Assembly (NCBI GenBank): GCA_007376195.1
Contig: VMFT01000003.1
Location: forward strand, 1-57,352
Direction of reading: 5' to 3'
DNA: 57,352 bases
Source of the DNA: Parcubacteria group bacterium Gr01-1014_29
GTDB lineage: Bacteria; Patescibacteriota; Minisyncoccia; Ryanbacterales; 2-02-FULL-48-12
Part shown: piece after piece, positions 1-57,352 of the stretch
Position numbering within the stretch: position 1 is the stretch's first letter
Layout: every line of letters starts with the position of its first letter
The notes under the pieces: generated by a model
What the model was told of the DNA's origin: nothing
Databases searched by the model: none
The model's input: only the letters and a program-made list of their open reading frames with translations
Translations under genes and position numbers: made by a program

Positions 1-221
1 TTTCTTCAACAATATTGAACCAAAAGAAAATCCCACTGGGTGTGGGATTGTTGGGCGTGGGTACGTTTATCCACAGTTGTGGAGTTTCGTAATTCACAGT
101 AACTTTCTCATTTGAACTCATAAATCCCCCCTTTGTTATTTGATAGATTTATACCATACTATCAATAAAAAAGCAAGGCCCGCTAAATAACGAGCAAACA
201 CATATGCGTCGCGTTCCAATA

Positions 222-1469
222 TCAAAACGGATTTTTCGCGCCTCGAACTTCAAAGTGTACATGGCATCCGGTAGAGCGGCCGGTACTGCCCACCGCGCCA
301 ATTGCCTGGCCTTGCGTCACATATTGGCCGGACGTTACCCAGTTTGCGCTATTGTGCGCGTACAATGTCTGCGTGCCGTTTGCGTGCGTAATGACAATAT
401 AGTTTCCATACCCCCCGTTCCATCCATATCTCTTGGAAACAATCACAGTACCGGGCGCAGACGCATATATGGGCGCCCCGCACGAAGCTGCCAAATCAAC
501 ACCATTAAAGCCGTGCAACCCTTGGGAACGCGCACCGTTAACGGGGCGCACGTAATAGCCGCCTGCGTCTTTCAACAGTCCTGTATTTACCACACTGCGG
601 CTTCCGGAAAAACGCGTTGGCGATGGAACGGACAATTCACCATCAGGAATAATCACTTCATCACCAACCGCAAGCGCTGTGTCAGCTGATACATTGTTGA
701 ACGCGAGGATTTCCTCCAGATTGCCTTTATACTTTTTTGCGATAGATTCTAGCGTATCTCCCTTTTTAACGGTGTGCTTTATACCCGATACCGGCAGAAT
801 CACAAGCACATCTCCCGGCGCAATGAGGTTGCTGCGGCTGATGTCATTTGCCCACAAAATGGTCTCGACCGACACGCCGAACATCCGCGCGATAACTGAA
901 AGGTTGTCGCCTTCGCGGACGGTATAGAGCGTGATGCGGTCTGTTTTTATCACGTCATCAACGTCCGCAATGCTCCCCAAAGGACCGGTTATCGGCATAA
1001 GCGTATTGTTGTCCACAATCGCAAGCGCCGCGCCCCCTCGGGCGGCTTTTCCTGCCGCAACATTCACCGGCGCATCCAAAAGCGGCATGGTGTGAAGCGA
1101 TGTCAGCAAACTATTTTGAAGCTCAACTCCGCCGTTTTCGCCCGCCTCGGCGCCGAAGAGGGACCCGAGAAATGAAAACAGTCCCGCATTCGCCTGCATA
1201 GGCAGGAACATCAATGCAACAAGCGCCGTTACTGCAAAGAGAGCGGCTTTTTTAAGCACATACCGCGTAATGTGAAACGGGGACCGCGGCGGTGGGGGCG
1301 GTTGTAGTTTAGTACTAATAGAAGCAAATCTAATGGTAATGGAAGAACGGGAAACCCTTGTAAAATAAGGACTTTTTCTGCCACGCGGGGATATGTTACC
1401 AGCACATCCTATGGTAGCATGGGAGGATAGAGAGAGACAACCGGCTTTGTCCACAAGTATACATATCAA
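222..1469 (-). CDS. LysM-repeat / M23 family metallopeptidase (peptidoglycan hydrolase), membrane anchored
   Basis: Two LysM-like segments (YTVREGDNLSVIARMFGVSVETILWANDI; HTVKKGDTLESIAKKYKGNLEEILAFNNV) precede a C-terminal M23 core (YGNYIVITHANGTQTLYAH, GSTGRSTGCHVHFEVR). Start is uncertain: the ATG at 1469 leaves only 8 nt to divergent pcrA. An in-frame GTG near 1260, just before the hydrophobic anchor KKAALFAVTALVALMFL, is an alternative. Confidence 0.85.
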   Translation of the reverse strand: MICILVDKAGCLSLSSHATIGCAGNISPRGRKSPYFTRVSRSSITIRFASISTKLQPPPPPRSPFHITRYVLKKAALFAVTALVALMFLPMQANAGLFSFLGSLFGAEAGENGGVELQNSLLTSLHTMPLLDAPVNVAAGKAARGGAALAIVDNNTLMPITGPLGSIADVDDVIKTDRITLYTVREGDNLSVIARMFGVSVETILWANDISRSNLIAPGDVLVILPVSGIKHTVKKGDTLESIAKKYKGNLEEILAFNNVSADTALAVGDEVIIPDGELSVPSPTRFSGSRSVVNTGLLKDAGGYYVRPVNGARSQGLHGFNGVDLAASCGAPIYASAPGTVIVSKRYGWNGGYGNYIVITHANGTQTLYAHNSANWVTSGQYVTQGQAIGAVGSTGRSTGCHVHFEVRGAKNPF

Positions 1470-1477
1470 GAATTCAG

Positions 1478-3385
1478 ATGGCTGACATCCTAAAAAACCT
1501 CAACCCTGCGCAACGCGATGCCGTCACCACAACAAACGGCGCGCTGTTGGTAATTGCGGGGGCGGGTTCCGGCAAAACGCGCGTACTGGTACACCGCATT
1601 GCCTATCTTATCTCATCCGGCGCGCGTCCGGATCAAATACTTGCCGTTACATTCACCAACAAAGCGGCGGGGGAGATGAAAGAACGCGTCACAGGATTAC
1701 TTGATGGTACGCAAGGTATGCCATTTGTCTCCACCTTCCATGCGCTCGGCGTCTATCTTTTGCGAAGAGACGGACACCGCATCGGGATCCCTCGTTCATT
1801 TACCATTCTTGATGAAGACGATGCGCTCTCGGTGGTGCGGCGCATCATCAAAGAACGAGGGCTTGATCCCAAACAATTCCAGCCTGCCCGTGTGCGGCAC
1901 ATTGTTTCTTTTCTAAAAAATAAACCGTTTGCCGCGCCCTCAGCCAACGAGCAGGAGGAGGAACATGCATACCCGCGGGAAATCATGGAAATCGCCCTCT
2001 GCTATACTGAAGAGCTCGCGAGTGCGCGCGCGCTTGATTTTGACGACCTTCTCCTTCGCACTGTGGAACTTTTTCGCGCGCATCCGGACATCCTTGAAAA
2101 ATGGCAACACCAATGGCGCTACATCATGATTGACGAGTATCAAGACACCAACCGGATTCAATATCTCCTTTCAAAACTGCTTGCGGGGAAAACCGGCAAT
2201 ATTATGGTTGTCGGCGACGTTGACCAGGCAATTTACAGCTGGCGGGGAGCAGATTTCCGGAATATCCTTTTATTCGAGCGCGACTGGCCCAACACAAAAG
2301 TCATCACGCTTGAGCAAAACTACCGATCAACAAACGTCATTCTGGAAGCGGCAAATATGGTTATCCGGAAAAATAAGGAACGCAAGGAAAAGACCCTCTG
2401 GACTGACCGGCACGAAGGCCCGCCGCTCTCGCTTGCCGTTGCCCAAGACGAACGCCACGAAGCGCGCTTGGTAACAAAAGAAATACAATGCCTACAGCGC
2501 TCGGGCGAGAAGCTTCGTGAAATTGCCGTGCTCTATCGCACCAACGCGCAGTCCCGTGTTTTGGAAGAAGAATGTATGCGCCGCACTATTCCTTATCGTC
2601 TGGTGGGTGGTGTGCGGTTTTATGAGCGCCGAGAAATCAAAGATATTCTTGCCTACCTGCGGCTTGCCGCGAACACAAACGACCATGTAAGTCTCCGCCG
2701 CGTATTTAATACGCCGCCGCGCGGCATTGGAAGCGTCCTTGCGGAAAAATACTTCGCCGGAACATCGCTTTCCGAACGCGAACGAGGCCGTATTGAGCAG
2801 TTTTGGAACACAATCCGCCATTTAGAAACAATCTATCACGCGGACTCTCCCAGTAATCTGGTGCGATCCGTAATTGCAAAAAGCGGCTACGAAGACTACA
2901 TCCGCGACGGCACACCGGAAGGCGAAGACCGCTGGGCGAACATCCAAGAACTTCTTACCGTAACAAGTGTTCATGATGCCTCACCCCCGCCGCAGGGAAC
3001 CGACACTTTTTTGGAAGAAGCCGTACTGCTGTCAGACGCGGATTTGGTTGATAAGTCGGCTGATGCCGTTCATCTTATGACGATACATGCGGCAAAAGGG
3101 CTGGAGTTTGACAATGTATTTGTAACCGGTCTTGAAGAAGGCATATTTCCGCACAGCTTAAGCCTGCACGACCCGGCGCAAATGGAAGAAGAGCGCCGGC
3201 TTTGTTATGTTGCCTTAACGCGCGCCCGCACGCGTCTTTATATTAGTACCGCACAAACTCGCACCCTGTATGGCGAAATACTTTGGAACGAGCCGTCTCG
3301 ATTCCTTAAGGATATACCTGACCACCTGCTTGCCACGCACACAAAACTTCATGAGGATGAAGAAAATATTCTCCGCTACGAGTAA
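1478..3385 (+). CDS. pcrA: UvrD/PcrA-type ATP-dependent DNA helicase
   Basis: Walker A AGAGSGKTRVLVHRIAYL, DEYQDTN box, VGDVDQAIYSWRGA, and C-terminal LCYVALTRAR motif typical of superfamily 1A UvrD/Rep/PcrA helicases. Confidence 0.92.
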   Translation: MADILKNLNPAQRDAVTTTNGALLVIAGAGSGKTRVLVHRIAYLISSGARPDQILAVTFTNKAAGEMKERVTGLLDGTQGMPFVSTFHALGVYLLRRDGHRIGIPRSFTILDEDDALSVVRRIIKERGLDPKQFQPARVRHIVSFLKNKPFAAPSANEQEEEHAYPREIMEIALCYTEELASARALDFDDLLLRTVELFRAHPDILEKWQHQWRYIMIDEYQDTNRIQYLLSKLLAGKTGNIMVVGDVDQAIYSWRGADFRNILLFERDWPNTKVITLEQNYRSTNVILEAANMVIRKNKERKEKTLWTDRHEGPPLSLAVAQDERHEARLVTKEIQCLQRSGEKLREIAVLYRTNAQSRVLEEECMRRTIPYRLVGGVRFYERREIKDILAYLRLAANTNDHVSLRRVFNTPPRGIGSVLAEKYFAGTSLSERERGRIEQFWNTIRHLETIYHADSPSNLVRSVIAKSGYEDYIRDGTPEGEDRWANIQELLTVTSVHDASPPPQGTDTFLEEAVLLSDADLVDKSADAVHLMTIHAAKGLEFDNVFVTGLEEGIFPHSLSLHDPAQMEEERRLCYVALTRARTRLYISTAQTRTLYGEILWNEPSRFLKDIPDHLLATHTKLHEDEENILRYE

Positions 3386-3396
3386 AAATAATAATT

Positions 3397-4191
3397 ATGG
3401 GTAAACATCTCGGTCAACATTTTCTTACTTCTCCGGTAATTGCGCGGCGGATTGTTGATGTTGCCAACATCCTGCCGAATGATATTGTTTTGGAGGTAGG
3501 CCCGGGGAAGGGGATGCTGACACAGTTTTTGGTTGAGAAGGCAAAATTAGTGATTGCTGTAGAGAAAGACAAGCAACTTGTTCAGTATCTCCGAGAAAAA
3601 TTTAAAGATACGAAAAATCTTAAAATCGTATATGGTGATATCCTTAAAATCCCCCTTAATCCCCCTTTTTCAAAGGGGGAACTCCTCCCTTTGAAAAAGG
3701 GAGGTTGGGAGGGATTTTTTGATTCAAATTTCAAGATTGTTGCCAACTTACCATACTACATTACTTCGCATTTCTTACGGTTATTTCTGGAAACAAATGA
3801 GCTTCGCCCGCAATCCATGACGCTGATGGTTCAAAAAGAGGTTGCAGAGCGAATATGCGCAAAACCGCCGCATATGAACATGCTTGCACTCTCGGTGCAA
3901 ACATTTGGAGTGCCGAAAATCATCTTCAAGGTATCAAAAAACAACTTCGCGCCGCCGCCAGAAGTAGATTCAGCAGTTATTGCGATAGAAAACATATCAG
4001 ACGTCTTTTTTAAAAAGCACAACATTTCGCCGCAACAATTCTTCAAGCTCCCTAAAAAAGCCTTTTCCCAAAAGCGTAAAATGCTCCGCTCCTCTCTCAA
4101 ACTGACTAGACACCGAGTGTCTAGTCAGTTTGAGATGATACGGCCGCAGGAGTTGTCGTTGGAGGATTGGGCTTTTTTATGTCCGGATTAA
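3397..4191 (+). CDS. rsmA: 16S rRNA (adenine1518/1519-N6)-dimethyltransferase RsmA/KsgA, carrying an in-frame repeat insertion and a rebuilt 3' end
   Basis: GQHFL start motif, SAM site VLEVGPGKGMLT, VANLPYYITS motif. Residues IPLNPPFSKGELLPLKKGGWEGFF are encoded by palindromic repeat family A. The last 30 codons contain palindrome D and a duplicated C-terminal segment. Confidence 0.9.
   Translation: MGKHLGQHFLTSPVIARRIVDVANILPNDIVLEVGPGKGMLTQFLVEKAKLVIAVEKDKQLVQYLREKFKDTKNLKIVYGDILKIPLNPPFSKGELLPLKKGGWEGFFDSNFKIVANLPYYITSHFLRLFLETNELRPQSMTLMVQKEVAERICAKPPHMNMLALSVQTFGVPKIIFKVSKNNFAPPPEVDSAVIAIENISDVFFKKHNISPQQFFKLPKKAFSQKRKMLRSSLKLTRHRVSSQFEMIRPQELSLEDWAFLCPD
3646..3718. repeat. Palindromic repeat family A, copy 1 (inside rsmA, translated in frame)
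   Basis: AAAATCCCCCTTAATCCCCCTTTTTCAAAGGGGGA..TCCCTTTGAAAAAGGGAGGTTGGGAGGGATTTT. The imperfect inverted arms are related to copies at 11899, 15934 and 33585. Confidence 0.85.
4098..4132. repeat. Palindrome family D copy 1 (16 bp stem, CGA loop), inside the rsmA 3' coding region
   Basis: CAAACTGACTAGACAC-CGA-GTGTCTAGTCAGTTTG. Near-identical copies lie at 5027-5059 and 28339-28373. Confidence 0.9.
4141..4174 (+). repeat. Direct repeat (left copy) flanking the toxin-antitoxin-like cassette; encodes the RsmA C-terminus RPQELSLEDWAF
   Basis: CGGCCGCAGGAGTTGTCGTTGGAGGATTGGGCTT versus 4976-5009 CGGCCGCAGGAGCTGGCGCTGGAGGATTGGGCTT (31/34 by eye). Confidence 0.85.
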
Positions 4192-4685
4192 AGTAATATA
4201 CTGCCTTTTAGCTCCCGCGCGCGATCAGAAAAAAAAGCTTTTAATTCTTCGATTGAAACCGGCTGTATCATGCGAGGCAAACCCGCTATGCGGCGCGCTT
4301 TATTAGCAGAAACATCCGAGAAGCTGTCAATATGCACTTCGTTTATAATCGTTGGCGCCTCAAGCTGTGGAAACGGATATTTTGTAAATTCAATTTTTAA
4401 TGCACCGAATTCACCAAGAAATTCAAACATATTTCTGTCATAAAGCCGTTGAAAATGAACCGTATGGGCTTTAAGATACTGTTTTAACCGCTCTCCAAAT
4501 TCATGAAGAAAAACAATATCAGGCGCCTCGGGCGTAAAAAAATCCAGATCATCAGAAAGACGATGATAAAGATAATAAGCCGCGAGCGCGGTGCCTCCGC
4601 TTAGATAATATGACGATAAGCGCTGTTCATGCGCTATAAATGAAATAGCCGCTTTTTGCGGGTCCGTTAAAATTTCTTGTTCCAT
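4188..4685 (-). CDS. Nucleotidyltransferase AbiEii/AbiGii-like toxin family protein (short form)
   Basis: GGTALAAYYLYHRLSDDLDFF matches the GGTAL..HR.S.DLDF signature of the DUF1814/AbiEii nucleotidyltransferase family. At 165 aa it is shorter than typical members. Confidence 0.65.
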   Translation of the reverse strand: MEQEILTDPQKAAISFIAHEQRLSSYYLSGGTALAAYYLYHRLSDDLDFFTPEAPDIVFLHEFGERLKQYLKAHTVHFQRLYDRNMFEFLGEFGALKIEFTKYPFPQLEAPTIINEVHIDSFSDVSANKARRIAGLPRMIQPVSIEELKAFFSDRARELKGSILL

Positions 4686-4909
4686 ACAAGTAACTCAAGA
4701 AATGCGCGGCGGTCTTCAGGAATATGAAGCTTAGGCAAGTAATCTTGCAATGTTTTCCTGTTAAGTTTCTGGTTCCCTAGTCCATAGAGAATAAGCCGTT
4801 CCAAGTGCCATACCGGATCAGCTTGTTGCTGTTTTTGATATTCTTCTGTTGGATAATCCCAATTATGCATAGTTACAGCATACCATGCATATGTTAGTTT
4901 TGAAAACAT
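4667..4909 (-). CDS. Hypothetical small protein, upstream partner of the AbiEii-like gene (possible antitoxin)
   Basis: Overlaps the downstream gene by 19 nt (operon-like). I can name no motif. The start may be the internal MHNWDYP. Confidence 0.4.
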   Translation of the reverse strand: MFSKLTYAWYAVTMHNWDYPTEEYQKQQQADPVWHLERLILYGLGNQKLNRKTLQDYLPKLHIPEDRRAFLELLVWNKKF

Positions 4910-4975
4910 ACTGTTTCCATGTCGTCAATGCGTATACATTCGGAAGTCCGACTTCCGAATGTGTTAGCGACAAAG

Positions 4976-5009
4976 CGGCCGCAGGAGCTGGCGCTGGAGG
5001 ATTGGGCTT
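4976..5009 (+). repeat. Direct repeat (right copy); relic of an RsmA C-terminus (KRPQELALEDWASVAK-stop)
   Basis: Same 34 nt as 4141-4174 with 3 mismatches. It is followed by a stop codon and palindrome D copy 2. Confidence 0.85.
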
Positions 5010-5026
5010 CTGTAGCCAAATAATAA

Positions 5027-5059
5027 CAACTGACTAGACACCGAGTGTCTAGTCAGTTG
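5027..5059. repeat. Palindrome family D copy 2
   Basis: CAACTGACTAGACAC-CGA-GTGTCTAGTCAGTTG. Confidence 0.9.
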
Positions 5060-5145
5060 AATAGAAAATGATTATGAGCCTATCTCAAAAATAGTTCTTT
5101 TTATGACAGCTCGCACGCTGACGCCAAGCGAGCCGATAGGGGCTC

Positions 5146-6819
5146 ATGTTGTGTTATACAAGACTGGGAGTTTTTTTTCTTTTTCACTACCTGTACAATA
5201 CCTATGTGCTTTTTATATTTATATTTGTATCTGGTTTTTTCGCATACTTAGCGTATCCGCCAGCAAAACTTTCTGTTGCCGCTTTTTTCTTTCTCATTCC
5301 TTTGTTTTTATTCCTTCGATGCAAACTTGGAAAGAGAGAAACGTTCCTTGGAGGATTTGCGGCTGGAACGTTCTTTAGCGGTTTTGCTCTCCGCTGGCTA
5401 TTCTTTATGATTCCTGTTGACTGGCTTGGCCTTCCAGAAAGCATGACTGTTGTATGGCTCATGTTCTTTTGGGGAAGTATTGTGTGTATAATTGGCTGCT
5501 TCTGGGGACTATTTGCCATCTTCGCTCAAAAACACATCCAAAACATTCATTGGCATTCCTTTATCATAATTCCGTCGCTCTGGGTTCTTGCAGAATATCT
5601 TTGGACGCTAACCATAACTCTTTTTTGGAACGGTGGTGGTAGTATTCTTGGCGTTCATTGGCAGTACGGCGCAGTTGCAGATATGCTCGCCGCAATTCCA
5701 ATAATACTCCCTATTACGCGCCTTGGTGGACCATTTTTTGGGAGCTTTTTTGTCGTTTTTATAAACCTTACCCTCTTTCTTGCGCTGTGCACAATTCCAT
5801 CAATTTCACCGAACACCTCAAAAAAAACAGTTCGTCTTCTTGCTATAGCGCTTATTGCTATCATAACACTGTTGATTAGCGCTTACGCGCCATTTGTTTT
5901 TCAAAAAGAGTCGTCTACTCCGCTTCGTGTAGCGCTTGTACAAACATCTATACCGCCGTCACCATTTGGGAAAACACTCATGGACTCTACCACTTGGGAA
6001 CACTATCACACCGCAATACGAAACGCGGCCGCCGACAAGCCAGATGTTATTGTGCTTCCCGAAACAAGAGGCTTTTTTCACAAAGAGCCATTGGTGGCGC
6101 CATCTATTGCCAGCTCTCTTGGCGCACTTGCAGAGCATTCGCTGCTTATTATAGATTCGGGATTTGCTTCTGTTAACGGAGCTGCGCGCTTACAAACCTT
6201 TTATGTAGATGCCCGCGAAGGACCCGTAGCTGTATATTATAAAAACCTTCTGGTCCCCATCGGAGAACATCTGCCTACCATTATAAAACTGGTTGCCGCA
6301 ATCTTTCCTGAATCAACTGCTCCGCTCAACATGCTAGATACTGCTACGGGGAGAGAGCCGGCAAAACCCGCGCCTCACAGTGTTTCATGGAATGGCGTTT
6401 CATTTGGCACATTGGCCTGTTCCGGCATTTTTTCATCCATACTCTACCGAAATCTTGTCCGTGAGGGCGCGAACATCCTTATCAACAGCGCAAGTCATGC
6501 TGTATTTAGACAAAACAAACAATTATCAGCCCAAATAGAAGCAAAAGGCGCCGTGCAAGCGGCATCTCTCATGCGTCCGTTTCTGCAAACAGCAAACGGG
6601 GGGGCCTTATTTGTTATTGCAAAAGATGGCAGAAAAATAGTGTACAAAGAACCGATATCATCCGGATCTTTTTCTTACACTAGTATCGAAATCTCGCCCT
6701 CGTATATATCCACGCCTTTTAAGTGGTTTGGTAATTGGATTGTGTGGGCGAGCGCACTCATATATGGCGGTTATTTGTTATCCACACAAAAGCAACTCAT
6801 GAGAACGCGGGAATCATGA
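5146..6819 (+). CDS. lnt: Apolipoprotein N-acyltransferase-like protein (polytopic N-terminus + CN-hydrolase domain)
   Basis: About 7 N-terminal TM helices are followed by a nitrilase-superfamily domain. Its elements are VALVQTSIPP, DVIVLPET (Glu), YYKNLLVPIGEHLP (Lys, Lnt-like Y.K..LVPFGE) and FGTLACSGIF (Cys). Exact start uncertain. Confidence 0.7.
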   Translation: MLCYTRLGVFFLFHYLYNTYVLFIFIFVSGFFAYLAYPPAKLSVAAFFFLIPLFLFLRCKLGKRETFLGGFAAGTFFSGFALRWLFFMIPVDWLGLPESMTVVWLMFFWGSIVCIIGCFWGLFAIFAQKHIQNIHWHSFIIIPSLWVLAEYLWTLTITLFWNGGGSILGVHWQYGAVADMLAAIPIILPITRLGGPFFGSFFVVFINLTLFLALCTIPSISPNTSKKTVRLLAIALIAIITLLISAYAPFVFQKESSTPLRVALVQTSIPPSPFGKTLMDSTTWEHYHTAIRNAAADKPDVIVLPETRGFFHKEPLVAPSIASSLGALAEHSLLIIDSGFASVNGAARLQTFYVDAREGPVAVYYKNLLVPIGEHLPTIIKLVAAIFPESTAPLNMLDTATGREPAKPAPHSVSWNGVSFGTLACSGIFSSILYRNLVREGANILINSASHAVFRQNKQLSAQIEAKGAVQAASLMRPFLQTANGGALFVIAKDGRKIVYKEPISSGSFSYTSIEISPSYISTPFKWFGNWIVWASALIYGGYLLSTQKQLMRTRES

Positions 6820-6857
6820 TATAGTAAAGGCATTGTTAAGCAAGTAGCAGTACTGTT

Positions 6858-7832
6858 TTGCGGTACCTTCCCAGTAAAAAATTTTTAAGCGGTTTTTTGG
6901 CGATAGTAACAATCGCTAGTTTGTGGTTTTTGTATTCCCGCGGAATTAATGAAAATACGTCTCCCGCGCTTTCGCGTACTCCTGAAGAGGATGCCCGTCG
7001 CAAACAACTCGAAAGCATTACCAAGGACTCTGATAATGACGGCTTGCGGGACTGGGAAGAGGTGTTATGGAAAACCGACCCCGCAAACCCTGACACAGAC
7101 GCAGACGGGACAAAAGACGGCGATGAAACACTGATAAATCGCGACCCATTGCTTGCAGGACCTACTGATGTGTTACAACCCGCCCCCACCGCAACATCCT
7201 CTCCCGAAACCGCAACGACCAAGTTTTTTGACTCTATTACGCGAGAACTGGCAGAACGCTATGTCACGGGAACACTTTCCTCTGATACGAGTGATGTTCA
7301 AGAGTCGGCTGCGGCATATATTGCCACGGCGACTCTTGGGGAAGTTGACCTCTATACTATTGAAGATCTGCGCATTATGCAAAACCCGACGGATAAAGAA
7401 ATTAAGCAATATGTTTTGGACGCAAGCGATGCCATAAAAGAGGTCTTTGCCGCCACATTTCAAAATCAAGTTCTCGTTCTTGCTTTTGTGGACGAGGATG
7501 CAAAAAAACGGGATGAAACGCTGTGGCCTATTATTTATGCCTACGACGACGCTGAAAACGCATTGAAAGAAAAAAATGTACCACAACAATATGCCGCAGA
7601 CCATCTTTTGCTGATGAACGCCGTAAAGAAAGGAAAAGAATCTATTATTGCAATGCGGAGAATTGACATTGACCCCGTCCTTGCACTTGTTGGCATGAAT
7701 CAGTTTGCCGTAGCTACACGACAACTAGTAACCGCCATTCAAAACACCCAAACAACGCTTTCACGAAATGGTATAGCGTTCTCTGGTGACGAGCTTGCAA
7801 CGCTTATGAATAATGTGCGAATCAATCAGTAA
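6858..7832 (+). CDS. Membrane-anchored hypothetical protein with acidic Ca-binding-like DxDxDG motifs (first gene of T4SS-like locus)
   Basis: N-terminal TM FLSGFLAIVTIASLWFLY; DSDNDGLRDWEE and NPDTDADGTKDGDE resemble thrombospondin type 3-like repeats. Confidence 0.55.
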   Translation: MRYLPSKKFLSGFLAIVTIASLWFLYSRGINENTSPALSRTPEEDARRKQLESITKDSDNDGLRDWEEVLWKTDPANPDTDADGTKDGDETLINRDPLLAGPTDVLQPAPTATSSPETATTKFFDSITRELAERYVTGTLSSDTSDVQESAAAYIATATLGEVDLYTIEDLRIMQNPTDKEIKQYVLDASDAIKEVFAATFQNQVLVLAFVDEDAKKRDETLWPIIYAYDDAENALKEKNVPQQYAADHLLLMNAVKKGKESIIAMRRIDIDPVLALVGMNQFAVATRQLVTAIQNTQTTLSRNGIAFSGDELATLMNNVRINQ

Positions 7833-9151
7833 TGACTGCCTTTCACAAAAAAATAGCGGCTGTAGTTCTCATGTTCTTCATACTATGCGCATCGTCATAT
7901 GCGCCGTGGAGCGTTCCGCGCGCACAGGCACTCGCATCTGGATCGATTGTGATAGATATAGAACAATATATAAAGGAATACATTCTTGATATTTTGGCAA
8001 AAGCTTTTCTTAAAAGACTCGCGCGGCAAATGGTTAATGAAACAAAAGAATGGCTTCGATCGGGGGACGCGTTCCGCGGCGGGGAACCCCTTTTTATAAC
8101 AAACTTCAATCAATACCTCTTTGACGCCGCTGATGTCGCGGCAAACGACTTCCTTGCCGAATTGTTTGGGGCAAAAACGTGGAACGCGCTCTGCAGACCA
8201 TTTCGCCTGCCGGTAGGCTTGGGCTTAAGCCAGAGCTACGGGCGTGGCTTCGGGAGTTTTAGGTATAAAGCGCGCTGCAGTATAACGGATATCGTGGGCA
8301 ACTTGGAGAATTTTTACTACAATTTCCAAAATGGCGGCTGGCAAGCTTGGGTTGCCAGCAGCCGGTACGAAAACAACATCTTTGGCCTGCTTACGATTAC
8401 GCGGGAGGAATCGCGTGAGCGGGAGCGTCTTGCCGCAAGAGAAAATAGGTATGATTTCGAGACGGGTTCCGGCTTTATCGCAAGTCAAATTTGCGTAGAC
8501 AGCATAACTATTGAAATAGAAAGCGACGTGACAAACAAGGTTGAATCAACCAAAAAAATCTGCAACAGAACCCTTAAAGAAACAATCGGATCTGTGGTGA
8601 AATCAAACCTAGATAGCGAGTTTGCGCGGGATTGGCTGGGACTTGAAATCGCAGATGAATTTCAGGAAATTATTTTTGCGGCGATAGACGGTCTACTCTC
8701 CATGGCAATTCAAGGACCCGGCGGGTTGTACAGAAAGCGTCCTCATTTTAACGCGACCGAGAGCAGACCCGTATACAAACCGTTCAGCAAAAACCCTACT
8801 TCATGGCGTTGTGCGGTTGACCACGGCGGGGGGGGAGCGAGCGCAAGTGGCGGCGGAACTAACCCGGATGGAAGCACCACGGGCGGATCTGCAAGCGTTA
8901 ATATCAGAATCGTCGGTTTCGACGATTGTAAAGCCGGGCCAAGCGGTCCTTTGCCCTACGACATACCACCCGACCCATCTATTGATTCTCCCGGTGGATC
9001 ATTTACCCAATGCAACGACGGCATAGACAACGACGGCGATAGTCTCATTGATCTTGCCGATTCGGATTGCACAAATGCTTCGGATCCAACCGAGGGTGAC
9101 GAACCCCCACCCCCACCCCCACCTACCCCACCTACGCCGCCTGGTCCATAA
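7832..9151 (+). CDS. Secreted hypothetical protein, Cys/Asp-rich C-terminal module and poly-Pro tail
   Basis: Signal-like N-terminus; CNDGIDNDGDSLIDLADSDC followed by EPPPPPPPTPPTPPGP. The start overlaps the stop of the preceding gene (ATGA). Confidence 0.55.
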   Translation: MTAFHKKIAAVVLMFFILCASSYAPWSVPRAQALASGSIVIDIEQYIKEYILDILAKAFLKRLARQMVNETKEWLRSGDAFRGGEPLFITNFNQYLFDAADVAANDFLAELFGAKTWNALCRPFRLPVGLGLSQSYGRGFGSFRYKARCSITDIVGNLENFYYNFQNGGWQAWVASSRYENNIFGLLTITREESRERERLAARENRYDFETGSGFIASQICVDSITIEIESDVTNKVESTKKICNRTLKETIGSVVKSNLDSEFARDWLGLEIADEFQEIIFAAIDGLLSMAIQGPGGLYRKRPHFNATESRPVYKPFSKNPTSWRCAVDHGGGGASASGGGTNPDGSTTGGSASVNIRIVGFDDCKAGPSGPLPYDIPPDPSIDSPGGSFTQCNDGIDNDGDSLIDLADSDCTNASDPTEGDEPPPPPPPTPPTPPGP

Positions 9152-9163
9152 AAACAAACGAGA

Positions 9164-11413
9164 ATGCATAAACTTCTTATTTTAATCAGACAACATTTCC
9201 GAAACCCACTGCTTTTTCTGGCAGTGTTGGCTGTTGTGTTTGTTGCGGCGTTTTCTCCGATCTTTTCACAAAATGTTGACGCGCAGCCACCCCCAACACC
9301 GTCACCAAACACGACGTTTGCCTGCAACACTGCTACTGGATGTAGTACGAATAGGTTTGATACAAGCACCTGTGACAATCAGTGTTTATCAGATGAAACA
9401 TGTATACCATCAAACCAGTGTACAAGTGTCACCAATCCAACAAAGGAAGCGCTTGATGCTGCTGCGAGCGGTGTTGTAACCTGGGCAGTCGAAAAAGTCC
9501 TTGAAGGTATTGTCGAAATCCTGAAATTCATTAACTCCATGCTCGTTAAGCTTGTGGGTGTGTTTGCGCAATTGCTTGACGCGGCAATTGCTCTTTCACT
9601 AGCGGGTTTGGGCGGCATAGAGGCAATAACCATCGGCTGGACTATCACGCGCGATATTGCCAACATCTTCTTTATATTTATTCTTCTTATCATTGCCATC
9701 GCGACCATTTTGCGGCTTGAGCAATACGGCGCAAAACAGCTTTTGCCAAAACTTATCATTATTGCGCTCCTCATTAACTTCAGCTTAGTTATTGCCTTTG
9801 CTGTTGTGGATGCATCTAACGTTTTGGCGCTTGCGTTCATTGGAGAAATTTCTCCTGTGTCAGACAAAATAGCGACAGTTCTTCAAATCAGTAAAATAAA
9901 CACCAAAACTGAACCGCAAGCAGAACACACTGAAATAGACTGGCAATCTGTTACGTCAACAGGTTGGCCCGCAGGAATGGGAATCATCAACCAACCATTT
10001 ACCCTTGATGCTACAATCATAGCGAACGCACCTGTTCAAAACGTATTTAGCGAACAATCCACAGAATTCTTTTGGCAAGCGACAATTCTTATTCTGCTAC
10101 TCACACTTATATTCGTATTTATATCGCTTAGTGTGATGCTGTTAATTCGCAGTGTCGCCTTGATTATTATTTTTGTGCTCGCACCTCTTGGGTTTCTTGC
10201 CGCTATTTTGCCACAAACCCGCGGATATAGCACTCAATGGTGGCAAAAATTGTTTCATTGGGCGTTTTTCTTCCCGGCATCGGCTTTTATGATATACCTT
10301 GCCTTGCAATATGGCGCGCAGATGACACAAATATTCGGTAGCGGGACAGGAAGCCACGTTATAAACACGGGGGTATTATTCAATTACTTTGTCGTTGTGG
10401 CACTCCTCATCGGCTCGCTCATTGTGGCACGCCAAATGGGCATTGCGGGGGCGGCGGCGGCCATAGGCATCGGCGCGGGGCTTGCCCGCAGAGCACGAGG
10501 GTATGCGGGCAAAATGGGCCGCGGGGCCGCGTATTACGGGTATCGCGGGGTAACAGCCCTTCCACGAGCAGGCGCACGAGCGGCCGGCAGGGGAATTGGC
10601 GATTGGGCTGGACGGAAACTTGAAGGTACGGCAGGGACAATACCGATTCTTCGCGGGGGACTTTTGCGTATATCTGAAGCCCGTGAGAAAGCTCTGGCTG
10701 AGGAAATGAAGCGTATGGGCAATCTTTCGGCGCCAGCGCTTGCCAATTTCCAAGGGGGCCTTACGGGAATGAGCTATGAAGCAGGCATACGGACATTTGC
10801 CAAGTTGAGACCCGAAGATCAGCGCCGGTATGCGGACACTATGGGCAAAGACAAGTTTAACAAGTTCGCCGAGGTGGTAGGGCAGCAGCTTGGTGAGCCG
10901 GGCAAGAAACTCGCCGCCAAGGCAACGGGGGACGTGCACGAGGCAATGCGCATTTTGCACCGCAAGCAGTTTGGGGATATGGCGCATGAGCCTGCCGAGG
11001 GCGAGGCCGGGTATGACGCATACCAGCAACAGGCGCATGATTACCTTTCCGGTCTTACAACCAAGGAAATCGGCATGTTGAGTGTCAATACCGTACGGAC
11101 CAGTGATGCGCTCCGCGAATATATATTCAGAAATTCTGAAAACATGAAAGAAATGCTCACCAAACGAGAACACGTTCAAGCGTTTAGTGAGAACATTAAT
11201 GACCATTTGAACAAAAATATAACCCTCATGACTTTAGCCGGTGTCTCACGTAATGATCAAATTGCAAACGAAATAAAAGCAAAAGGCGGCCCCATTACGC
11301 TTGAGACTGCGTTCCGAAGCGGTATCGGGGTTAATGTAGTATTAAACCCAAGCAAAGTTCCCATCGGCACAAAACGCGGTATTGTAACAACCGTAACCGC
11401 GGAAGGAGAATAG
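9164..11413 (+). CDS. VirB6/TrbL-like polytopic membrane protein of T4SS-like locus
   Basis: Signal peptide, Cys-rich extracellular N-domain, then at least 6 hydrophobic helices and an Arg/Gly/Ala-rich cytoplasmic tail. This architecture and its position beside a VirB4 gene are typical of VirB6/TrbL/PrgH analogues. No sequence search was possible. Confidence 0.55.
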   Translation: MHKLLILIRQHFRNPLLFLAVLAVVFVAAFSPIFSQNVDAQPPPTPSPNTTFACNTATGCSTNRFDTSTCDNQCLSDETCIPSNQCTSVTNPTKEALDAAASGVVTWAVEKVLEGIVEILKFINSMLVKLVGVFAQLLDAAIALSLAGLGGIEAITIGWTITRDIANIFFIFILLIIAIATILRLEQYGAKQLLPKLIIIALLINFSLVIAFAVVDASNVLALAFIGEISPVSDKIATVLQISKINTKTEPQAEHTEIDWQSVTSTGWPAGMGIINQPFTLDATIIANAPVQNVFSEQSTEFFWQATILILLLTLIFVFISLSVMLLIRSVALIIIFVLAPLGFLAAILPQTRGYSTQWWQKLFHWAFFFPASAFMIYLALQYGAQMTQIFGSGTGSHVINTGVLFNYFVVVALLIGSLIVARQMGIAGAAAAIGIGAGLARRARGYAGKMGRGAAYYGYRGVTALPRAGARAAGRGIGDWAGRKLEGTAGTIPILRGGLLRISEAREKALAEEMKRMGNLSAPALANFQGGLTGMSYEAGIRTFAKLRPEDQRRYADTMGKDKFNKFAEVVGQQLGEPGKKLAAKATGDVHEAMRILHRKQFGDMAHEPAEGEAGYDAYQQQAHDYLSGLTTKEIGMLSVNTVRTSDALREYIFRNSENMKEMLTKREHVQAFSENINDHLNKNITLMTLAGVSRNDQIANEIKAKGGPITLETAFRSGIGVNVVLNPSKVPIGTKRGIVTTVTAEGE

Positions 11414-11417
11414 ATAT

Positions 11418-11508
11418 GACGCACCTTTCAAGAAAAATATTCTCCGATGGCCTTGAAATAACAGAAAATTGTCGGCCATATAGAACATTTTTTCCTGAAA
11501 GGTGCGTC
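11418..11508. repeat. 91 nt hairpin repeat family B, copy 1
   Basis: It is the reverse complement of 43318-43408 with 6 mismatches by eye, 4 of which are compensatory pairs in the terminal stem. Confidence 0.85.
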
Positions 11509-11538
11509 AAAGGAGTATGTAACTTAAATAACTAACCC

Positions 11539-12645
11539 ATGGACGACACAACAAACAAACAACCAAATGAGATATTCGACCGCCTTGAAAAACTCCCTCC
11601 GGAGTTAAAGGACGTTATGTTTTCAACCGTTACGGCCGAAAAGATGTTTGATATCGGCAAGCGGCACGGCCTTCTGGTGGACAAACTGGGCGACATGGCG
11701 CACGAAACCGGGCTTTTGATGCTTGGCGTAACACACCCTGATGAATTTATCGGCAACCTTGCTTCCCGACTTGAAGTAAACACACAAAAAGCAAACGCGA
11801 TAGCCGACGACATAAACCGCGAAATCTTTGCTCCCGTACGCGAACAGTTACGCGCAGTGTTTGGGGGAACTGCTGGTCAGGGAGAAACACCAACTAATAA
11901 AATCCCTCCCGGCCTCCCTTTTCCAAAGGGAGGAGAGAAATCAATTCCCCTTGAGAAATTAACTCCCCCTTTGGAAAAGGGGGTTATGGGGGATTTGCAA
12001 GGTACTAGCACCAAACCTGAAACAACTTTAGAAGACCTTGAGGCCGAGCTGGAGCACGCTCTTGCCGGACAAGGAGGTGGACAACCATTGAGTGTGGTTA
12101 AAAAACCAGCCAATCTAGGTTACAAAGGCGCTGATCCCTATCGCGAACAAGTTGAGGAGCATATGCCAAATGTACGAGGCGCACCCTATGTGCCGAGCAA
12201 AGAACAAGTAGTAAGTAGTACGTATCAAGGGAAAGAAGAGCCCAAGCCGATCAAAGAAATATCAATAGCAACACCGACACCAAAGTCGGTCGAGGAGCCG
12301 TCCGTGTTTTCGCCTCTATCGCCAAAACCCGCAGAGTCTGCAACAAAAGAACACGACACTCAAAAGGCATCAGGCTTCAAATTTCAAAATTCAACCTCCA
12401 GCAAAAACGATGAAGATGTATTAAAAGAAATCACAGGTGACACAAAAAACGGGTCGCTCCAAGCATTTCGCGGATTTAATATGAATAATAACCGATCGGT
12501 TGAGAACCCGCCGCGCTATGGATTTTCGAAACTGCCTCCGTACAGGGAAAATCCTACTGCAAAACCAACACCGGCAGAGCCAGTGGGAATGCCACAACCC
12601 ATTACTAAAAACCAGAACGATTCATACAGGGAAAAAATTGAGTAG
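11539..12645 (+). CDS. Hypothetical low-complexity protein (T4SS-like locus) containing a translated family A repeat
   Basis: ORF of 368 aa. Residues KIPPGLPFPKGGEKSIPLEKLTPPLEKGVMGDL are encoded by repeat copy 11899-11996. The C-terminal half is Pro/Lys/Ser rich. Confidence 0.5.
   Translation: MDDTTNKQPNEIFDRLEKLPPELKDVMFSTVTAEKMFDIGKRHGLLVDKLGDMAHETGLLMLGVTHPDEFIGNLASRLEVNTQKANAIADDINREIFAPVREQLRAVFGGTAGQGETPTNKIPPGLPFPKGGEKSIPLEKLTPPLEKGVMGDLQGTSTKPETTLEDLEAELEHALAGQGGGQPLSVVKKPANLGYKGADPYREQVEEHMPNVRGAPYVPSKEQVVSSTYQGKEEPKPIKEISIATPTPKSVEEPSVFSPLSPKPAESATKEHDTQKASGFKFQNSTSSKNDEDVLKEITGDTKNGSLQAFRGFNMNNNRSVENPPRYGFSKLPPYRENPTAKPTPAEPVGMPQPITKNQNDSYREKIE
11899..11996. repeat. Palindromic repeat family A, copy 2 (long variant, translated in frame)
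   Basis: AAAATCCCTCCCGGCCTCCCTTTTCCAAAGGGAGGA..(28 nt)..CTCCCCCTTTGGAAAAGGGGGTTATGGGGGATTT. Confidence 0.85.
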
Positions 12646-12852
12646 GTATGCAGCCCCACATCTTTTTTGCAAAACGAATCTATGTATGCTGAAACTTTAA
12701 AATTTACAACCAAATCATGGCAAAGCGCTTCGCCCATTAAGGGTTGCGCTATTCGCGCACGCGCTTTGCGAAGTATGCCATGGCAAAAAATAAGCGGGGC
12801 TGTCATTTTCGCAGCTATATTTTATTCGCTACGCTCTAAAATATAGGCGAAA

Positions 12853-13223
12853 ATGCAGCAGTTTCAAGTGCCGCAATTTATTGAGGTAGAAGACAAAATT
12901 TTTGGGCCGCTTACGACAAAGCAGTTCTTTTATCTTTTGGGCGGGGGGGGAACTCCGCGGCGTATATGTTGAAGCCGCGCTTGTATTTATGGCAAAAATC
13001 CAAAGAACGAAAGGAGGAGGCCCAAGAAGAAGACAAAAAAATCCGCACGGGGCTTATTATCCCGAAAGTTACGCAAAGCAAATTAAACGACTTGGCCTGG
13101 TCGCTTGATATTATGCAGAATGTCAGAAAAAAAGACGAGCGCGCGCCAACCACGGACACTTCGGGCGATTACAAAAACATCATCACAAGCGCGCGTGTAA
13201 GCGGAGGTGAAAACAGAAATTAA
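12853..13223 (+). pseudogene. PrgI/VirB3-like T4SS gene, frameshifted at a G8 run and lacking the usual TM segment
   Basis: Frame 1 gives MQQFQVPQFIEVEDKIFGPLTTKQFFYLLGGGG, then a stop at 12970. Frame 3 continues with PRLYLWQK...IPKVTQSKLNDLAWSLDI, the motifs I recall from PrgI-family proteins. The frames switch at GGGGGGGG 12943-12950. Confidence 0.55.
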
Positions 13224-13331
13224 ATCAGACTGCCAACTGAAAAAAGCAGTTGTGTTGTGTAAATGTGCCGAGCCAAGCTATCCACAATTCCGGTTACACC
13301 GGAATGTGTAGAGCTCGGCTAGTCACATTTT

Positions 13332-14009
13332 ATGGCAAAACCACTTCCCGCACAACAACTTGTTGAAGTTCAGGAAATACGCGACGGTGTGTTGCTATTG
13401 AAAGATGGGTCGCTTCGCGTTGTTTTGATTGCATCGTCCATCAACTTCGCGCTGAAATCGCAAGAAGAACAAGACGCTATAATTTTTCAATACCAAAACT
13501 ACCTTAATTCGCTTGATTTTTCCGTTGAGGCATTTGTGCAATCGCGCCATCTTAACATCGAGCCGTACCTTGAGGTGTTGCGGGAACGCCTCGGACGCGA
13601 ATTTAACGAGCTTATGAAAATACAGATTACCGAATACATAGACTTCGTAAAATCATTTGTGGAAAGCTCTCATATTATGGCGAAGGGCTTTTATGTGGTA
13701 GTGCCATTTACACCCCTGCGTCTGCCCCGGCAGGCAAGCATTCAAAGATCGGTCCTTAAGTTCCTGCCCGACTTGTCCGGCCGCACAAAAAAACAGGCAA
13801 AAGAAATGCGTGAACATGGTGTTACCCAGGAACGGTTTGAAGAATACAAAACCCAGTTATTTCAGCGCGTGGAAGTAACGCGCCAAGGCCTCGGACGCCT
13901 CGGGGTGCGCATTGTGCCGCTTAACACCGAAGAGCTGATAGAACTCTTTTACAGTTTGTACAATCCGGGGGAAATTGAAAAAGGGAAGATACCGGAAGTG
14001 GCAACATAA
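13332..14009 (+). CDS. VirB4/TrsE-type N-terminal domain protein (separate ORF)
   Basis: LVEVQEIRDGVLLLKDGSLRVVLIASSINFALKSQEEQDAIIFQYQNYLNSLDF resembles the N-terminal region of Gram-positive VirB4-like ATPases. It is in the same reading frame as the next ORF, 90 nt away. Confidence 0.6.
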   Translation: MAKPLPAQQLVEVQEIRDGVLLLKDGSLRVVLIASSINFALKSQEEQDAIIFQYQNYLNSLDFSVEAFVQSRHLNIEPYLEVLRERLGREFNELMKIQITEYIDFVKSFVESSHIMAKGFYVVVPFTPLRLPRQASIQRSVLKFLPDLSGRTKKQAKEMREHGVTQERFEEYKTQLFQRVEVTRQGLGRLGVRIVPLNTEELIELFYSLYNPGEIEKGKIPEVAT

Positions 14010-14016
14010 TAGCAAA

Positions 14017-14098
14017 TTAGGCTTTAGGCTCTAGGCTCTAGGTATTAGGAAATACACTTGAGACCTGAAGCCTAGCGCCTAAAAACTAGCGCCTAGCA
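14017..14098. repeat. Heptad-periodic inverted array (TTAGGCT x5 / CCTAGCG-type x5) filling the gap between the two VirB4 ORFs
   Basis: TTAGGCT TTAGGCT CTAGGCT CTAGGTA TTAGGAA - 12 nt - CCTGAAG CCTAGCG CCTAAAA ACTAGCG CCTAGCA, then CA ATG. Confidence 0.85.
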
Positions 14099-14099
14099 C

Positions 14100-15911
14100 A
14101 TGGCTTTCTTATCAAAACTATTTGGTAAAAAACAAGAAGATGGAGAAGGTATCCTTCCGATTTTTCCGCAAGATATTTACTCACACGGCGTTTTAGAACT
14201 GGAAGATGCCATCGCGCCCGCAGCGCTCCAGGTAAACCCATCAAACCTGCGCCTCGGAGAAAAATACACTCGTACACTGTATGTATACGCCTATCCGCGG
14301 TTTTTGGCGACAAGCTGGTTTGCGCCTATCATCAATCTCGATAAAGTGTTTGATATCTCAATTTATATTCATCCGGTTGACACAGCCCTAATTCTGCGCG
14401 ATCTTCGCAAGAAAGTTGCCGAGGTACAATCGCAGATTTCCATACGTGAAGAAAAAGGCCTCGTGCGCGATCCAGTGCTTGATACTGCTTACCAGGATCT
14501 TGAGGCTCTGCGCGACAAACTCCAACAGGCGCAGGAAAAACTCTTTAGCATTGGGCTGTACATCACGCTCTACGGAGACACAGAAAAAGAGCTTACAGAA
14601 ATCGAGACAGAAGTACGTTCTATTCTTGAAGCAAAACTAATCTACGCGAAGCCCGCGCTCTTCCAGCAGCGGGAAGGATTTACCAGCACCCTGCCGCTTC
14701 TGCTTGATAAGCTGGAAGTGCATACCTACATGAACTCGTCCCCGCTTTCAAGTGTGTTTCCGTTTGTATCATTTGACCTCACCTCAAACCGCGGCATACT
14801 CTATGGCATTAATCGCCACAACAACAGCCTTATTTTATTCGACCGCTTTACGCTCGAAAACTACAACACGGTTGTTTTCGCAAAAGCGGGCGCGGGCAAG
14901 TCGTATATGACAAAACTCGAAATCCTGCGTTCGCTTATGTTTGATACTGATGTAATTGTAATAGATCCGGAACGGGAATATGAGTATCTGGCCGAAACCG
15001 TTGGCGGCAGATTCTTTAATATTTCCATCAACTCACACCATCATTTAAATCCCTTTGATCTTCCTTTGCCGCACGAGGATGAGTCGCCCACGGACGTGCT
15101 GCGCTCAAATATCATCAATCTTATTGGCCTCTTCCGGTTGATACTCGGCGGACTCACGCCCGAAGAAGATTCCATCATGGACCGTGCCATTACCGAAGCG
15201 TACGCCGCAAAAGACATTACAGCAGAGGCAGATTTTACGCATATCTCCCCCCCCCTGCTTTCAGACCTGGAGCTGGTGCTCGCGAACATGCAGGGTGGCG
15301 AGACACTGGCATTGCGCCTTAGAAAATACACCGAAGGCACGTGGTCGGGGTTTCTGAACCAACCGACAAATATAAACATCGACAAGCACATGGTGGTATT
15401 CTCGCTGCGCGATATGGAAGAGGAACTTCGTCCCATTGGCATGTATATTGTTACGCATTATATCTGGAATGTTGTGCGGTCTGAACTCAAAAAGCGCATC
15501 CTTATAGTTGATGAGGCCTGGTGGCTGATGAAATCGGAAGATGGCGCATCGTTTCTTTTTGGTCTTACCAAACGCGCCCGCAAATATTTCTTAGGTGTTA
15601 CCACTATTACGCAAGATATCGGCGACTTTATGAACTCGCCCTACGGCAAGCCGATTATCACCAACTCGTCTATTCAGGTACTGTTGAAGCAATCTCCCGC
15701 CACAATTGATATAATGAAAGATGTGTTTAACCTCACCGACGAAGAAAAGTTTCTGCTTTTGGAGTCCGACGTGGGGGAGGGAATTTTCTTCGCGGGGTTG
15801 AAACACGTGGCCATAAAAGTTATCGCCTCCTACACCGAAGACCAGATTATTACATCCGACCCCGAGCAATTATTGGCGATTAAACGGGCGAAAGAAGAAT
15901 TTACACAGTAA
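14100..15911 (+). CDS. virB4: VirB4/TraC-type T4SS ATPase (CagE_TrbE_VirB-like domain + AAA_10-type ATPase)
   Basis: Walker A FAKAGAGKSYMTK, Walker B ILIVDEAWWLM, and YTRTLYVYAYPRFL plus DISIYIHPVD motifs typical of VirB4 middle domains. Confidence 0.85.
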   Translation: MAFLSKLFGKKQEDGEGILPIFPQDIYSHGVLELEDAIAPAALQVNPSNLRLGEKYTRTLYVYAYPRFLATSWFAPIINLDKVFDISIYIHPVDTALILRDLRKKVAEVQSQISIREEKGLVRDPVLDTAYQDLEALRDKLQQAQEKLFSIGLYITLYGDTEKELTEIETEVRSILEAKLIYAKPALFQQREGFTSTLPLLLDKLEVHTYMNSSPLSSVFPFVSFDLTSNRGILYGINRHNNSLILFDRFTLENYNTVVFAKAGAGKSYMTKLEILRSLMFDTDVIVIDPEREYEYLAETVGGRFFNISINSHHHLNPFDLPLPHEDESPTDVLRSNIINLIGLFRLILGGLTPEEDSIMDRAITEAYAAKDITAEADFTHISPPLLSDLELVLANMQGGETLALRLRKYTEGTWSGFLNQPTNINIDKHMVVFSLRDMEEELRPIGMYIVTHYIWNVVRSELKKRILIVDEAWWLMKSEDGASFLFGLTKRARKYFLGVTTITQDIGDFMNSPYGKPIITNSSIQVLLKQSPATIDIMKDVFNLTDEEKFLLLESDVGEGIFFAGLKHVAIKVIASYTEDQIITSDPEQLLAIKRAKEEFTQ

Positions 15912-16029
15912 TACTTTGAATTACGAAACTCCTAAAAATCCCCCTTCATCCCCCTTTTCCAAAGGGGGACATGCGCTCCTCCCTTTGGAAAAGGGAGGTT
16001 GGGAGGGATTTTGTAATTCAAAGAGTAAT
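15908..16029. mobile_element. MITE-like composite: 21 nt terminal inverted repeats enclosing a family A palindrome (copy 3, 15934-16012)
   Basis: Left TIR is GTAATACTTTGAATTACGAAA; its TAA is the virB4 stop. Right TIR is TTTTGTAATTCAAAGAGTAAT, ending 4 nt before the next ATG. The same TIR type bounds 43287-43452. Confidence 0.7.
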
Positions 16030-16033
16030 AAGT

Positions 16034-16564
16034 ATGCCTGAAGAAACAACCGAACAACAATACCAAGCCGAACTGTTGCGCGAGCGACAGCGTGAGCAGC
16101 AGATGAATATTGAAGAGGCGGAACGCGAAATGGAGCTTGCGGAAACGGAGGATCTTTCCCAAACCCAAGCCGCTGGACAAGCAAAAGCGCCTAGGAACAC
16201 ATTTCCTCTATCAGCCATTGCGGTAGGTCTTTGGTTGTTTCCCGCCGCAGCTTTGGATATGTTTGAGTTTTTTGGGCAGGTATTGGCCGCGATTCCGTTT
16301 ATCGGGTTGCCGCTCGCTGGGGCAAGCAGTATTGTTGGGGCAATTTTTAGTGGTATAATGGTTTTGATAGTCGGGTTCTGGCTTCTTATGAAAGGTGTAA
16401 CTCCTTTCTCACCGAGCGGCATCCGGATATTTCTTGTTTTGGGGGCAACCGCGTTTGGCAATGCCATTGTAAACTGGCTGCCGGCGTGGAGTGGATTCTT
16501 TTTGTGGCTTTTCTTTATGGCCCACGCGCGAGAAGCGCTTTTCTTAAATAAATTTAAAAAATGA
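16034..16564 (+). CDS. Hypothetical 4-TM membrane protein (T4SS-like locus)
   Basis: Acidic N-terminus followed by four hydrophobic helices. The start is moved to the ATG at 16034 because the upstream part of the ORF is repeat-derived. Confidence 0.55.
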   Translation: MPEETTEQQYQAELLRERQREQQMNIEEAEREMELAETEDLSQTQAAGQAKAPRNTFPLSAIAVGLWLFPAAALDMFEFFGQVLAAIPFIGLPLAGASSIVGAIFSGIMVLIVGFWLLMKGVTPFSPSGIRIFLVLGATAFGNAIVNWLPAWSGFFLWLFFMAHAREALFLNKFKK

Positions 16565-17583
16565 ATACCACACACAAAACTGGAAACAAAACACACTCGG
16601 TTGTTTTTACTATTTTGTTACACATCCTCGTTGTTATATTTTTTCTTGCCGGACTGCGCGTTTACGGACAAGTCAATGAACCGAAAATAGAATTTGTTTT
16701 GAATCCTACCTATCCGCATGCTTATGAATTCACCAGTGTCACGATACGTTCCTTTAGTTTTGATACCCAAAGCGCGCTATTTTCATGGTCAATTAATGGA
16801 AAACCTGCCAGTACTGGAAGAGGAGTAAAAAGTGCCAGTTTCACCACAGGCCCTCTAGGATCAAAAACCGCCGTTTCTGTAATTATTGTCCCTTTCGAAG
16901 GTATGAAGATAAAAAAAACCATTGACGTATATGCCTCAGACCTTGATATTCTCTGGACAGCATCATCATATACACCACCATTTTATAGAGGGAAATCATT
17001 GCCTACCCGAGGGTCTACCGTTACATTCGTCGCCTCGCCATTCTTTGAAAGCGCCCAAACAGGAAAAGAAACAGATTTCTTGTTTGAATGGAATGTTGAC
17101 GGAAAAGAAATGCGCCAACAATCCGGATACGGCGCTCGTGTGTTTTCTCTCAATATCGGAAGAAACTCAAACACAGAATATCGTATTCAAGCGCGAGTTA
17201 CCAACCCCGCAACAAACGCAACACAAACAAAAAGCTTTTCTTTACCTATATATGATCCCGCATTACTGTTTTACGAACTCCACCCACTGCAGGGTCCGCT
17301 CACCGGACGCGCCATTTCCGACCGACGTGCCATCGCGCCGGATAGTGAAATACAAGTGCTTGCGGTACCGTACTACGCATCACAACCCCCAGCAGCGCTT
17401 GATTTTGGGTGGAAGGTAGAAAACACTGATATCGCGCGGGGAGAAAAAGGAGAGCGCGCCGATGTGTTAACGTATCACGCCGAGCAGGGAAGCAGGGGGC
17501 AACAAATTGTTTCCCTTAGCATTTTGAATCCATTCAATATATTAGAACGCATACAAGAATCATTTCGCATATATGTGGAATAA
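16561..17583 (+). CDS. Membrane-anchored hypothetical protein with three internal beta-rich repeats
   Basis: N-terminal TM. The signature recurs three times: ALFSWSINGKPASTGRG / FLFEWNVDGKEMRQQSG / LDFGWKVENTDIARGEKG. There is a 4 nt overlap with the previous gene. Confidence 0.55.
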   Translation: MNTTHKTGNKTHSVVFTILLHILVVIFFLAGLRVYGQVNEPKIEFVLNPTYPHAYEFTSVTIRSFSFDTQSALFSWSINGKPASTGRGVKSASFTTGPLGSKTAVSVIIVPFEGMKIKKTIDVYASDLDILWTASSYTPPFYRGKSLPTRGSTVTFVASPFFESAQTGKETDFLFEWNVDGKEMRQQSGYGARVFSLNIGRNSNTEYRIQARVTNPATNATQTKSFSLPIYDPALLFYELHPLQGPLTGRAISDRRAIAPDSEIQVLAVPYYASQPPAALDFGWKVENTDIARGEKGERADVLTYHAEQGSRGQQIVSLSILNPFNILERIQESFRIYVE

Positions 17584-18097
17584 AAAACATTTTGCGCTGG
17601 CGCTGTTGCTCCTTATTGCTCTATGTGCGTTTGGAACGGCGGATGCCGCGCGTTACAACCTTCTTGCGCCGCTGCCGGGAGGAGACGCGTCGGTTGATGC
17701 GACATCGGGAGGATTTCAAACCTACATGGCACAGCTTTTCTGGTTTATTTTGTGGGGAGCAATCATACTCGCGCTTGTTATGTTTGTCATCGGGGGGGTG
17801 GAATATGTGGGGTCGGCCGGAAACACGAGCCTGCTTCAAGACGCGAAAGGACGCATCACAAACGCGCTGTTAGGCCTGGTTCTCGCGCTTGCCGCTTGGC
17901 TTATCTTATACACCATAAATCCTGATTTGGTAATTTTTGAACTACCCATTGAGCCGATTACACTGCCAATCAGTGGCAATCAAAAGGCTACCACTGACGG
18001 AGAACCGCCTCCAATACCACCGCCGCTACCACCGCCACCTAATACAGGAGGCCCCCAGCCACCACCACCTCCGCCTCCACCACCATTAGGTAATTAA
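17573..18097 (+). CDS. VirB2/TrbC-like T4SS pilin with Pro-rich C-terminal tail
   Basis: Signal peptide ending TADA. Two hydrophobic helices (LFWFILWGAIILALVMFVIGGVEYV; ALLGLVLALAAWLILYTINP) match the CPR-type T4SS pilin layout as I recall it. The tail is PPPIPPPLPPPPNTGGPQPPPPPPPPP. Confidence 0.65.
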   Translation: MWNKKHFALALLLLIALCAFGTADAARYNLLAPLPGGDASVDATSGGFQTYMAQLFWFILWGAIILALVMFVIGGVEYVGSAGNTSLLQDAKGRITNALLGLVLALAAWLILYTINPDLVIFELPIEPITLPISGNQKATTDGEPPPIPPPLPPPPNTGGPQPPPPPPPPPLGN

Positions 18098-18126
18098 ACC
18101 CAATCAGTACATAACACAACCCATAT

Positions 18127-19323
18127 ATGACCATTCGAGGCAGAGAAATTAAACGTTCGCATATTCTCATCGGCAGCGCCGTTCTTGTTGGTATTGCCAT
18201 TATATTGTTCTTTTTATTACGCGGAGGAGATACAACAGGTGGGAGTGCCGGAGAAGATGATGGTTCGTTCTTTGGGTTTCTCTTCGGCGGCTCTTCTGTG
18301 TCACCAAAACCTCTCGATAATACTGCCACCGGAGACGACACCGAACAACCGGAGCAATACTTGTTTCGGATAACAAACGAACCTGTGGCAGGCGCTACCA
18401 TCTCGTCCGACGGCACATCGTTGCGATATTTCAAAAAAACAACCGGTCATTTGTTTGAAAACTCGTTCACCGGAGACAAGGAACAACGTATCTCCAATAT
18501 AACTACTTTAGCTATTCTTAACGCTCAGTGGACCCCCTCAAAAGAATACGCAATCATCAGTTATTACACGAATGGCGCCGTGCGCCGCTTTTACTCCCAC
18601 TACAGCGGAACGTCCACCATAACATCCGCAGTTCTCCCAAATGATATTATTGACATCACCACATCAAAAACAGATGAAAAAATAGCCTATCTCGTCTCTT
18701 CCGGCGCCGAGACTATGTTGCTTACCGCGAATCCTGATAATACCGGCATCAAGAATGTTTTTTCAACACCCTTTCCTGACTTTGAGCTTTCCTGGCCGGT
18801 GACAAACCGCATCGGCCTCAAAACACGAAGCTCCGCATACGCGCCGAGTGTTCTCTATACTCTCAACCCTTCCACCAAACAGCTCACGCGCGTACTCGAC
18901 GAAAAAGAAGGTCTTGATGTATTGTGGTCGCCCGATGGCACTGGTTTTCTCTCTATGAAAACAAGCCGCGAAGGCACGAATGTGGCGCTTCGTGTGGTAT
19001 CCTTACAAGACAACACGGCAGTAGATTTTCCTTTTGTAACGCTTCCGGAAAAATGTGTCTGGGCGCCATCAAAAGAGCGGGTGCTCTATTGCGCTATTCC
19101 CCAACAAATTCCAAGCGGCACACATGTACCCGATGAGTGGTGGCAGGGAAGCGTGTCATTTGATGACGCCCTCTGGCGCATATATGTTGACACGGGTATA
19201 CGCCAACAACTTCTGTCGGCTTACCAGCTTGACGCAATCAACCTTTTTACAGACAAAGAAGAATCGTTTCTTTTCTTCTCAAACAAAAAAGACGGGCTCT
19301 TGTGGAGCCTCCGCCTTCGTTAG
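18127..19323 (+). CDS. Membrane-anchored hypothetical protein, TolB/WD40-like beta-propeller
   Basis: N-terminal TM, then repeated beta-strand-rich segments including VLWSPDGTGFLS. It is the last gene of the co-directional locus. Confidence 0.5.
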   Translation: MTIRGREIKRSHILIGSAVLVGIAIILFFLLRGGDTTGGSAGEDDGSFFGFLFGGSSVSPKPLDNTATGDDTEQPEQYLFRITNEPVAGATISSDGTSLRYFKKTTGHLFENSFTGDKEQRISNITTLAILNAQWTPSKEYAIISYYTNGAVRRFYSHYSGTSTITSAVLPNDIIDITTSKTDEKIAYLVSSGAETMLLTANPDNTGIKNVFSTPFPDFELSWPVTNRIGLKTRSSAYAPSVLYTLNPSTKQLTRVLDEKEGLDVLWSPDGTGFLSMKTSREGTNVALRVVSLQDNTAVDFPFVTLPEKCVWAPSKERVLYCAIPQQIPSGTHVPDEWWQGSVSFDDALWRIYVDTGIRQQLLSAYQLDAINLFTDKEESFLFFSNKKDGLLWSLRLR

Positions 19324-19417
19324 GCATTAGGCGCTAGGCTGTAGGCACTAGGAGTTAGAATTTAGAGAAAGAAAATTTTTTCTAAAGCCTAATGCCTAGT
19401 TTTCCTAGAGCCTAAAC
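19321..19417. repeat. Heptad-periodic inverted array (TAGGCNN x7 / CCTANNN x4) between convergent genes
   Basis: TAGGCAT TAGGCGC TAGGCTG TAGGCAC TAGGAGT TAGAATT TAGAGAA ... CCTAATG CCTAGTT .. CCTAGAG CCTAAAC. The first TAG is the stop of 18127..19323, and a CTA in the last units is the stop of jag. Confidence 0.85.
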
Positions 19418-19885
19418 AACTGGTTTTATCACCACCCTGCGATTTTCGCCTTCGCCAATGCTTTCTGTTGCCACATCAGGGTCGCCTGTCAGTGTTATGT
19501 GAACAATACGCCGCTCATACCCGCTCATCGGCTGCATAACAACTTCTTTCTTGAAATACCGCACGCGCTGGGCGCTCATGCGCGCACGCTCGCGGAGGTC
19601 CTCAACACACTTGCGCTGGTAGTCATTTACATCAATAACAAATGGTGAAAAGCCGCTTGTGTTTTTTTTCTCTATAATGCGCTTCAAAATAGTTTGAAGC
19701 GCGTATAAATGTTTGCCATTCTCCCCAATAAGCAGGTTGCTATCAGGTGTTCGTATGTGAAGACACGGCGTCTCTAATATCTCCGTTTCCTCAATAGACG
19801 CCTCAATACACATGAGTTGGAGTATCTTTTTTAGGGTAGTACACGCATCATTGAATGGTGTTTGTTGTTGTATTGGTTGGTTCAT
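19412..19885 (-). CDS. jag: Jag-like KH/R3H RNA-binding protein
   Basis: LIGENGKHLYALQTIL (KH-like) and GYERRIVHITL (R3H). It sits downstream of yidC, as in the conserved rnpA-yidC-jag cluster. Confidence 0.8.
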   Translation of the reverse strand: MNQPIQQQTPFNDACTTLKKILQLMCIEASIEETEILETPCLHIRTPDSNLLIGENGKHLYALQTILKRIIEKKNTSGFSPFVIDVNDYQRKCVEDLRERARMSAQRVRYFKKEVVMQPMSGYERRIVHITLTGDPDVATESIGEGENRRVVIKPVV

Positions 19886-20624
19886 ATGCCAATCTGACGT
19901 TCTCCGCTTTTTTACGCACTATCATTTCGTGAATGATAGCAAACAAATTCATTGTTGTCCAATACAAAGAAACGGCAGCGGAGAACTGAAGTCCGATGAA
20001 AAATATCAGTACCGGCATAACATAAACCATTTGCGTTGTCATTATGCGCGAAATATCCTGCGTTCCACCACTTTTTTCTGTGTTTTTCAAGGACGGAAGA
20101 GAAATTGGTACCGCGAGTTTCATTTGTAAAAACTGCGTAAGGGCGGCGGCAACCGCAAGCACAATACTTACTTCCATAAGATTTATAACACCAAGAAAAG
20201 TGGTGTGAAGGGAATCCGGCATGTGGATAAACGAGTACAGTTGCGCGCCGATATCAGCTGGCCCCACAAGAAACACCCGATAGAGAGCAATAAGAATAGG
20301 AAGCTGTACCAGAAGCATAAGACAGCCAGAAAGCGGATTTACACCGTGTTCTTTGTAAAGCATCATTATGCGGCGCGCCTGCTCTTCTTTGTTGTCTTTG
20401 TGATCATCCCGAATTTTCGCGATATGAGGCTCAAGAACGCGCATTTTTATCTGCGCTTTTATGGAATGATGCGTAAAAGGAAACAGCACGAGACGCACCA
20501 GTATTGTCAGAATAATGACCGCAAATCCGAGATCATGAAAGGGAAGAATGTTTGTAAGAAAAACAAGAGCGTTCAGGAGAGGACGAAAAAATATTTCATC
20601 GAAAATTGTTATAAAGAATGTCAT
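19848..20624 (-). CDS. yidC: Membrane protein insertase YidC (short form)
   Basis: Five-TM YidC/Oxa1 layout, position between yidD/rnpA and jag, and basic C-terminal tail. Confidence 0.88.
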   Translation of the reverse strand: MTFFITIFDEIFFRPLLNALVFLTNILPFHDLGFAVIILTILVRLVLFPFTHHSIKAQIKMRVLEPHIAKIRDDHKDNKEEQARRIMMLYKEHGVNPLSGCLMLLVQLPILIALYRVFLVGPADIGAQLYSFIHMPDSLHTTFLGVINLMEVSIVLAVAAALTQFLQMKLAVPISLPSLKNTEKSGGTQDISRIMTTQMVYVMPVLIFFIGLQFSAAVSLYWTTMNLFAIIHEMIVRKKAENVRLAYEPTNTTTNTIQ

Positions 20625-20848
20625 AGGGGGTCATATCCTCCCTCATGCCACGGATGGCACCGTCCGACACGTTTTATACCACAGCTCAAACCTTTGAAAA
20701 ACCCCCGCATCCGTAGAGCGTCTATTGTATATTCCGAACAAGATGGAAAAAACCGGCACGTACGCGCGCAGTTGGGAAAAAGAAAACCATGGTCAGGGGA
20801 TAAAAAAAATTGGTATGTACGAATGAGAAAAATACTTATTGGCACCAT
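20621..20848 (-). CDS. yidD: Membrane protein insertion efficiency factor YidD
   Basis: YQFFLSP....CRFFPSCSEYTIDAL...G..KG.....R..RCHPWHEGGYDP is the YidD signature. Confidence 0.9.
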   Translation of the reverse strand: MVPISIFLIRTYQFFLSPDHGFLFPNCARTCRFFPSCSEYTIDALRMRGFFKGLSCGIKRVGRCHPWHEGGYDPL

Positions 20849-20854
20849 ACAGAT

Positions 20855-21199
20855 TTATAATTTCAACATTCTTATTCTTTCAAACATCTGCCGCATATGC
20901 CCCTCAATCTCCTGATACCCCAGCTCTGTTGCCTCTGGATATGCCCATACCACACAATCATATCCTGAAAGAAGGGTAGGGAATATATGTTGTACAATAG
21001 CATATAATCGCCGCCGGATCTTGTTGCGAATCACCGCCTTTTTAGAAACCACTAACGATACCACAAACCCAAACCTATTATATGTCAAGTTATTTTCATT
21101 GCACATGATACGAAACGGGCCCGATCGGGCTTTTATACGCCCTTGAAATACAGCGTGGAAATCCCCTCGCAGAGAAAGACGATGTTTTTTTGGTAACAA
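20855..21199 (-). CDS. rnpA: Ribonuclease P protein component
   Basis: LPKKHRLSLRGDFHAVF N-terminus, basic composition, and position downstream of rpmH. Confidence 0.88.
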   Translation of the reverse strand: MLPKKHRLSLRGDFHAVFQGRIKARSGPFRIMCNENNLTYNRFGFVVSLVVSKKAVIRNKIRRRLYAIVQHIFPTLLSGYDCVVWAYPEATELGYQEIEGHMRQMFERIRMLKL

Positions 21200-21209
21200 G
21201 CGTTGTTAT

Positions 21210-21344
21210 TTACACTGTTAAGCGTTTCCTGCCTTTCTGGCGCCGGCGCAGAAGCACCGCGCGTCCGGCAGGGGTGCGCGAACGCACCAAAAACCCGTGT
21301 GTTCTCTTCCGTTTGCGTTTTTTCGGCTGATAGGTAACTGACAT
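21210..21344 (-). CDS. rpmH: 50S ribosomal protein L34
   Basis: [44 protein letters not shown]. The start is set to the internal ATG (44 aa). Confidence 0.92.
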
Positions 21345-21390
21345 ATACTTATAAATATCACAATACATACAACTATTCAATATACACACT

Positions 21391-21432
21391 TTATTCACAT
21401 AGTGTGCACAATGTGTGGTATTGTGTGGATAA
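21391..21432. promoter_or_regulatory. DnaA-box cluster in the rpmH-dnaA divergent intergenic region
   Basis: TGTGGATAA at about 21424-21432 is a perfect complement of TTATCCACA. TTATTCACA at 21391-21399 has one mismatch. Confidence 0.65.
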
Positions 21433-21467
21433 TTTTGTTCCTTGTGTAAATCTGATACAATAATTTC

Positions 21468-22826
21468 ATGACAAACGAAGAATTGTGGCAGATAGTGCTT
21501 AATGAGGTTGAACTTGCCGTATCACGGGCAAACTTCATTACGTGGTTTAAAAACACGTCAATAAATCGTACTGCCCCAGGAGTCGCGACAATCTGTGTTC
21601 CCAATGGGTTTACAAAAGAATGGCTGGAAAACAAGTATCACAAGCTGATAATGCGCGCCATTCGAACCAATTGCCCGGAAATCCGCAGTGTAGATTATGT
21701 CATATCCACATTACCGCAACCGTTTATCGTTGAAAAACAAAAAGAGCCGGAGTCGGTATTTCCTGAAGAACAACTGGAATTCCAAGAGTTTAGTATTGAT
21801 ACAGAAACAAACCTAAATCCACGATATGTATTTGATACATTTATTGTAGGGTCTTTTAACGAGCTGGCGTATGCCGCGGCACAATCAGTAGTTAAAAACA
21901 TAGCATCATTATATAACCCTCTCTTTATTTATGGCGGCGTTGGGCTTGGAAAAACACACCTTCTGCAGGCTATTGGCAACGCCATAAAACAATCCAACAC
22001 GAACCTACAGGTTCACTATGCCACATCCGAGCGTTTTACCAATGATCTCATAGCGGCGATCCAAAGCCATGAACCACAACGATTTAAAGACCGTTATCGT
22101 AGATTTGATGTCCTTATTATTGATGACATACAGTTTATAGCTGGAAAAACCCGCACACAGGAGGAATTTTTCCACACATTCAACACATTATACGAAAATA
22201 ACAAACAGGTTATCTTTTCTTCCGATCGTCCGCCAAAATCAATACCAGACTTAGAAGAACGTCTTCGTTCACGTTTTGAAGCAGGTCTTATAGCGGATAT
22301 CTCTCAACCGGATTACGAGACACGTTTGGCAATTTTACAGACTAAACTAGCCAGCAAAAAACATGAATTTCCTGTTGAAATATTGGAATATATCGCATCT
22401 GTTGTAGAAAAAAACATCCGGGAACTTGAAGGCGCGCTTAATATAGTATCGGCCCGCGCGCATATCCTGCATAAAATGCCTGATATGGAAGAAGTAAAAA
22501 CACTGATCGCACAAATAATATCAAAACCAAAATGGATTATCACCGCTTCAAAAATTATAAAGGAAGTTTGTTTGTTTTATGATATAAACGAGCGGCATCT
22601 TTTTGAGCGCAGTAGACGCCGTGAAATAGTAAAACCGCGCCAAATCGCAATGTACCTTCTCCGTGAAGATTTCCGCGGATCATTTCCTTATATTGGGCAA
22701 AAATTCGGGGGGCGCGACCATACAACCGCAATCCATGCATATGAAAAAATTGCAAAGAATATAAAGGTTGATAAAAAACTCATGGACGAAATACTTCTTC
22801 TACGCGACCGTATTTATGAGAATTAA
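21468..22826 (+). CDS. dnaA: Chromosomal replication initiator protein DnaA
   Basis: AAA+ Walker [17 protein letters not shown], box VII/sensor regions, and C-terminal DNA-binding HTH ([13 protein letters not shown]). Confidence 0.95.
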
Positions 22827-23068
22827 AAATAATCGGTGTATATCGTAGGTATAAGGATGGAATAACATGGTACTAAAAGGGGATATGACGCCGACTTACA
22901 AAAACAAGTACATCAATCCACACATATTCACCACTATTTTTCCAATATATATCAACAATAAGAGTGTCAAAAAACGATTAGCTGACAATAAAAACAACCG
23001 TTTATCCACATATCCACACATATTACTACTACTATAAATGTATTGTATATAAAATAATTATTGTAATA
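22827..23068. other. Probable oriC (dnaA-dnaN intergenic, AT-rich, DnaA boxes)
   Basis: TTATCCACA (23002-23010) is followed immediately by TATCCACAC. CAATCCACA lies at about 22914. AT-rich tracts lie nearby. Confidence 0.6.
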
Positions 23069-24169
23069 ATGAAATTTATCGTACTAAAAGAAAATTTATG
23101 TGAGGGAGTTCTGCTTGCGGAAAAAAGTACCGGAAAAAAAACCACACTTCCCATATTATCATCCATTCTGTGCTCCGCCCAGAATGGTAAAATACTACTT
23201 GTGGGCACTAATTTAGAAACAGCGGTTGAGGTGTGGGTGGGTGGCAAAATCGAACGCGAAGGTAGCATTGCGATTCCAGCGCGTGTGTTGAGTTCTTATA
23301 TATCTCTGGTGGGCGGTGATCAGATTACTCTCTCAAGCCGGGGAGAAAACCTTGAGGTATCTTCTGATAAAGGAAAAACTATCATTCGAGGCTGTTCCAC
23401 GAATGATTTTCCACTTGTTCCGCGTCAGGAAGAAATCAGTAGATTTACACTGCCTGCCGGATCTCTGCGTGACGCACTGCGTCGTGTGGTATTTGCGGTG
23501 TCGGTGTCGGATATACGACCCGAACTTGCCAGTATTTTCTTTTCCATTACACCAACAACCACCATCATAGCCGCTACTGATAGTTTTCGTCTTGCCGAGC
23601 AAAAAATACAAGGAACTTTTGGTGAAAAAGGATGGTCGCAAGTATTTTTGCTCCCCGCAAAAAGCGCTAACGATCTCGCGCGTCTCCTTGAGCGGGAAGA
23701 GGAGAACGTGCTCGTGTCTCTCGGTAAGGGGCAGATTGTGTTTTCCACAAAACGGTTTCGTCTCACATCACGTCTTACGGAAGGTTCTTTTCCAGATTAT
23801 AAACAGATTGTTCCGGCTGTATTTTGCACAGAGTTTAATTTGCCAAAAGATGTAATTATGGACACATTGCGTGTTACGGGATTGTTTGTAAGCAAGCTGC
23901 ATGATGTGATATTTCATGTGCAACCATCACAAAAGCGCGTTGAAGTTCGCTCAGCAAACGCTGATGTTGGGGAGAATATAGCCTCTCTGCCGGCGACAAT
24001 ACAAGGATCAGAATTACAAATTAGTTTTAATTACCGCTATATTATGGATGGACTTGGGCAGGTTGAGGGTGATGTTGTTTTTGGTTTTACTTCCGCCTCT
24101 GGTCCATTGATGATACGCACAAGGGATGATACTTCTTATTTCTATGTTGTTATGCCGATGAAAGTATGA
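23069..24169 (+). CDS. dnaN: DNA polymerase III beta sliding clamp
   Basis: 366 aa, three-domain clamp length, MKFIVLKENL start, immediately downstream of dnaA. Confidence 0.9.
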   Translation: MKFIVLKENLCEGVLLAEKSTGKKTTLPILSSILCSAQNGKILLVGTNLETAVEVWVGGKIEREGSIAIPARVLSSYISLVGGDQITLSSRGENLEVSSDKGKTIIRGCSTNDFPLVPRQEEISRFTLPAGSLRDALRRVVFAVSVSDIRPELASIFFSITPTTTIIAATDSFRLAEQKIQGTFGEKGWSQVFLLPAKSANDLARLLEREEENVLVSLGKGQIVFSTKRFRLTSRLTEGSFPDYKQIVPAVFCTEFNLPKDVIMDTLRVTGLFVSKLHDVIFHVQPSQKRVEVRSANADVGENIASLPATIQGSELQISFNYRYIMDGLGQVEGDVVFGFTSASGPLMIRTRDDTSYFYVVMPMKV

Positions 24170-26636
24170 TAGATACCTGCGCTTCTCCTACATTTTTCAC
24201 TTCATCATACACACGTACGGTTATATCTGCGGTTTTGGTTGCCGGTGCGAGTGAGTTGAGGTTTATTACAAACGATCTGTTTGATCCGGTGTTTGATCCC
24301 ACATACTCATCATTTAAAAAATAATCAATCTGTGATATTTGATAGGTGTTTTGGATAGAAAGAGTAACCGATACCAAGTTGTCTCTTCCAAACAACTCAT
24401 CGGGCTGGGGTTTTTGAATTGAAACACGCGGCTTGTTTTTTTCCGTGTGGACATCATCGTACTCTGTTGGAATTACAATATTTTCTTTGGAGAGTACTCC
24501 TTTTTCTTCTGCCCATGCGCGAACTCCAGTCTCCCAGTTTATAAATTGCGAATCATGCTCTGGATGTTCGGGAATGGGACCACGCGGATCGGTTTTGTCT
24601 ACCCAATATAAAATTGAGTGAATTTCAGGAATAATTTGGTTTTTTACCAGTTCCGGCGGTGTAAGGTCTGATGCGAGTTTTTTTGAAACAGAATCAATTG
24701 CGTATGTTCTACCCCCGCGCCATTCGCCGGTAAGAACTGGTTTTTTTGTGTCTGATGGTGTAGGCGGAGTAAATTGTTCTTGTGGAATATTTTGCAATAT
24801 CTGTTCCATAAAATCATGCCAAATAGGAGCAACAATAAAGCCGGCAACACGTTTTTCCATTGGTGTATTGTCGTTGTTTCCGGCCCAGACGCCAGCTGCC
24901 AAAGATGGTGTGTATCCAATGATCCACGCATCGCGATAGTTGTTCGTAGTACCGGTTTTGGCGGCTACTTCGCGTCCGGTTATGTTAAGGGCGGATTCAG
25001 ATCCAAACGCGGGCGCGCGCGCTGTGTTGTCAGAAAGTATATGAGAAATCATGCGCGCTATATTTTGATCAAGCGCCTGCTGTGGGCGAGGTGAGTGTTC
25101 CCACAACACATCGCCGTTATTTTTTTCAATGCGGAGAATCGCAATCGGTTCATTTCGCACACCGTCGTTCGCGAATACACCATATGCCGAAACCAGCTCC
25201 AATAACTGTACTTCACCACCTCCCAAGACAAGAGTAAGACCGTATTGGTTAGGGCCGGCAAGGGTGGTTATACCGAGGCGGCGCGCCATGTCGAGCGCTT
25301 CTCGTAAGCCAGTAAGATAGAGTACCTTTACGGCAGCTATATTTACTGATTGCGCAAGCGCCTCGCGAAACGTTATGGGGCCTCGAAATATATTGTCGTA
25401 GTTTTGTGGGCGATAACTATCCGCGCCGGCAGCCGCAAATTCTGTCTTAACGTCAAACACAATTGTCTCTGGTGTATATCCTTTTTCAAACGCGGCGGCA
25501 TATACCAACGGTTTGAAAGCAGAACCTGGTTGGCGGCGCGCGATGGCGACATTAAAATTACCTTCCCGGTCGCGGTCAAAATAATTGCGCGAACCGACCA
25601 TGGCGAGGATTTCTCCCGTCCGTGGATTTATTGCCACAAGCCCTGTGTTGCCGGCGTTGTAGTTTTTTTCTATGGTATCCGCGTATTTCGTAACTACTTC
25701 TTGGGCGCGCTGTTGGATAGACACATCAAGTGTTGTTTGTATGATGAGTCCTTGTTTTTGAATGAATTCCTCTCCGAACTGTTCGCGCAGTGTATCCATA
25801 ACATACATCACAAAGTGTGGCGCACGGATTCCTTGAGTGGCGGCCTGTAGGAACGCGACAGATTCTTCGCGCGCTGATGCAGCTTCCTCCGATGAAATAA
25901 ACTGTAATTCTTCCATACGTTTGAGTACTATGTTTTTGCGCAGTTCTAACTCGTCTACTTGTGTGCCGTAAGGAGAAAAATAAGATGGCGCTTTTGGGAG
26001 AGCGGCAAGATAGGCTGCCTCGGTGTGCGTTAGATCGCGCGCGCTTTTGCCAAAGAATGTTTGCGCGGCCGCTTCAATCCCATACGCGTTTGACCCATAG
26101 GGAATTTCATTAAGATACATGTTTAAAATCTCGTCTTTTGTGTACATACGCTCGATTTTTAAAGCAAGAATAGCCTCCTTGAGTTTGCGTGTTATAGTTT
26201 TTTCTCTGGTAAGGAGCGTGTTTTTTACCAGCTGCTGCGTAATGGTCGACCCTCCCTGCACTAAGAGGTGTCCCCGCATAAGGTCGTTTATAAAGGCGCG
26301 GATTATGGAAAAAACAGATATGCCAGGATGATTGTAGAAGTTACTATCTTCAATGGCGACGGTGGCGTTTTTTACGCTCCGTGGTATTTCTTCAAACGGG
26401 ATTACGGTGCGTTTTTCTTCGTTGTAAATTTCAAAAAGAAGTGTCTTGCCGGTGCGATCAAAGATTTTAGTGGACTCTACGACTTCCCGTTCTCGCAGTG
26501 TGTTTGGGTCTGGAATGGGGGTGATGAGCAAAAAAATACTAACCAGTGCCGTTACCGCAAGGGCGCCGAAAAACCCAAGTATAATCATCCACCAAATCAT
26601 ACGCCGCAGGAACGACGGTTTTTTCTTGACAATCAT
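24150..26636 (-). CDS. Class A penicillin-binding protein (PBP1A: glycosyltransferase + transpeptidase)
   Basis: GT51 motifs EDSNFYNHPG and GGSTITQQLVKN. Transpeptidase motifs SAFKP (SxxK), SVN and KTGTT. The start is given at the ATG (MIVKKK); the ORF extends to a GTG at 26651. Confidence 0.9.
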   Translation of the reverse strand: MIVKKKPSFLRRMIWWMIILGFFGALAVTALVSIFLLITPIPDPNTLREREVVESTKIFDRTGKTLLFEIYNEEKRTVIPFEEIPRSVKNATVAIEDSNFYNHPGISVFSIIRAFINDLMRGHLLVQGGSTITQQLVKNTLLTREKTITRKLKEAILALKIERMYTKDEILNMYLNEIPYGSNAYGIEAAAQTFFGKSARDLTHTEAAYLAALPKAPSYFSPYGTQVDELELRKNIVLKRMEELQFISSEEAASAREESVAFLQAATQGIRAPHFVMYVMDTLREQFGEEFIQKQGLIIQTTLDVSIQQRAQEVVTKYADTIEKNYNAGNTGLVAINPRTGEILAMVGSRNYFDRDREGNFNVAIARRQPGSAFKPLVYAAAFEKGYTPETIVFDVKTEFAAAGADSYRPQNYDNIFRGPITFREALAQSVNIAAVKVLYLTGLREALDMARRLGITTLAGPNQYGLTLVLGGGEVQLLELVSAYGVFANDGVRNEPIAILRIEKNNGDVLWEHSPRPQQALDQNIARMISHILSDNTARAPAFGSESALNITGREVAAKTGTTNNYRDAWIIGYTPSLAAGVWAGNNDNTPMEKRVAGFIVAPIWHDFMEQILQNIPQEQFTPPTPSDTKKPVLTGEWRGGRTYAIDSVSKKLASDLTPPELVKNQIIPEIHSILYWVDKTDPRGPIPEHPEHDSQFINWETGVRAWAEEKGVLSKENIVIPTEYDDVHTEKNKPRVSIQKPQPDELFGRDNLVSVTLSIQNTYQISQIDYFLNDEYVGSNTGSNRSFVINLNSLAPATKTADITVRVYDEVKNVGEAQVSIILSSA

Positions 26637-26695
26637 AGTAAGAATATACACTATATGTGTTTTCTAATCAACGGCATGCTATACTATGTAATGCT

Positions 26696-27892
26696 ATGGA
26701 AAAAATTGAAGAAATTCTTACCCGATCGGTTGACGCAGTCTATCCAAGTCGACAGGCGCTACGAATACTGCTCTCTTCAGGCAAGCAAATCAGGGTATAT
26801 GTGGGTATTGATCCCACGGCAGATTATGTGCATCTGGGACACTCCACCAACTACCTTGTCTTGGAGCGGCTTTGGCGCTTGGGCCACAAAATTATCGTTC
26901 TGGTGGGGGATTTTACTGCGATGATCGGCGATCCAAGCGACAAAACGTCTGCAAGAGCTCCTCTTACAAAAGAAGAGGTTACCAAAAATCTGCAATCTTT
27001 TAAAAAGCAGATCGGGAAAATTCTTAATTTTGAAGACACGGACAACCCCATTGATTTTTTGTTTAACAGTACATGGCTCTCAAAGTTGAGCTTCGAAAAG
27101 CTTATTGAACTTGCTTCAAATTTTACTGTTCAACAAATGCTTGAGCGAGACATGTTTGAGAGACGGGTGCAAGAACACAAACCGCTGTATGTGCACGAGT
27201 TTTTTTATCCGTTGTTGCAAGGGTATGATTCGGTTGCGCTTGAAGTTGATTTGGAGGTGGGCGGCACCGATCAGACATTTAACATGCTTGCGGGACGAAC
27301 CCTTGCGCGCCGATATCTCAACCGCGAAAAATATGTTCTTGCGACAACACTGTTGGTACATCCGGTGACGGGAGAGAAAATGATGAGTAAAAGTCTTGGT
27401 ACCGGCATTGGTCTTAATGAGTCGCCGGAAAACATGTTTGGTAAAACCATGGCGTTGCCCGATGAAGGTATTGTACAGATGTTTGTTGATTGCACACGCA
27501 TGCCTATGGATGAGATTAATAAAAAAAAGAGGCGCCTCGAATCAGGGGAAAATCCTCGGGATATTAAATTGGAACTGGCGCACGAAATTGTTACGATGTA
27601 TCATGGTCGCAAAGTCGCCGATGGAGCCCGCGCGCATTGGAAAAAAGTCTTTAGCGAGAAAAGGATACCCGAAACCATACCGGAGGTGGAGATTAATAAA
27701 GGGATGCTTCTTGTTGATGTGTTGGTTGCCAATGGATTGGCAAAATCAAAGACAGGAGCCCGGCGGCTTATTTCCCAAAAAGCAGTAGAGTTTGATGGCA
27801 CCGTGTTGTCAGACGCTTCTGTGGCGCTTACAAAAAATGGCGTGCTGCGAGTAGGAAAGAAAAAATTGGTGCGTCTGAAAATAAATAAATAA
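26696..27892 (+). CDS. tyrS: Tyrosine--tRNA ligase
   Basis: HLGH (HIGH) motif, KMMSKS (KMSKS), and a C-terminal S4-like domain. The start is set to MEKIEEIL. Confidence 0.88.
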   Translation: MEKIEEILTRSVDAVYPSRQALRILLSSGKQIRVYVGIDPTADYVHLGHSTNYLVLERLWRLGHKIIVLVGDFTAMIGDPSDKTSARAPLTKEEVTKNLQSFKKQIGKILNFEDTDNPIDFLFNSTWLSKLSFEKLIELASNFTVQQMLERDMFERRVQEHKPLYVHEFFYPLLQGYDSVALEVDLEVGGTDQTFNMLAGRTLARRYLNREKYVLATTLLVHPVTGEKMMSKSLGTGIGLNESPENMFGKTMALPDEGIVQMFVDCTRMPMDEINKKKRRLESGENPRDIKLELAHEIVTMYHGRKVADGARAHWKKVFSEKRIPETIPEVEINKGMLLVDVLVANGLAKSKTGARRLISQKAVEFDGTVLSDASVALTKNGVLRVGKKKLVRLKINK

Positions 27893-27980
27893 AAACAAGG
27901 GGTTACCACGATGTGTTTTGGATAACCCAAGTTTTTGCGAACTCAATGGATCAAGAGACCCTCCTGCGCCCCGAAAAGTA

Positions 27981-28022
27981 ATTTCCAAAATAACTATGCG
28001 GTCGCATAGTTATTTTGGAAAT
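27981..28022. repeat. Hairpin family C copy 1 (ATTTCCAAA...GCGGTCGC...TTTGGAAAT)
   Basis: ATTTCCAAAATAACTATGCG-GT-CGCATAGTTATTTTGGAAAT; a related copy lies at 49188-49229. Confidence 0.8.
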
Positions 28023-28056
28023 CATGCACGCGACACTTCTTTCACAAGCAGTTTAT

Positions 28057-28092
28057 AAAAACTCCCCCGATTTTACATCGGGGGAGTTTTTT
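28057..28092. terminator. Bidirectional intrinsic terminator
   Basis: AAAAACTCCCCCGA-TTTTACA-TCGGGGGAGTTTTTT: GC-rich stem with an A-run and a T-run on either side. Confidence 0.7.
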
Positions 28093-28338
28093 AGTCACAA
28101 AAGATTACTCTTCAGGAGTTTCTTCATCCTCATCTTCTTCATCTTCCTCTTCTTTTGTTTCGTTTTCCTCATTCAAAAAATCGTCCATATTTTCTATTAT
28201 GGTTTTACTCGATGCTTATGATTTATCCTTGGGGGGATGTATGCACCGAGCGGACCAGTAATACGACCTTTCAGGACTATTCCTGATAAATAGCAAATAA
28301 AAAAAAGAGAGTCAACCCCCCTTATTTTATTGCAATTA

Positions 28339-28373
28339 CCAACTGACTAGACACTCGGTGTCTAGTCACTTGG
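28339..28373. repeat. Palindrome family D copy 3, immediately downstream of ruvC
   Basis: CCAACTGACTAGACAC-TCG-GTGTCTAGTCACTTGG. The loop is inverted relative to copies 1 and 2, so orientation relative to the upstream gene is the same. Confidence 0.9.
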
Positions 28374-28380
28374 TGGAGGG

Positions 28381-28857
28381 TTACCTCCATTGTTTTGTGA
28401 AAGCCGCTGTAAGCGCAATGGCAAGGGCGTCAGCCGCGTCATCCGGGCTGGGAGGGCTGGTAAGGTGTAAGGTGCGCATTACCATGCGTTGTACCTGTAT
28501 TTTGTCAGCTTTTCCATATCCGCATACCACCAGTTTTACTTGTAATGGTGTGAATTCCTGTAATGGAATACCGCATTCTTCACTTAACAAGAAAAGTACA
28601 CCGCGGGTTTCAGCAACACGGAGCGCTGTTTTTGTGTTTTTTGCAAAAAATAATTGCTCCAGCACAAGAATGTTTGGCGACTCCTGTGCTATAATGTTTC
28701 GCAACTTGGTATAAATAACATGGAGGCGTTTGGCAGGAAGATCTGTTTTTTTTGTTTCAATACACCCCGCGGTAACATAAAAAAGAGACGAACCTTCTTT
28801 GCGGACAAGTCCGTATCCCACGCGACCATACCCGGGATCGATGCCTAATATAATCAT
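28381..28857 (-). CDS. ruvC: Crossover junction endodeoxyribonuclease RuvC
   Basis: MIILGIDPGYGRVGYGLV N-terminus with catalytic Asp; about 158 aa. Confidence 0.9.
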   Translation of the reverse strand: MIILGIDPGYGRVGYGLVRKEGSSLFYVTAGCIETKKTDLPAKRLHVIYTKLRNIIAQESPNILVLEQLFFAKNTKTALRVAETRGVLFLLSEECGIPLQEFTPLQVKLVVCGYGKADKIQVQRMVMRTLHLTSPPSPDDAADALAIALTAAFTKQWR

Positions 28858-28942
28858 AAATCAAAAATAAAAATGCAAAAATCACAATTTTTGAAATAGT
28901 ACAATGATTTGCTATAGCAAATCATTGTACTCTATAATAATT

Positions 28943-29491
28943 TTACACTTTGATATTTACATTTTGCATTGTGTTTGTGTACACCTCTTGTATGTCTTCA
29001 TGTTCTTCTAAAACTTCTGCCAGCTCGTCAATTTTCTTCCGTGTCTCATCGTCAACCGGTACTGTTGTTTTTGCTATCCATTCTTCTCCCTCTTTTACAA
29101 ATGCCCACAGCGCCCCTCCCGGGGCCATTTTTGCGCCATGAGTCTCGAGAACTGTTCGTATTTGGGCGAATGTCCGATTATTGTTGTCGGTACTGCCTTC
29201 AATAACAAGCGCCACTCCCCCGGGTCCGTATGCCTCATACGTAACGCGCATAAGTGTGTTTTCAGGAGATGTTGCTTTGGTGATGGCGCGATCAATGGTG
29301 TCTTTCGGCATGTTTACCGCCTGCGCGTTTTCTATCGCAGTGCGCAGTGTCGGATTGAGGCCGGGATCCTGACCTTTTTCACGCGCAGCAAGCGTTATAG
29401 CGTGCGAAAGTTGCGAAAAAGTCTTGCTGCGCTTTGCATCGGTTGCCCCTTTTTTGTGTTTAATTTGAGACCATTTTGAATGTCCTGACAT
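28943..29491 (-). CDS. YebC/PmpR family DNA-binding transcriptional regulator (short)
   Basis: MSGHSKWSQIKHKKGATDAKRSKTF...NMPKDTIDRAI is the YebC N-terminal signature. Confidence 0.88.
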   Translation of the reverse strand: MSGHSKWSQIKHKKGATDAKRSKTFSQLSHAITLAAREKGQDPGLNPTLRTAIENAQAVNMPKDTIDRAITKATSPENTLMRVTYEAYGPGGVALVIEGSTDNNNRTFAQIRTVLETHGAKMAPGGALWAFVKEGEEWIAKTTVPVDDETRKKIDELAEVLEEHEDIQEVYTNTMQNVNIKV

Positions 29492-29501
29492 AGATAAGGG
29501 A

Positions 29502-29529
29502 TTAGTAACTCGTAACTAGTAACTAGGGG
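29502..29529. repeat. Heptad-periodic array TTAGTAA CTCGTAA CTAGTAA CTAGGGG
   Basis: TAA recurs at 7 nt spacing. The array contains the stop codon of the PH-domain gene (minus strand). Confidence 0.7.
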
Positions 29530-30067
29530 ATTGAGTTGTTTGTTCTTCACTCTTCTTTTGTGCTTTTTGCGAATACTCCAAGATAAACCGTTTTGCCTCT
29601 TCTATCCGCGGTACGTCACGAACAAGAAAGCTTTTTTCTCCTGCAGTGTGGATTGTCATAGTACCGAAGTCAAGAAAGGTTGCTATCATGTTGGGAATCT
29701 CACTTGTTATATCTTGCACCCGTTCTAAAAGAAACTCGGATATTTCCCTATTAAACAAGCCACGCTGTTCGACATCAATAATACGCCGTGTGGTGACAAC
29801 CCACACATCGAGACGGTAGTTGATCCAGACAGCAAATGCCAATAGGAGGACAATAAGGGTATACAGAGAAAAAAGAAACCATGCCAACGGATCAAGGATC
29901 GATGGCGCCACAAATGCATACACGGCGTCTTTTACAAAAAACAGTATGGTACCGAACAAGATAATAAATACAATACCCGCAAGTTCACGCGCCAGCACAA
30001 ACCAGTGCCGATGAAGCACGAGAAGCACCTGTTCGTTTTCATTTAAATGGAGTGATTGAATGGGCAT
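29516..30067 (-). CDS. Bacterial PH-domain (YdbT/DUF304-like) membrane protein
   Basis: VLLVLHRHWFVLA start of a bPH_2-like domain, two TM helices, and a second beta-rich segment. Confidence 0.6.
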   Translation of the reverse strand: MPIQSLHLNENEQVLLVLHRHWFVLARELAGIVFIILFGTILFFVKDAVYAFVAPSILDPLAWFLFSLYTLIVLLLAFAVWINYRLDVWVVTTRRIIDVEQRGLFNREISEFLLERVQDITSEIPNMIATFLDFGTMTIHTAGEKSFLVRDVPRIEEAKRFILEYSQKAQKKSEEQTTQSPSY

Positions 30068-30068
30068 G

Positions 30069-30275
30069 TTACATTAAACTATCCCAAGGGACGCGGCTGA
30101 AAAGATACGCAGAAATGATTATGAGAATAAGAGAACTGGCAATAAACGGTGTCACAAAACTATGCATGGGATCTTCTCGAACCGCATACGCGCGTATGTG
30201 ATAGACCAATGCCGCCGAGAAGGCAGTATAACCGATTATGAATAGAAAATAGAGAATAAGAGCTATTGTAAACAT
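30069..30275 (-). CDS. Small 2-TM membrane protein
   Basis: Hydrophobic 68 aa ORF, 1 nt from the downstream gene. The ATG start is chosen over the upstream TTG. Confidence 0.4.
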   Translation of the reverse strand: MFTIALILYFLFIIGYTAFSAALVYHIRAYAVREDPMHSFVTPFIASSLILIIISAYLFSRVPWDSLM

Positions 30276-30372
30276 AAGTTCAAATGACAAAACTCAAATA
30301 CCAAATCAATACCAAATGCTTTAATGTCAAATATTTTTTGAGCTTTGGATTTTGACATTGTGGTTTACTATC

Positions 30373-31410
30373 TTAAAGTAGTGTTTCTTGCATAGTGGTT
30401 GGTAGCGGCAGCCCTAAATGTTCATAGGCGTGTGCGGTAACAACGCGTCCTCGCGGAGTTCGTTCAATGAACCCCAACTGCAAGAGGTACGGCTCATATA
30501 CTTCTTCAATAGTTTCAATTTCTTCAGATGTGGAGGCGGCAAGCGTTTGTACGCCGACTGGTCCACCGTTGTGTTTAAAAATAAGCGCTTCCAAAATGCG
30601 CCGGTCGCTTGGCTCAAGTCCCCGATTGTCAATTTCAAGAAGTTCAAGAGCATCGTGGGATCCATCTGCGGTTATAACGCCGTTGCCGCGCACATCCGCG
30701 TAGTCGCGGCAACGTTTTAGAAGCCGGTTTGCAACGCGGGGTGTCGCACGGCTGCGTAGCGCAAGCTCTGTGATCGCCACTGGCTCTATAGCAACATTCA
30801 AAATAGCGGCGGATCGCGCAATAATGCGTTCGATATCTTGCTGTGTATAAAAAGAAAGACGATAGGTACCTCCGGAAAACCGGGAACGCAAGGGTGATGA
30901 CAAAAGGGCAATCCGCGTAGTCGCGGCAAGTAGCGTAAAGGGGGGCAGATCAAGTTGGAGTATCCGGGCGGATGGCCCTTTCCCGATTATAATATCCAGC
31001 GAGCGCGATTCCATGGCGGGATACAAAATTTCTTCCACCAATTTGTTTAGTCGATGTATCTCATCAATAAAAAGAATATCTCCTGGTATTAGGTTGGTGA
31101 GTATGGAAGCAAGATCTCCCACACGTTCTATGGCAGGGCCTGATGTCACACGGATAGCCGCACCCATTTCTTTTGCAATAAGGTGCGCGAGTGTTGTCTT
31201 GCCAAGTCCCGCGGGGCCGTAAAACAAGATATGCTCCAACGGCTCATTTCTGCGCCGCGCCGCTTCCAGAGAAATTGCGAGATTTTTTTTGATGGCGTCT
31301 TGTCCAATATAATCATTCCATGTATGCGGACGCAGTGAGGCATCCAAGGTCTTATCTTCCCCCGGTTCTTTACGGCTTACTATGGAGATTTCTTCGGCAC
31401 CTTGCGTCAT
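30373..31410 (-). CDS. ruvB: Holliday junction branch migration ATPase RuvB
   Basis: Walker A GPAGLGKTTLAHLIAKEMG, Walker B LFIDEIHRL, and sensor and winged-helix regions. Confidence 0.95.
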   Translation of the reverse strand: MTQGAEEISIVSRKEPGEDKTLDASLRPHTWNDYIGQDAIKKNLAISLEAARRRNEPLEHILFYGPAGLGKTTLAHLIAKEMGAAIRVTSGPAIERVGDLASILTNLIPGDILFIDEIHRLNKLVEEILYPAMESRSLDIIIGKGPSARILQLDLPPFTLLAATTRIALLSSPLRSRFSGGTYRLSFYTQQDIERIIARSAAILNVAIEPVAITELALRSRATPRVANRLLKRCRDYADVRGNGVITADGSHDALELLEIDNRGLEPSDRRILEALIFKHNGGPVGVQTLAASTSEEIETIEEVYEPYLLQLGFIERTPRGRVVTAHAYEHLGLPLPTTMQETLL

Positions 31411-31446
31411 GGGAATAGTATACCATACATTTTAGGCTTCAGAGAT

Positions 31447-31615
31447 GTAATTACTCACACCTCTCACAAAAATATCACAAAAACCATGTTCAACAAGAAA
31501 ACACAAAAGTTTTTTCGAAAAGTCTGGCTGAGCGAAGCGAGGAGAACCGAGGACTTTTTGAAAAGAGCTTTTGTGTTTTCTTGTCCAATACAAAATCAAG
31601 TGTGAGCAGTTACTC
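31447..31615. repeat. Nested palindromic element (about 170 bp) upstream of ruvB
   Basis: Outer arms GTAATTACTCACAC / GTGTGAGCAGTTAC. A perfect 16 bp inner inverted repeat is CAAGAAAACACAAAAG (31494-31509) / CTTTTGTGTTTTCTTG (31568-31583). A further inner pair is CGAAAAGTC / GACTTTTTG. Confidence 0.75.
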
Positions 31616-31690
31616 AGAGATTGCTTGACAAACACCAAACAACCTGCTACCCTACCCAAGATTTAAGAAGTTTGTTTTTCTTGTATTCTT

Positions 31691-31853
31691 GTTCGTAGCC
31701 TCCAGGCAATTAAGGCCCCAAATCCTTATCTGGGCTTTTTCCCCGCGGGTACTTCGGTTCTCCGATGTAAATCGGAGGGTTACGGGGGTATTCCCGAGAA
31801 AAGTTCTAAGTCCTGTGTACCTATGCCAGGACAATTACCTGGAGGCTACGAGT
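31691..31853 (+). ncRNA. Candidate structured RNA of unknown class (four-helix junction closed by a 13-16 bp stem)
   Basis: Closing stem is CGTAGCCTCCAGG (31694-31706) / CCTGGAGGCTACG (31838-31850). Internal hairpins are GGCCC..GGGCT, CCCCG..CGGGG enclosing CTCCGAT-GTAA-ATCGGAG and a TTCG loop, and GTCCTG..CAGGAC. GNRA and UNCG loops appear only on the plus strand. A TTGACA hexamer lies at about 31625. Confidence 0.35.
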
Positions 31854-31861
31854 CGGAACGA

Positions 31862-33532
31862 TTATTCTCCCGTAACCCGCTCAACTTCTTCCCACGAGGT
31901 GATACCTGCGATGGTTTTTAATGCGCCGTCTTGATGCATGGTGAGCATCCCTTGTTTTTTTGCCGCTTCGCGCACTGCCGCCTCGGACGGCCGTTCTAAA
32001 ATCATGCCTTCAATCGCATCATCAATACGAAATACCTCAAATATGCCGACGCGCCCTTTGTAGCCGGTGTGATTGCATGCGTCACAACCAGTCGCGCGCC
32101 ATATTGTTGTTTTGGCAAGGGATGGTTTTATGTACGGCGCCGGTAAATCTTTCATGGTATCTTCAATGCGTTTTAATTCTTTGCCGGCAAGCGGATATTG
32201 TGCGCGGCATGTTGCGCATAGTTTGCGTACCAGACGCTGTGCCATGGCGGTATTGATTGCGGGGGCGATGATGTTGGGTTGTACCCCAAGGTCAATAAGG
32301 CGCGGGATAGTGCCGGGTGCGTTGTTGGTGTGGAGCGTAGAAAATACCAAATGCCCCGTAAGTGATGCGTGCATAGCGATTTCCGCCGTTTCTTTGTCGC
32401 GGATTTCTCCCACCAAAATTACATCGGGGTCTTGGCGCAAGATGGAACGAAGGCCGTTGGAGAAATCATATCCTTTGTCGTGGTCTACCTGTGTCTGGTT
32501 TATGCCTAAAAGATGATACTCAATCGGGTCTTCAATGGTTATGATATTGATGTCCGGAGAGTTGATGCGTTTGACAAACGCGTAGAGTGTTGTGGTTTTT
32601 CCTGATCCGGTGGGGCCGGTGGTGAGCAGCATGCCGTTGGGTTTTTTGAGCTCGTTCACCAAAAGATCAAACACCGGCTGCTGCATGCCGAGGTTTTCCA
32701 TTGAGAGCGCTATCATTTTCGGTGAAAGAATACGCATCACAATCGATTCCCCTTGCGGTCCGGGAAGGGTGGAGGTGCGTACCTCAATATCTTCCGTATT
32801 TGTGCGGATGGTAAAGCGGCCGTCCTGCGCCCGCTCGCGAATGTTTAGTTTGATGCCGGAGATCAGTTTTATGCGCGAAAGAAGCAGAGTATAAACTTGC
32901 GGAGAGAAAAACATAACGTCGTGCAACACACCGTCGAGTCGCAGACGCAGGCGGGTTTTTTTCTCTTCTGCTTCAATGTGGATGTCTGATGCATCCAAAG
33001 TGAGCGCGCCGCTCAGCGCAACTTCCAGCGTAAGTGATATTTGCCGTTCTTCCCCGCTTGCTATAAGAGGTTCCAAGGCATCACATAGTTGGTCGGTAGT
33101 GCGGATAACGGAGCTGGCAGAGACAACAGCTTTTGTTACAAGGGAAACAATGCCCTTAAGGACAGGTTTTGAATATGTTGCTTCTTTGTATTTATCCCAC
33201 GCTTTCTCAAGACTGTGGCGTGACACCATAAACACCTGCGGTTCGTACTGTTTATGTTTAAGATCTTCAAGAATGCCTTGGGCCTGCATTGAATTCGGGT
33301 TGCGGATGGCCACTTTTATTTTTTTACCCGCCGTCTGGATAACGGCAAGCTCGGCTTCGCGCGCTTGTGTTTCCAGAACGATAAGAACTGATGTGGTATC
33401 AATGCTTATCGTATCTAGGTTAAGATAGGGAAGGTTGTATTTTTTTGAAAGTACGCGCGCGAGCTCTTCTTCTTCTTCCAAATGTAATGTTTGAAGTTTC
33501 TCGTTTACTTTGTTTTCGTCGAATCGGACCAT
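31862..33532 (-). CDS. pilB: GspE/PilB family type II/IV secretion ATPase
   Basis: N-terminal T2SSE_N-like region, Walker A GPTGSGKTTTLYA, Asp box DPIEY, Walker B VILVGEIRD, and a tetracysteine motif (CATC...CDACNHTGYKGR). Confidence 0.88.
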   Translation of the reverse strand: MVRFDENKVNEKLQTLHLEEEEELARVLSKKYNLPYLNLDTISIDTTSVLIVLETQAREAELAVIQTAGKKIKVAIRNPNSMQAQGILEDLKHKQYEPQVFMVSRHSLEKAWDKYKEATYSKPVLKGIVSLVTKAVVSASSVIRTTDQLCDALEPLIASGEERQISLTLEVALSGALTLDASDIHIEAEEKKTRLRLRLDGVLHDVMFFSPQVYTLLLSRIKLISGIKLNIRERAQDGRFTIRTNTEDIEVRTSTLPGPQGESIVMRILSPKMIALSMENLGMQQPVFDLLVNELKKPNGMLLTTGPTGSGKTTTLYAFVKRINSPDINIITIEDPIEYHLLGINQTQVDHDKGYDFSNGLRSILRQDPDVILVGEIRDKETAEIAMHASLTGHLVFSTLHTNNAPGTIPRLIDLGVQPNIIAPAINTAMAQRLVRKLCATCRAQYPLAGKELKRIEDTMKDLPAPYIKPSLAKTTIWRATGCDACNHTGYKGRVGIFEVFRIDDAIEGMILERPSEAAVREAAKKQGMLTMHQDGALKTIAGITSWEEVERVTGE

Positions 33533-33570
33533 ATCGTGAGTGTATCATAATAGGGAACATCTGACATCTT

Positions 33571-33697
33571 TACTTTGAATTACGAAATCCCTCCCCCGCC
33601 CGCCTTGCTTCGCAACGCGAAGCGGGCAGGCAACCTCCCTTTTCCAAAGGGGGATGAAGGGGGATTTTTAGTGTCAGACATTCTCGTAAATCTTAAA
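33571..33697. repeat. TIR-like module + family A palindrome copy 4 (33585-33669) with a central GC hairpin
   Basis: TACTTTGAATTACGAAA, then AAATCCCTCCCCCGCCCGCC..GCTTCGC-AAC-GCGAAGC..CCTCCCTTTTCCAAAGGGGGATGAAGGGGGATTTTT. It is flanked by TCTGACA / TGTCAGA. A degenerate right end overlaps the stop of 33693..34571. Confidence 0.7.
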
Positions 33698-34571
33698 TCT
33701 GTTTAATCAACTTTCTCGCTTCCAGCTCCGCTTCACTAAAGTTCTCAAATGACCGCACTATAATCATATCGTCTTTTGCGGGGGTTTCGGCGGCATCGGC
33801 GAGTTTTGTCAGAGTATGCGGGTCGGTGCTTGAGAGGAGAATATGAACGTTTTTTGTAGTGTCTTTGGGGCTTTGCCACAACACGACGACGAGCAGCGGC
33901 AGTTTCATAAAACGCCGCATGCTGCGGATGAGAGCGGGTAAGATGGTATCAGACTGGTTTGTTTTCTGAAAATCTTCTTTGGGGAGGAATGCCCAAAATG
34001 TGTTCGTATCATCTTCCCTATAAGACCGGAGCAACGCGCGTCCTAAAAGTTTCATGGAGTCTAGGCTCCATAGATTGTCTGCTAGGGCGCCGATTGACGA
34101 AAGGTTTATTACAGCATCAGGATTTTTTAGCGGCGCTTCTGTTTTTATAATGCGCCGCAAGTCTTCTTCATTGGAAAATCCAAGCGCTATGATCATGTCG
34201 CTTGGCAGGTGGCGTTCTTCCATGGTAAACGCGTCTTTTGTGAGCTTATTGTGTGGGGAGAGAAATATTCGGAGCACCCCGTTTTCTTTTTCGTACCGGA
34301 GTTCATCAACCGGATGCGCGGATGTATCAAGCGCCAACGCGACTTCTTTCCGAGGACGCTCCTTTTTGAACATATGGCTCCAGCGATCTTGCAGATGGTC
34401 GGTTGCGTTAAGAAGCGAAGTTTTCTCACCCAGCCGTTCTTTGAGCGCGTGCGCGGCAAGGAGTTCGGCATCGCCGGCATCGGGTCCGAGAACAATGCCA
34501 ATACGTTCGCTTGTCTCGGCAAGCGTTAAAATCTTTAGAATATGCTCCATGTCTTTCATTTCCATAGCCAA
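33693..34571 (-). CDS. Degenerate DHH/DHHA1 (NrnA-like) family protein, probably non-catalytic
   Basis: Its length and layout resemble NrnA (IGIVLGPDAGDAELLAAHAL in place of H..PDGDAIGS; LLGRAL in the linker), but the DHH histidines are not evident. Confidence 0.4.
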   Translation of the reverse strand: MAMEMKDMEHILKILTLAETSERIGIVLGPDAGDAELLAAHALKERLGEKTSLLNATDHLQDRWSHMFKKERPRKEVALALDTSAHPVDELRYEKENGVLRIFLSPHNKLTKDAFTMEERHLPSDMIIALGFSNEEDLRRIIKTEAPLKNPDAVINLSSIGALADNLWSLDSMKLLGRALLRSYREDDTNTFWAFLPKEDFQKTNQSDTILPALIRSMRRFMKLPLLVVVLWQSPKDTTKNVHILLSSTDPHTLTKLADAAETPAKDDMIIVRSFENFSEAELEARKLIKQI

Positions 34572-34662
34572 TTCCTAGCACGCCATAGTGAAAGTGGAAA
34601 GCATTGACTTTTTATATTTTTTAGTGTATTATACACATCAAATTGCGAAAGGAGGCTCTTTT

Positions 34663-35409
34663 ATGAAAAGAGTAGTATGTATGCTTTTTGTTTGTTTGTT
34701 TTTGTTGACATCCAGTGTGGTGCTCGCACGTGATGGACACTACGACAGGCGCGGTGGTGGGCATGAACATGGTCGCGAGTTGCACCACGATGGTGGTCGC
34801 CATCACTATCGAGATAGTCACCACCACTACGATAATCGTCGTGAGTGGCACGGCGGTGGATGGCATGATTATGACCATGAGTGGCGAGACCATTACCGAG
34901 GCCATGATTACTATGGTTCTCCTCGGTATTATTCTCATTCTTATCCCATCGTGTGGGACGGCCGTGTGCCAATTATTAGCGACATCTTTGGTTGGCTCGA
35001 GTCAAGAGACTCGAATGATGCAGCAAAACAAATCGCGGCAATGAGCATTCATGCTGATGCAGTAAAAAATCCCAAGCCGGGTAGGGTAGACGTGAATTCT
35101 TCATGGGGCCGGTTTGGAACGGAGTGGTATGGAGACAATGGAGGCGAGGAATTCCTTCCGGAGGAACGAGAGGAACTGTCTCGAATAGTTTCTAGTGGTA
35201 ATGCGGCCGAACGCGCTTCCACTGCTGGTTATGAGGATAGCCGCAAGGAGTGCCAATCCGCCATTCGGTACGGCAAGGAAGAGCACCCTGTTCTCACAAG
35301 AGAAAGGTGGTCTCAACTGGTGCGTGAGCATCAAAAGAGACACTCTCCATCCTATCTTCGGAGTTTTAGGCAGGGATGGCGAGATGCCGGATGTAGTGGG
35401 TTTGAGTAA
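34663..35409 (+). CDS. Secreted His/Arg/Asp/Tyr-rich protein
   Basis: Strong SD AAAGGAGG 8 nt upstream of the ATG at 34663; signal peptide MKRVVCMLFVCLFLLTSSVVLA. This is followed by about 75 aa of RDGHYDRRGGGHEHGRELHHDGGRHHYRDSHHHYDNRREWHGGGWHDYDHEWRDHYRGHDYY. Confidence 0.65.
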   Translation: MKRVVCMLFVCLFLLTSSVVLARDGHYDRRGGGHEHGRELHHDGGRHHYRDSHHHYDNRREWHGGGWHDYDHEWRDHYRGHDYYGSPRYYSHSYPIVWDGRVPIISDIFGWLESRDSNDAAKQIAAMSIHADAVKNPKPGRVDVNSSWGRFGTEWYGDNGGEEFLPEEREELSRIVSSGNAAERASTAGYEDSRKECQSAIRYGKEEHPVLTRERWSQLVREHQKRHSPSYLRSFRQGWRDAGCSGFE

Positions 35410-35419
35410 GAAAGTAGCA

Positions 35420-35470
35420 CAGCAGAGAGAAGTTTCTACGGAAGCTCGCCTCTCTGCTGTTTTTTGTTTT
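35420..35470 (+). terminator. Rho-independent terminator after the His-rich protein gene
   Basis: CAGCAGAGAG ... CTCTCTGCTG followed by TTTTTTGTTTTTT. Confidence 0.7.
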
Positions 35471-35485
35471 TTATTTTTGAATCAA

Positions 35486-35529
35486 AATAGTGTACATCTT
35501 TTGACGATAGGAAAAAGATGTACACTATT
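35486..35529. promoter_or_regulatory. Perfect 17 bp inverted repeat (possible operator or second terminator) upstream of the ABC exporter gene
   Basis: AATAGTGTACATCTTTT - 10 nt - AAAAGATGTACACTATT. Confidence 0.4.
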
Positions 35530-35768
35530 CCAATAGATTTCTTTGAGGAATTGAGGAACTGGATTCCAAATCGGGTCGTGGATGAAAAATTGGCGGTTGA
35601 TTTTTTTGTAAACAAAATATAGGCTGAAGTTAGTTTTAGATGATTGGTATGGGCATAGAAAATGAAGACAAGTTTCTAGAAACGTCAAAAGAGCAAAGTA
35701 GTATGGATATATGAACGAACAAGAGCGGTTCGGCAAACTCGCTACCAATCTATTGTTGGAATAAAATT

Positions 35769-37556
35769 ATGACTCAAGAAACAAAACGTAATCCACTTCT
35801 CTTCCTTACAGAACGGATGTGGCACTATTCTGTCGGGAATCGTCGAATGGTCGTTTTGTATGCCCTGTTTTTTGTGATTGCAAATATCATCTGGTCGGCA
35901 GAGCCGCTGGTAGTGGGATTCTTTCTGAATGAATTACAAATGTACGATGCGGCTTCTTCGAACACAGGAAAAATCTTTTTACTTTTGAGCTTCTTTCTTC
36001 TTTTGGAGATCACCGGCTGGGTTTTCCATGGTCCGGCTCGAGTTATGGAAATGAAAAACGCTTTTCTCGTGCGAGCAAATTATAAAAAATATCTTCTCCA
36101 AGGTACGATGGCGCTTCCCATCGAGTGGCATGTTGACCATCACTCAGGAAATACGATCGATAAAATAGAGAAGGGAACTAGCGCTCTCTTTGGTTTCTCC
36201 GAAAACACCTTTCAGATCATTCAGGCTTTTACGATATTGATTGCGGGTATCGGGGCGCTCCTTTACTACGACAGTACTGCTGCTGCGATTGTTCTTGTAC
36301 TCTCAATTCCAACATTCTTCATTCTCGCCATTTTTGATAGGAAGCTAGTCCCGGGCTACAAGAAAGTAAATACCCTTGAAAACGAAATCTCTGCTAAAGT
36401 CTTCGATGTACTTAGCAATATTACGACTGTTGTAATTCTCCGTATCGAGTCCTTGGTGTTCTACTCTCTGAACGAAGCAATACAGAAGCCGCATGGACAG
36501 TTCACGACGAACTCAAAAGTGAATGAATATAAGTGGTTCTCTGCCGCGTTATTAGGGCGCCTCGCGGTCGTGATTGTAATTGGCGTCTACCTTGCAAAGC
36601 AACTTACGCTCGGGGGAGTACTGGTGGGCACCGTCTATATTCTCTATGGCTATGTGGATCGTATACGCGGCGTATTCTTCCAGTTTGCGTATCTCTATAA
36701 CGACATTATACGCCAGCGTGCATCGGTCGCGAACGCAGAAGAACTGTCCAAAGATTTCCGTGATTCCATTAACTCGAAACACAATCGTCTTCCAAAGGAC
36801 TGGAGGAGTCTGAAAATCGAAGATCTGTCGTTTTCGTACCATACGATTGACGAGGCAGATCTTCATATCACAGATGCCGAAATGGAAATAAAAAAAGGAG
36901 AACGGATCGCTCTTATTGGCGAGAGTGGTGGAGGTAAAAGCACGTTTTTAAAACTTGTTCGGGATCTCTATCATCCAAAATTGCTGACACTTTTGGTGGA
37001 CGGCGCAAAAATTTCTAAAGGGTTTGCCGCAATTAGCAACTCTATCTCGCTTGTGCCCCAGGACCCGGAGATATTTACAACCACAATTCGCGAAAATATA
37101 ACACTTGGTATCGACTACCCAGAGTCCCACATACAGGTATTTACCGACATGGCAGAGTTTACGGAAGTTATAAGGCGTCTTCCAAAGGGTATTGAGTCGT
37201 CGATTGTCGAGAAAGGAGTAAACTTGAGTGGAGGCGAAAAGCAGCGGCTTGCCTTGGCACGCGGACTTCTTGCCTCCGAGCATAAGGATATTATTCTTCT
37301 TGACGAGCCGACATCGAGCGTTGACTTTGGTAATGAACTTGAGATCTACAAAAATATATTCGAATCATTTCCCGATAAAACTCTTATCTCTTCAATCCAT
37401 CGTCTGCACCTTCTCTCATTGTTTGATAGCATATATCTTTTCCAGGGAGGACGTATTATTGCATCGGGTTCCTTTGACGACCTGAAAGAGCATTCGCCTG
37501 AATTTCAAACACTTTGGGAGCAGTATATCCATACGCGCGATGCGGCGGTAAATTAG
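35769..37556 (+). CDS. ABC transporter, fused permease/ATP-binding (MsbA/exporter type)
   Basis: Six-TM N-terminal domain; Walker A GESGGGKST, signature LSGGEKQRLALAR, Walker B IILLDEPTS. Confidence 0.9.
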   Translation: MTQETKRNPLLFLTERMWHYSVGNRRMVVLYALFFVIANIIWSAEPLVVGFFLNELQMYDAASSNTGKIFLLLSFFLLLEITGWVFHGPARVMEMKNAFLVRANYKKYLLQGTMALPIEWHVDHHSGNTIDKIEKGTSALFGFSENTFQIIQAFTILIAGIGALLYYDSTAAAIVLVLSIPTFFILAIFDRKLVPGYKKVNTLENEISAKVFDVLSNITTVVILRIESLVFYSLNEAIQKPHGQFTTNSKVNEYKWFSAALLGRLAVVIVIGVYLAKQLTLGGVLVGTVYILYGYVDRIRGVFFQFAYLYNDIIRQRASVANAEELSKDFRDSINSKHNRLPKDWRSLKIEDLSFSYHTIDEADLHITDAEMEIKKGERIALIGESGGGKSTFLKLVRDLYHPKLLTLLVDGAKISKGFAAISNSISLVPQDPEIFTTTIRENITLGIDYPESHIQVFTDMAEFTEVIRRLPKGIESSIVEKGVNLSGGEKQRLALARGLLASEHKDIILLDEPTSSVDFGNELEIYKNIFESFPDKTLISSIHRLHLLSLFDSIYLFQGGRIIASGSFDDLKEHSPEFQTLWEQYIHTRDAAVN

Positions 37557-37579
37557 GAAAAAATGAATTGATTGACTGC

Positions 37580-38035
37580 ATGGCAGTATTAAAAATTACA
37601 ACGTACTCGGCAAAAGAAACACAGAAAGTTGCCCGTTTACTCGCACGGGAGATTTTGCGTTCAGACATACAGCGTGATGGCGCGCTGGCGATTGCGCTCG
37701 AAGGCGATCTCGGCGGCGGCAAGACCACGTTCTCGCAGGGGTTTGCGAAAGGTCTTGGCATCCGCGAAAAAATTTTAAGCCCCACGTTTGTTATCATGAA
37801 AAGCTTCAGGTTTCATGCTTCAGGTTTCAGGAAATTTGTGCATATTGACGCCTATCGGCTTTCGGGTGCTAACGAGTTACGTCCGCTCGGCTGGAAGGAT
37901 ATACTACAAGATAAGAACGCGATCGTGCTTGTGGAGTGGGCAGACCGGGTGCGGCGAGCGCTGCCGAAGGGGTATGTCCGTATACAGTTTGAATTTGTGG
38001 ATAAAAAGACAAGGAAGATAAAAATTAATTCCTAA
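37580..38035 (+). CDS. tsaE: tRNA threonylcarbamoyladenosine biosynthesis protein TsaE
   Basis: LEGDLGGGKTTFSQGFAKGLG P-loop and HIDAYRL motif. The start is set to MAVLKITTY. It contains a heptad-repeat-encoded segment FRFHASGFRK. Confidence 0.85.
   Translation: MAVLKITTYSAKETQKVARLLAREILRSDIQRDGALAIALEGDLGGGKTTFSQGFAKGLGIREKILSPTFVIMKSFRFHASGFRKFVHIDAYRLSGANELRPLGWKDILQDKNAIVLVEWADRVRRALPKGYVRIQFEFVDKKTRKIKINS
37800..37832 (+). repeat. Heptad-periodic tract inside the tsaE coding sequence
   Basis: GCTTCAG GTTTCAT GCTTCAG GTTTCAG G, translated as SFRFHASGFR. Confidence 0.7.
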
Positions 38036-38042
38036 TTTATCT

Positions 38043-40643
38043 ATGAGTGTTGTTTCAAAAGAAAACAAAAAACAGAAAGTGTTGGTTCTTCTTGATACAC
38101 ACGCGCTTATCCATCGCGCGTTTCATGCCTTGCCGCCGCTCACAAGTCCGCAAGGCGAGCCGGTGGGCGCGGTGTATGGGGTCGCGAATATCGTGCTCAA
38201 GATTCTTAAGGATTTCAGTCCGGATTATATAGCGGCCGCGTTTGATCGTCCGGAGCCGACGTTTCGCCACAAAGTGTACAAAGAATACAAAGCTCAGCGG
38301 GCCCAAGCCCCGGATGACCTTATTGCCCAGTTTGATACCGTGCGCGCGTTATTTGAGGCGCTTGGCATACGAATATACGATAAACCCGGCTACGAGGCTG
38401 ATGACATTATCGGCACGCTTGCTGTCATGGCGGAGGCCGCGGACAAAAAACTGAAAATCATTATTGCGTCAGGCGACCTTGATACCACGCAGCTTGTGAA
38501 AGACGACCGTGTTGTGGTATTTACCATGCGCAAAGGCATTGCCGATACGGTGTTGTATGATGAAAACGAAGTGCGTAATCGTTTTGGGTTTAAGCCCGAG
38601 CTCCTACCGGACTTTAAGGGGTTGAAGGGCGATCCGTCCGACAATATAAAAGGCGTGCCGGGTGTTGGCGATAAAACAGCAACCACGCTCGTGCAGCGGT
38701 TTGGTTCTCTTGAACATATCTATACAGCGCTTGAGAAACGAGACGCATATCCTGACATATTCAAAGGAAAGCTGCCGGATGTTCTTTTGCGGCACAAGGA
38801 TGACGCGTTCTTCTCGCGCGATCTTGCGCGCATACGCACGGATGTTCTCATAGAGCTCCAAATGTCGGATGTCGCGTGGAACGGTATTCCAGACGCCGAG
38901 ATCGCCCGCGCGTTTCTGGAGCGCGTTGGGTTTACCAGTTTGGTATCGCGCCTCGCGCTTGCAAAAAAAAGCGGTGTTGATGTTGCGCAGGGGACCATGT
39001 TCGGCACAGATGAGACAAAAATCCCTACGGCGCATTTCTTTTCCGAAGCCGCGCTCTGCGATGTTGTTGCGTGGCGGTTTGACGATGAAGCGCGTGCCGC
39101 GCATATTACGGCCGGTGGCGATACATGCTGTGTGGCAGAGAAAGACATGGCAAAGTTTGGCGCGGATATTGCGCGATTGTTTGAAAAAAATGTTTTTCAT
39201 ATTTCATTCGGCGGCAAAGAAATTTTAAAACTGCTTTTGAATGCGGGTGTCGCATCCGCGCGCATGGATTTTGATGTGGGGATTGCTTCCTGGGTCCTTG
39301 ACCCCGCGACGCGCGACCCTGATAGTAAGGAGTTATTGCAGAACTACGCCGTTTCGGATGTTTCTCATCTGCGGGACGCGCTTGCAGAAGAGCTCAAAAA
39401 AAACAAGCTCGAACGAGTGTTTTTTGACATTGAGATGCCGCTTATGCCGGTGCTTGCCGGCATGGAACGCGCGGGAATTTTGCTTGATACAACTGTTCTT
39501 GCCGCGTGTTCCAAAAAACTCGCAAAACAATTACAAGAGCGCCAAGAGCGCATATATAGTCTTTCGGGAGCAGAGTTTAATATCAACTCACCCAAACAGC
39601 TGGGCGAACTATTGTTTGGCAAACTCGGCGTATCGTCCGCAGCAGTACGTAAGACCGGTGGCGGAGAACGTTCCACACGCGCCTCCGAGCTTGTAAAACT
39701 ACGGGGAGCGCATCCCGTTGTAGATGAGATTCTCGCCTATCGCGAAGAGATGAAACTAAAATCAACCTATGTGGATGCGTTGCCGCAACTGGTCGATGCG
39801 CGTACCGGACGTATTCATACGACATTTAACCAAACTGGAACAGTAACAGGCCGGCTTTCTTCGCAAACCCCGAATATGCAGAACATCCCGATACGGACGG
39901 CACGCGGGCAGGATATACGCCGCGCATTCGTTGCGGCGCCGGGTTATCGTTTTTTGTCATGCGATTATTCACAGATTGAGCTTCGTATTGCCGCATCGCT
40001 ATCTCAAGACGCACACATGATTCAGGCGTTTCAAAGCGGCAAAGATATTCATACGCTTACCGCATCGGCAGTAAACCACATACCGGAACACGAAGTAACC
40101 TCGTCTATGCGCAGAGGCGCAAAAGCCATAAATTTCGGTATTTTATATGGCATGGGTGCGGTAAGTTTAGCGGAGTCGCTGGGAATTTCGCGCAGGGAAG
40201 CTGATAGCTTCATACGCGCGTATTTTACTGAGTTTCCGCGCATAAAAGAATTTATGGAAACACTAAAGAGGCAGGCGGCGGAACGCGGATATGTGGAGAC
40301 ATTATTTGGCCGGCGGCGCTACTTTCGCGGTATGGAAAATCTTGGCTGGCAAGCGCGCCGCGAGGCCGAACGCATGGCTATCAACGCGCCCATACAAGGA
40401 TCGGACGCTGATATTGTAAAAGTTGCCATGGTGCGTCTGTGGCGCGCGCTTGCGGGGGATATTGAGCGGCAAGATGCGCGTTTGTTGTTGCAGGTGCATG
40501 ATGAGTTGCTGTTTGAAGTGCGCACAGAGTGCGTGCAACGCATAAAGCCGCGCATTATGGATATAATGGAACACGTCTGCATGCTTGCCGTGCCGCTTAC
40601 GGTTGCTGTGCGTGAAGGGCAAAACTGGCAGGACCTCGCGTAA
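38043..40643 (+). CDS. polA: DNA polymerase I
   Basis: 5'-nuclease N-terminus (VLLDTHALIHRAFHAL). Pol motifs are A DYSQIELRIAA, B RRGAKAINFGILYGMG and C QVHDELLFE. Confidence 0.95.
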   Translation: MSVVSKENKKQKVLVLLDTHALIHRAFHALPPLTSPQGEPVGAVYGVANIVLKILKDFSPDYIAAAFDRPEPTFRHKVYKEYKAQRAQAPDDLIAQFDTVRALFEALGIRIYDKPGYEADDIIGTLAVMAEAADKKLKIIIASGDLDTTQLVKDDRVVVFTMRKGIADTVLYDENEVRNRFGFKPELLPDFKGLKGDPSDNIKGVPGVGDKTATTLVQRFGSLEHIYTALEKRDAYPDIFKGKLPDVLLRHKDDAFFSRDLARIRTDVLIELQMSDVAWNGIPDAEIARAFLERVGFTSLVSRLALAKKSGVDVAQGTMFGTDETKIPTAHFFSEAALCDVVAWRFDDEARAAHITAGGDTCCVAEKDMAKFGADIARLFEKNVFHISFGGKEILKLLLNAGVASARMDFDVGIASWVLDPATRDPDSKELLQNYAVSDVSHLRDALAEELKKNKLERVFFDIEMPLMPVLAGMERAGILLDTTVLAACSKKLAKQLQERQERIYSLSGAEFNINSPKQLGELLFGKLGVSSAAVRKTGGGERSTRASELVKLRGAHPVVDEILAYREEMKLKSTYVDALPQLVDARTGRIHTTFNQTGTVTGRLSSQTPNMQNIPIRTARGQDIRRAFVAAPGYRFLSCDYSQIELRIAASLSQDAHMIQAFQSGKDIHTLTASAVNHIPEHEVTSSMRRGAKAINFGILYGMGAVSLAESLGISRREADSFIRAYFTEFPRIKEFMETLKRQAAERGYVETLFGRRRYFRGMENLGWQARREAERMAINAPIQGSDADIVKVAMVRLWRALAGDIERQDARLLLQVHDELLFEVRTECVQRIKPRIMDIMEHVCMLAVPLTVAVREGQNWQDLA

Positions 40644-40670
40644 AAATGAAAATAGATTATACTACATAAC

Positions 40671-41909
40671 GTGAACAGTTCTCAAAAAAATGGATCTGTA
40701 CAAAAAGCGCGCCCGGAGAAAAATCTGGGGCACGATGCAGGTTTTGAAGTAAAAGCCGTGCCGTTTGGCACATCGCTTTTTTCACGCATTTTTGTCTCGT
40801 CAGTTATTCTTGCGTTCGTGCCAGCTGCGCTTTTAGCTTATTTTATCATACGTGCCGCAACAAAACTTCTCACGCGCTATGCACGGCCGGACGTGGTGGC
40901 AGACGCATTAGCGGAAGTAGTAAGCAGTCAGTTGTTGATTGCCGGCGGGGGTATAGTTATACTGGCGGTTTTGTTTGCGTATGTTTGCGCTCGCAGCATC
41001 ACCCGTCCCATAGCCATGCTTATAGACGCTGTGCGGCATGTTGCCGCGGGGGACTTTTCGTTTAAGGTATCTATGAAACGCACCGACGAGATCGGTCAGC
41101 TCGCGCATTTTTTCAACGTAACAGTCGAGCGCTTTCGCGAAACGCAAGAGCGCGGGCTCGCGCTTTCACAGATAAAGTCCCAATTTGTTACGGTTGCCGC
41201 CCATCAGCTGCGTACCCCGCTTTCTGCTATGAAATGGATACTGCGACTGATGCTTGATGGTGATATGGGGGAGCTTACTGATAAGCAGAGCGAGTTCCTG
41301 CAGCAGGGATATCAGACAAACGAACGCATGATCCGTTTGGTAAACGATTTTTTGGATATCTCGCGCATAGAGGAGGGAAGATTTGGCTTTCACTTCAAAA
41401 AAATCCGTATTATTGATATTATACAAAAAGCTATTAAAGAGTGGTTGCCGCAGGCGGAACTGATCGGTGTAACGTTGGTGTTTGAATCAACAGCGCCGGC
41501 GGATCTTGAACTGATTGCCGATGAAGACCGTATCTATATGGTTATGGAGAATATCCTGGACAACGCGATACGGTATAATCACAAAGACGGTGATGTGCTA
41601 GTGTCGGCGGCCATAACAGGCGATGTTCTGGAGGTCAGAATTACGGATACGGGCATCGGTGTGCCGTTAGACGAGCAAGAGAAACTTTTTTCCCGTTTTT
41701 ACCGCGCTTCCAATGCTATCCGCCAGCAGACGGAAGGGTCTGGTCTCGGCCTTTTCATAACAAAAAATATCATTGGGCGGCACGGCGGAACTATCCGGTT
41801 TATGACTACTGAAAATAAGGGGACGACTGTGTTCTTTACATTACCAGTGAAGGAAGATTTTATCAAAAAACAAACGGCGTCAGAACAGATGTTTGTTGAT
41901 GCCGCATAA
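40671..41909 (+). CDS. Sensor histidine kinase (2 TM, HAMP, HisKA, HATPase_c)
   Basis: H-box VAAHQLRTPLSAM, N-box LDNAIRYN, G-boxes DTGIGV and GSGLGLFITKNI. Confidence 0.88.
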   Translation: MNSSQKNGSVQKARPEKNLGHDAGFEVKAVPFGTSLFSRIFVSSVILAFVPAALLAYFIIRAATKLLTRYARPDVVADALAEVVSSQLLIAGGGIVILAVLFAYVCARSITRPIAMLIDAVRHVAAGDFSFKVSMKRTDEIGQLAHFFNVTVERFRETQERGLALSQIKSQFVTVAAHQLRTPLSAMKWILRLMLDGDMGELTDKQSEFLQQGYQTNERMIRLVNDFLDISRIEEGRFGFHFKKIRIIDIIQKAIKEWLPQAELIGVTLVFESTAPADLELIADEDRIYMVMENILDNAIRYNHKDGDVLVSAAITGDVLEVRITDTGIGVPLDEQEKLFSRFYRASNAIRQQTEGSGLGLFITKNIIGRHGGTIRFMTTENKGTTVFFTLPVKEDFIKKQTASEQMFVDAA

Positions 41910-41919
41910 ATCTACTACC

Positions 41920-42363
41920 ATGGAAAACAGTTCAAACAATCAAACAGAAGGGTCGTTGCCAGTTGCGCGCGTGGTGGAAAACCGCGCCGTGCATCTGGTG
42001 GTTATAGAGGATGACAAGTTTTTGCGCGATCTTATTGTGCGTAAGCTTACCAAAGAAGGATTTGTTGTGACAGAGGCTCCAGATGGCGAGGCGGGGCTGA
42101 AAGCGATGCGCGAACATCTCCCTCAGTTGGTTCTTTTGGATATTTTACTGCCGGGCATGAGTGGATTTGACGTGTTGGAAGCGGTTCACAAGGACGAGAA
42201 AATTTCAAGCATACCAGTGGTGGTGTTGAGCAATTTGGGCCAGCAGGAGGACATTGAACGCGCGCATTCGCTCGGCGCCAAAGATTTTCTTATTAAGGCA
42301 AAACATACACCAGGCGAGATTGTGACGCGCGTAAAAGAAATCTTGCACGAACTGTACATGTAA
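41920..42363 (+). CDS. Response regulator, receiver domain only
   Basis: VVIEDD..., LVLLDILLPGMSGFDVL (phospho-acceptor Asp), and a conserved Lys in FLIKAKHTP. There is no output domain. Confidence 0.85.
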   Translation: MENSSNNQTEGSLPVARVVENRAVHLVVIEDDKFLRDLIVRKLTKEGFVVTEAPDGEAGLKAMREHLPQLVLLDILLPGMSGFDVLEAVHKDEKISSIPVVVLSNLGQQEDIERAHSLGAKDFLIKAKHTPGEIVTRVKEILHELYM

Positions 42364-42366
42364 ACC

Positions 42367-43290
42367 ATGATCTATCTTCTCTACGGCGAAGATTCCTACC
42401 GTAGCCGCAAAAAGGTCCGGGAGATAACGGATCATTTTTATCGTGTCTCGGGCGGTGCTGAGGGCGCGTATCGTGTTGCTCTTTCGGAGTGTCTGCTCAA
42501 AGACGTTGAGGCAACCGCCGGCACTGCTTCGTTGTTTCGGACAAAACGTTTTGTGTTGTTTGAAGAACCAAGCGCGGCATCCGCCGACATCGCGCAGTTT
42601 CTGGAAAAAAAACTCCCGTCGTATGCCACGTCAGATGATGTGTTTGTGTTTTGGGACCGCTCACCGGGGAAAGGCGCTGGAGAAGCGTTGTTGCGAAAAA
42701 TCGCGGATCATGCGGCAAAAACGCAGGAGTTTGGCCGCATGGCGCCGCGCGCCGTTGTAAAATTTTTTGATGAAGAAGCGCTTGCACGCGGTGTTGCGCT
42801 CTTGCCGCGCGAAAAACAAGAACTCATTGCCGAGGCCGCCGGAGATTCATGGCGGCTTGTACAGCTTATAGAAAAATACGCGTTAGGGATGAACAGGGAG
42901 CGACCGCGACATGAAGAGCTTCAGAATCGCACAGTCTTTTCCTTTACGGACGCGTGCGGACTCGGCAAGCGTCAGGAAGCATGGCTGCTGCTGCAGCGCA
43001 TGTTGCGGCATGGTTTTACGGCAGAGCGCTTGTTTTGGGCGCTTCTTGGACATATCCGCACACTTATCCGTGTGGGGTCTCTTGTCGAGAGCGGGGTTAG
43101 CGCCGCGGATGTGCCGCGCGCGGCCGGCGTGCATCCGTTTGTCGCCAAGAAAGCCATGACACAGGCCGCGCGGTTTTCGATACCGGAGCTTTCCCGTCTG
43201 TTTGGCACATTATCCCAGCTTGATTATGAAACAAAACAAAGCCGAGGGGACGTGACCCTCGGCTTGGAACGGATAGTATTATCTTTGTAA
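42367..43290 (+). CDS. holA: DNA polymerase III delta subunit
   Basis: MIYLLYGEDSYRSRKKV N-terminus and a length of about 307 aa typical of HolA. Sequence conservation is otherwise weak. Confidence 0.7.
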   Translation: MIYLLYGEDSYRSRKKVREITDHFYRVSGGAEGAYRVALSECLLKDVEATAGTASLFRTKRFVLFEEPSAASADIAQFLEKKLPSYATSDDVFVFWDRSPGKGAGEALLRKIADHAAKTQEFGRMAPRAVVKFFDEEALARGVALLPREKQELIAEAAGDSWRLVQLIEKYALGMNRERPRHEELQNRTVFSFTDACGLGKRQEAWLLLQRMLRHGFTAERLFWALLGHIRTLIRVGSLVESGVSAADVPRAAGVHPFVAKKAMTQAARFSIPELSRLFGTLSQLDYETKQSRGDVTLGLERIVLSL

Positions 43291-43452
43291 TTACTTTGAG
43301 TTACGAAATAATCCTTTTACGTACCTTTCAGGAAAAAATGTTCTATATGGCCGACAATTTTCTGCTATTTCAAGGCCATCGGAGAACATTTTTCTTGAAA
43401 GGTACGTAGGCATGCTTATAATACTACTTGTTTCGTAATTCACGGTAATTAC
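43287..43452. mobile_element. MITE-like composite: 22 nt TIRs enclosing hairpin family B copy 2 (43318-43408)
   Basis: Left TIR is GTAATTACTTTGAGTTACGAAA and right TIR is TTTCGTAATTCACGGTAATTAC. The TAA inside each outer GTAATTAC is the stop codon of holA (plus) and rpsT (minus) respectively. Confidence 0.75.
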
Positions 43453-43712
43453 TCTTTTGCAACGAGAAGTTTTGTAAGCCGCGACTTCTTGCGGGAAGCC
43501 GTATTTTTCTTTATTACACCGGTTTTCACTGCTTTATCAAGTTTCTGGTAGACACGGGGAAGCAGTGCTTTTGCTTCCGCGGATTTTCCGGCGGCTATAA
43601 GTTTACGCAAATCCTTTACGGCGTTACGTGCTTGCGTTATTTTTTTGACGTTCCGGACATGCCGCCGTTGGGATTGCCTGAAAGATTTTTTTGCTGATTG
43701 TGTGTTTGGCAT
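43449..43712 (-). CDS. rpsT: 30S ribosomal protein S20
   Basis: MPNTQSAKKSFRQSQRRHVRNVKK...; basic, helical, 87 aa. Confidence 0.92.
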   Translation of the reverse strand: MPNTQSAKKSFRQSQRRHVRNVKKITQARNAVKDLRKLIAAGKSAEAKALLPRVYQKLDKAVKTGVIKKNTASRKKSRLTKLLVAKE

Positions 43713-43783
43713 AACCATAATACACTAGCACATGTTTTTTTGAAGGGCAAGCGCATGAAAAACAATCAATCGACGCATAGCCC

Positions 43784-43874
43784 ATGATGAATTATGAATC
43801 AAGAATTATGAATTATGGGAAAAAAATACAAGGAAATTTCTTTGCATGATTCTTAATTCATACTTCATAATTCA
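43784..43874. repeat. Heptad-periodic inverted array (ATGAATT-type / TAATTCA-type) between uvrB and rpsT
   Basis: ATGAATT ATGAATC AAGAATT ATGAATT ATGGGAA ... TGATTCT TAATTCA TACTTCA TAATTCA. The last five codons and the stop of uvrB lie in the right arm. Confidence 0.8.
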
Positions 43875-45828
43875 ATTTTTTCAGCGCATCCCGCAGTTGA
43901 GCCGCTCGTTCAAAATCAAGCGCGGCGGCGGCTTCCAACATTTCAGCCTCCAGTTCTTTGGCAAGCTCTTGTTTTGAGCGCGGGGTTGCCGCGCCTTGCA
44001 CTTTCTTTCCCAGCGCGTCTTCTTTTGTCTCTTGGGCGAACCACGCGCGGATTTCTTTTTGAATGGGGCTGGGAACGATGCCATGCTCGTTGTTATATGC
44101 TTCTTGGATTTTCCGGCGGCGTTCGGTTGTGTCTATTGCTTCCTGCATGGATTTTGTTATGGAATCTGCGTACAGAATTACATGCCCGTGCATATGCCGT
44201 GCGGCGCGTCCCATGGTTTGAATCAACGTGATCGCGTTTCGTAAAAACCCTTCTTTGTCCGCGTCCAAAATGGCAACGAGTGAGACTTCCGGAATATCAA
44301 GCCCTTCCCGCAACAGGTTAATACCCACAAGCGCGTCGAATTCGCCTTTTCGCAAGCGTTGTAGCGTTTCCGTGCGTTCAAGTGTTTTTACTTCCGCGTG
44401 AATGTAGGCGGCTTTTATTCCTTCTTCCGAAAGATAATCAGCTATATCTTCGGCAAGGCGTTTTGTGATGGTAGTAACAAGAGTGCGTTCTCCGGCTGCT
44501 CTTCGCTTTTTAATTTCTTCCGCCACATCATGAATTTGGTTTTTGGTGGGGCGTATTTCAATATCAGGGTCTAGAAGCCCTGTGGGACGTACCAGCTGTT
44601 CAGACGCGGGACCGCTTGAAAGTTCAAACTGCCCAGGGGTTGCAGAAACATATACCACCTGCGGCACGCGGGTTTCGAATTCTTCAAACATGAGCGGACG
44701 GTTATCAAGCGCCGACGGGAGGCGAAATCCGTGTTCCACTAAGACCTGCTTCCGGGCGCGGTCTCCGTGATACATGCCGCGGATTTGTGGCACGGTCATG
44801 TGCGACTCGTCAATAAAAGTAAGAAAATCAGGGGGCCTGTCCTGCGTAGCTTTAGCGGAGTAGGAAAAATAATCAAGGAGTGTGGACGGAGGGTCGCCCG
44901 CGTTCCGAAATGAAATATGACGCGAATAGTTTTCAATGCCGGAGCAGTAGCCCGTGGTGCGGAGCATTTCCATGTCAAAACGCGTACGTTCGCGGAGGCG
45001 TTCGGCTTCCAAAACCTTGCCGCGTCCCTGCAGTGTTTCTACATATGCTTCCAATTCTTCCTCAATAGCGGGGATGGCTCGTTCCAGTTTTTCGTGCGGC
45101 ATAACGAAGTGTTTTGCGGGAAAGAGCGTAAGCTCGTGAGCTGTGCCGTTGTTTAGATGCTCAATTTCATTTCCAAAAAACTCAACGCGCGTTGTTTCCA
45201 TGCCGGTTGGCGAGACTATTTCTATCACTTCGCCTTTTATGCTGAATGTGCCCGCTTTCGCTTCCGTCCCGGTTCCACCGGGATTTCGTTCGTACTGCAA
45301 GGTTGCAAGCGCGCGGAGAAATTCGTTCTGCTTTATTTTTTCTCCCGCATGGATTTTTGTTGCCATGCCATGGTACTCCGCGGGGTTTCCAATGCCGTAG
45401 ATGCACGACACGGAGGCAACAATAATAGTATCTTGGCGCATGAGTATTGATTGCGTGGAGGCATGCCGCAAGCGGTCAATAAATTCGTTTATTTTGGCAT
45501 CCTTTTCAATATAGGTGTCGGTTTGCGGGATGTATGCTTCGGGCTGGTAGTAATCGTAGTAGGAGACAAAGTAATGCACCGCGTTGTCCGGAAAAAACTC
45601 TTTGAACTCCTGATATAATTGGGCGGCAAGGGTTTTATTATGCGAAATAACAAGTGTCGGTTTTTGCACGCGCTCAATCACATTTGCCATGGTGAACGTT
45701 TTCCCGCTGCCGGTTACGCCAATCAGCGTTTGCTCCGGCACGCCCGTTTTCACGCGCGCCGAAATCTCCTCGATGGCACGAGGTTGGTCACCGGTAGGTT
45801 GATATTGACTTTTGAGGGTGAATGGCAT
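43858..45828 (-). CDS. uvrB: Excinuclease ABC subunit B
   Basis: Walker A GVTGSGKTFTMANVI, helicase motifs, and a C-terminal UVR domain (AAALDFERAAQLRDAL). Confidence 0.95.
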   Translation of the reverse strand: MPFTLKSQYQPTGDQPRAIEEISARVKTGVPEQTLIGVTGSGKTFTMANVIERVQKPTLVISHNKTLAAQLYQEFKEFFPDNAVHYFVSYYDYYQPEAYIPQTDTYIEKDAKINEFIDRLRHASTQSILMRQDTIIVASVSCIYGIGNPAEYHGMATKIHAGEKIKQNEFLRALATLQYERNPGGTGTEAKAGTFSIKGEVIEIVSPTGMETTRVEFFGNEIEHLNNGTAHELTLFPAKHFVMPHEKLERAIPAIEEELEAYVETLQGRGKVLEAERLRERTRFDMEMLRTTGYCSGIENYSRHISFRNAGDPPSTLLDYFSYSAKATQDRPPDFLTFIDESHMTVPQIRGMYHGDRARKQVLVEHGFRLPSALDNRPLMFEEFETRVPQVVYVSATPGQFELSSGPASEQLVRPTGLLDPDIEIRPTKNQIHDVAEEIKKRRAAGERTLVTTITKRLAEDIADYLSEEGIKAAYIHAEVKTLERTETLQRLRKGEFDALVGINLLREGLDIPEVSLVAILDADKEGFLRNAITLIQTMGRAARHMHGHVILYADSITKSMQEAIDTTERRRKIQEAYNNEHGIVPSPIQKEIRAWFAQETKEDALGKKVQGAATPRSKQELAKELEAEMLEAAAALDFERAAQLRDALKKLNYEV

Positions 45829-45868
45829 ATGAATTACTCAAACAATTTAGTTGAAGGAGGTATGCTTT

Positions 45869-46213
45869 ATGTCGATGTCGGAATCTCGAATTGCTGCTAT
45901 TGCTGCTATTGCTGCTATTGTTAAAGATGTAGTTGCGATACAGGAGTGCTTAGACGGTGTTTCGGTGAGCGTAGTTGTGACAGATGGAGAGGTGGCGGTG
46001 CGGGTTGAAAAGGTTGAGATTTGTCATGTTGTGTGGGCACGGAATGGCGAACCTCTTGTTTTTACGAGGAATGTTCCCGAGCCGGTAGTATTATCTAAGG
46101 CATATGATTTTGTGTTGTTGGTGAAGGAAGAGATAGCAAAATATCTTTCTATGCGAGAGCAACACTATGAATCGTTGCTGAAGAAAAACAAAGAGTACTT
46201 GCAAGGCAGGTGA
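45869..46213 (+). CDS. Hypothetical protein with a 9 bp x3 tandem repeat near the N-terminus
   Basis: SD GAAGGAGG 8 nt upstream of the ATG at 45869. MSMSESRIAAIAAIAAIV... I recognise no family. Confidence 0.5.
   Translation: MSMSESRIAAIAAIAAIVKDVVAIQECLDGVSVSVVVTDGEVAVRVEKVEICHVVWARNGEPLVFTRNVPEPVVLSKAYDFVLLVKEEIAKYLSMREQHYESLLKKNKEYLQGR
45890..45920 (+). repeat. Perfect tandem repeat ATTGCTGCT x3 (+ATTG)
   Basis: Read directly. It encodes IAA-IAA-IAA in the ORF frame and CYC-CYC in another frame. Confidence 0.9.
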
Positions 46214-46244
46214 TGCAGTAATAGTTTTGGTAAAATTTGTGCCG

Positions 46245-46268
46245 AGCCGGCTTGCCCCGGCTTTTTTT
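46245..46268 (+). terminator. Rho-independent terminator
   Basis: AGCCGG-CTTGCC-CCGGCT followed by TTTTTT. Confidence 0.7.
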
Positions 46269-46300
46269 GTGCAACTTGGAAACCGGACGTCCAAGTTAAT

Positions 46301-46558
46301 TTACTGATACACATCCTTGCGGTGGCCGATGGTTGCAAAGAGCACTGTTTTGTGTTCAACAAATAAAAACAATACACGATAATTTCGTGTGATGCGAAAC
46401 GAGAATGTTTGAATGTTTCCCCGCAGTTTCTTTACATGTAAACGTGTGTCACGCCAGTTTGCTTTAAATAGTTGCTCTTGTGCACGGAAGCGTGTTTGTA
46501 CAACTTGAGGAAGTTTATGAAATTGTTTTACAAATTCACCGGCGTAAAGAACATTCAT
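46301..46558 (-). CDS. RelE/ParE family type II toxin
   Basis: 85 aa; the F..F.KLP......F......F......D.RLHVKKL.G....FSFRIT.NYRVLF pattern is typical of RelE/ParE-fold toxins. It overlaps the upstream gene by 4 nt. Confidence 0.75.
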   Translation of the reverse strand: MNVLYAGEFVKQFHKLPQVVQTRFRAQEQLFKANWRDTRLHVKKLRGNIQTFSFRITRNYRVLFLFVEHKTVLFATIGHRKDVYQ

Positions 46559-46788
46559 AGTCGAGCGTAGATACGCTTGTTTCGCCAGTCTTTGAGTGCT
46601 CGTTTGAGTGAGGCCGCAAGCGCGTGCGGGCGTTCGTATTCTTCAAGCGACTCTTCTGGAATTTCAGAAGACACCTCTGTAAGAACACGCCGTGAAAGCT
46701 CCGGGAGCGAAAGGCCGTAGCGGAGCGCCAATTGCTCCAGACGGTCTTTTTCTTGTTTCGGCAACTTGATTATTACTGTTGAAATCAT
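46555..46788 (-). CDS. Ribbon-helix-helix type antitoxin
   Basis: 77 aa; the N-terminal beta-strand/helix pattern IIKLPKQEKDRLEQLALRYGLSLPELSRRVL is typical of CopG/RHH antitoxins. It is translationally coupled to the toxin. Confidence 0.65.
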   Translation of the reverse strand: MISTVIIKLPKQEKDRLEQLALRYGLSLPELSRRVLTEVSSEIPEESLEEYERPHALAASLKRALKDWRNKRIYARL

Positions 46789-46862
46789 AGCCGTAGAGTA
46801 ACATATAAATGTTAGAATAACAACCGACTGGCTTTTTTATTTTCTTGCTACCTATTATACTA

Positions 46863-46897
46863 CCTAATGCCTAGAGCCTAATATCTAGCGCCTAACA
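46863..46897. repeat. Heptad-periodic array CCTAATG CCTAGAG CCTAATA TCTAGCG CCTAACA ending 1 nt before the ruvA ATG
   Basis: Read directly. The unit type matches the right arms at 14064-14098 and 19388-19417. Confidence 0.8.
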
Positions 46898-46898
46898 A

Positions 46899-47480
46899 AT
46901 GATTTCCTTACTTGAAGGCACCATTGAGTTCAATGGCGAACGGTTCGCTGTTATTAACGCGGGCGGGGTTGGCTATAAAGTGTTTTTTGCTCCGGAGACC
47001 ATGCGCAGTGTAGCCAAGATCGGCGAGCGCCACAAGGTCTGGACGCATCTTCACGTGCGCGAAAACGACATGGAGCTCTATGGATTTTTATCATACGCCG
47101 AGATGCAGTTTTTTGAAGTGCTCATAGGTGTCTCTGGTGTCGGTCCCAAATCGGCTCTTGGAATTTTGGGTGTTGCCCCGCTCGATATGTTAAAACGCGC
47201 TATAGCCGCGGGCGAGATGAACTATCTGACAAAAGTTTCAGGCATTGGGAAACGTATGGCGGAAAAAATTATTGTGGAACTCCGCGACAAACTTGGGGGC
47301 GCGCAAATGTCCGAAGGCGTTCGCGCCGAACTTACTGCCGATACGGATGTGCTTGATGCGCTGATTTCCATGGGGTATTCACAGCGCGAGGCGCGTGAAG
47401 CCGTAAGCCGCGTGCCTGCCGGTATATCGGGAACAAAAGAGCGCCTTAGTGAGGCGCTGAAAGGGTTGGGGAAAAGATAA
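46899..47480 (+). CDS. ruvA: Holliday junction DNA helicase RuvA
   Basis: MISLLEGTI start, OB fold, HhH motifs (GVSGVGPKSALGIL; VSGIGKRMAEKII), and C-terminal domain III. Confidence 0.92.
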   Translation: MISLLEGTIEFNGERFAVINAGGVGYKVFFAPETMRSVAKIGERHKVWTHLHVRENDMELYGFLSYAEMQFFEVLIGVSGVGPKSALGILGVAPLDMLKRAIAAGEMNYLTKVSGIGKRMAEKIIVELRDKLGGAQMSEGVRAELTADTDVLDALISMGYSQREAREAVSRVPAGISGTKERLSEALKGLGKR

Positions 47481-47483
47481 AAA

Positions 47484-48701
47484 ATGCTACAAAATTTGAG
47501 ACAACTTATTCCTCGGGGTGTTTTTATGTTCCTACAACCTCTCTATCATCGCTTTCTTGCTTTGCTGGCCGCCGTTGTATACCGATTTCCTTCGCGGCAG
47601 CTTACGATTATTGGGGTTACAGGCACCAACGGCAAATCCACGACAGTTGAGATGCTTGCCGAAATTATTGAAGAGGCGGGGTATCGTGTTGCATCGGTTT
47701 CTTCCATTCGCTTTCGCATGGTTGACCACGAAAAACCAAACGATCGCAAAATGACCATGCCCGGCCGGTTTTTTCTGCAAAAGTTTTTGCGGCAGGCAGT
47801 GAGCGCTGGCTGTACGCATGCGGTGCTGGAAGTTACTTCGGAAGGCATTAAACAATTTCGGCACGCGCATATAAAATTTGACGTAGCAGTAATTACCAAT
47901 ATTACACCCGAACATATTGAGTCGCACGGGTCATTTTCAGCATACCGCACGGCAAAAGCAGAACTATTTCGCGCCGCCCCCGTCCATGTGCTCAACAAAG
48001 ACGATCGAGAGTCCTATACGCATCTTTCTGGAATTCCCGCAGAAAAACGCTATGAATACGAATGGGCTCGGTTTCCGAAAGATCTCGAGCTACATTTGCC
48101 GGGTGATTTTAATCGGGCTAATGCACTGGCTGCTCTTACTGCCGCCAAAGCTATTGGTATTCCTTACGAAGTGAGCAAGCGCGTGCTCGAACGCATTGAT
48201 TATATTCCCGGGCGGCTTGAGGTTATTCAAACGCATCCTTTTGGCGTTGTGGTTGACTACGCGCATACGCCCGACGCTTTAGAGAAAGTGTATAAAGAGC
48301 TTTCCGCGCCGCGTCTTATTTGCGTGTTGGGTGCGGCGGGCGGCGGTAGAGACACATGGAAGCGTCCTGAGATGGGACGCATTGCCGAGGCATACTGCTC
48401 CGTGGTTATTCTTACCAATGAGGACCCGTATGACGAAAAGCCGGAAAAAATTATAGAAGAAATTTTTTCCGGCTTTTCGCAAATTCCAAATTCCAAATTC
48501 CAAATTCCAAACACAAGGAAGGTGATTGATAGGCGGGAAGCCATCCACGAGGCGCTTTCGCTTGCTAAAAAGGGTGACGTGGTTATTATTACCGGCAAGG
48601 GATGCGAATCGTGGATGATGGGGCCGGGCGGCTCGAAGATGCCTTGGGATGATAGGGAAGTGGTGCGAGAGGAAATTCAAAAGTTGAATCACGAAGAATG
48701 A
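47484..48701 (+). CDS. murE: MurE-type Mur ligase (UDP-N-acetylmuramoyl-tripeptide synthetase-like, no N-terminal domain)
   Basis: P-loop GVTGTNGKSTT, VVDYAHTPDALEKVY and TNEDPYDE motifs, GKGCE near the C-terminus. It contains a repeat-encoded QIPNSKFQIPNT. Confidence 0.75.
   Translation: MLQNLRQLIPRGVFMFLQPLYHRFLALLAAVVYRFPSRQLTIIGVTGTNGKSTTVEMLAEIIEEAGYRVASVSSIRFRMVDHEKPNDRKMTMPGRFFLQKFLRQAVSAGCTHAVLEVTSEGIKQFRHAHIKFDVAVITNITPEHIESHGSFSAYRTAKAELFRAAPVHVLNKDDRESYTHLSGIPAEKRYEYEWARFPKDLELHLPGDFNRANALAALTAAKAIGIPYEVSKRVLERIDYIPGRLEVIQTHPFGVVVDYAHTPDALEKVYKELSAPRLICVLGAAGGGRDTWKRPEMGRIAEAYCSVVILTNEDPYDEKPEKIIEEIFSGFSQIPNSKFQIPNTRKVIDRREAIHEALSLAKKGDVVIITGKGCESWMMGPGGSKMPWDDREVVREEIQKLNHEE
48478..48508 (+). 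repeat. Heptad tandem repeat CAAATTC x3 (+CAAACAC) inside the Mur ligase coding sequence
   Basis: Read directly. It is stop-free in all six frames. Confidence 0.85.
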
Positions 48702-48716
48702 ATTATGAATCATGCT
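48690..48716 (+). repeat. Heptad array TTGAATC ACGAAGA ATGAATT ATGAATC ATGCTAT spanning the murE stop and the next start
   Basis: The TGA stop of 47484..48701 and the ATG of 48705..49175 both come from ATGAATN units. Confidence 0.7.
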
Positions 48717-49175
48717 ATTTACGCAATACTTCACAATATCCGGAGTTTACACAACATTGGCTCCCTGTTCCGTACGGCAGATGCCGCGGGTGTAACAAAG
48801 ATATATCTTACGGGATATACTGCCTCTCCCATTGATAGGTTTGGCAAGGTGTGTAAAGAAATTGCAAAAACAGCACTCGGCGCTGAACGCACGGTTCCAT
48901 GGGAAGCGAAAAAACGTGTCGGTTCTCTTCTTATATCTTTGCGTAAAAATGGTGTTTACTGCATCGGCCTTGAGCAAGATGCGCGGGCAGTTGACTACCG
49001 GCGCGTAAAGGTAAAGTGCCCGTTCGCGTTGGTTGTTGGCAATGAAGTGTCAGGACTTTCGAAGTCCGTTTTGGAGAAATGTGATACTATTGCAGAAATA
49101 CCGATGCGCGGCACAAAAGAATCATTGAATGTTTCCGTCGCGTTCGGTGTTGCACTGTTTCAATTTATCAAATGA
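48705..49175 (+). CDS. SpoU/TrmH family RNA 2'-O-methyltransferase
   Basis: HNIGSLFRTADAAGV, LVVGNEVSGLS and IPMRGTKESLNVSVAFGVALF are the three SPOUT motifs. Confidence 0.85.
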   Translation: MNHAIYAILHNIRSLHNIGSLFRTADAAGVTKIYLTGYTASPIDRFGKVCKEIAKTALGAERTVPWEAKKRVGSLLISLRKNGVYCIGLEQDARAVDYRRVKVKCPFALVVGNEVSGLSKSVLEKCDTIAEIPMRGTKESLNVSVAFGVALFQFIK

Positions 49176-49187
49176 TAGAATAGAGCG

Positions 49188-49229
49188 ATTTCCAAATATA
49201 CCACGCGGTCGCGTGTATTTCTTGGAAAT
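49188..49229. repeat. Hairpin family C copy 2
   Basis: ATTTCCAAATATACCACGCG-GT-CGCGTGTATTTCTTGGAAAT. Confidence 0.75.
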
Positions 49230-49269
49230 AGTAATTAATAGTTTTTGAACGATTTCTAAGAGTAAGAGA

Positions 49270-49764
49270 ATGAAAAGCAGTAACACAACAGGTCTCGTGG
49301 TAGGAAAATTTGCACCCTTTCATTCGGGACATCACCATTTGTTAGCATGCGCCTATGCATCAATGGATAAATTGGTGGTTATGTTGTATGACGCGCCAGA
49401 TTGCACAAATGTGCCGCTTGTCGTACGCGCTCATTGGATTCATGCGGCGTTTGGGCGCGCAGTTGTTATTGAAGGACATAACCCACCGCCGCGCGGCGTA
49501 TGGAATGAATATACCATGCGTCAGCACGAAGACTTTGTCAAAAAACTTGTTGGGTTGCATGATATCACTCATGTGTATTCCGGAGAGGCGTATGGAGAGC
49601 GCTTAGCTCTAGCGCTCGGCGCGGAGCATGTGCTGGTAGAAAAAATATTCGGCGAGCTGCCGTTATCGGCTACTTCATTGCGACGCAACCCCATGCTATA
49701 CCAGCAATATGTACAAGAGAATGTGTATGGTGATTTGGTAAAGTACGGGGACACTACATTATAG
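49270..49764 (+). CDS. Cytidylyltransferase-fold adenylyltransferase (NadR/NMNAT-like)
   Basis: GLVVGKFAPFHSGHHHLL matches the GKF.P.H.GH nucleotidyltransferase motif of NadR-type NMN adenylyltransferases. Confidence 0.65.
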   Translation: MKSSNTTGLVVGKFAPFHSGHHHLLACAYASMDKLVVMLYDAPDCTNVPLVVRAHWIHAAFGRAVVIEGHNPPPRGVWNEYTMRQHEDFVKKLVGLHDITHVYSGEAYGERLALALGAEHVLVEKIFGELPLSATSLRRNPMLYQQYVQENVYGDLVKYGDTTL

Positions 49765-49810
49765 ATATGGCTCGTTTTATGTTTCATTGTTTTATGTTAT
49801 AACGAAGTTT

Positions 49811-50386
49811 ATGCAGAACGAGTTGGTATTCGACATAGAAACAAAAAAATCGTTTCAGGAAGTCGGTGGCAAGTACAATATGCATTTATTGGGCGTATCG
49901 GTGGTAGGCATATACAACTACGCGGACGAGTCGTTTCGCTGTTACGAGGAGAAAGATTTCCTTGAGCTGGAAGAATTGCTGCGTACCGGTCCGCGCTTAA
50001 TCGGTTTTAACAGCAAACATTTTGATGTGCCGGTGTTACAGCCGCACATTCGTGTGCCGCTTGCGTCGTTGCCGCACCTTGATCTCATGGAAGACATTGA
50101 GAACTATTTGGGGTTTCGCGTGTCGCTTGATAATCTTGCAAAATCAAATCTTGGCGTCCAAAAAAGCGCGCATGGCCTGCAAGCTATTCAATGGTGGCAG
50201 GAAGGGAATATGGATGCTATTAAAAAATACTGTCTGGACGATGTACGCATTACGCGCGATTTATACGAACACGGCAAGAAACAGGGGCATGTGCTCGCTG
50301 AGACGCGCTCAGATCCAAAGGTAGACGTGCCGGTAACATGGCAGGTGCCGGTTGAGTCGCTTGCGGCACAGGCGTCATTATTTTAA
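49811..50386 (+). CDS. DEDD-type 3'-5' exonuclease (RNase H-like fold, PolB-exonuclease-related)
   Basis: ELVFDIET (ExoI), GFNSKHFDVPVL (ExoII) and YCLDDVRITRDLY (ExoIII). The start is set to MQNELVF. Confidence 0.65.
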   Translation: MQNELVFDIETKKSFQEVGGKYNMHLLGVSVVGIYNYADESFRCYEEKDFLELEELLRTGPRLIGFNSKHFDVPVLQPHIRVPLASLPHLDLMEDIENYLGFRVSLDNLAKSNLGVQKSAHGLQAIQWWQEGNMDAIKKYCLDDVRITRDLYEHGKKQGHVLAETRSDPKVDVPVTWQVPVESLAAQASLF

Positions 50387-50387
50387 T

Positions 50388-50864
50388 ATGCATATATTTT
50401 CAGACATAAGCGGGAAACAATATTGTCTTTCGGACATTGTTGAGCGCGCGCGCTTGTTTATAGCTGCCAAACCGAGTGAACGGTATGAGATTATCGTTGG
50501 TTCCGATTCGCATCCGGCCCAAACAGTGCAGTTTGTTACAGCTGTTACGGTGCGTCGCATCGGCAACGGCGGGATTTATTTTTGGACGCGTTCAAACCCC
50601 GAACAGTGCCACACGCTCCGCGACCGGATTTACCGCGAAACCATGTGTTCTATTACGCTTGCCCAGGAGCTCAGAGGCAGGCTTAAAGAAACGCTGGGAG
50701 ACGAGTTTTTCTGGAACGACCAGGTGCATATAGATGTTGGTGAACGAGGAGCGACGCGCGATCTTATCCCCGGCGTGGTAGGTATGGTGCGCGGGTTTGG
50801 GTTTGAGGCGGTTATCAAGCCCTATGCGTTCGGCGCCTGCACGGTGGCGGATAGGCACACGTAA
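50388..50864 (+). CDS. YkuK/DUF458 family RNase H-like protein
   Basis: YEIIVGSDSH....VQFVTAVTVRRIGNGGIYFW...LRDRIYRET..S matches my recollection of the YkuK family core. The ATG lies 1 nt after the previous stop. Confidence 0.6.
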   Translation: MHIFSDISGKQYCLSDIVERARLFIAAKPSERYEIIVGSDSHPAQTVQFVTAVTVRRIGNGGIYFWTRSNPEQCHTLRDRIYRETMCSITLAQELRGRLKETLGDEFFWNDQVHIDVGERGATRDLIPGVVGMVRGFGFEAVIKPYAFGACTVADRHT

Positions 50865-50883
50865 ATTTTTGCTTGCACAAAAA

Positions 50884-50977
50884 TTTGAGTATTTAGTAAT
50901 TAGTATTTAGTACTTAAGGCTAGGTAGAATTATAATACTTGAAGCAAAAATTTATCCCTAAGTACTAATTACTCAAA
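50884..50977. repeat. Heptad-periodic inverted repeat (TTAGTAN units) upstream of the four-helix-bundle gene
   Basis: Left arm is TTTGAGTATTTAGTAATTAGTATTTAGTACTTAAGG and right arm is CCCTAAGTACTAATTACTCAAA. TAG/TAA recur at 7 nt spacing at 50894, 50901, 50908 and 50915. Confidence 0.8.
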
Positions 50978-50992
50978 CTCACACTAATTACC

Positions 50993-51340
50993 ATGTTTGA
51001 TTTTGAAAACTTAAAGGTGTACCACGACGCAAAGGAGCTTAACAAGAAAATTTTGTGTTTTGTGAAAGACAATAAACACATTGACTCGTATCTCCGCGAC
51101 CAATTGCGCAGAGCTTCCATAAGTATGGTTATCAATATCGCAGAAGGAAGTGGTAAATTTTCAAAAGCTGACAAAAGAAATTTCTATACGATCTCTAGGG
51201 GTTCTGTGTATGAATGTGTTTCTATTTTTGATATCATTCATGATGAGCAACAGGTAAGCAATGAAGAGTATAAAAATTTCTATCAGCGATACGAAACAAT
51301 CTCCAAAATGCTACTCGGGTTAATTAACTCTCAAAAATAA
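50993..51340 (+). CDS. Four-helix-bundle protein (23S rRNA intervening-sequence protein / Avd-like family)
   Basis: FENLKVYHDAKEL...LRDQLRRASISMVINIAEGSGKFSKADKRNFYTISRGSVYEC is the family signature (TIGR02436-type, by recall). Confidence 0.8.
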   Translation: MFDFENLKVYHDAKELNKKILCFVKDNKHIDSYLRDQLRRASISMVINIAEGSGKFSKADKRNFYTISRGSVYECVSIFDIIHDEQQVSNEEYKNFYQRYETISKMLLGLINSQK

Positions 51341-51389
51341 AACCACGAAGATTCCTTTTTATTTTTGTTTTACTATGCTGTTCCTGTTC

Positions 51390-51462
51390 GGACGGTTAGC
51401 TCAATTGGCAGAGCACTTCGTTTACACCGAAGGGGTTGCAGGTTCAAGTCCTGCACCGTCCA
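51390..51462 (+). tRNA. tRNA-Val (anticodon UAC)
   Basis: Manual cloverleaf: acceptor GGACGGT/ACCGTCC, D arm GCTC-AATTGGCA-GAGC, anticodon arm CTTCG-TTTACAC-CGAAG, and T arm GCAGG-TTCAAGT-CCTGC. CCA is not encoded. Confidence 0.92.
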
Positions 51463-51586
51463 CTTTGTGCGGGACACCGGGCAGGCCGGTAGTTCGAATC
51501 TCTCAGGGTGCACAAAATTTCTAACGGGGTAGAATATACAGAAGTTATTCACACCAAACAGTATTCAAGGCAGGATATAAAGGGCT

Positions 51587-54500
51587 ATGCTTAAAAATAA
51601 GGTCTATTATAATTTTATGTATCATATAAATCACATGAAAAAGTTTGCAAAGTACGTTTTCCTTGCCGCGGGCATTGCGGCATTTATAATGGTCGTAGCA
51701 CTAAATGTAGGCACTCCTTCAGTTGCCCAAGCCGCGGCGGCATGGCAACCACTGACAGTAGATGGCAAATTCCAGACGGCTATTCACGTGGTTCCGCCTA
51801 CTGATGAAAATCCTTTGCATGCGACTATCTACGGGATTGGCACCGATAACAGTATTAGCAACGGAAATGCGGTTAAAAAATGGAGGAACACCGGAGCTAC
51901 GATAGATCAAGGCGCGTCTGAGACATTCTCCACATCAGGAAATTATAAAGGGAGCTTAGTTCTTGCCAAAGATGGATCCTACACTCGTCCCGGTTTTATC
52001 ACGGGTGTAAATAAGTACTTTTACAGCATCGGTCTTGATAACAGCGTCTATCGGTGGCGCGATGGACAGGGATTTGATCTCTATGCGCCTAATGGATCGC
52101 TGAAAAAGATATATATGCCTGATGATAATACTATTTACGGCATCGGTTATAATGAAGATTTTATTTGGAAATGGACACCGGCAGGGGGATGGAAGAGAAT
52201 TACGAACGGCCCCGTAAAGGATAGTTTTCATGTTATTTCTGAAAACGATATCTACGCGATTGGTTTAGATAACCAAATTTATCGCTGGACTGGCACGCCG
52301 TTTTATCAAGGTACGGGAGGAAGTTTTGCGAAAGTGAACCCAGACACACATCCGTTTTCACTTAAACATAAAATTCATTACGCAAATGGAAACATATACG
52401 GCATCGGGTTAGACAATAGGATTTGGAAATGGGATACCTCAAAAAATAATACTCCCTCTGCTGCTTCCTCTCCCGTCACTGACTGCTGCATTAAAGACGA
52501 TTTCCACTTTATCTCGGAGAACGATATCTATGGGATTGGATTAGATAACAATGTTTGGCATTGGAGCGGGACAGGTGGAGGCGAGGTAGGATTATATTCC
52601 GGATTTTATAATTTCCCGGTAAGATTTTTTAACGAGTCAGTTGTACCACGTGAGCAAATGACAAAAGTTACTGACGCCCAGTATGTAAGTCTTAAGAAAA
52701 TGCATAATAGTAATGCACCCTATGTATTTACTAGAATTGAGTATGGTCCCTCCGTATATGGAGCAACTATGCCTAATGGAATCAAATTGGGTGACGCCGC
52801 CTTTCCAGGACTAAATGGTGGTCACCCACGTTGGGAGGTTATGGCGCATGAGCAAGGGCATAATTTTTTTGGCGGCACGAGTCCGTGGTATAACACACTC
52901 GCAGTACCAGGGCCTTTTTTGCAGGAGAGCTTAGCTGTCTTGAGTGCCTTCTATACATATCATAATATTATTGAGAATTTACCGGCCTTTAATATCACTA
53001 GTGGAACGGCTAGTAGTCTAAATTATGATTTTACCAGTGGAAGAAATTATCAAAGAAGTCAACATGATCTTTACATCTCACAGGGCAAAAATTTTGACGA
53101 CCAAGTTACTTTGACCAGTCAGGCGCTTGATTACAAAATGATAGTCTATGGAGAAACATACGGTTGGCAGAATTATACGAAATTAACTAAAGCATTTGAG
53201 AGCGGAGTTGCAAGTCAGTTTACGTTTCAAAACGATGGCGTCTCCGCCACCGAAAGAAGCACCTATATTGTTGCGGCTCTCGGGGCTACATTCAATAGAG
53301 ATTTTAGAAATGAATTTCTCGCGTTGAACTTCCCGGTAGACAATACTCTTTATAATGAAATCTATAATAAATTGGTAGTTGTTATGGGGGGCTACACGCT
53401 CAATGTCACTAAATCAGGAACCGGTAGCGGAACCGTAATCTTTCCCGTGGGCATCAATTGCGGATCGGATTGCTTCGAAAGCTACGCAGCCGGTGCCCCT
53501 GTCACGCTCACCGCGCAAGCCACAGCCGGCTCAACCTTTACCGGATGGAGCGGGGATTGTTCGAGTGTCAATTTGGTTACCGGAACCTGCCAGCTCACTA
53601 TGAGCGCGGCAAAGAGTGTGAAGGCGACATTCGATCTCACAGGAGGCACCCCACCTCCCGCTCCTTGGGCTGAAGTTCCGGGGAGTGGATTGACCCTTGA
53701 TAGCCCTGCCGCACTTTGGTATTCGAATAGAAATGAAGGAAGTTTGTTTGTTAGAGGAACTGACGATTTGGTCTATGTTAATCATTCCTCTGGAGGCAAC
53801 TTCATTTCCTGGAATTCCCTCCCTGATAAAAAAACCTTAAGCCAGCCCGGAGTGGTAGTGGATAGTGACGGCATCAGACATATTTTTATACAAGGAAAAG
53901 ACGACAATAAGATTTATACTTTGGGTTCCAGTGGAACATGGATTGAGGTCCCGGGAGGAGGATCAACCCCAAGCGGCCCGGAAGCCGTACGGGAAGGAAC
54001 TAAAATTCATCTCTTTATTCGCGGAACAAACGATAAGGTGTATATGAATACTAGAGATAATGATTCCTGGCAGAACGAATGGACCGAAATTCCCGGAGGT
54101 AAACTTATTGCAAGCAGTCCTTCCGCGGTGGTGACTTCCAACCAGCTTAACGTCTTTGTTAGAGGCACTGATGATAAAATTTATCTAAATACCAAGAGTG
54201 CCAACGACTGGGAAGGATGGAGCGAGCTGAAAAGTGGGGGATCAACTTTAAGTCAACCGACTGTCGTCGTAGCTGGAACAGGTGTAAAAGTCTATGTGCG
54301 CGGCACCGATAACAAAGTCTATTCTACATCAGGCATAATTAGCAGTACTAATAAATCATTCACTGAATGGAGTGTTGTGTCTCCGGATGCGGCAGTAACC
54401 GGAAGCGGGCCCGAAACAATCGTGGATGCTTCAGGCAATATCCTTATTTTTATTCGCGGGTTGAATAATAAGATTTACAGGCAAACAATCGCGGTGGGAG

Positions 54501-56152
54501 GAGCCTTCGCCCCCTCCCTTATATATTCAAAAATCATTAATGGTCCAAGCGAACCAAACTTTAACGTTAATGAAGATATTCATGGAAAAGCGGAAAATGC
54601 TGGACCAAATAGCAAGTTGTGTTCTCAAGTCCTAGTGCACCCCACCCTTAATTGCGGAGGGTCTGGTCAACCGGCTTGCGCAGACGCATGTGCTGGCGAT
54701 CCCTTGGCTTCCGTTGGCACGAATCCTCCTTGGAAGAGAATGATTGATTTGGTGCAATGGAATGGTACGGATTCTAGCCGAGGTAACACAGGATATAGCA
54801 CAAACTCATGGCGCGGACTTACAAAAGCGGCAGATTTTTACCCTTCTATTGTTGCTCCCGGGCTAAAGCTTAAAATTCATCTCTATGATCCAGACCAACC
54901 GGTAGTTGCAAACAGAAGGACTAGCGCTGATGTTGAATACAAAATCGGAGGCACCACCGGCGGCAGTCTTACCACTCAATATAGTTCTTCTGCCGCGAAT
55001 GTCCCGCCTGGTTTTGCGGTGCCGTTTAATCTTTTTACTCCGGCGAAAGAGCTTCTGGTAGGCGGTTCTCGTTCTTCCACGGGCATTACCGCAACGGCGG
55101 GCGCGTCTACACAGGATCCCGTGACCTATGTCTATCACAAGGGATACATATTGCGTAATAATCAATGGCAACAGATTACTTTTACTTCTTCCGGCACGCC
55201 GCTTATTTCTAACTTCTGGTATGCGGGCACTGTCCAAGCTTCTATTCCTCTTACATCCGCAGAACTTTCTCAAAGTATCCATGTTATTGCCTATACATGC
55301 GCATATGTAAACGGCCAATGGAAATGCGGGTGTAAAGATGCGGCCTGTGCTACGAATTATTGGCAGCTACAGACGTTTCGTCCGACGGGTGGCGGAGGCG
55401 GTGGCGGAGGTGGTGGTGGAGGTGGTAATGCCACTCTCCGCATCGCTCCTTCAGAGATAAATTCATACTATAGGTGGGCGACGTCAGGCGGTTCTTATGA
55501 AGAAGCTTCCTACACATACGCGCTTTACGATCCCGACGGGTCTGGGCCACAACCAGAGCGAAAGTTGTTTAATAGTGAAGTCGTCTGGACGCCAGGAGAC
55601 CCGCACCTAAATCTACCGAATCAGCCAGTACGTCCAGGCGAATGGCTAGCGTATGCTGGTACTCTTCAGAGCGGTAATTTAGTAGTAGAAAATCAACAAC
55701 CGTATACGACAACTATCACCGCTAATGCCAAAGGCCTCACCGCCAGCATTGACTTTAAAATGAATGTTGGCCGCAGGCCGGGTAGCGAACGCGCCTGGTT
55801 CTGGGTGTCTTCCCCGGGAAAACTTTTTAGCGGATTGCCGTATGTTCCTTATGATAACGACGCCCCAGTCGGCTCTAGAGATGCCCACTTCGAAATGACC
55901 GTGAAGGTAGGAGAAACGAAGACATATCCAATTAACGTAGCCACTGGTTTCGGGGATAATCTAGAGCCACTTTCAGGGATAACCAATCTACTAGGGTTAA
56001 ACTTCGTATGCAACTACGCAGGATCCGGAAGTATCAGTTGCGATGACCGATACGGAATAACGGGCGTTGTGCCGGGGATAACCTACATCCAACACCCCGG
56101 GACTCTTAGTGACAGCGCTTTATCACTCACCAGAGTTACGGTAACCCAATAA
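51587..56152 (+). CDS. Giant secreted multidomain protein: tectonin-like propeller, HExxH metallopeptidase-like module, InlB B-repeat-like domain, DUF346/PLL-like propeller, large Cys-containing C-terminal region
   Basis: Signal/anchor MKKFAKYVFLAAGIAAFIMVVAL. Six IYGIGLDN.IW.W-type repeats (about 51740-52610). HEQGH at 52847-52861. GTGSGTV..GINCGSDC..TGWSGDC module (about 53393-53637). Six F[VI]RGTDDK[IV]Y-type repeats (about 53668-54490). Gly13 linker at 55388-55426. The start could be 51635. Confidence 0.8.
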   Translation: MLKNKVYYNFMYHINHMKKFAKYVFLAAGIAAFIMVVALNVGTPSVAQAAAAWQPLTVDGKFQTAIHVVPPTDENPLHATIYGIGTDNSISNGNAVKKWRNTGATIDQGASETFSTSGNYKGSLVLAKDGSYTRPGFITGVNKYFYSIGLDNSVYRWRDGQGFDLYAPNGSLKKIYMPDDNTIYGIGYNEDFIWKWTPAGGWKRITNGPVKDSFHVISENDIYAIGLDNQIYRWTGTPFYQGTGGSFAKVNPDTHPFSLKHKIHYANGNIYGIGLDNRIWKWDTSKNNTPSAASSPVTDCCIKDDFHFISENDIYGIGLDNNVWHWSGTGGGEVGLYSGFYNFPVRFFNESVVPREQMTKVTDAQYVSLKKMHNSNAPYVFTRIEYGPSVYGATMPNGIKLGDAAFPGLNGGHPRWEVMAHEQGHNFFGGTSPWYNTLAVPGPFLQESLAVLSAFYTYHNIIENLPAFNITSGTASSLNYDFTSGRNYQRSQHDLYISQGKNFDDQVTLTSQALDYKMIVYGETYGWQNYTKLTKAFESGVASQFTFQNDGVSATERSTYIVAALGATFNRDFRNEFLALNFPVDNTLYNEIYNKLVVVMGGYTLNVTKSGTGSGTVIFPVGINCGSDCFESYAAGAPVTLTAQATAGSTFTGWSGDCSSVNLVTGTCQLTMSAAKSVKATFDLTGGTPPPAPWAEVPGSGLTLDSPAALWYSNRNEGSLFVRGTDDLVYVNHSSGGNFISWNSLPDKKTLSQPGVVVDSDGIRHIFIQGKDDNKIYTLGSSGTWIEVPGGGSTPSGPEAVREGTKIHLFIRGTNDKVYMNTRDNDSWQNEWTEIPGGKLIASSPSAVVTSNQLNVFVRGTDDKIYLNTKSANDWEGWSELKSGGSTLSQPTVVVAGTGVKVYVRGTDNKVYSTSGIISSTNKSFTEWSVVSPDAAVTGSGPETIVDASGNILIFIRGLNNKIYRQTIAVGGAFAPSLIYSKIINGPSEPNFNVNEDIHGKAENAGPNSKLCSQVLVHPTLNCGGSGQPACADACAGDPLASVGTNPPWKRMIDLVQWNGTDSSRGNTGYSTNSWRGLTKAADFYPSIVAPGLKLKIHLYDPDQPVVANRRTSADVEYKIGGTTGGSLTTQYSSSAANVPPGFAVPFNLFTPAKELLVGGSRSSTGITATAGASTQDPVTYVYHKGYILRNNQWQQITFTSSGTPLISNFWYAGTVQASIPLTSAELSQSIHVIAYTCAYVNGQWKCGCKDAACATNYWQLQTFRPTGGGGGGGGGGGGGNATLRIAPSEINSYYRWATSGGSYEEASYTYALYDPDGSGPQPERKLFNSEVVWTPGDPHLNLPNQPVRPGEWLAYAGTLQSGNLVVENQQPYTTTITANAKGLTASIDFKMNVGRRPGSERAWFWVSSPGKLFSGLPYVPYDNDAPVGSRDAHFEMTVKVGETKTYPINVATGFGDNLEPLSGITNLLGLNFVCNYAGSGSISCDDRYGITGVVPGITYIQHPGTLSDSALSLTRVTVTQ

Positions 56153-56226
56153 AGTCGGACTTTACCCAGCCCCCGCAATCGCGGGGTGGGTTTTTGAATC
56201 TCTTGCGGGAACATGGTTTTGCAGCT

Positions 56227-57102
56227 ATGATAGGCGATATGGACGAGCGCGAACAAAAAATTCAAAAACTCAAAGAATATTTTGAAAAACGCGAGGATGC
56301 GGTGATGGCATTTTTGTTTGGGTCGCAGGCGGAAGATCGGGCTCACGCGAGTTCTGATTGGGATATTGCCGTGTACATCGCATCAAAAGACAAGCGTGTA
56401 GAGTGGGAAGAGCACGCAAAAGAATATCCTCAAGAACAAAAAATATGGAGCGATTGTGTTGATATATTAAAAACGGATCATGTGGACATTGTGATATTAA
56501 ATCGCGCGCCGGTGAATATCGCGGATGCCGCCATTTCCGGGGTTCCTCTTGCGGTAAAAGATCGGGGGTTATTTCTTCAATTTATGTTGATCGTGACAAA
56601 AGCCGCGGAGGAGTATTACGAATTTTCAAAAGATTATTATGACATATTTATGCGTTCTGCTTCTCTGATAAAAAAAGACGCGGATCGCTTAAGAAACATT
56701 GTTGAATTTATTGAAGCACAGCGAACGCTTTACCCGTCATTTCTCGTTCTTTCTCAAAAAGAATACGAAAACAATCTTATCATGCGAGGCGCGGTAGAGC
56801 GGTGGCTGGAAAATCTCATGAATGGCGTTATTGATATTGCAAAAATTGTTTTGGCAAGCAAGCGCGTGCCAAATCCTTACGGCTACGCAAACACAGTAGA
56901 GAGAGCGATGGATATTCTTGCTTTGCCAAAAGAGACTATCGCGCAATACGAAAAATGGGTGAAGCTGCGCAATGAATTAGCTCACGAATATCTTGACATA
57001 AAATGGAGAAAATTAACTGATTTTATTAATGTGAGCGAACCGCATATTCAGTCCCTTATTGCCGCAACGCGTGATTTTCTTAACAAAGAAGAAACAGAAT
57101 AA
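56227..57102 (+). CDS. Fused minimal nucleotidyltransferase (MNT) - HEPN (DUF86) protein
   Basis: N-terminal FLFGSQAEDRAHASSDWDIAVYI (GS...D.D NTase motif). C-terminal RNELAHEY (R-x4-H HEPN motif) within a DUF86-like helical domain. The ORF is open from 56194 (TTG). Confidence 0.75.
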   Translation: MIGDMDEREQKIQKLKEYFEKREDAVMAFLFGSQAEDRAHASSDWDIAVYIASKDKRVEWEEHAKEYPQEQKIWSDCVDILKTDHVDIVILNRAPVNIADAAISGVPLAVKDRGLFLQFMLIVTKAAEEYYEFSKDYYDIFMRSASLIKKDADRLRNIVEFIEAQRTLYPSFLVLSQKEYENNLIMRGAVERWLENLMNGVIDIAKIVLASKRVPNPYGYANTVERAMDILALPKETIAQYEKWVKLRNELAHEYLDIKWRKLTDFINVSEPHIQSLIAATRDFLNKEETE

Positions 57103-57119
57103 TCAAAGCCACACTGCAA

Positions 57120-57352
57120 ATGTTTTACATATTAAGTTTGATTTTGACGTTAGGTTTTATCTTTTCGGCTGTAAGCGGAACTAATTTAATGGGCAGTTTA
57201 TGGGATCAAATAACCCAAAAGATAAGCGGATTTGCTTTTCTAAAGACGCAAAATGAAACAGTAATAGACAACCTGAATTCACAGTATAATTTGTTAGATA
57301 AATTCTTTTCTGACACAGCGCTTGATCTGCTTCAAAATGAAGATATTCCCGC
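57120..57352 (+). CDS. Partial CDS (5' end), hypothetical membrane-anchored protein
   Basis: ATG followed by a hydrophobic MFYILSLILTLGFIFSAV, open to the end of the window. Confidence 0.35.
   Translation, partial: MFYILSLILTLGFIFSAVSGTNLMGSLWDQITQKISGFAFLKTQNETVIDNLNSQYNLLDKFFSDTALDLLQNEDIP

Follow-up and report, generated by a model that had tools for sequence, protein, structure and literature searches.

What does a single protein of an uncultured groundwater lineage do with two different lectin-type beta-propellers and an HExxH protease module? The question is raised by one open reading frame in a 57,352-nucleotide stretch of contig VMFT01000003.1 from Parcubacteria group bacterium Gr01-1014_29 (hereafter ‘the window’), in which this reading frame and all its parts lie on the forward (+) strand.

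The gene and its integrity

The reading frame exists exactly as initially called, encoding 1521 aa from its first ATG (51587..56152, stop codon included) and holding 16 Cys in total. The true start is probably the ATG at 51635 (M17), giving 1505 aa, because the N-termini of two related proteins, P0003 and P0005 (MKNFAKYVF...), align from query residue 17: residue 1 of each falls on that position, and the signal sequences are near-identical. The region that follows (aa 17-49, 51635..51733) is readable as the Sec-type signal peptide or N-terminal anchor that had been proposed, with MKKFAK leading into a 17-residue hydrophobic core and an AQA/AAA junction; a prepilin GFxxxE motif, looked for in the same region, was not found.

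The architecture is a mosaic in which every module has its own set of relatives and for which no protein with the whole arrangement could be found, features that might be expected of an assembly chimera of unrelated genes or of a mis-called ORF. Such an artefact is largely refuted and, in our judgment, very improbable. The exact protein is also carried by a 46 kb ENA contig and a 6.8 kb Logan contig; the two contigs bearing the identical protein were independently assembled, and two assemblers thus returned the same 1521-aa product. In sequencing run X1 a single contig covers 51000-56700 at a flat depth of 14.3x with 0 differences, and short contigs from three other samples (X2-X4), again with 0 differences, bridge three of the four main junctions (propeller/peptidase, peptidase/B-repeat and PLL/C-terminal) as well as the Gly13 linker, which is crossed by a contig of X2. 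The GC content of the ORF also matches that of the flanking sequence. The gene was present in none of the RNA runs searched. A further possibility, that the ORF encodes a variable protein targeted by a diversity-generating retroelement, is brought to mind by a 23S_rRNA_IVP/Avd-like gene lying just upstream (50993-51340) and by a bAvd-like gene that is also found at the P0003 locus. Within the window this explanation is refuted, and we give it hardly any credence: no template/variable repeat pair involving the ORF occurs anywhere in the 57 kb, and no reverse-transcriptase domain was found among the larger window ORFs that were scanned.

The domain order first read from motifs (signal, propeller, zincin, B-repeat, PLL propeller, C-terminal region) is supported almost throughout, and all of the motifs on which it was based are found in the sequence. 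The suggestion that this combination had not been described is borne out by a search of 5.8 billion clusters, in which no full match to the architecture was returned and the best query coverage reached at most about a fifth. As far as domain content can be read from sequence, the joining of a protease to carbohydrate-binding-type domains is an already known kind of design, and it is the full architecture that is without a match.

A gluzincin module distantly related to M60-like peptidases

The catalytic module (aa 335-600, 266 aa, 52589..53386) contains the only HEQGH of the protein, within MAHEQGHNFFGG, as a putative zinc-binding and catalytic motif (H421, E422 and H425; aa 421-425, 52847..52861). 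These three residues are kept in 97%, 99% and 97% of 116 relatives, respectively. The zincin assignment had been made to depend on whether a third ligand could be found; a candidate, E447 (52925..52927), lies 21 residues past H425, is 99% conserved across the same 116 relatives and is invariant in alignments A2 and A3, while Y496 and D572 are each conserved in 95% of the 116 sequences. The AF2 model of the module (pLDDT 97.2, pTM 0.94) places HEQGH (model residues 87-91) inside helix 82-97, the predicted active-site helix, and E447 (model residue 113) inside the long helix that follows (109-129). HExxH and E447 thus sit on consecutive long helices, as they do in gluzincins; the fold is that of a gluzincin, and the nearest structures in Foldseek are without exception gluzincin peptidases. 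The catalytic H-E-H-E set is, by its sequence, intact, and activity is predicted.

The nearest solved structures are those of the M60-like (PF13402) O-glycopeptidases, a group that includes BT4244, ZmpA/B/C, IMPa and AM0627 together with the enhancins. Foldseek ranked AM0627, 4fca, ZmpC, ZmpB and ZmpA ahead of M1, M61 and M9 enzymes; the matches to the M60-like enzymes are distant (E 4.7e-3, TM about 0.5, identity about 10%), and no match to the peptidase model was obtained at E <= 1e-3. A profile of the family, searched against the PDB, likewise found ZmpC as its best match (E 0.026), aligned over the HELGHNF...E of that enzyme. The Pfam Peptidase_M60 model (PF13402) does not match the query protein, and it was reached below threshold in 7 of 30 family members (best 9.1e-6). 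The spacing HEQGH-X21-E447 fits the definition of the M60-like group, HEXXHX(8,28)E (PMC3267712, PMC9118916). The two groups differ in that the M60-like catalytic domain is preceded by an Ig-like domain that the query peptidase lacks, in their partners (CBM32, CBM51, CBM5_12 and BACON, as opposed to beta-propeller lectin folds) and in their source, which is animal mucosa for the M60-like enzymes and an uncultured groundwater lineage for the query.

The module belongs to a small family: 1.84 billion representatives yielded 211 clusters of relatives, and of 121 of these, 118 retain HExxH. They are found in CPR bacteria, DPANN archaea, Chloroflexi and Sumerlaeota, and the context of all relatives checked is extracellular (PKD, B-repeat, cohesin, dockerin, BACON, T9SS tails or prepilin signals). 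No Pfam or NCBIfam model covers this family, which is therefore an unannotated one, distantly related to M60-like peptidases.

Two propellers and a B-repeat

The N-terminal propeller (aa 53-331, 51743..52579) consists of six blades of about 38 aa that carry IYGIGxDNxIWxW, with [IF]Y[GAS]IG-x-DN-x-[IV][WY] anchors at aa 81, 145, 183, 222, 270 and 314; such blades are present in four other proteins. Its AF2 model is all-beta (pLDDT 65.5, pTM 0.67). The initial annotation had described these blades as tectonin/tachylectin-like. The six-bladed organization and a resemblance in fold to Tectonin 2 stand, while a sequence relationship does not: no tectonin structure or Pfam model matches the query by sequence, Pfam and PDB searches with the propeller returned nothing, and the blade profile matched PLL lectins only, through the common GxDNxhW motif. 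Laccaria Tectonin 2 leads the Foldseek matches (5fsc/5fsb, E 6.4e-9, TMt 0.69), followed by PLL5 and, in sixth place, carp fishelectin; the best structural matches as a group (these three and AFL/FleA) are lectins, among 604 matches at E <= 0.001 in a class of folds whose members all match each other. Tectonin-type lectins (Laccaria Tectonin 2, carp fishelectin, tachylectin-1/TECPR) are, like the query propeller, built from six short blades (about 38-45 aa), with a blade motif of the same shape (hydrophobic, aromatic, G, hydrophobic, G, x, DN, x, hydrophobic, W). On the strength of a moderately confident model, the propeller appears tectonin-like at the level of the fold only.

The second propeller (aa 698-976, 53678..54514) is of the PLL type, and for its six proposed DUF346/PLL-like blades homology is clear: phmmer searches of the PDB matched PLL (5c9o, E 1.4e-28), PLL2 (6.5e-28) and PHL (1.6e-20). 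The W-motif blades of the Photorhabdus lectins (PLL, PLL2, PLL3, PLL5 and PHL) share with the query a common h-h-h-RG-x-DN-x-h-aromatic core and, in some blades, a WxxW pair; the query anchors (h-[RQ]-G-x-[DN][DN]-K-[IV]-Y) lie at aa 722, 768, 811, 858, 904 and 956. The PLL family is canonically seven-bladed, whereas a repeat HMM found six blades in the query propeller and no seventh. PLL lectins are, moreover, free proteins of about 370 aa, while the query propeller is only one among the domains of a giant protein. They bind fucose and O-methyl sugars, and Trp is required for CH-pi stacking (PMC6943638). In an alignment comparison the ‘LW’ Trp of PLL is replaced by Tyr in all six query blades, of which only two retain the full WxxW pair. 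The key Trp of the PLL sites is thus kept only in part, with several sites lacking it.

Between the peptidase and the second propeller lies the divergent InlB B-repeat (Flg_new_2; aa 606-683, 53402..53635) that had been suspected; it contains four Cys, is recognized by Pfam (PF18998, E 1.4e-10; 41.4 bits, cutoff 23.6) and occurs also in P0003, P0005, P0006 and P0008.

C-terminal modules

The Cys-containing C-terminal region, about 540 aa, is as first described, and the coordinates given for the Gly13 linker that splits it (aa 1268-1280, 55388..55426) are exact; it resolves into three unannotated modules. The first (aa 980-1134, 54524..54988), with C1012, C1023, C1031 and C1035, has no homologue, Pfam or PDB match. 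The second, a ‘QWKCGC...WQLQ’ module with four Cys (aa 1135-1265, 54989..55381), shows 42-43% identity both with the C-terminal end of the beta-helix protein P0200 and with residues 61-188 of P0201, with 32 invariant columns in alignment A6, and gave no match in the PDB or Pfam. The third (aa 1281-1521, 55427..56149; C1475 and C1485), also without a PDB or Pfam match, is a conserved domain that shares 49% identity with the C-terminal end of P0199, a protein joining a T4SS-pilin-like N-terminus to two IPT/TIG domains, and 35% with that of P0003. Wherever this domain occurs, it closes the protein and is preceded by a flexible linker.

Proposed function and alternatives

We somewhat favor the view that the protein is an exported, modular, glycan-guided zinc metallopeptidase, its activity and target being predicted. 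The protein would first be exported by Sec, as the N-terminal signal common to the query, P0003 and P0005 suggests. Two different six-bladed, lectin-type propellers, one tectonin-like and one PLL-like, flank what is predicted to be a catalytically intact gluzincin, and could attach multivalently to the glycans of a target surface or polymer, so that the peptidase would be kept against a glycosylated protein substrate. The Ig-like B-repeat might act as a spacer, and the three unannotated modules, the last on its Gly13 tether, would probably add further binding or anchoring functions. For an episymbiont the target may be a glycoprotein of the host-cell envelope, and for any other kind of organism an environmental glycoprotein. 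That the enzyme is a zinc-dependent protease, that either propeller binds sugar and that the domains cooperate are likewise suppositions, as are the episymbiont origin and the host-attachment role put forward in the initial annotation.

M60-like proteins with CBMs offer a precedent for pairing protease and sugar-binding domains (PMC3267712), in that they too are extracellular and fused to carbohydrate-binding-type domains (predicted ones in the query), whose supposed task is the presentation of glycoprotein substrates (PMC3267712, PMC9118916). By analogy, we propose that the propellers may serve as CBM32, CBM51 and BACON serve the M60-like O-glycopeptidases. Another CPR surface protein, the minor pilin PilX2 of Nanosynbacter lyticus TM7x (Saccharibacteria), carries a PLL-lectin-like propeller that aids host binding and is implicated in the binding of host cell-wall glycans (PMC11623550). 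PilX2 is a pilin, and the closest relatives of the query’s peptidase module are likewise prepilin-fused; it differs in lacking a protease and in having a propeller of the seven-bladed RCC1-repeat type, where the query combines a Sec signal with two propellers and a peptidase.

A less probable but serious alternative is a general nutrient-scavenging exoprotease, which would convert environmental glycoproteins, necromass or biofilm matrix to amino acids with its propellers as generic substrate binders and with no specific host. Members of the peptidase family at 53-66% identity are found in Chloroflexi/Dehalococcoidia and Sumerlaeota, lineages that, to our knowledge, are not known as episymbionts, and distant members bear the dockerin, cohesin, BACON and T9SS sorting tails that are typical of polymer-degrading secretomes; general extracellular proteolysis is therefore as compatible with the data as host attachment. 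Against this, the nearest relatives, at 72-76% identity to the module, are prepilin-fused proteins encoded among pilin genes, a setting that speaks for a cell-displayed and not a released protein, and two multivalent lectin-type propellers with a tethered C-terminal domain resemble an adhesion apparatus, beyond the needs of a free protease. That resemblance could be carried further, to a protein that is primarily an adhesin, attached through its propellers and C-terminal modules and using its peptidase only for self-processing or release. P0003 and P0005 share signal, N-terminal propeller and B-repeat with the query (P0003 the C-terminal domain as well) and have no peptidase module, so this ‘chassis’ works without a peptidase, and the PLL-like propeller pilins of TM7x illustrate the adhesive use (PMC11623550). 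We nevertheless regard a purely adhesive role as unlikely, since elsewhere the peptidase module is all that is globular in some small proteins, either secreted or pilin-fused, which argues for an autonomous function in trans, and since its full catalytic set is strongly conserved.

The peptidase module

The central module of the 1521-residue protein (aa 335-600), described in the initial annotation as zincin-like, can be regarded, from residue conservation and a predicted model, as belonging, with its catalytic residues intact, to a gluzincin family that has no annotation and whose nearest known relatives are the M60-like peptidases. Its HEQGH motif (aa 421-425) occurs once in the ORF. Among 1.84 billion representatives, searched exhaustively with phmmer, the module has 211 relatives at E <= 1e-3 (35 of them at E <= 1e-30), and the HExxH motif is kept in 118 of the 121 relatives that cover the site. 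Across a 116-sequence alignment the conservation of H421, E422 and H425 is 97%, 99% and 97%, and that of Y496 and D572 is 95%. A possible lack of context for a third ligand had been raised as a concern; that context is in fact there, since E447, located 21 residues past the second histidine, is 99% conserved in the same alignment. An AF2 model of the module, built with 57 sequences (pLDDT 97.2, pTM 0.94), places HExxH on helix 82-97 and E447 on the long helix that follows (109-129), as is typical of gluzincins, and its Foldseek matches are gluzincin peptidases only.

The M60-like O-glycopeptidases rank first among those matches (AM0627, the M60-like homologue 4FCA, ZmpC, ZmpB and ZmpA), with AM0627 at E 4.7e-3 and TMq 0.49, 4fca at TMq 0.53, and an identity of about 10%, so that the resemblance is a distant one; no Foldseek match reaches E <= 1e-3, and M1, M61 and M9 gluzincins, listed after the M60-like enzymes, obtain similar scores. 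A viral fold library yielded only weak matches, to enhancin (E 0.3) and to M60-like proteins. At the level of sequence, the best PDB match of the family profile is ZmpC (E 0.026, in an alignment over HELGHNF...E), and the Pfam family Peptidase_M60 is reached below threshold by 7 of 30 family members (best 9.1e-6), with no match for the query at E <= 1 or for full-length distant members; a comparison of the module family with NCBIfam returned nothing. The M60-like family is defined by the motif HEXXHX(8,28)E (PMC3267712, PMC9118916), which the query’s HEQGH-X21-E fits. The query differs from that family in having no match at the Peptidase_M60 gathering score, and in lacking the Ig-like domain that directly precedes the catalytic domain of AM0627 (PMC9118916), there being no room for one between the end of the sixth blade of the preceding propeller (aa 331) and the first residue of the module (aa 335). 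We do not take the module for a demonstrated member of the M60-like family.

Distribution and fusion partners of the module

At 53-72% identity, the module is found in one-genome-per-species contigs (loci L003-L012) from Saccharibacteria, Sungiibacteriota, Sumerlaeota and Chloroflexi/Dehalococcoidia among the bacteria, and from Nanoarchaeota, Woesearchaeota and Thermoplasmatales among the archaea; this degree of identity across bacteria and archaea suggests horizontal spread of the module across two domains of life. Most members are 300-500 aa long and carry a signal or an anchor, some of them together with PKD or B-repeat domains, and the partners of distant members include T9SS tails, dockerin, cohesin, BACON and B-repeats.

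The closest members (the related proteins P0159, P0160 and P0010) are 72-76% identical to the query’s module, about 380 aa long, and carry the prepilin signal KKG|FALLELLV; loci of this group lie at L003 2325-3488 and L014 8001-9155. P0160 passes the prepilin model TIGR02532 (19.6 bits; cutoff 16.3), with P0159 and P0010 just below it, and its gene sits among N_methyl pilin genes, overlapping the end of a preceding Peptidase_C39 gene. These three would thus be pilin-like proteins with the gluzincin as their globular head. Two further members have unusual partners: in P0001 (1524 aa) the module is fused to a gingipain-type Peptidase_C25 domain at the C-terminus, and in P0002 (875 aa, from a member of the Dehalococcoidia) to an AhpC/TSA thioredoxin-like domain at the N-terminus.

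The two propellers and the B-repeat

The module is preceded by six tandem blades of the IYGIGxDNxIWxW type (aa 53-331, by repeat search), a blade type also present in the relatives P0003, P0004, P0005 and P0009. The initial annotation had called these blades ‘tectonin/tachylectin-like’, and that description holds in part. The six tandem blades match the trait of roughly 35-45 residues per blade of tectonin and tachylectin-1-type lectins, but an assignment to the tectonins by sequence can be rejected: Pfam gave nothing for the repeats at E <= 1 (the sole Pfam family of the whole protein being Flg_new_2), a phmmer search of aa 53-334 against PDB sequences gave no match, and a 38-residue blade profile recovered only PLL lectins (E 5.4e-5), through a common GxDNxhW core. 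The AF2 model of the repeats, built with five sequences, is all-beta and of moderate confidence (pLDDT 65.5, pTM 0.67). When this model, with its pLDDT of 65.5, was compared with known structures, Foldseek ranks 1-3 were Laccaria Tectonin 2 (5fsc/5fsb; E 6.4e-9, TMt 0.66-0.69), followed by PLL5, carp fishelectin (rank 6) and the fucose lectins AFL/FleA, with WD40 proteins ranking lower. Because the best fold matches in the PDB are to Tectonin 2, with no match in sequence, the model supports ‘tectonin-like’ at the level of the fold only; the likeness to tectonin/tachylectin-1-type lectins consists of six short tandem blades and the fold of a solved tectonin in a predicted model.

The second propeller, distinct from the first in its repeat sequence, comprises six hhhRGxD[DN]KhY blades (aa 698-976, by repeat HMM). 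By phmmer against the PDB, aa 690-982 match PLL (5c9o, E 1.4e-28), PLL2 (6rfz, 6.5e-28) and PHL (5mxe, 1.6e-20), each through several overlapping repeat alignments, so that homology to the PLL-family lectins, a group known for binding L-fucose or O-methylated sugars, is unambiguous from these alignments and the earlier reading of six DUF346/PLL-like blades is borne out. PLL-family lectins have been described as heptabladed propellers (PMC6943638), whereas the repeat HMM found six blades here and no further copy even at E values up to 1000; a cryptic seventh blade was likewise not found by repeat HMM in either propeller. In the PLL family, tryptophan residues at inter-blade sites stack on the sugar (PMC6943638). 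The position of the PLL ‘LW’ tryptophan is occupied by tyrosine in all six query blades, and only blades 3 and 4 retain the full WxxW pair, of which blades 1, 2 and 5 each keep one tryptophan and blade 6 neither; the sugar-stacking tryptophans thus seem to be only partly kept. Between the peptidase module and this propeller, the InlB B-repeat-like module that had been proposed is recovered as a divergent Flg_new_2 domain (PF18998, aa 606-683) at E 1.4e-10 and 41.4 bits, above the gathering cutoff of 23.6.

The C-terminal region and the overall architecture

The roughly 550-residue, cysteine-containing region split by a Gly13 run is as first described, and its 540 residues fall into three parts. 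The first (aa 980-1134) contains four of the protein’s sixteen cysteines, and a search for its relatives found none. The second (aa 1135-1265) is a ‘QWKCGC...WQLQ’ module that recurs in P0201 and at the C-terminus of P0200, a beta-helix protein. The third (aa 1281-1521) follows the Gly13 tether (aa 1268-1280, nt 55388-55426) and forms the extreme C-terminus of both P0003 and P0199, in the latter case behind a Pro/Thr-rich linker. P0199 combines a T4SS-pilin-like N-terminus with two IPT/TIG domains; because it is anchored at its N-terminus, the domain would lie at its distal tip, which hints, speculatively, at a role in binding rather than in wall anchoring. Searches of the three parts against PDB and Pfam (including alignments A5 and A6 and region 980-1134) gave nothing usable.

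The combination had not been recognized as a described architecture, and within a 5.8-billion-cluster collection no protein was found that matches the query over more than about 21% of its length; a search of the whole protein against the PDB returned only Gly-linker artefacts. P0003 and P0005 have in common with the query the signal, the N-terminal propeller and the B-repeat (and P0003 the C-terminal domain as well). Because they share these parts of a common ‘chassis’ and carry different middles, the query looks like one product of module shuffling. A tblastn search found no paralogous modules elsewhere in the window.

Integrity of the reading frame and its export signal

The ORF (51587-56152, forward strand) is translated without interruption into 1521 aa, with all of the motifs originally read from it in place. 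The real start is probably ATG 51635, giving 1505 aa, because the N-termini of P0003 and P0005 (MKNFAKYVF...) match the query starting at residue 17. That start is followed by what reads as a Sec-type signal (KKFAK, a 17-residue hydrophobic core and AQA|A); the prepilin GFxxxE motif (TIGR02532) has no match in the N-terminus.

The possibility that so composite a protein is an assembly chimera, which the initial annotation had raised, is very unlikely: the same protein occurs, identical, on a 46 kb ENA contig and a 6.8 kb Logan contig, and the GC content of the ORF is in line with that of its flanks. In sequencing run X1, positions 51000-56700 lie on one contig with 0 differences and a flat depth of 14.3x, and short contigs from three other samples span the propeller/peptidase, peptidase/B-repeat and PLL/C-terminal junctions and the Gly13 linker, again with 0 differences. 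We give an assembly artefact a negligible chance. All of the runs that contain the sequence are groundwater metagenomes, and no RNA run was found to hold the gene. The pieces of the ORF covered by contigs of runs X2-X4 (the three further samples) are identical to the window; over 56272-56471, in an NTase/HepT gene, the same contigs differ from it at 10-13 positions, which shows strain variation immediately downstream of the ORF.

A possible function and its alternatives

To our knowledge, the means by which ultrasmall uncultivated bacteria recognize and exploit other cells are largely unknown, and a protein with two putative multivalent sugar-binding folds and an intact predicted protease is a concrete candidate for expression and testing. 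In the mechanism proposed here, Sec export of the protein would come first; both propellers would then capture glycans multivalently, the gluzincin would cleave an adjacent and probably glycosylated polypeptide, and the C-terminal modules would contribute binding or anchoring. Such propeller-guided proteolysis would work as in M60-like peptidases that carry CBMs (PMC3267712), and the query would be a variant of an already known kind of enzyme, the protease with carbohydrate-binding domains. The capture of glycans fits, by analogy, with the PLL-like propeller pilin that aids host binding in Saccharibacteria (PMC11623550), and reading the organism as an episymbiont and the protein as a factor in host attachment may be called a reasonable inference. 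That the organism belongs to the CPR is plausible.

A wider proposal is that the module represents a new gluzincin family displayed on ultrasmall symbionts (CPR and DPANN), sometimes as the head of a pilin-like protein and in the query between two lectin propellers; it would serve as a glycan-guided cutter of host-envelope glycoproteins when the symbiont attaches or feeds, and would have been exchanged between bacteria and archaea by horizontal transfer. Taken whole, we hold this to be rather unlikely. The alternative that the protein is a general scavenging exoprotease is doubtful, though it has an appreciable chance of being correct, and an adhesin whose peptidase serves for self-processing is improbable.

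The broader result is the module itself, a confidently folded gluzincin family that lacks a Pfam or NCBIfam model, with members at 53-76% identity in CPR, DPANN, Chloroflexi and Sumerlaeota and with prepilin-fused proteins as the closest of them; of the by-products of the analysis, this unannotated family, together with its pilin-fused members, is the most interesting. If the module is active, M60-like glycan-guided proteolysis, a principle of animal mucosa, would extend to groundwater and to encounters between microbes. The analysis also brings out an apparent variant of the PLL lectin fold with six blades, as well as two more C-terminal modules that have no annotation.

Genomic surroundings

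The window, with dnaA and dnaN in it, is an unremarkable piece of chromosome that also carries uvrD, uvrB, ruvABC-type genes, polA, PBP1, a PilB-type ATPase, a TraG/VirB4-like ATPase and many unannotated ORFs. Upstream of the large ORF lie a 23S-rRNA-IVP/Avd-like gene (50993-51340) and tRNA-Val (51390-51463), and downstream of it a fused NTase-HepT gene (56194-57102, one ORF of 302 aa). The Avd-like gene suggested that the ORF might be the variable target of a DGR, which we consider extremely improbable: there are no TR/VR repeats (no direct repeat within the window involves the ORF), and no RT domain was found among the scanned window ORFs. Avd/23S-rRNA-IVP-like, NTase (Polbeta) and HepT toxin-antitoxin genes repeatedly flank large surface-protein or module genes, as in the window (50993-51340 and 56194-57102) and at the related loci L013 (16154-19778) and L014 (9252-11590).

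Directly after tRNA-Val, positions 51464-51520 contain a T-arm-like GGTAGTTCGAATCTCTC that is not called by ARAGORN; the segment could represent a pseudo-tRNA or part of a tRNA, and possibly marks a former integration. A family of GC-rich hairpin repeats (CCTCCCTTT-GAAAA-AGGGAGG, then GGGAGGGATTTT) occupies intergenic positions at 3641-3728, 11894-11933, 15930-16022 and 33632-33678, and its members resemble shared terminators or REP-like elements. Beside the TraG/VirB4-like ATPase gene (14100-15911), several ORFs of 368-749 aa (7832-11413, 11539-12645 and 16561-19323) have no match at all in Pfam, and may be part of a divergent type IV secretion-like cluster. The genes dnaA and dnaN are adjacent (21468-24169) and the minimum of the cumulative GC skew falls around 20-24 kb; the replication origin probably lies within the window.
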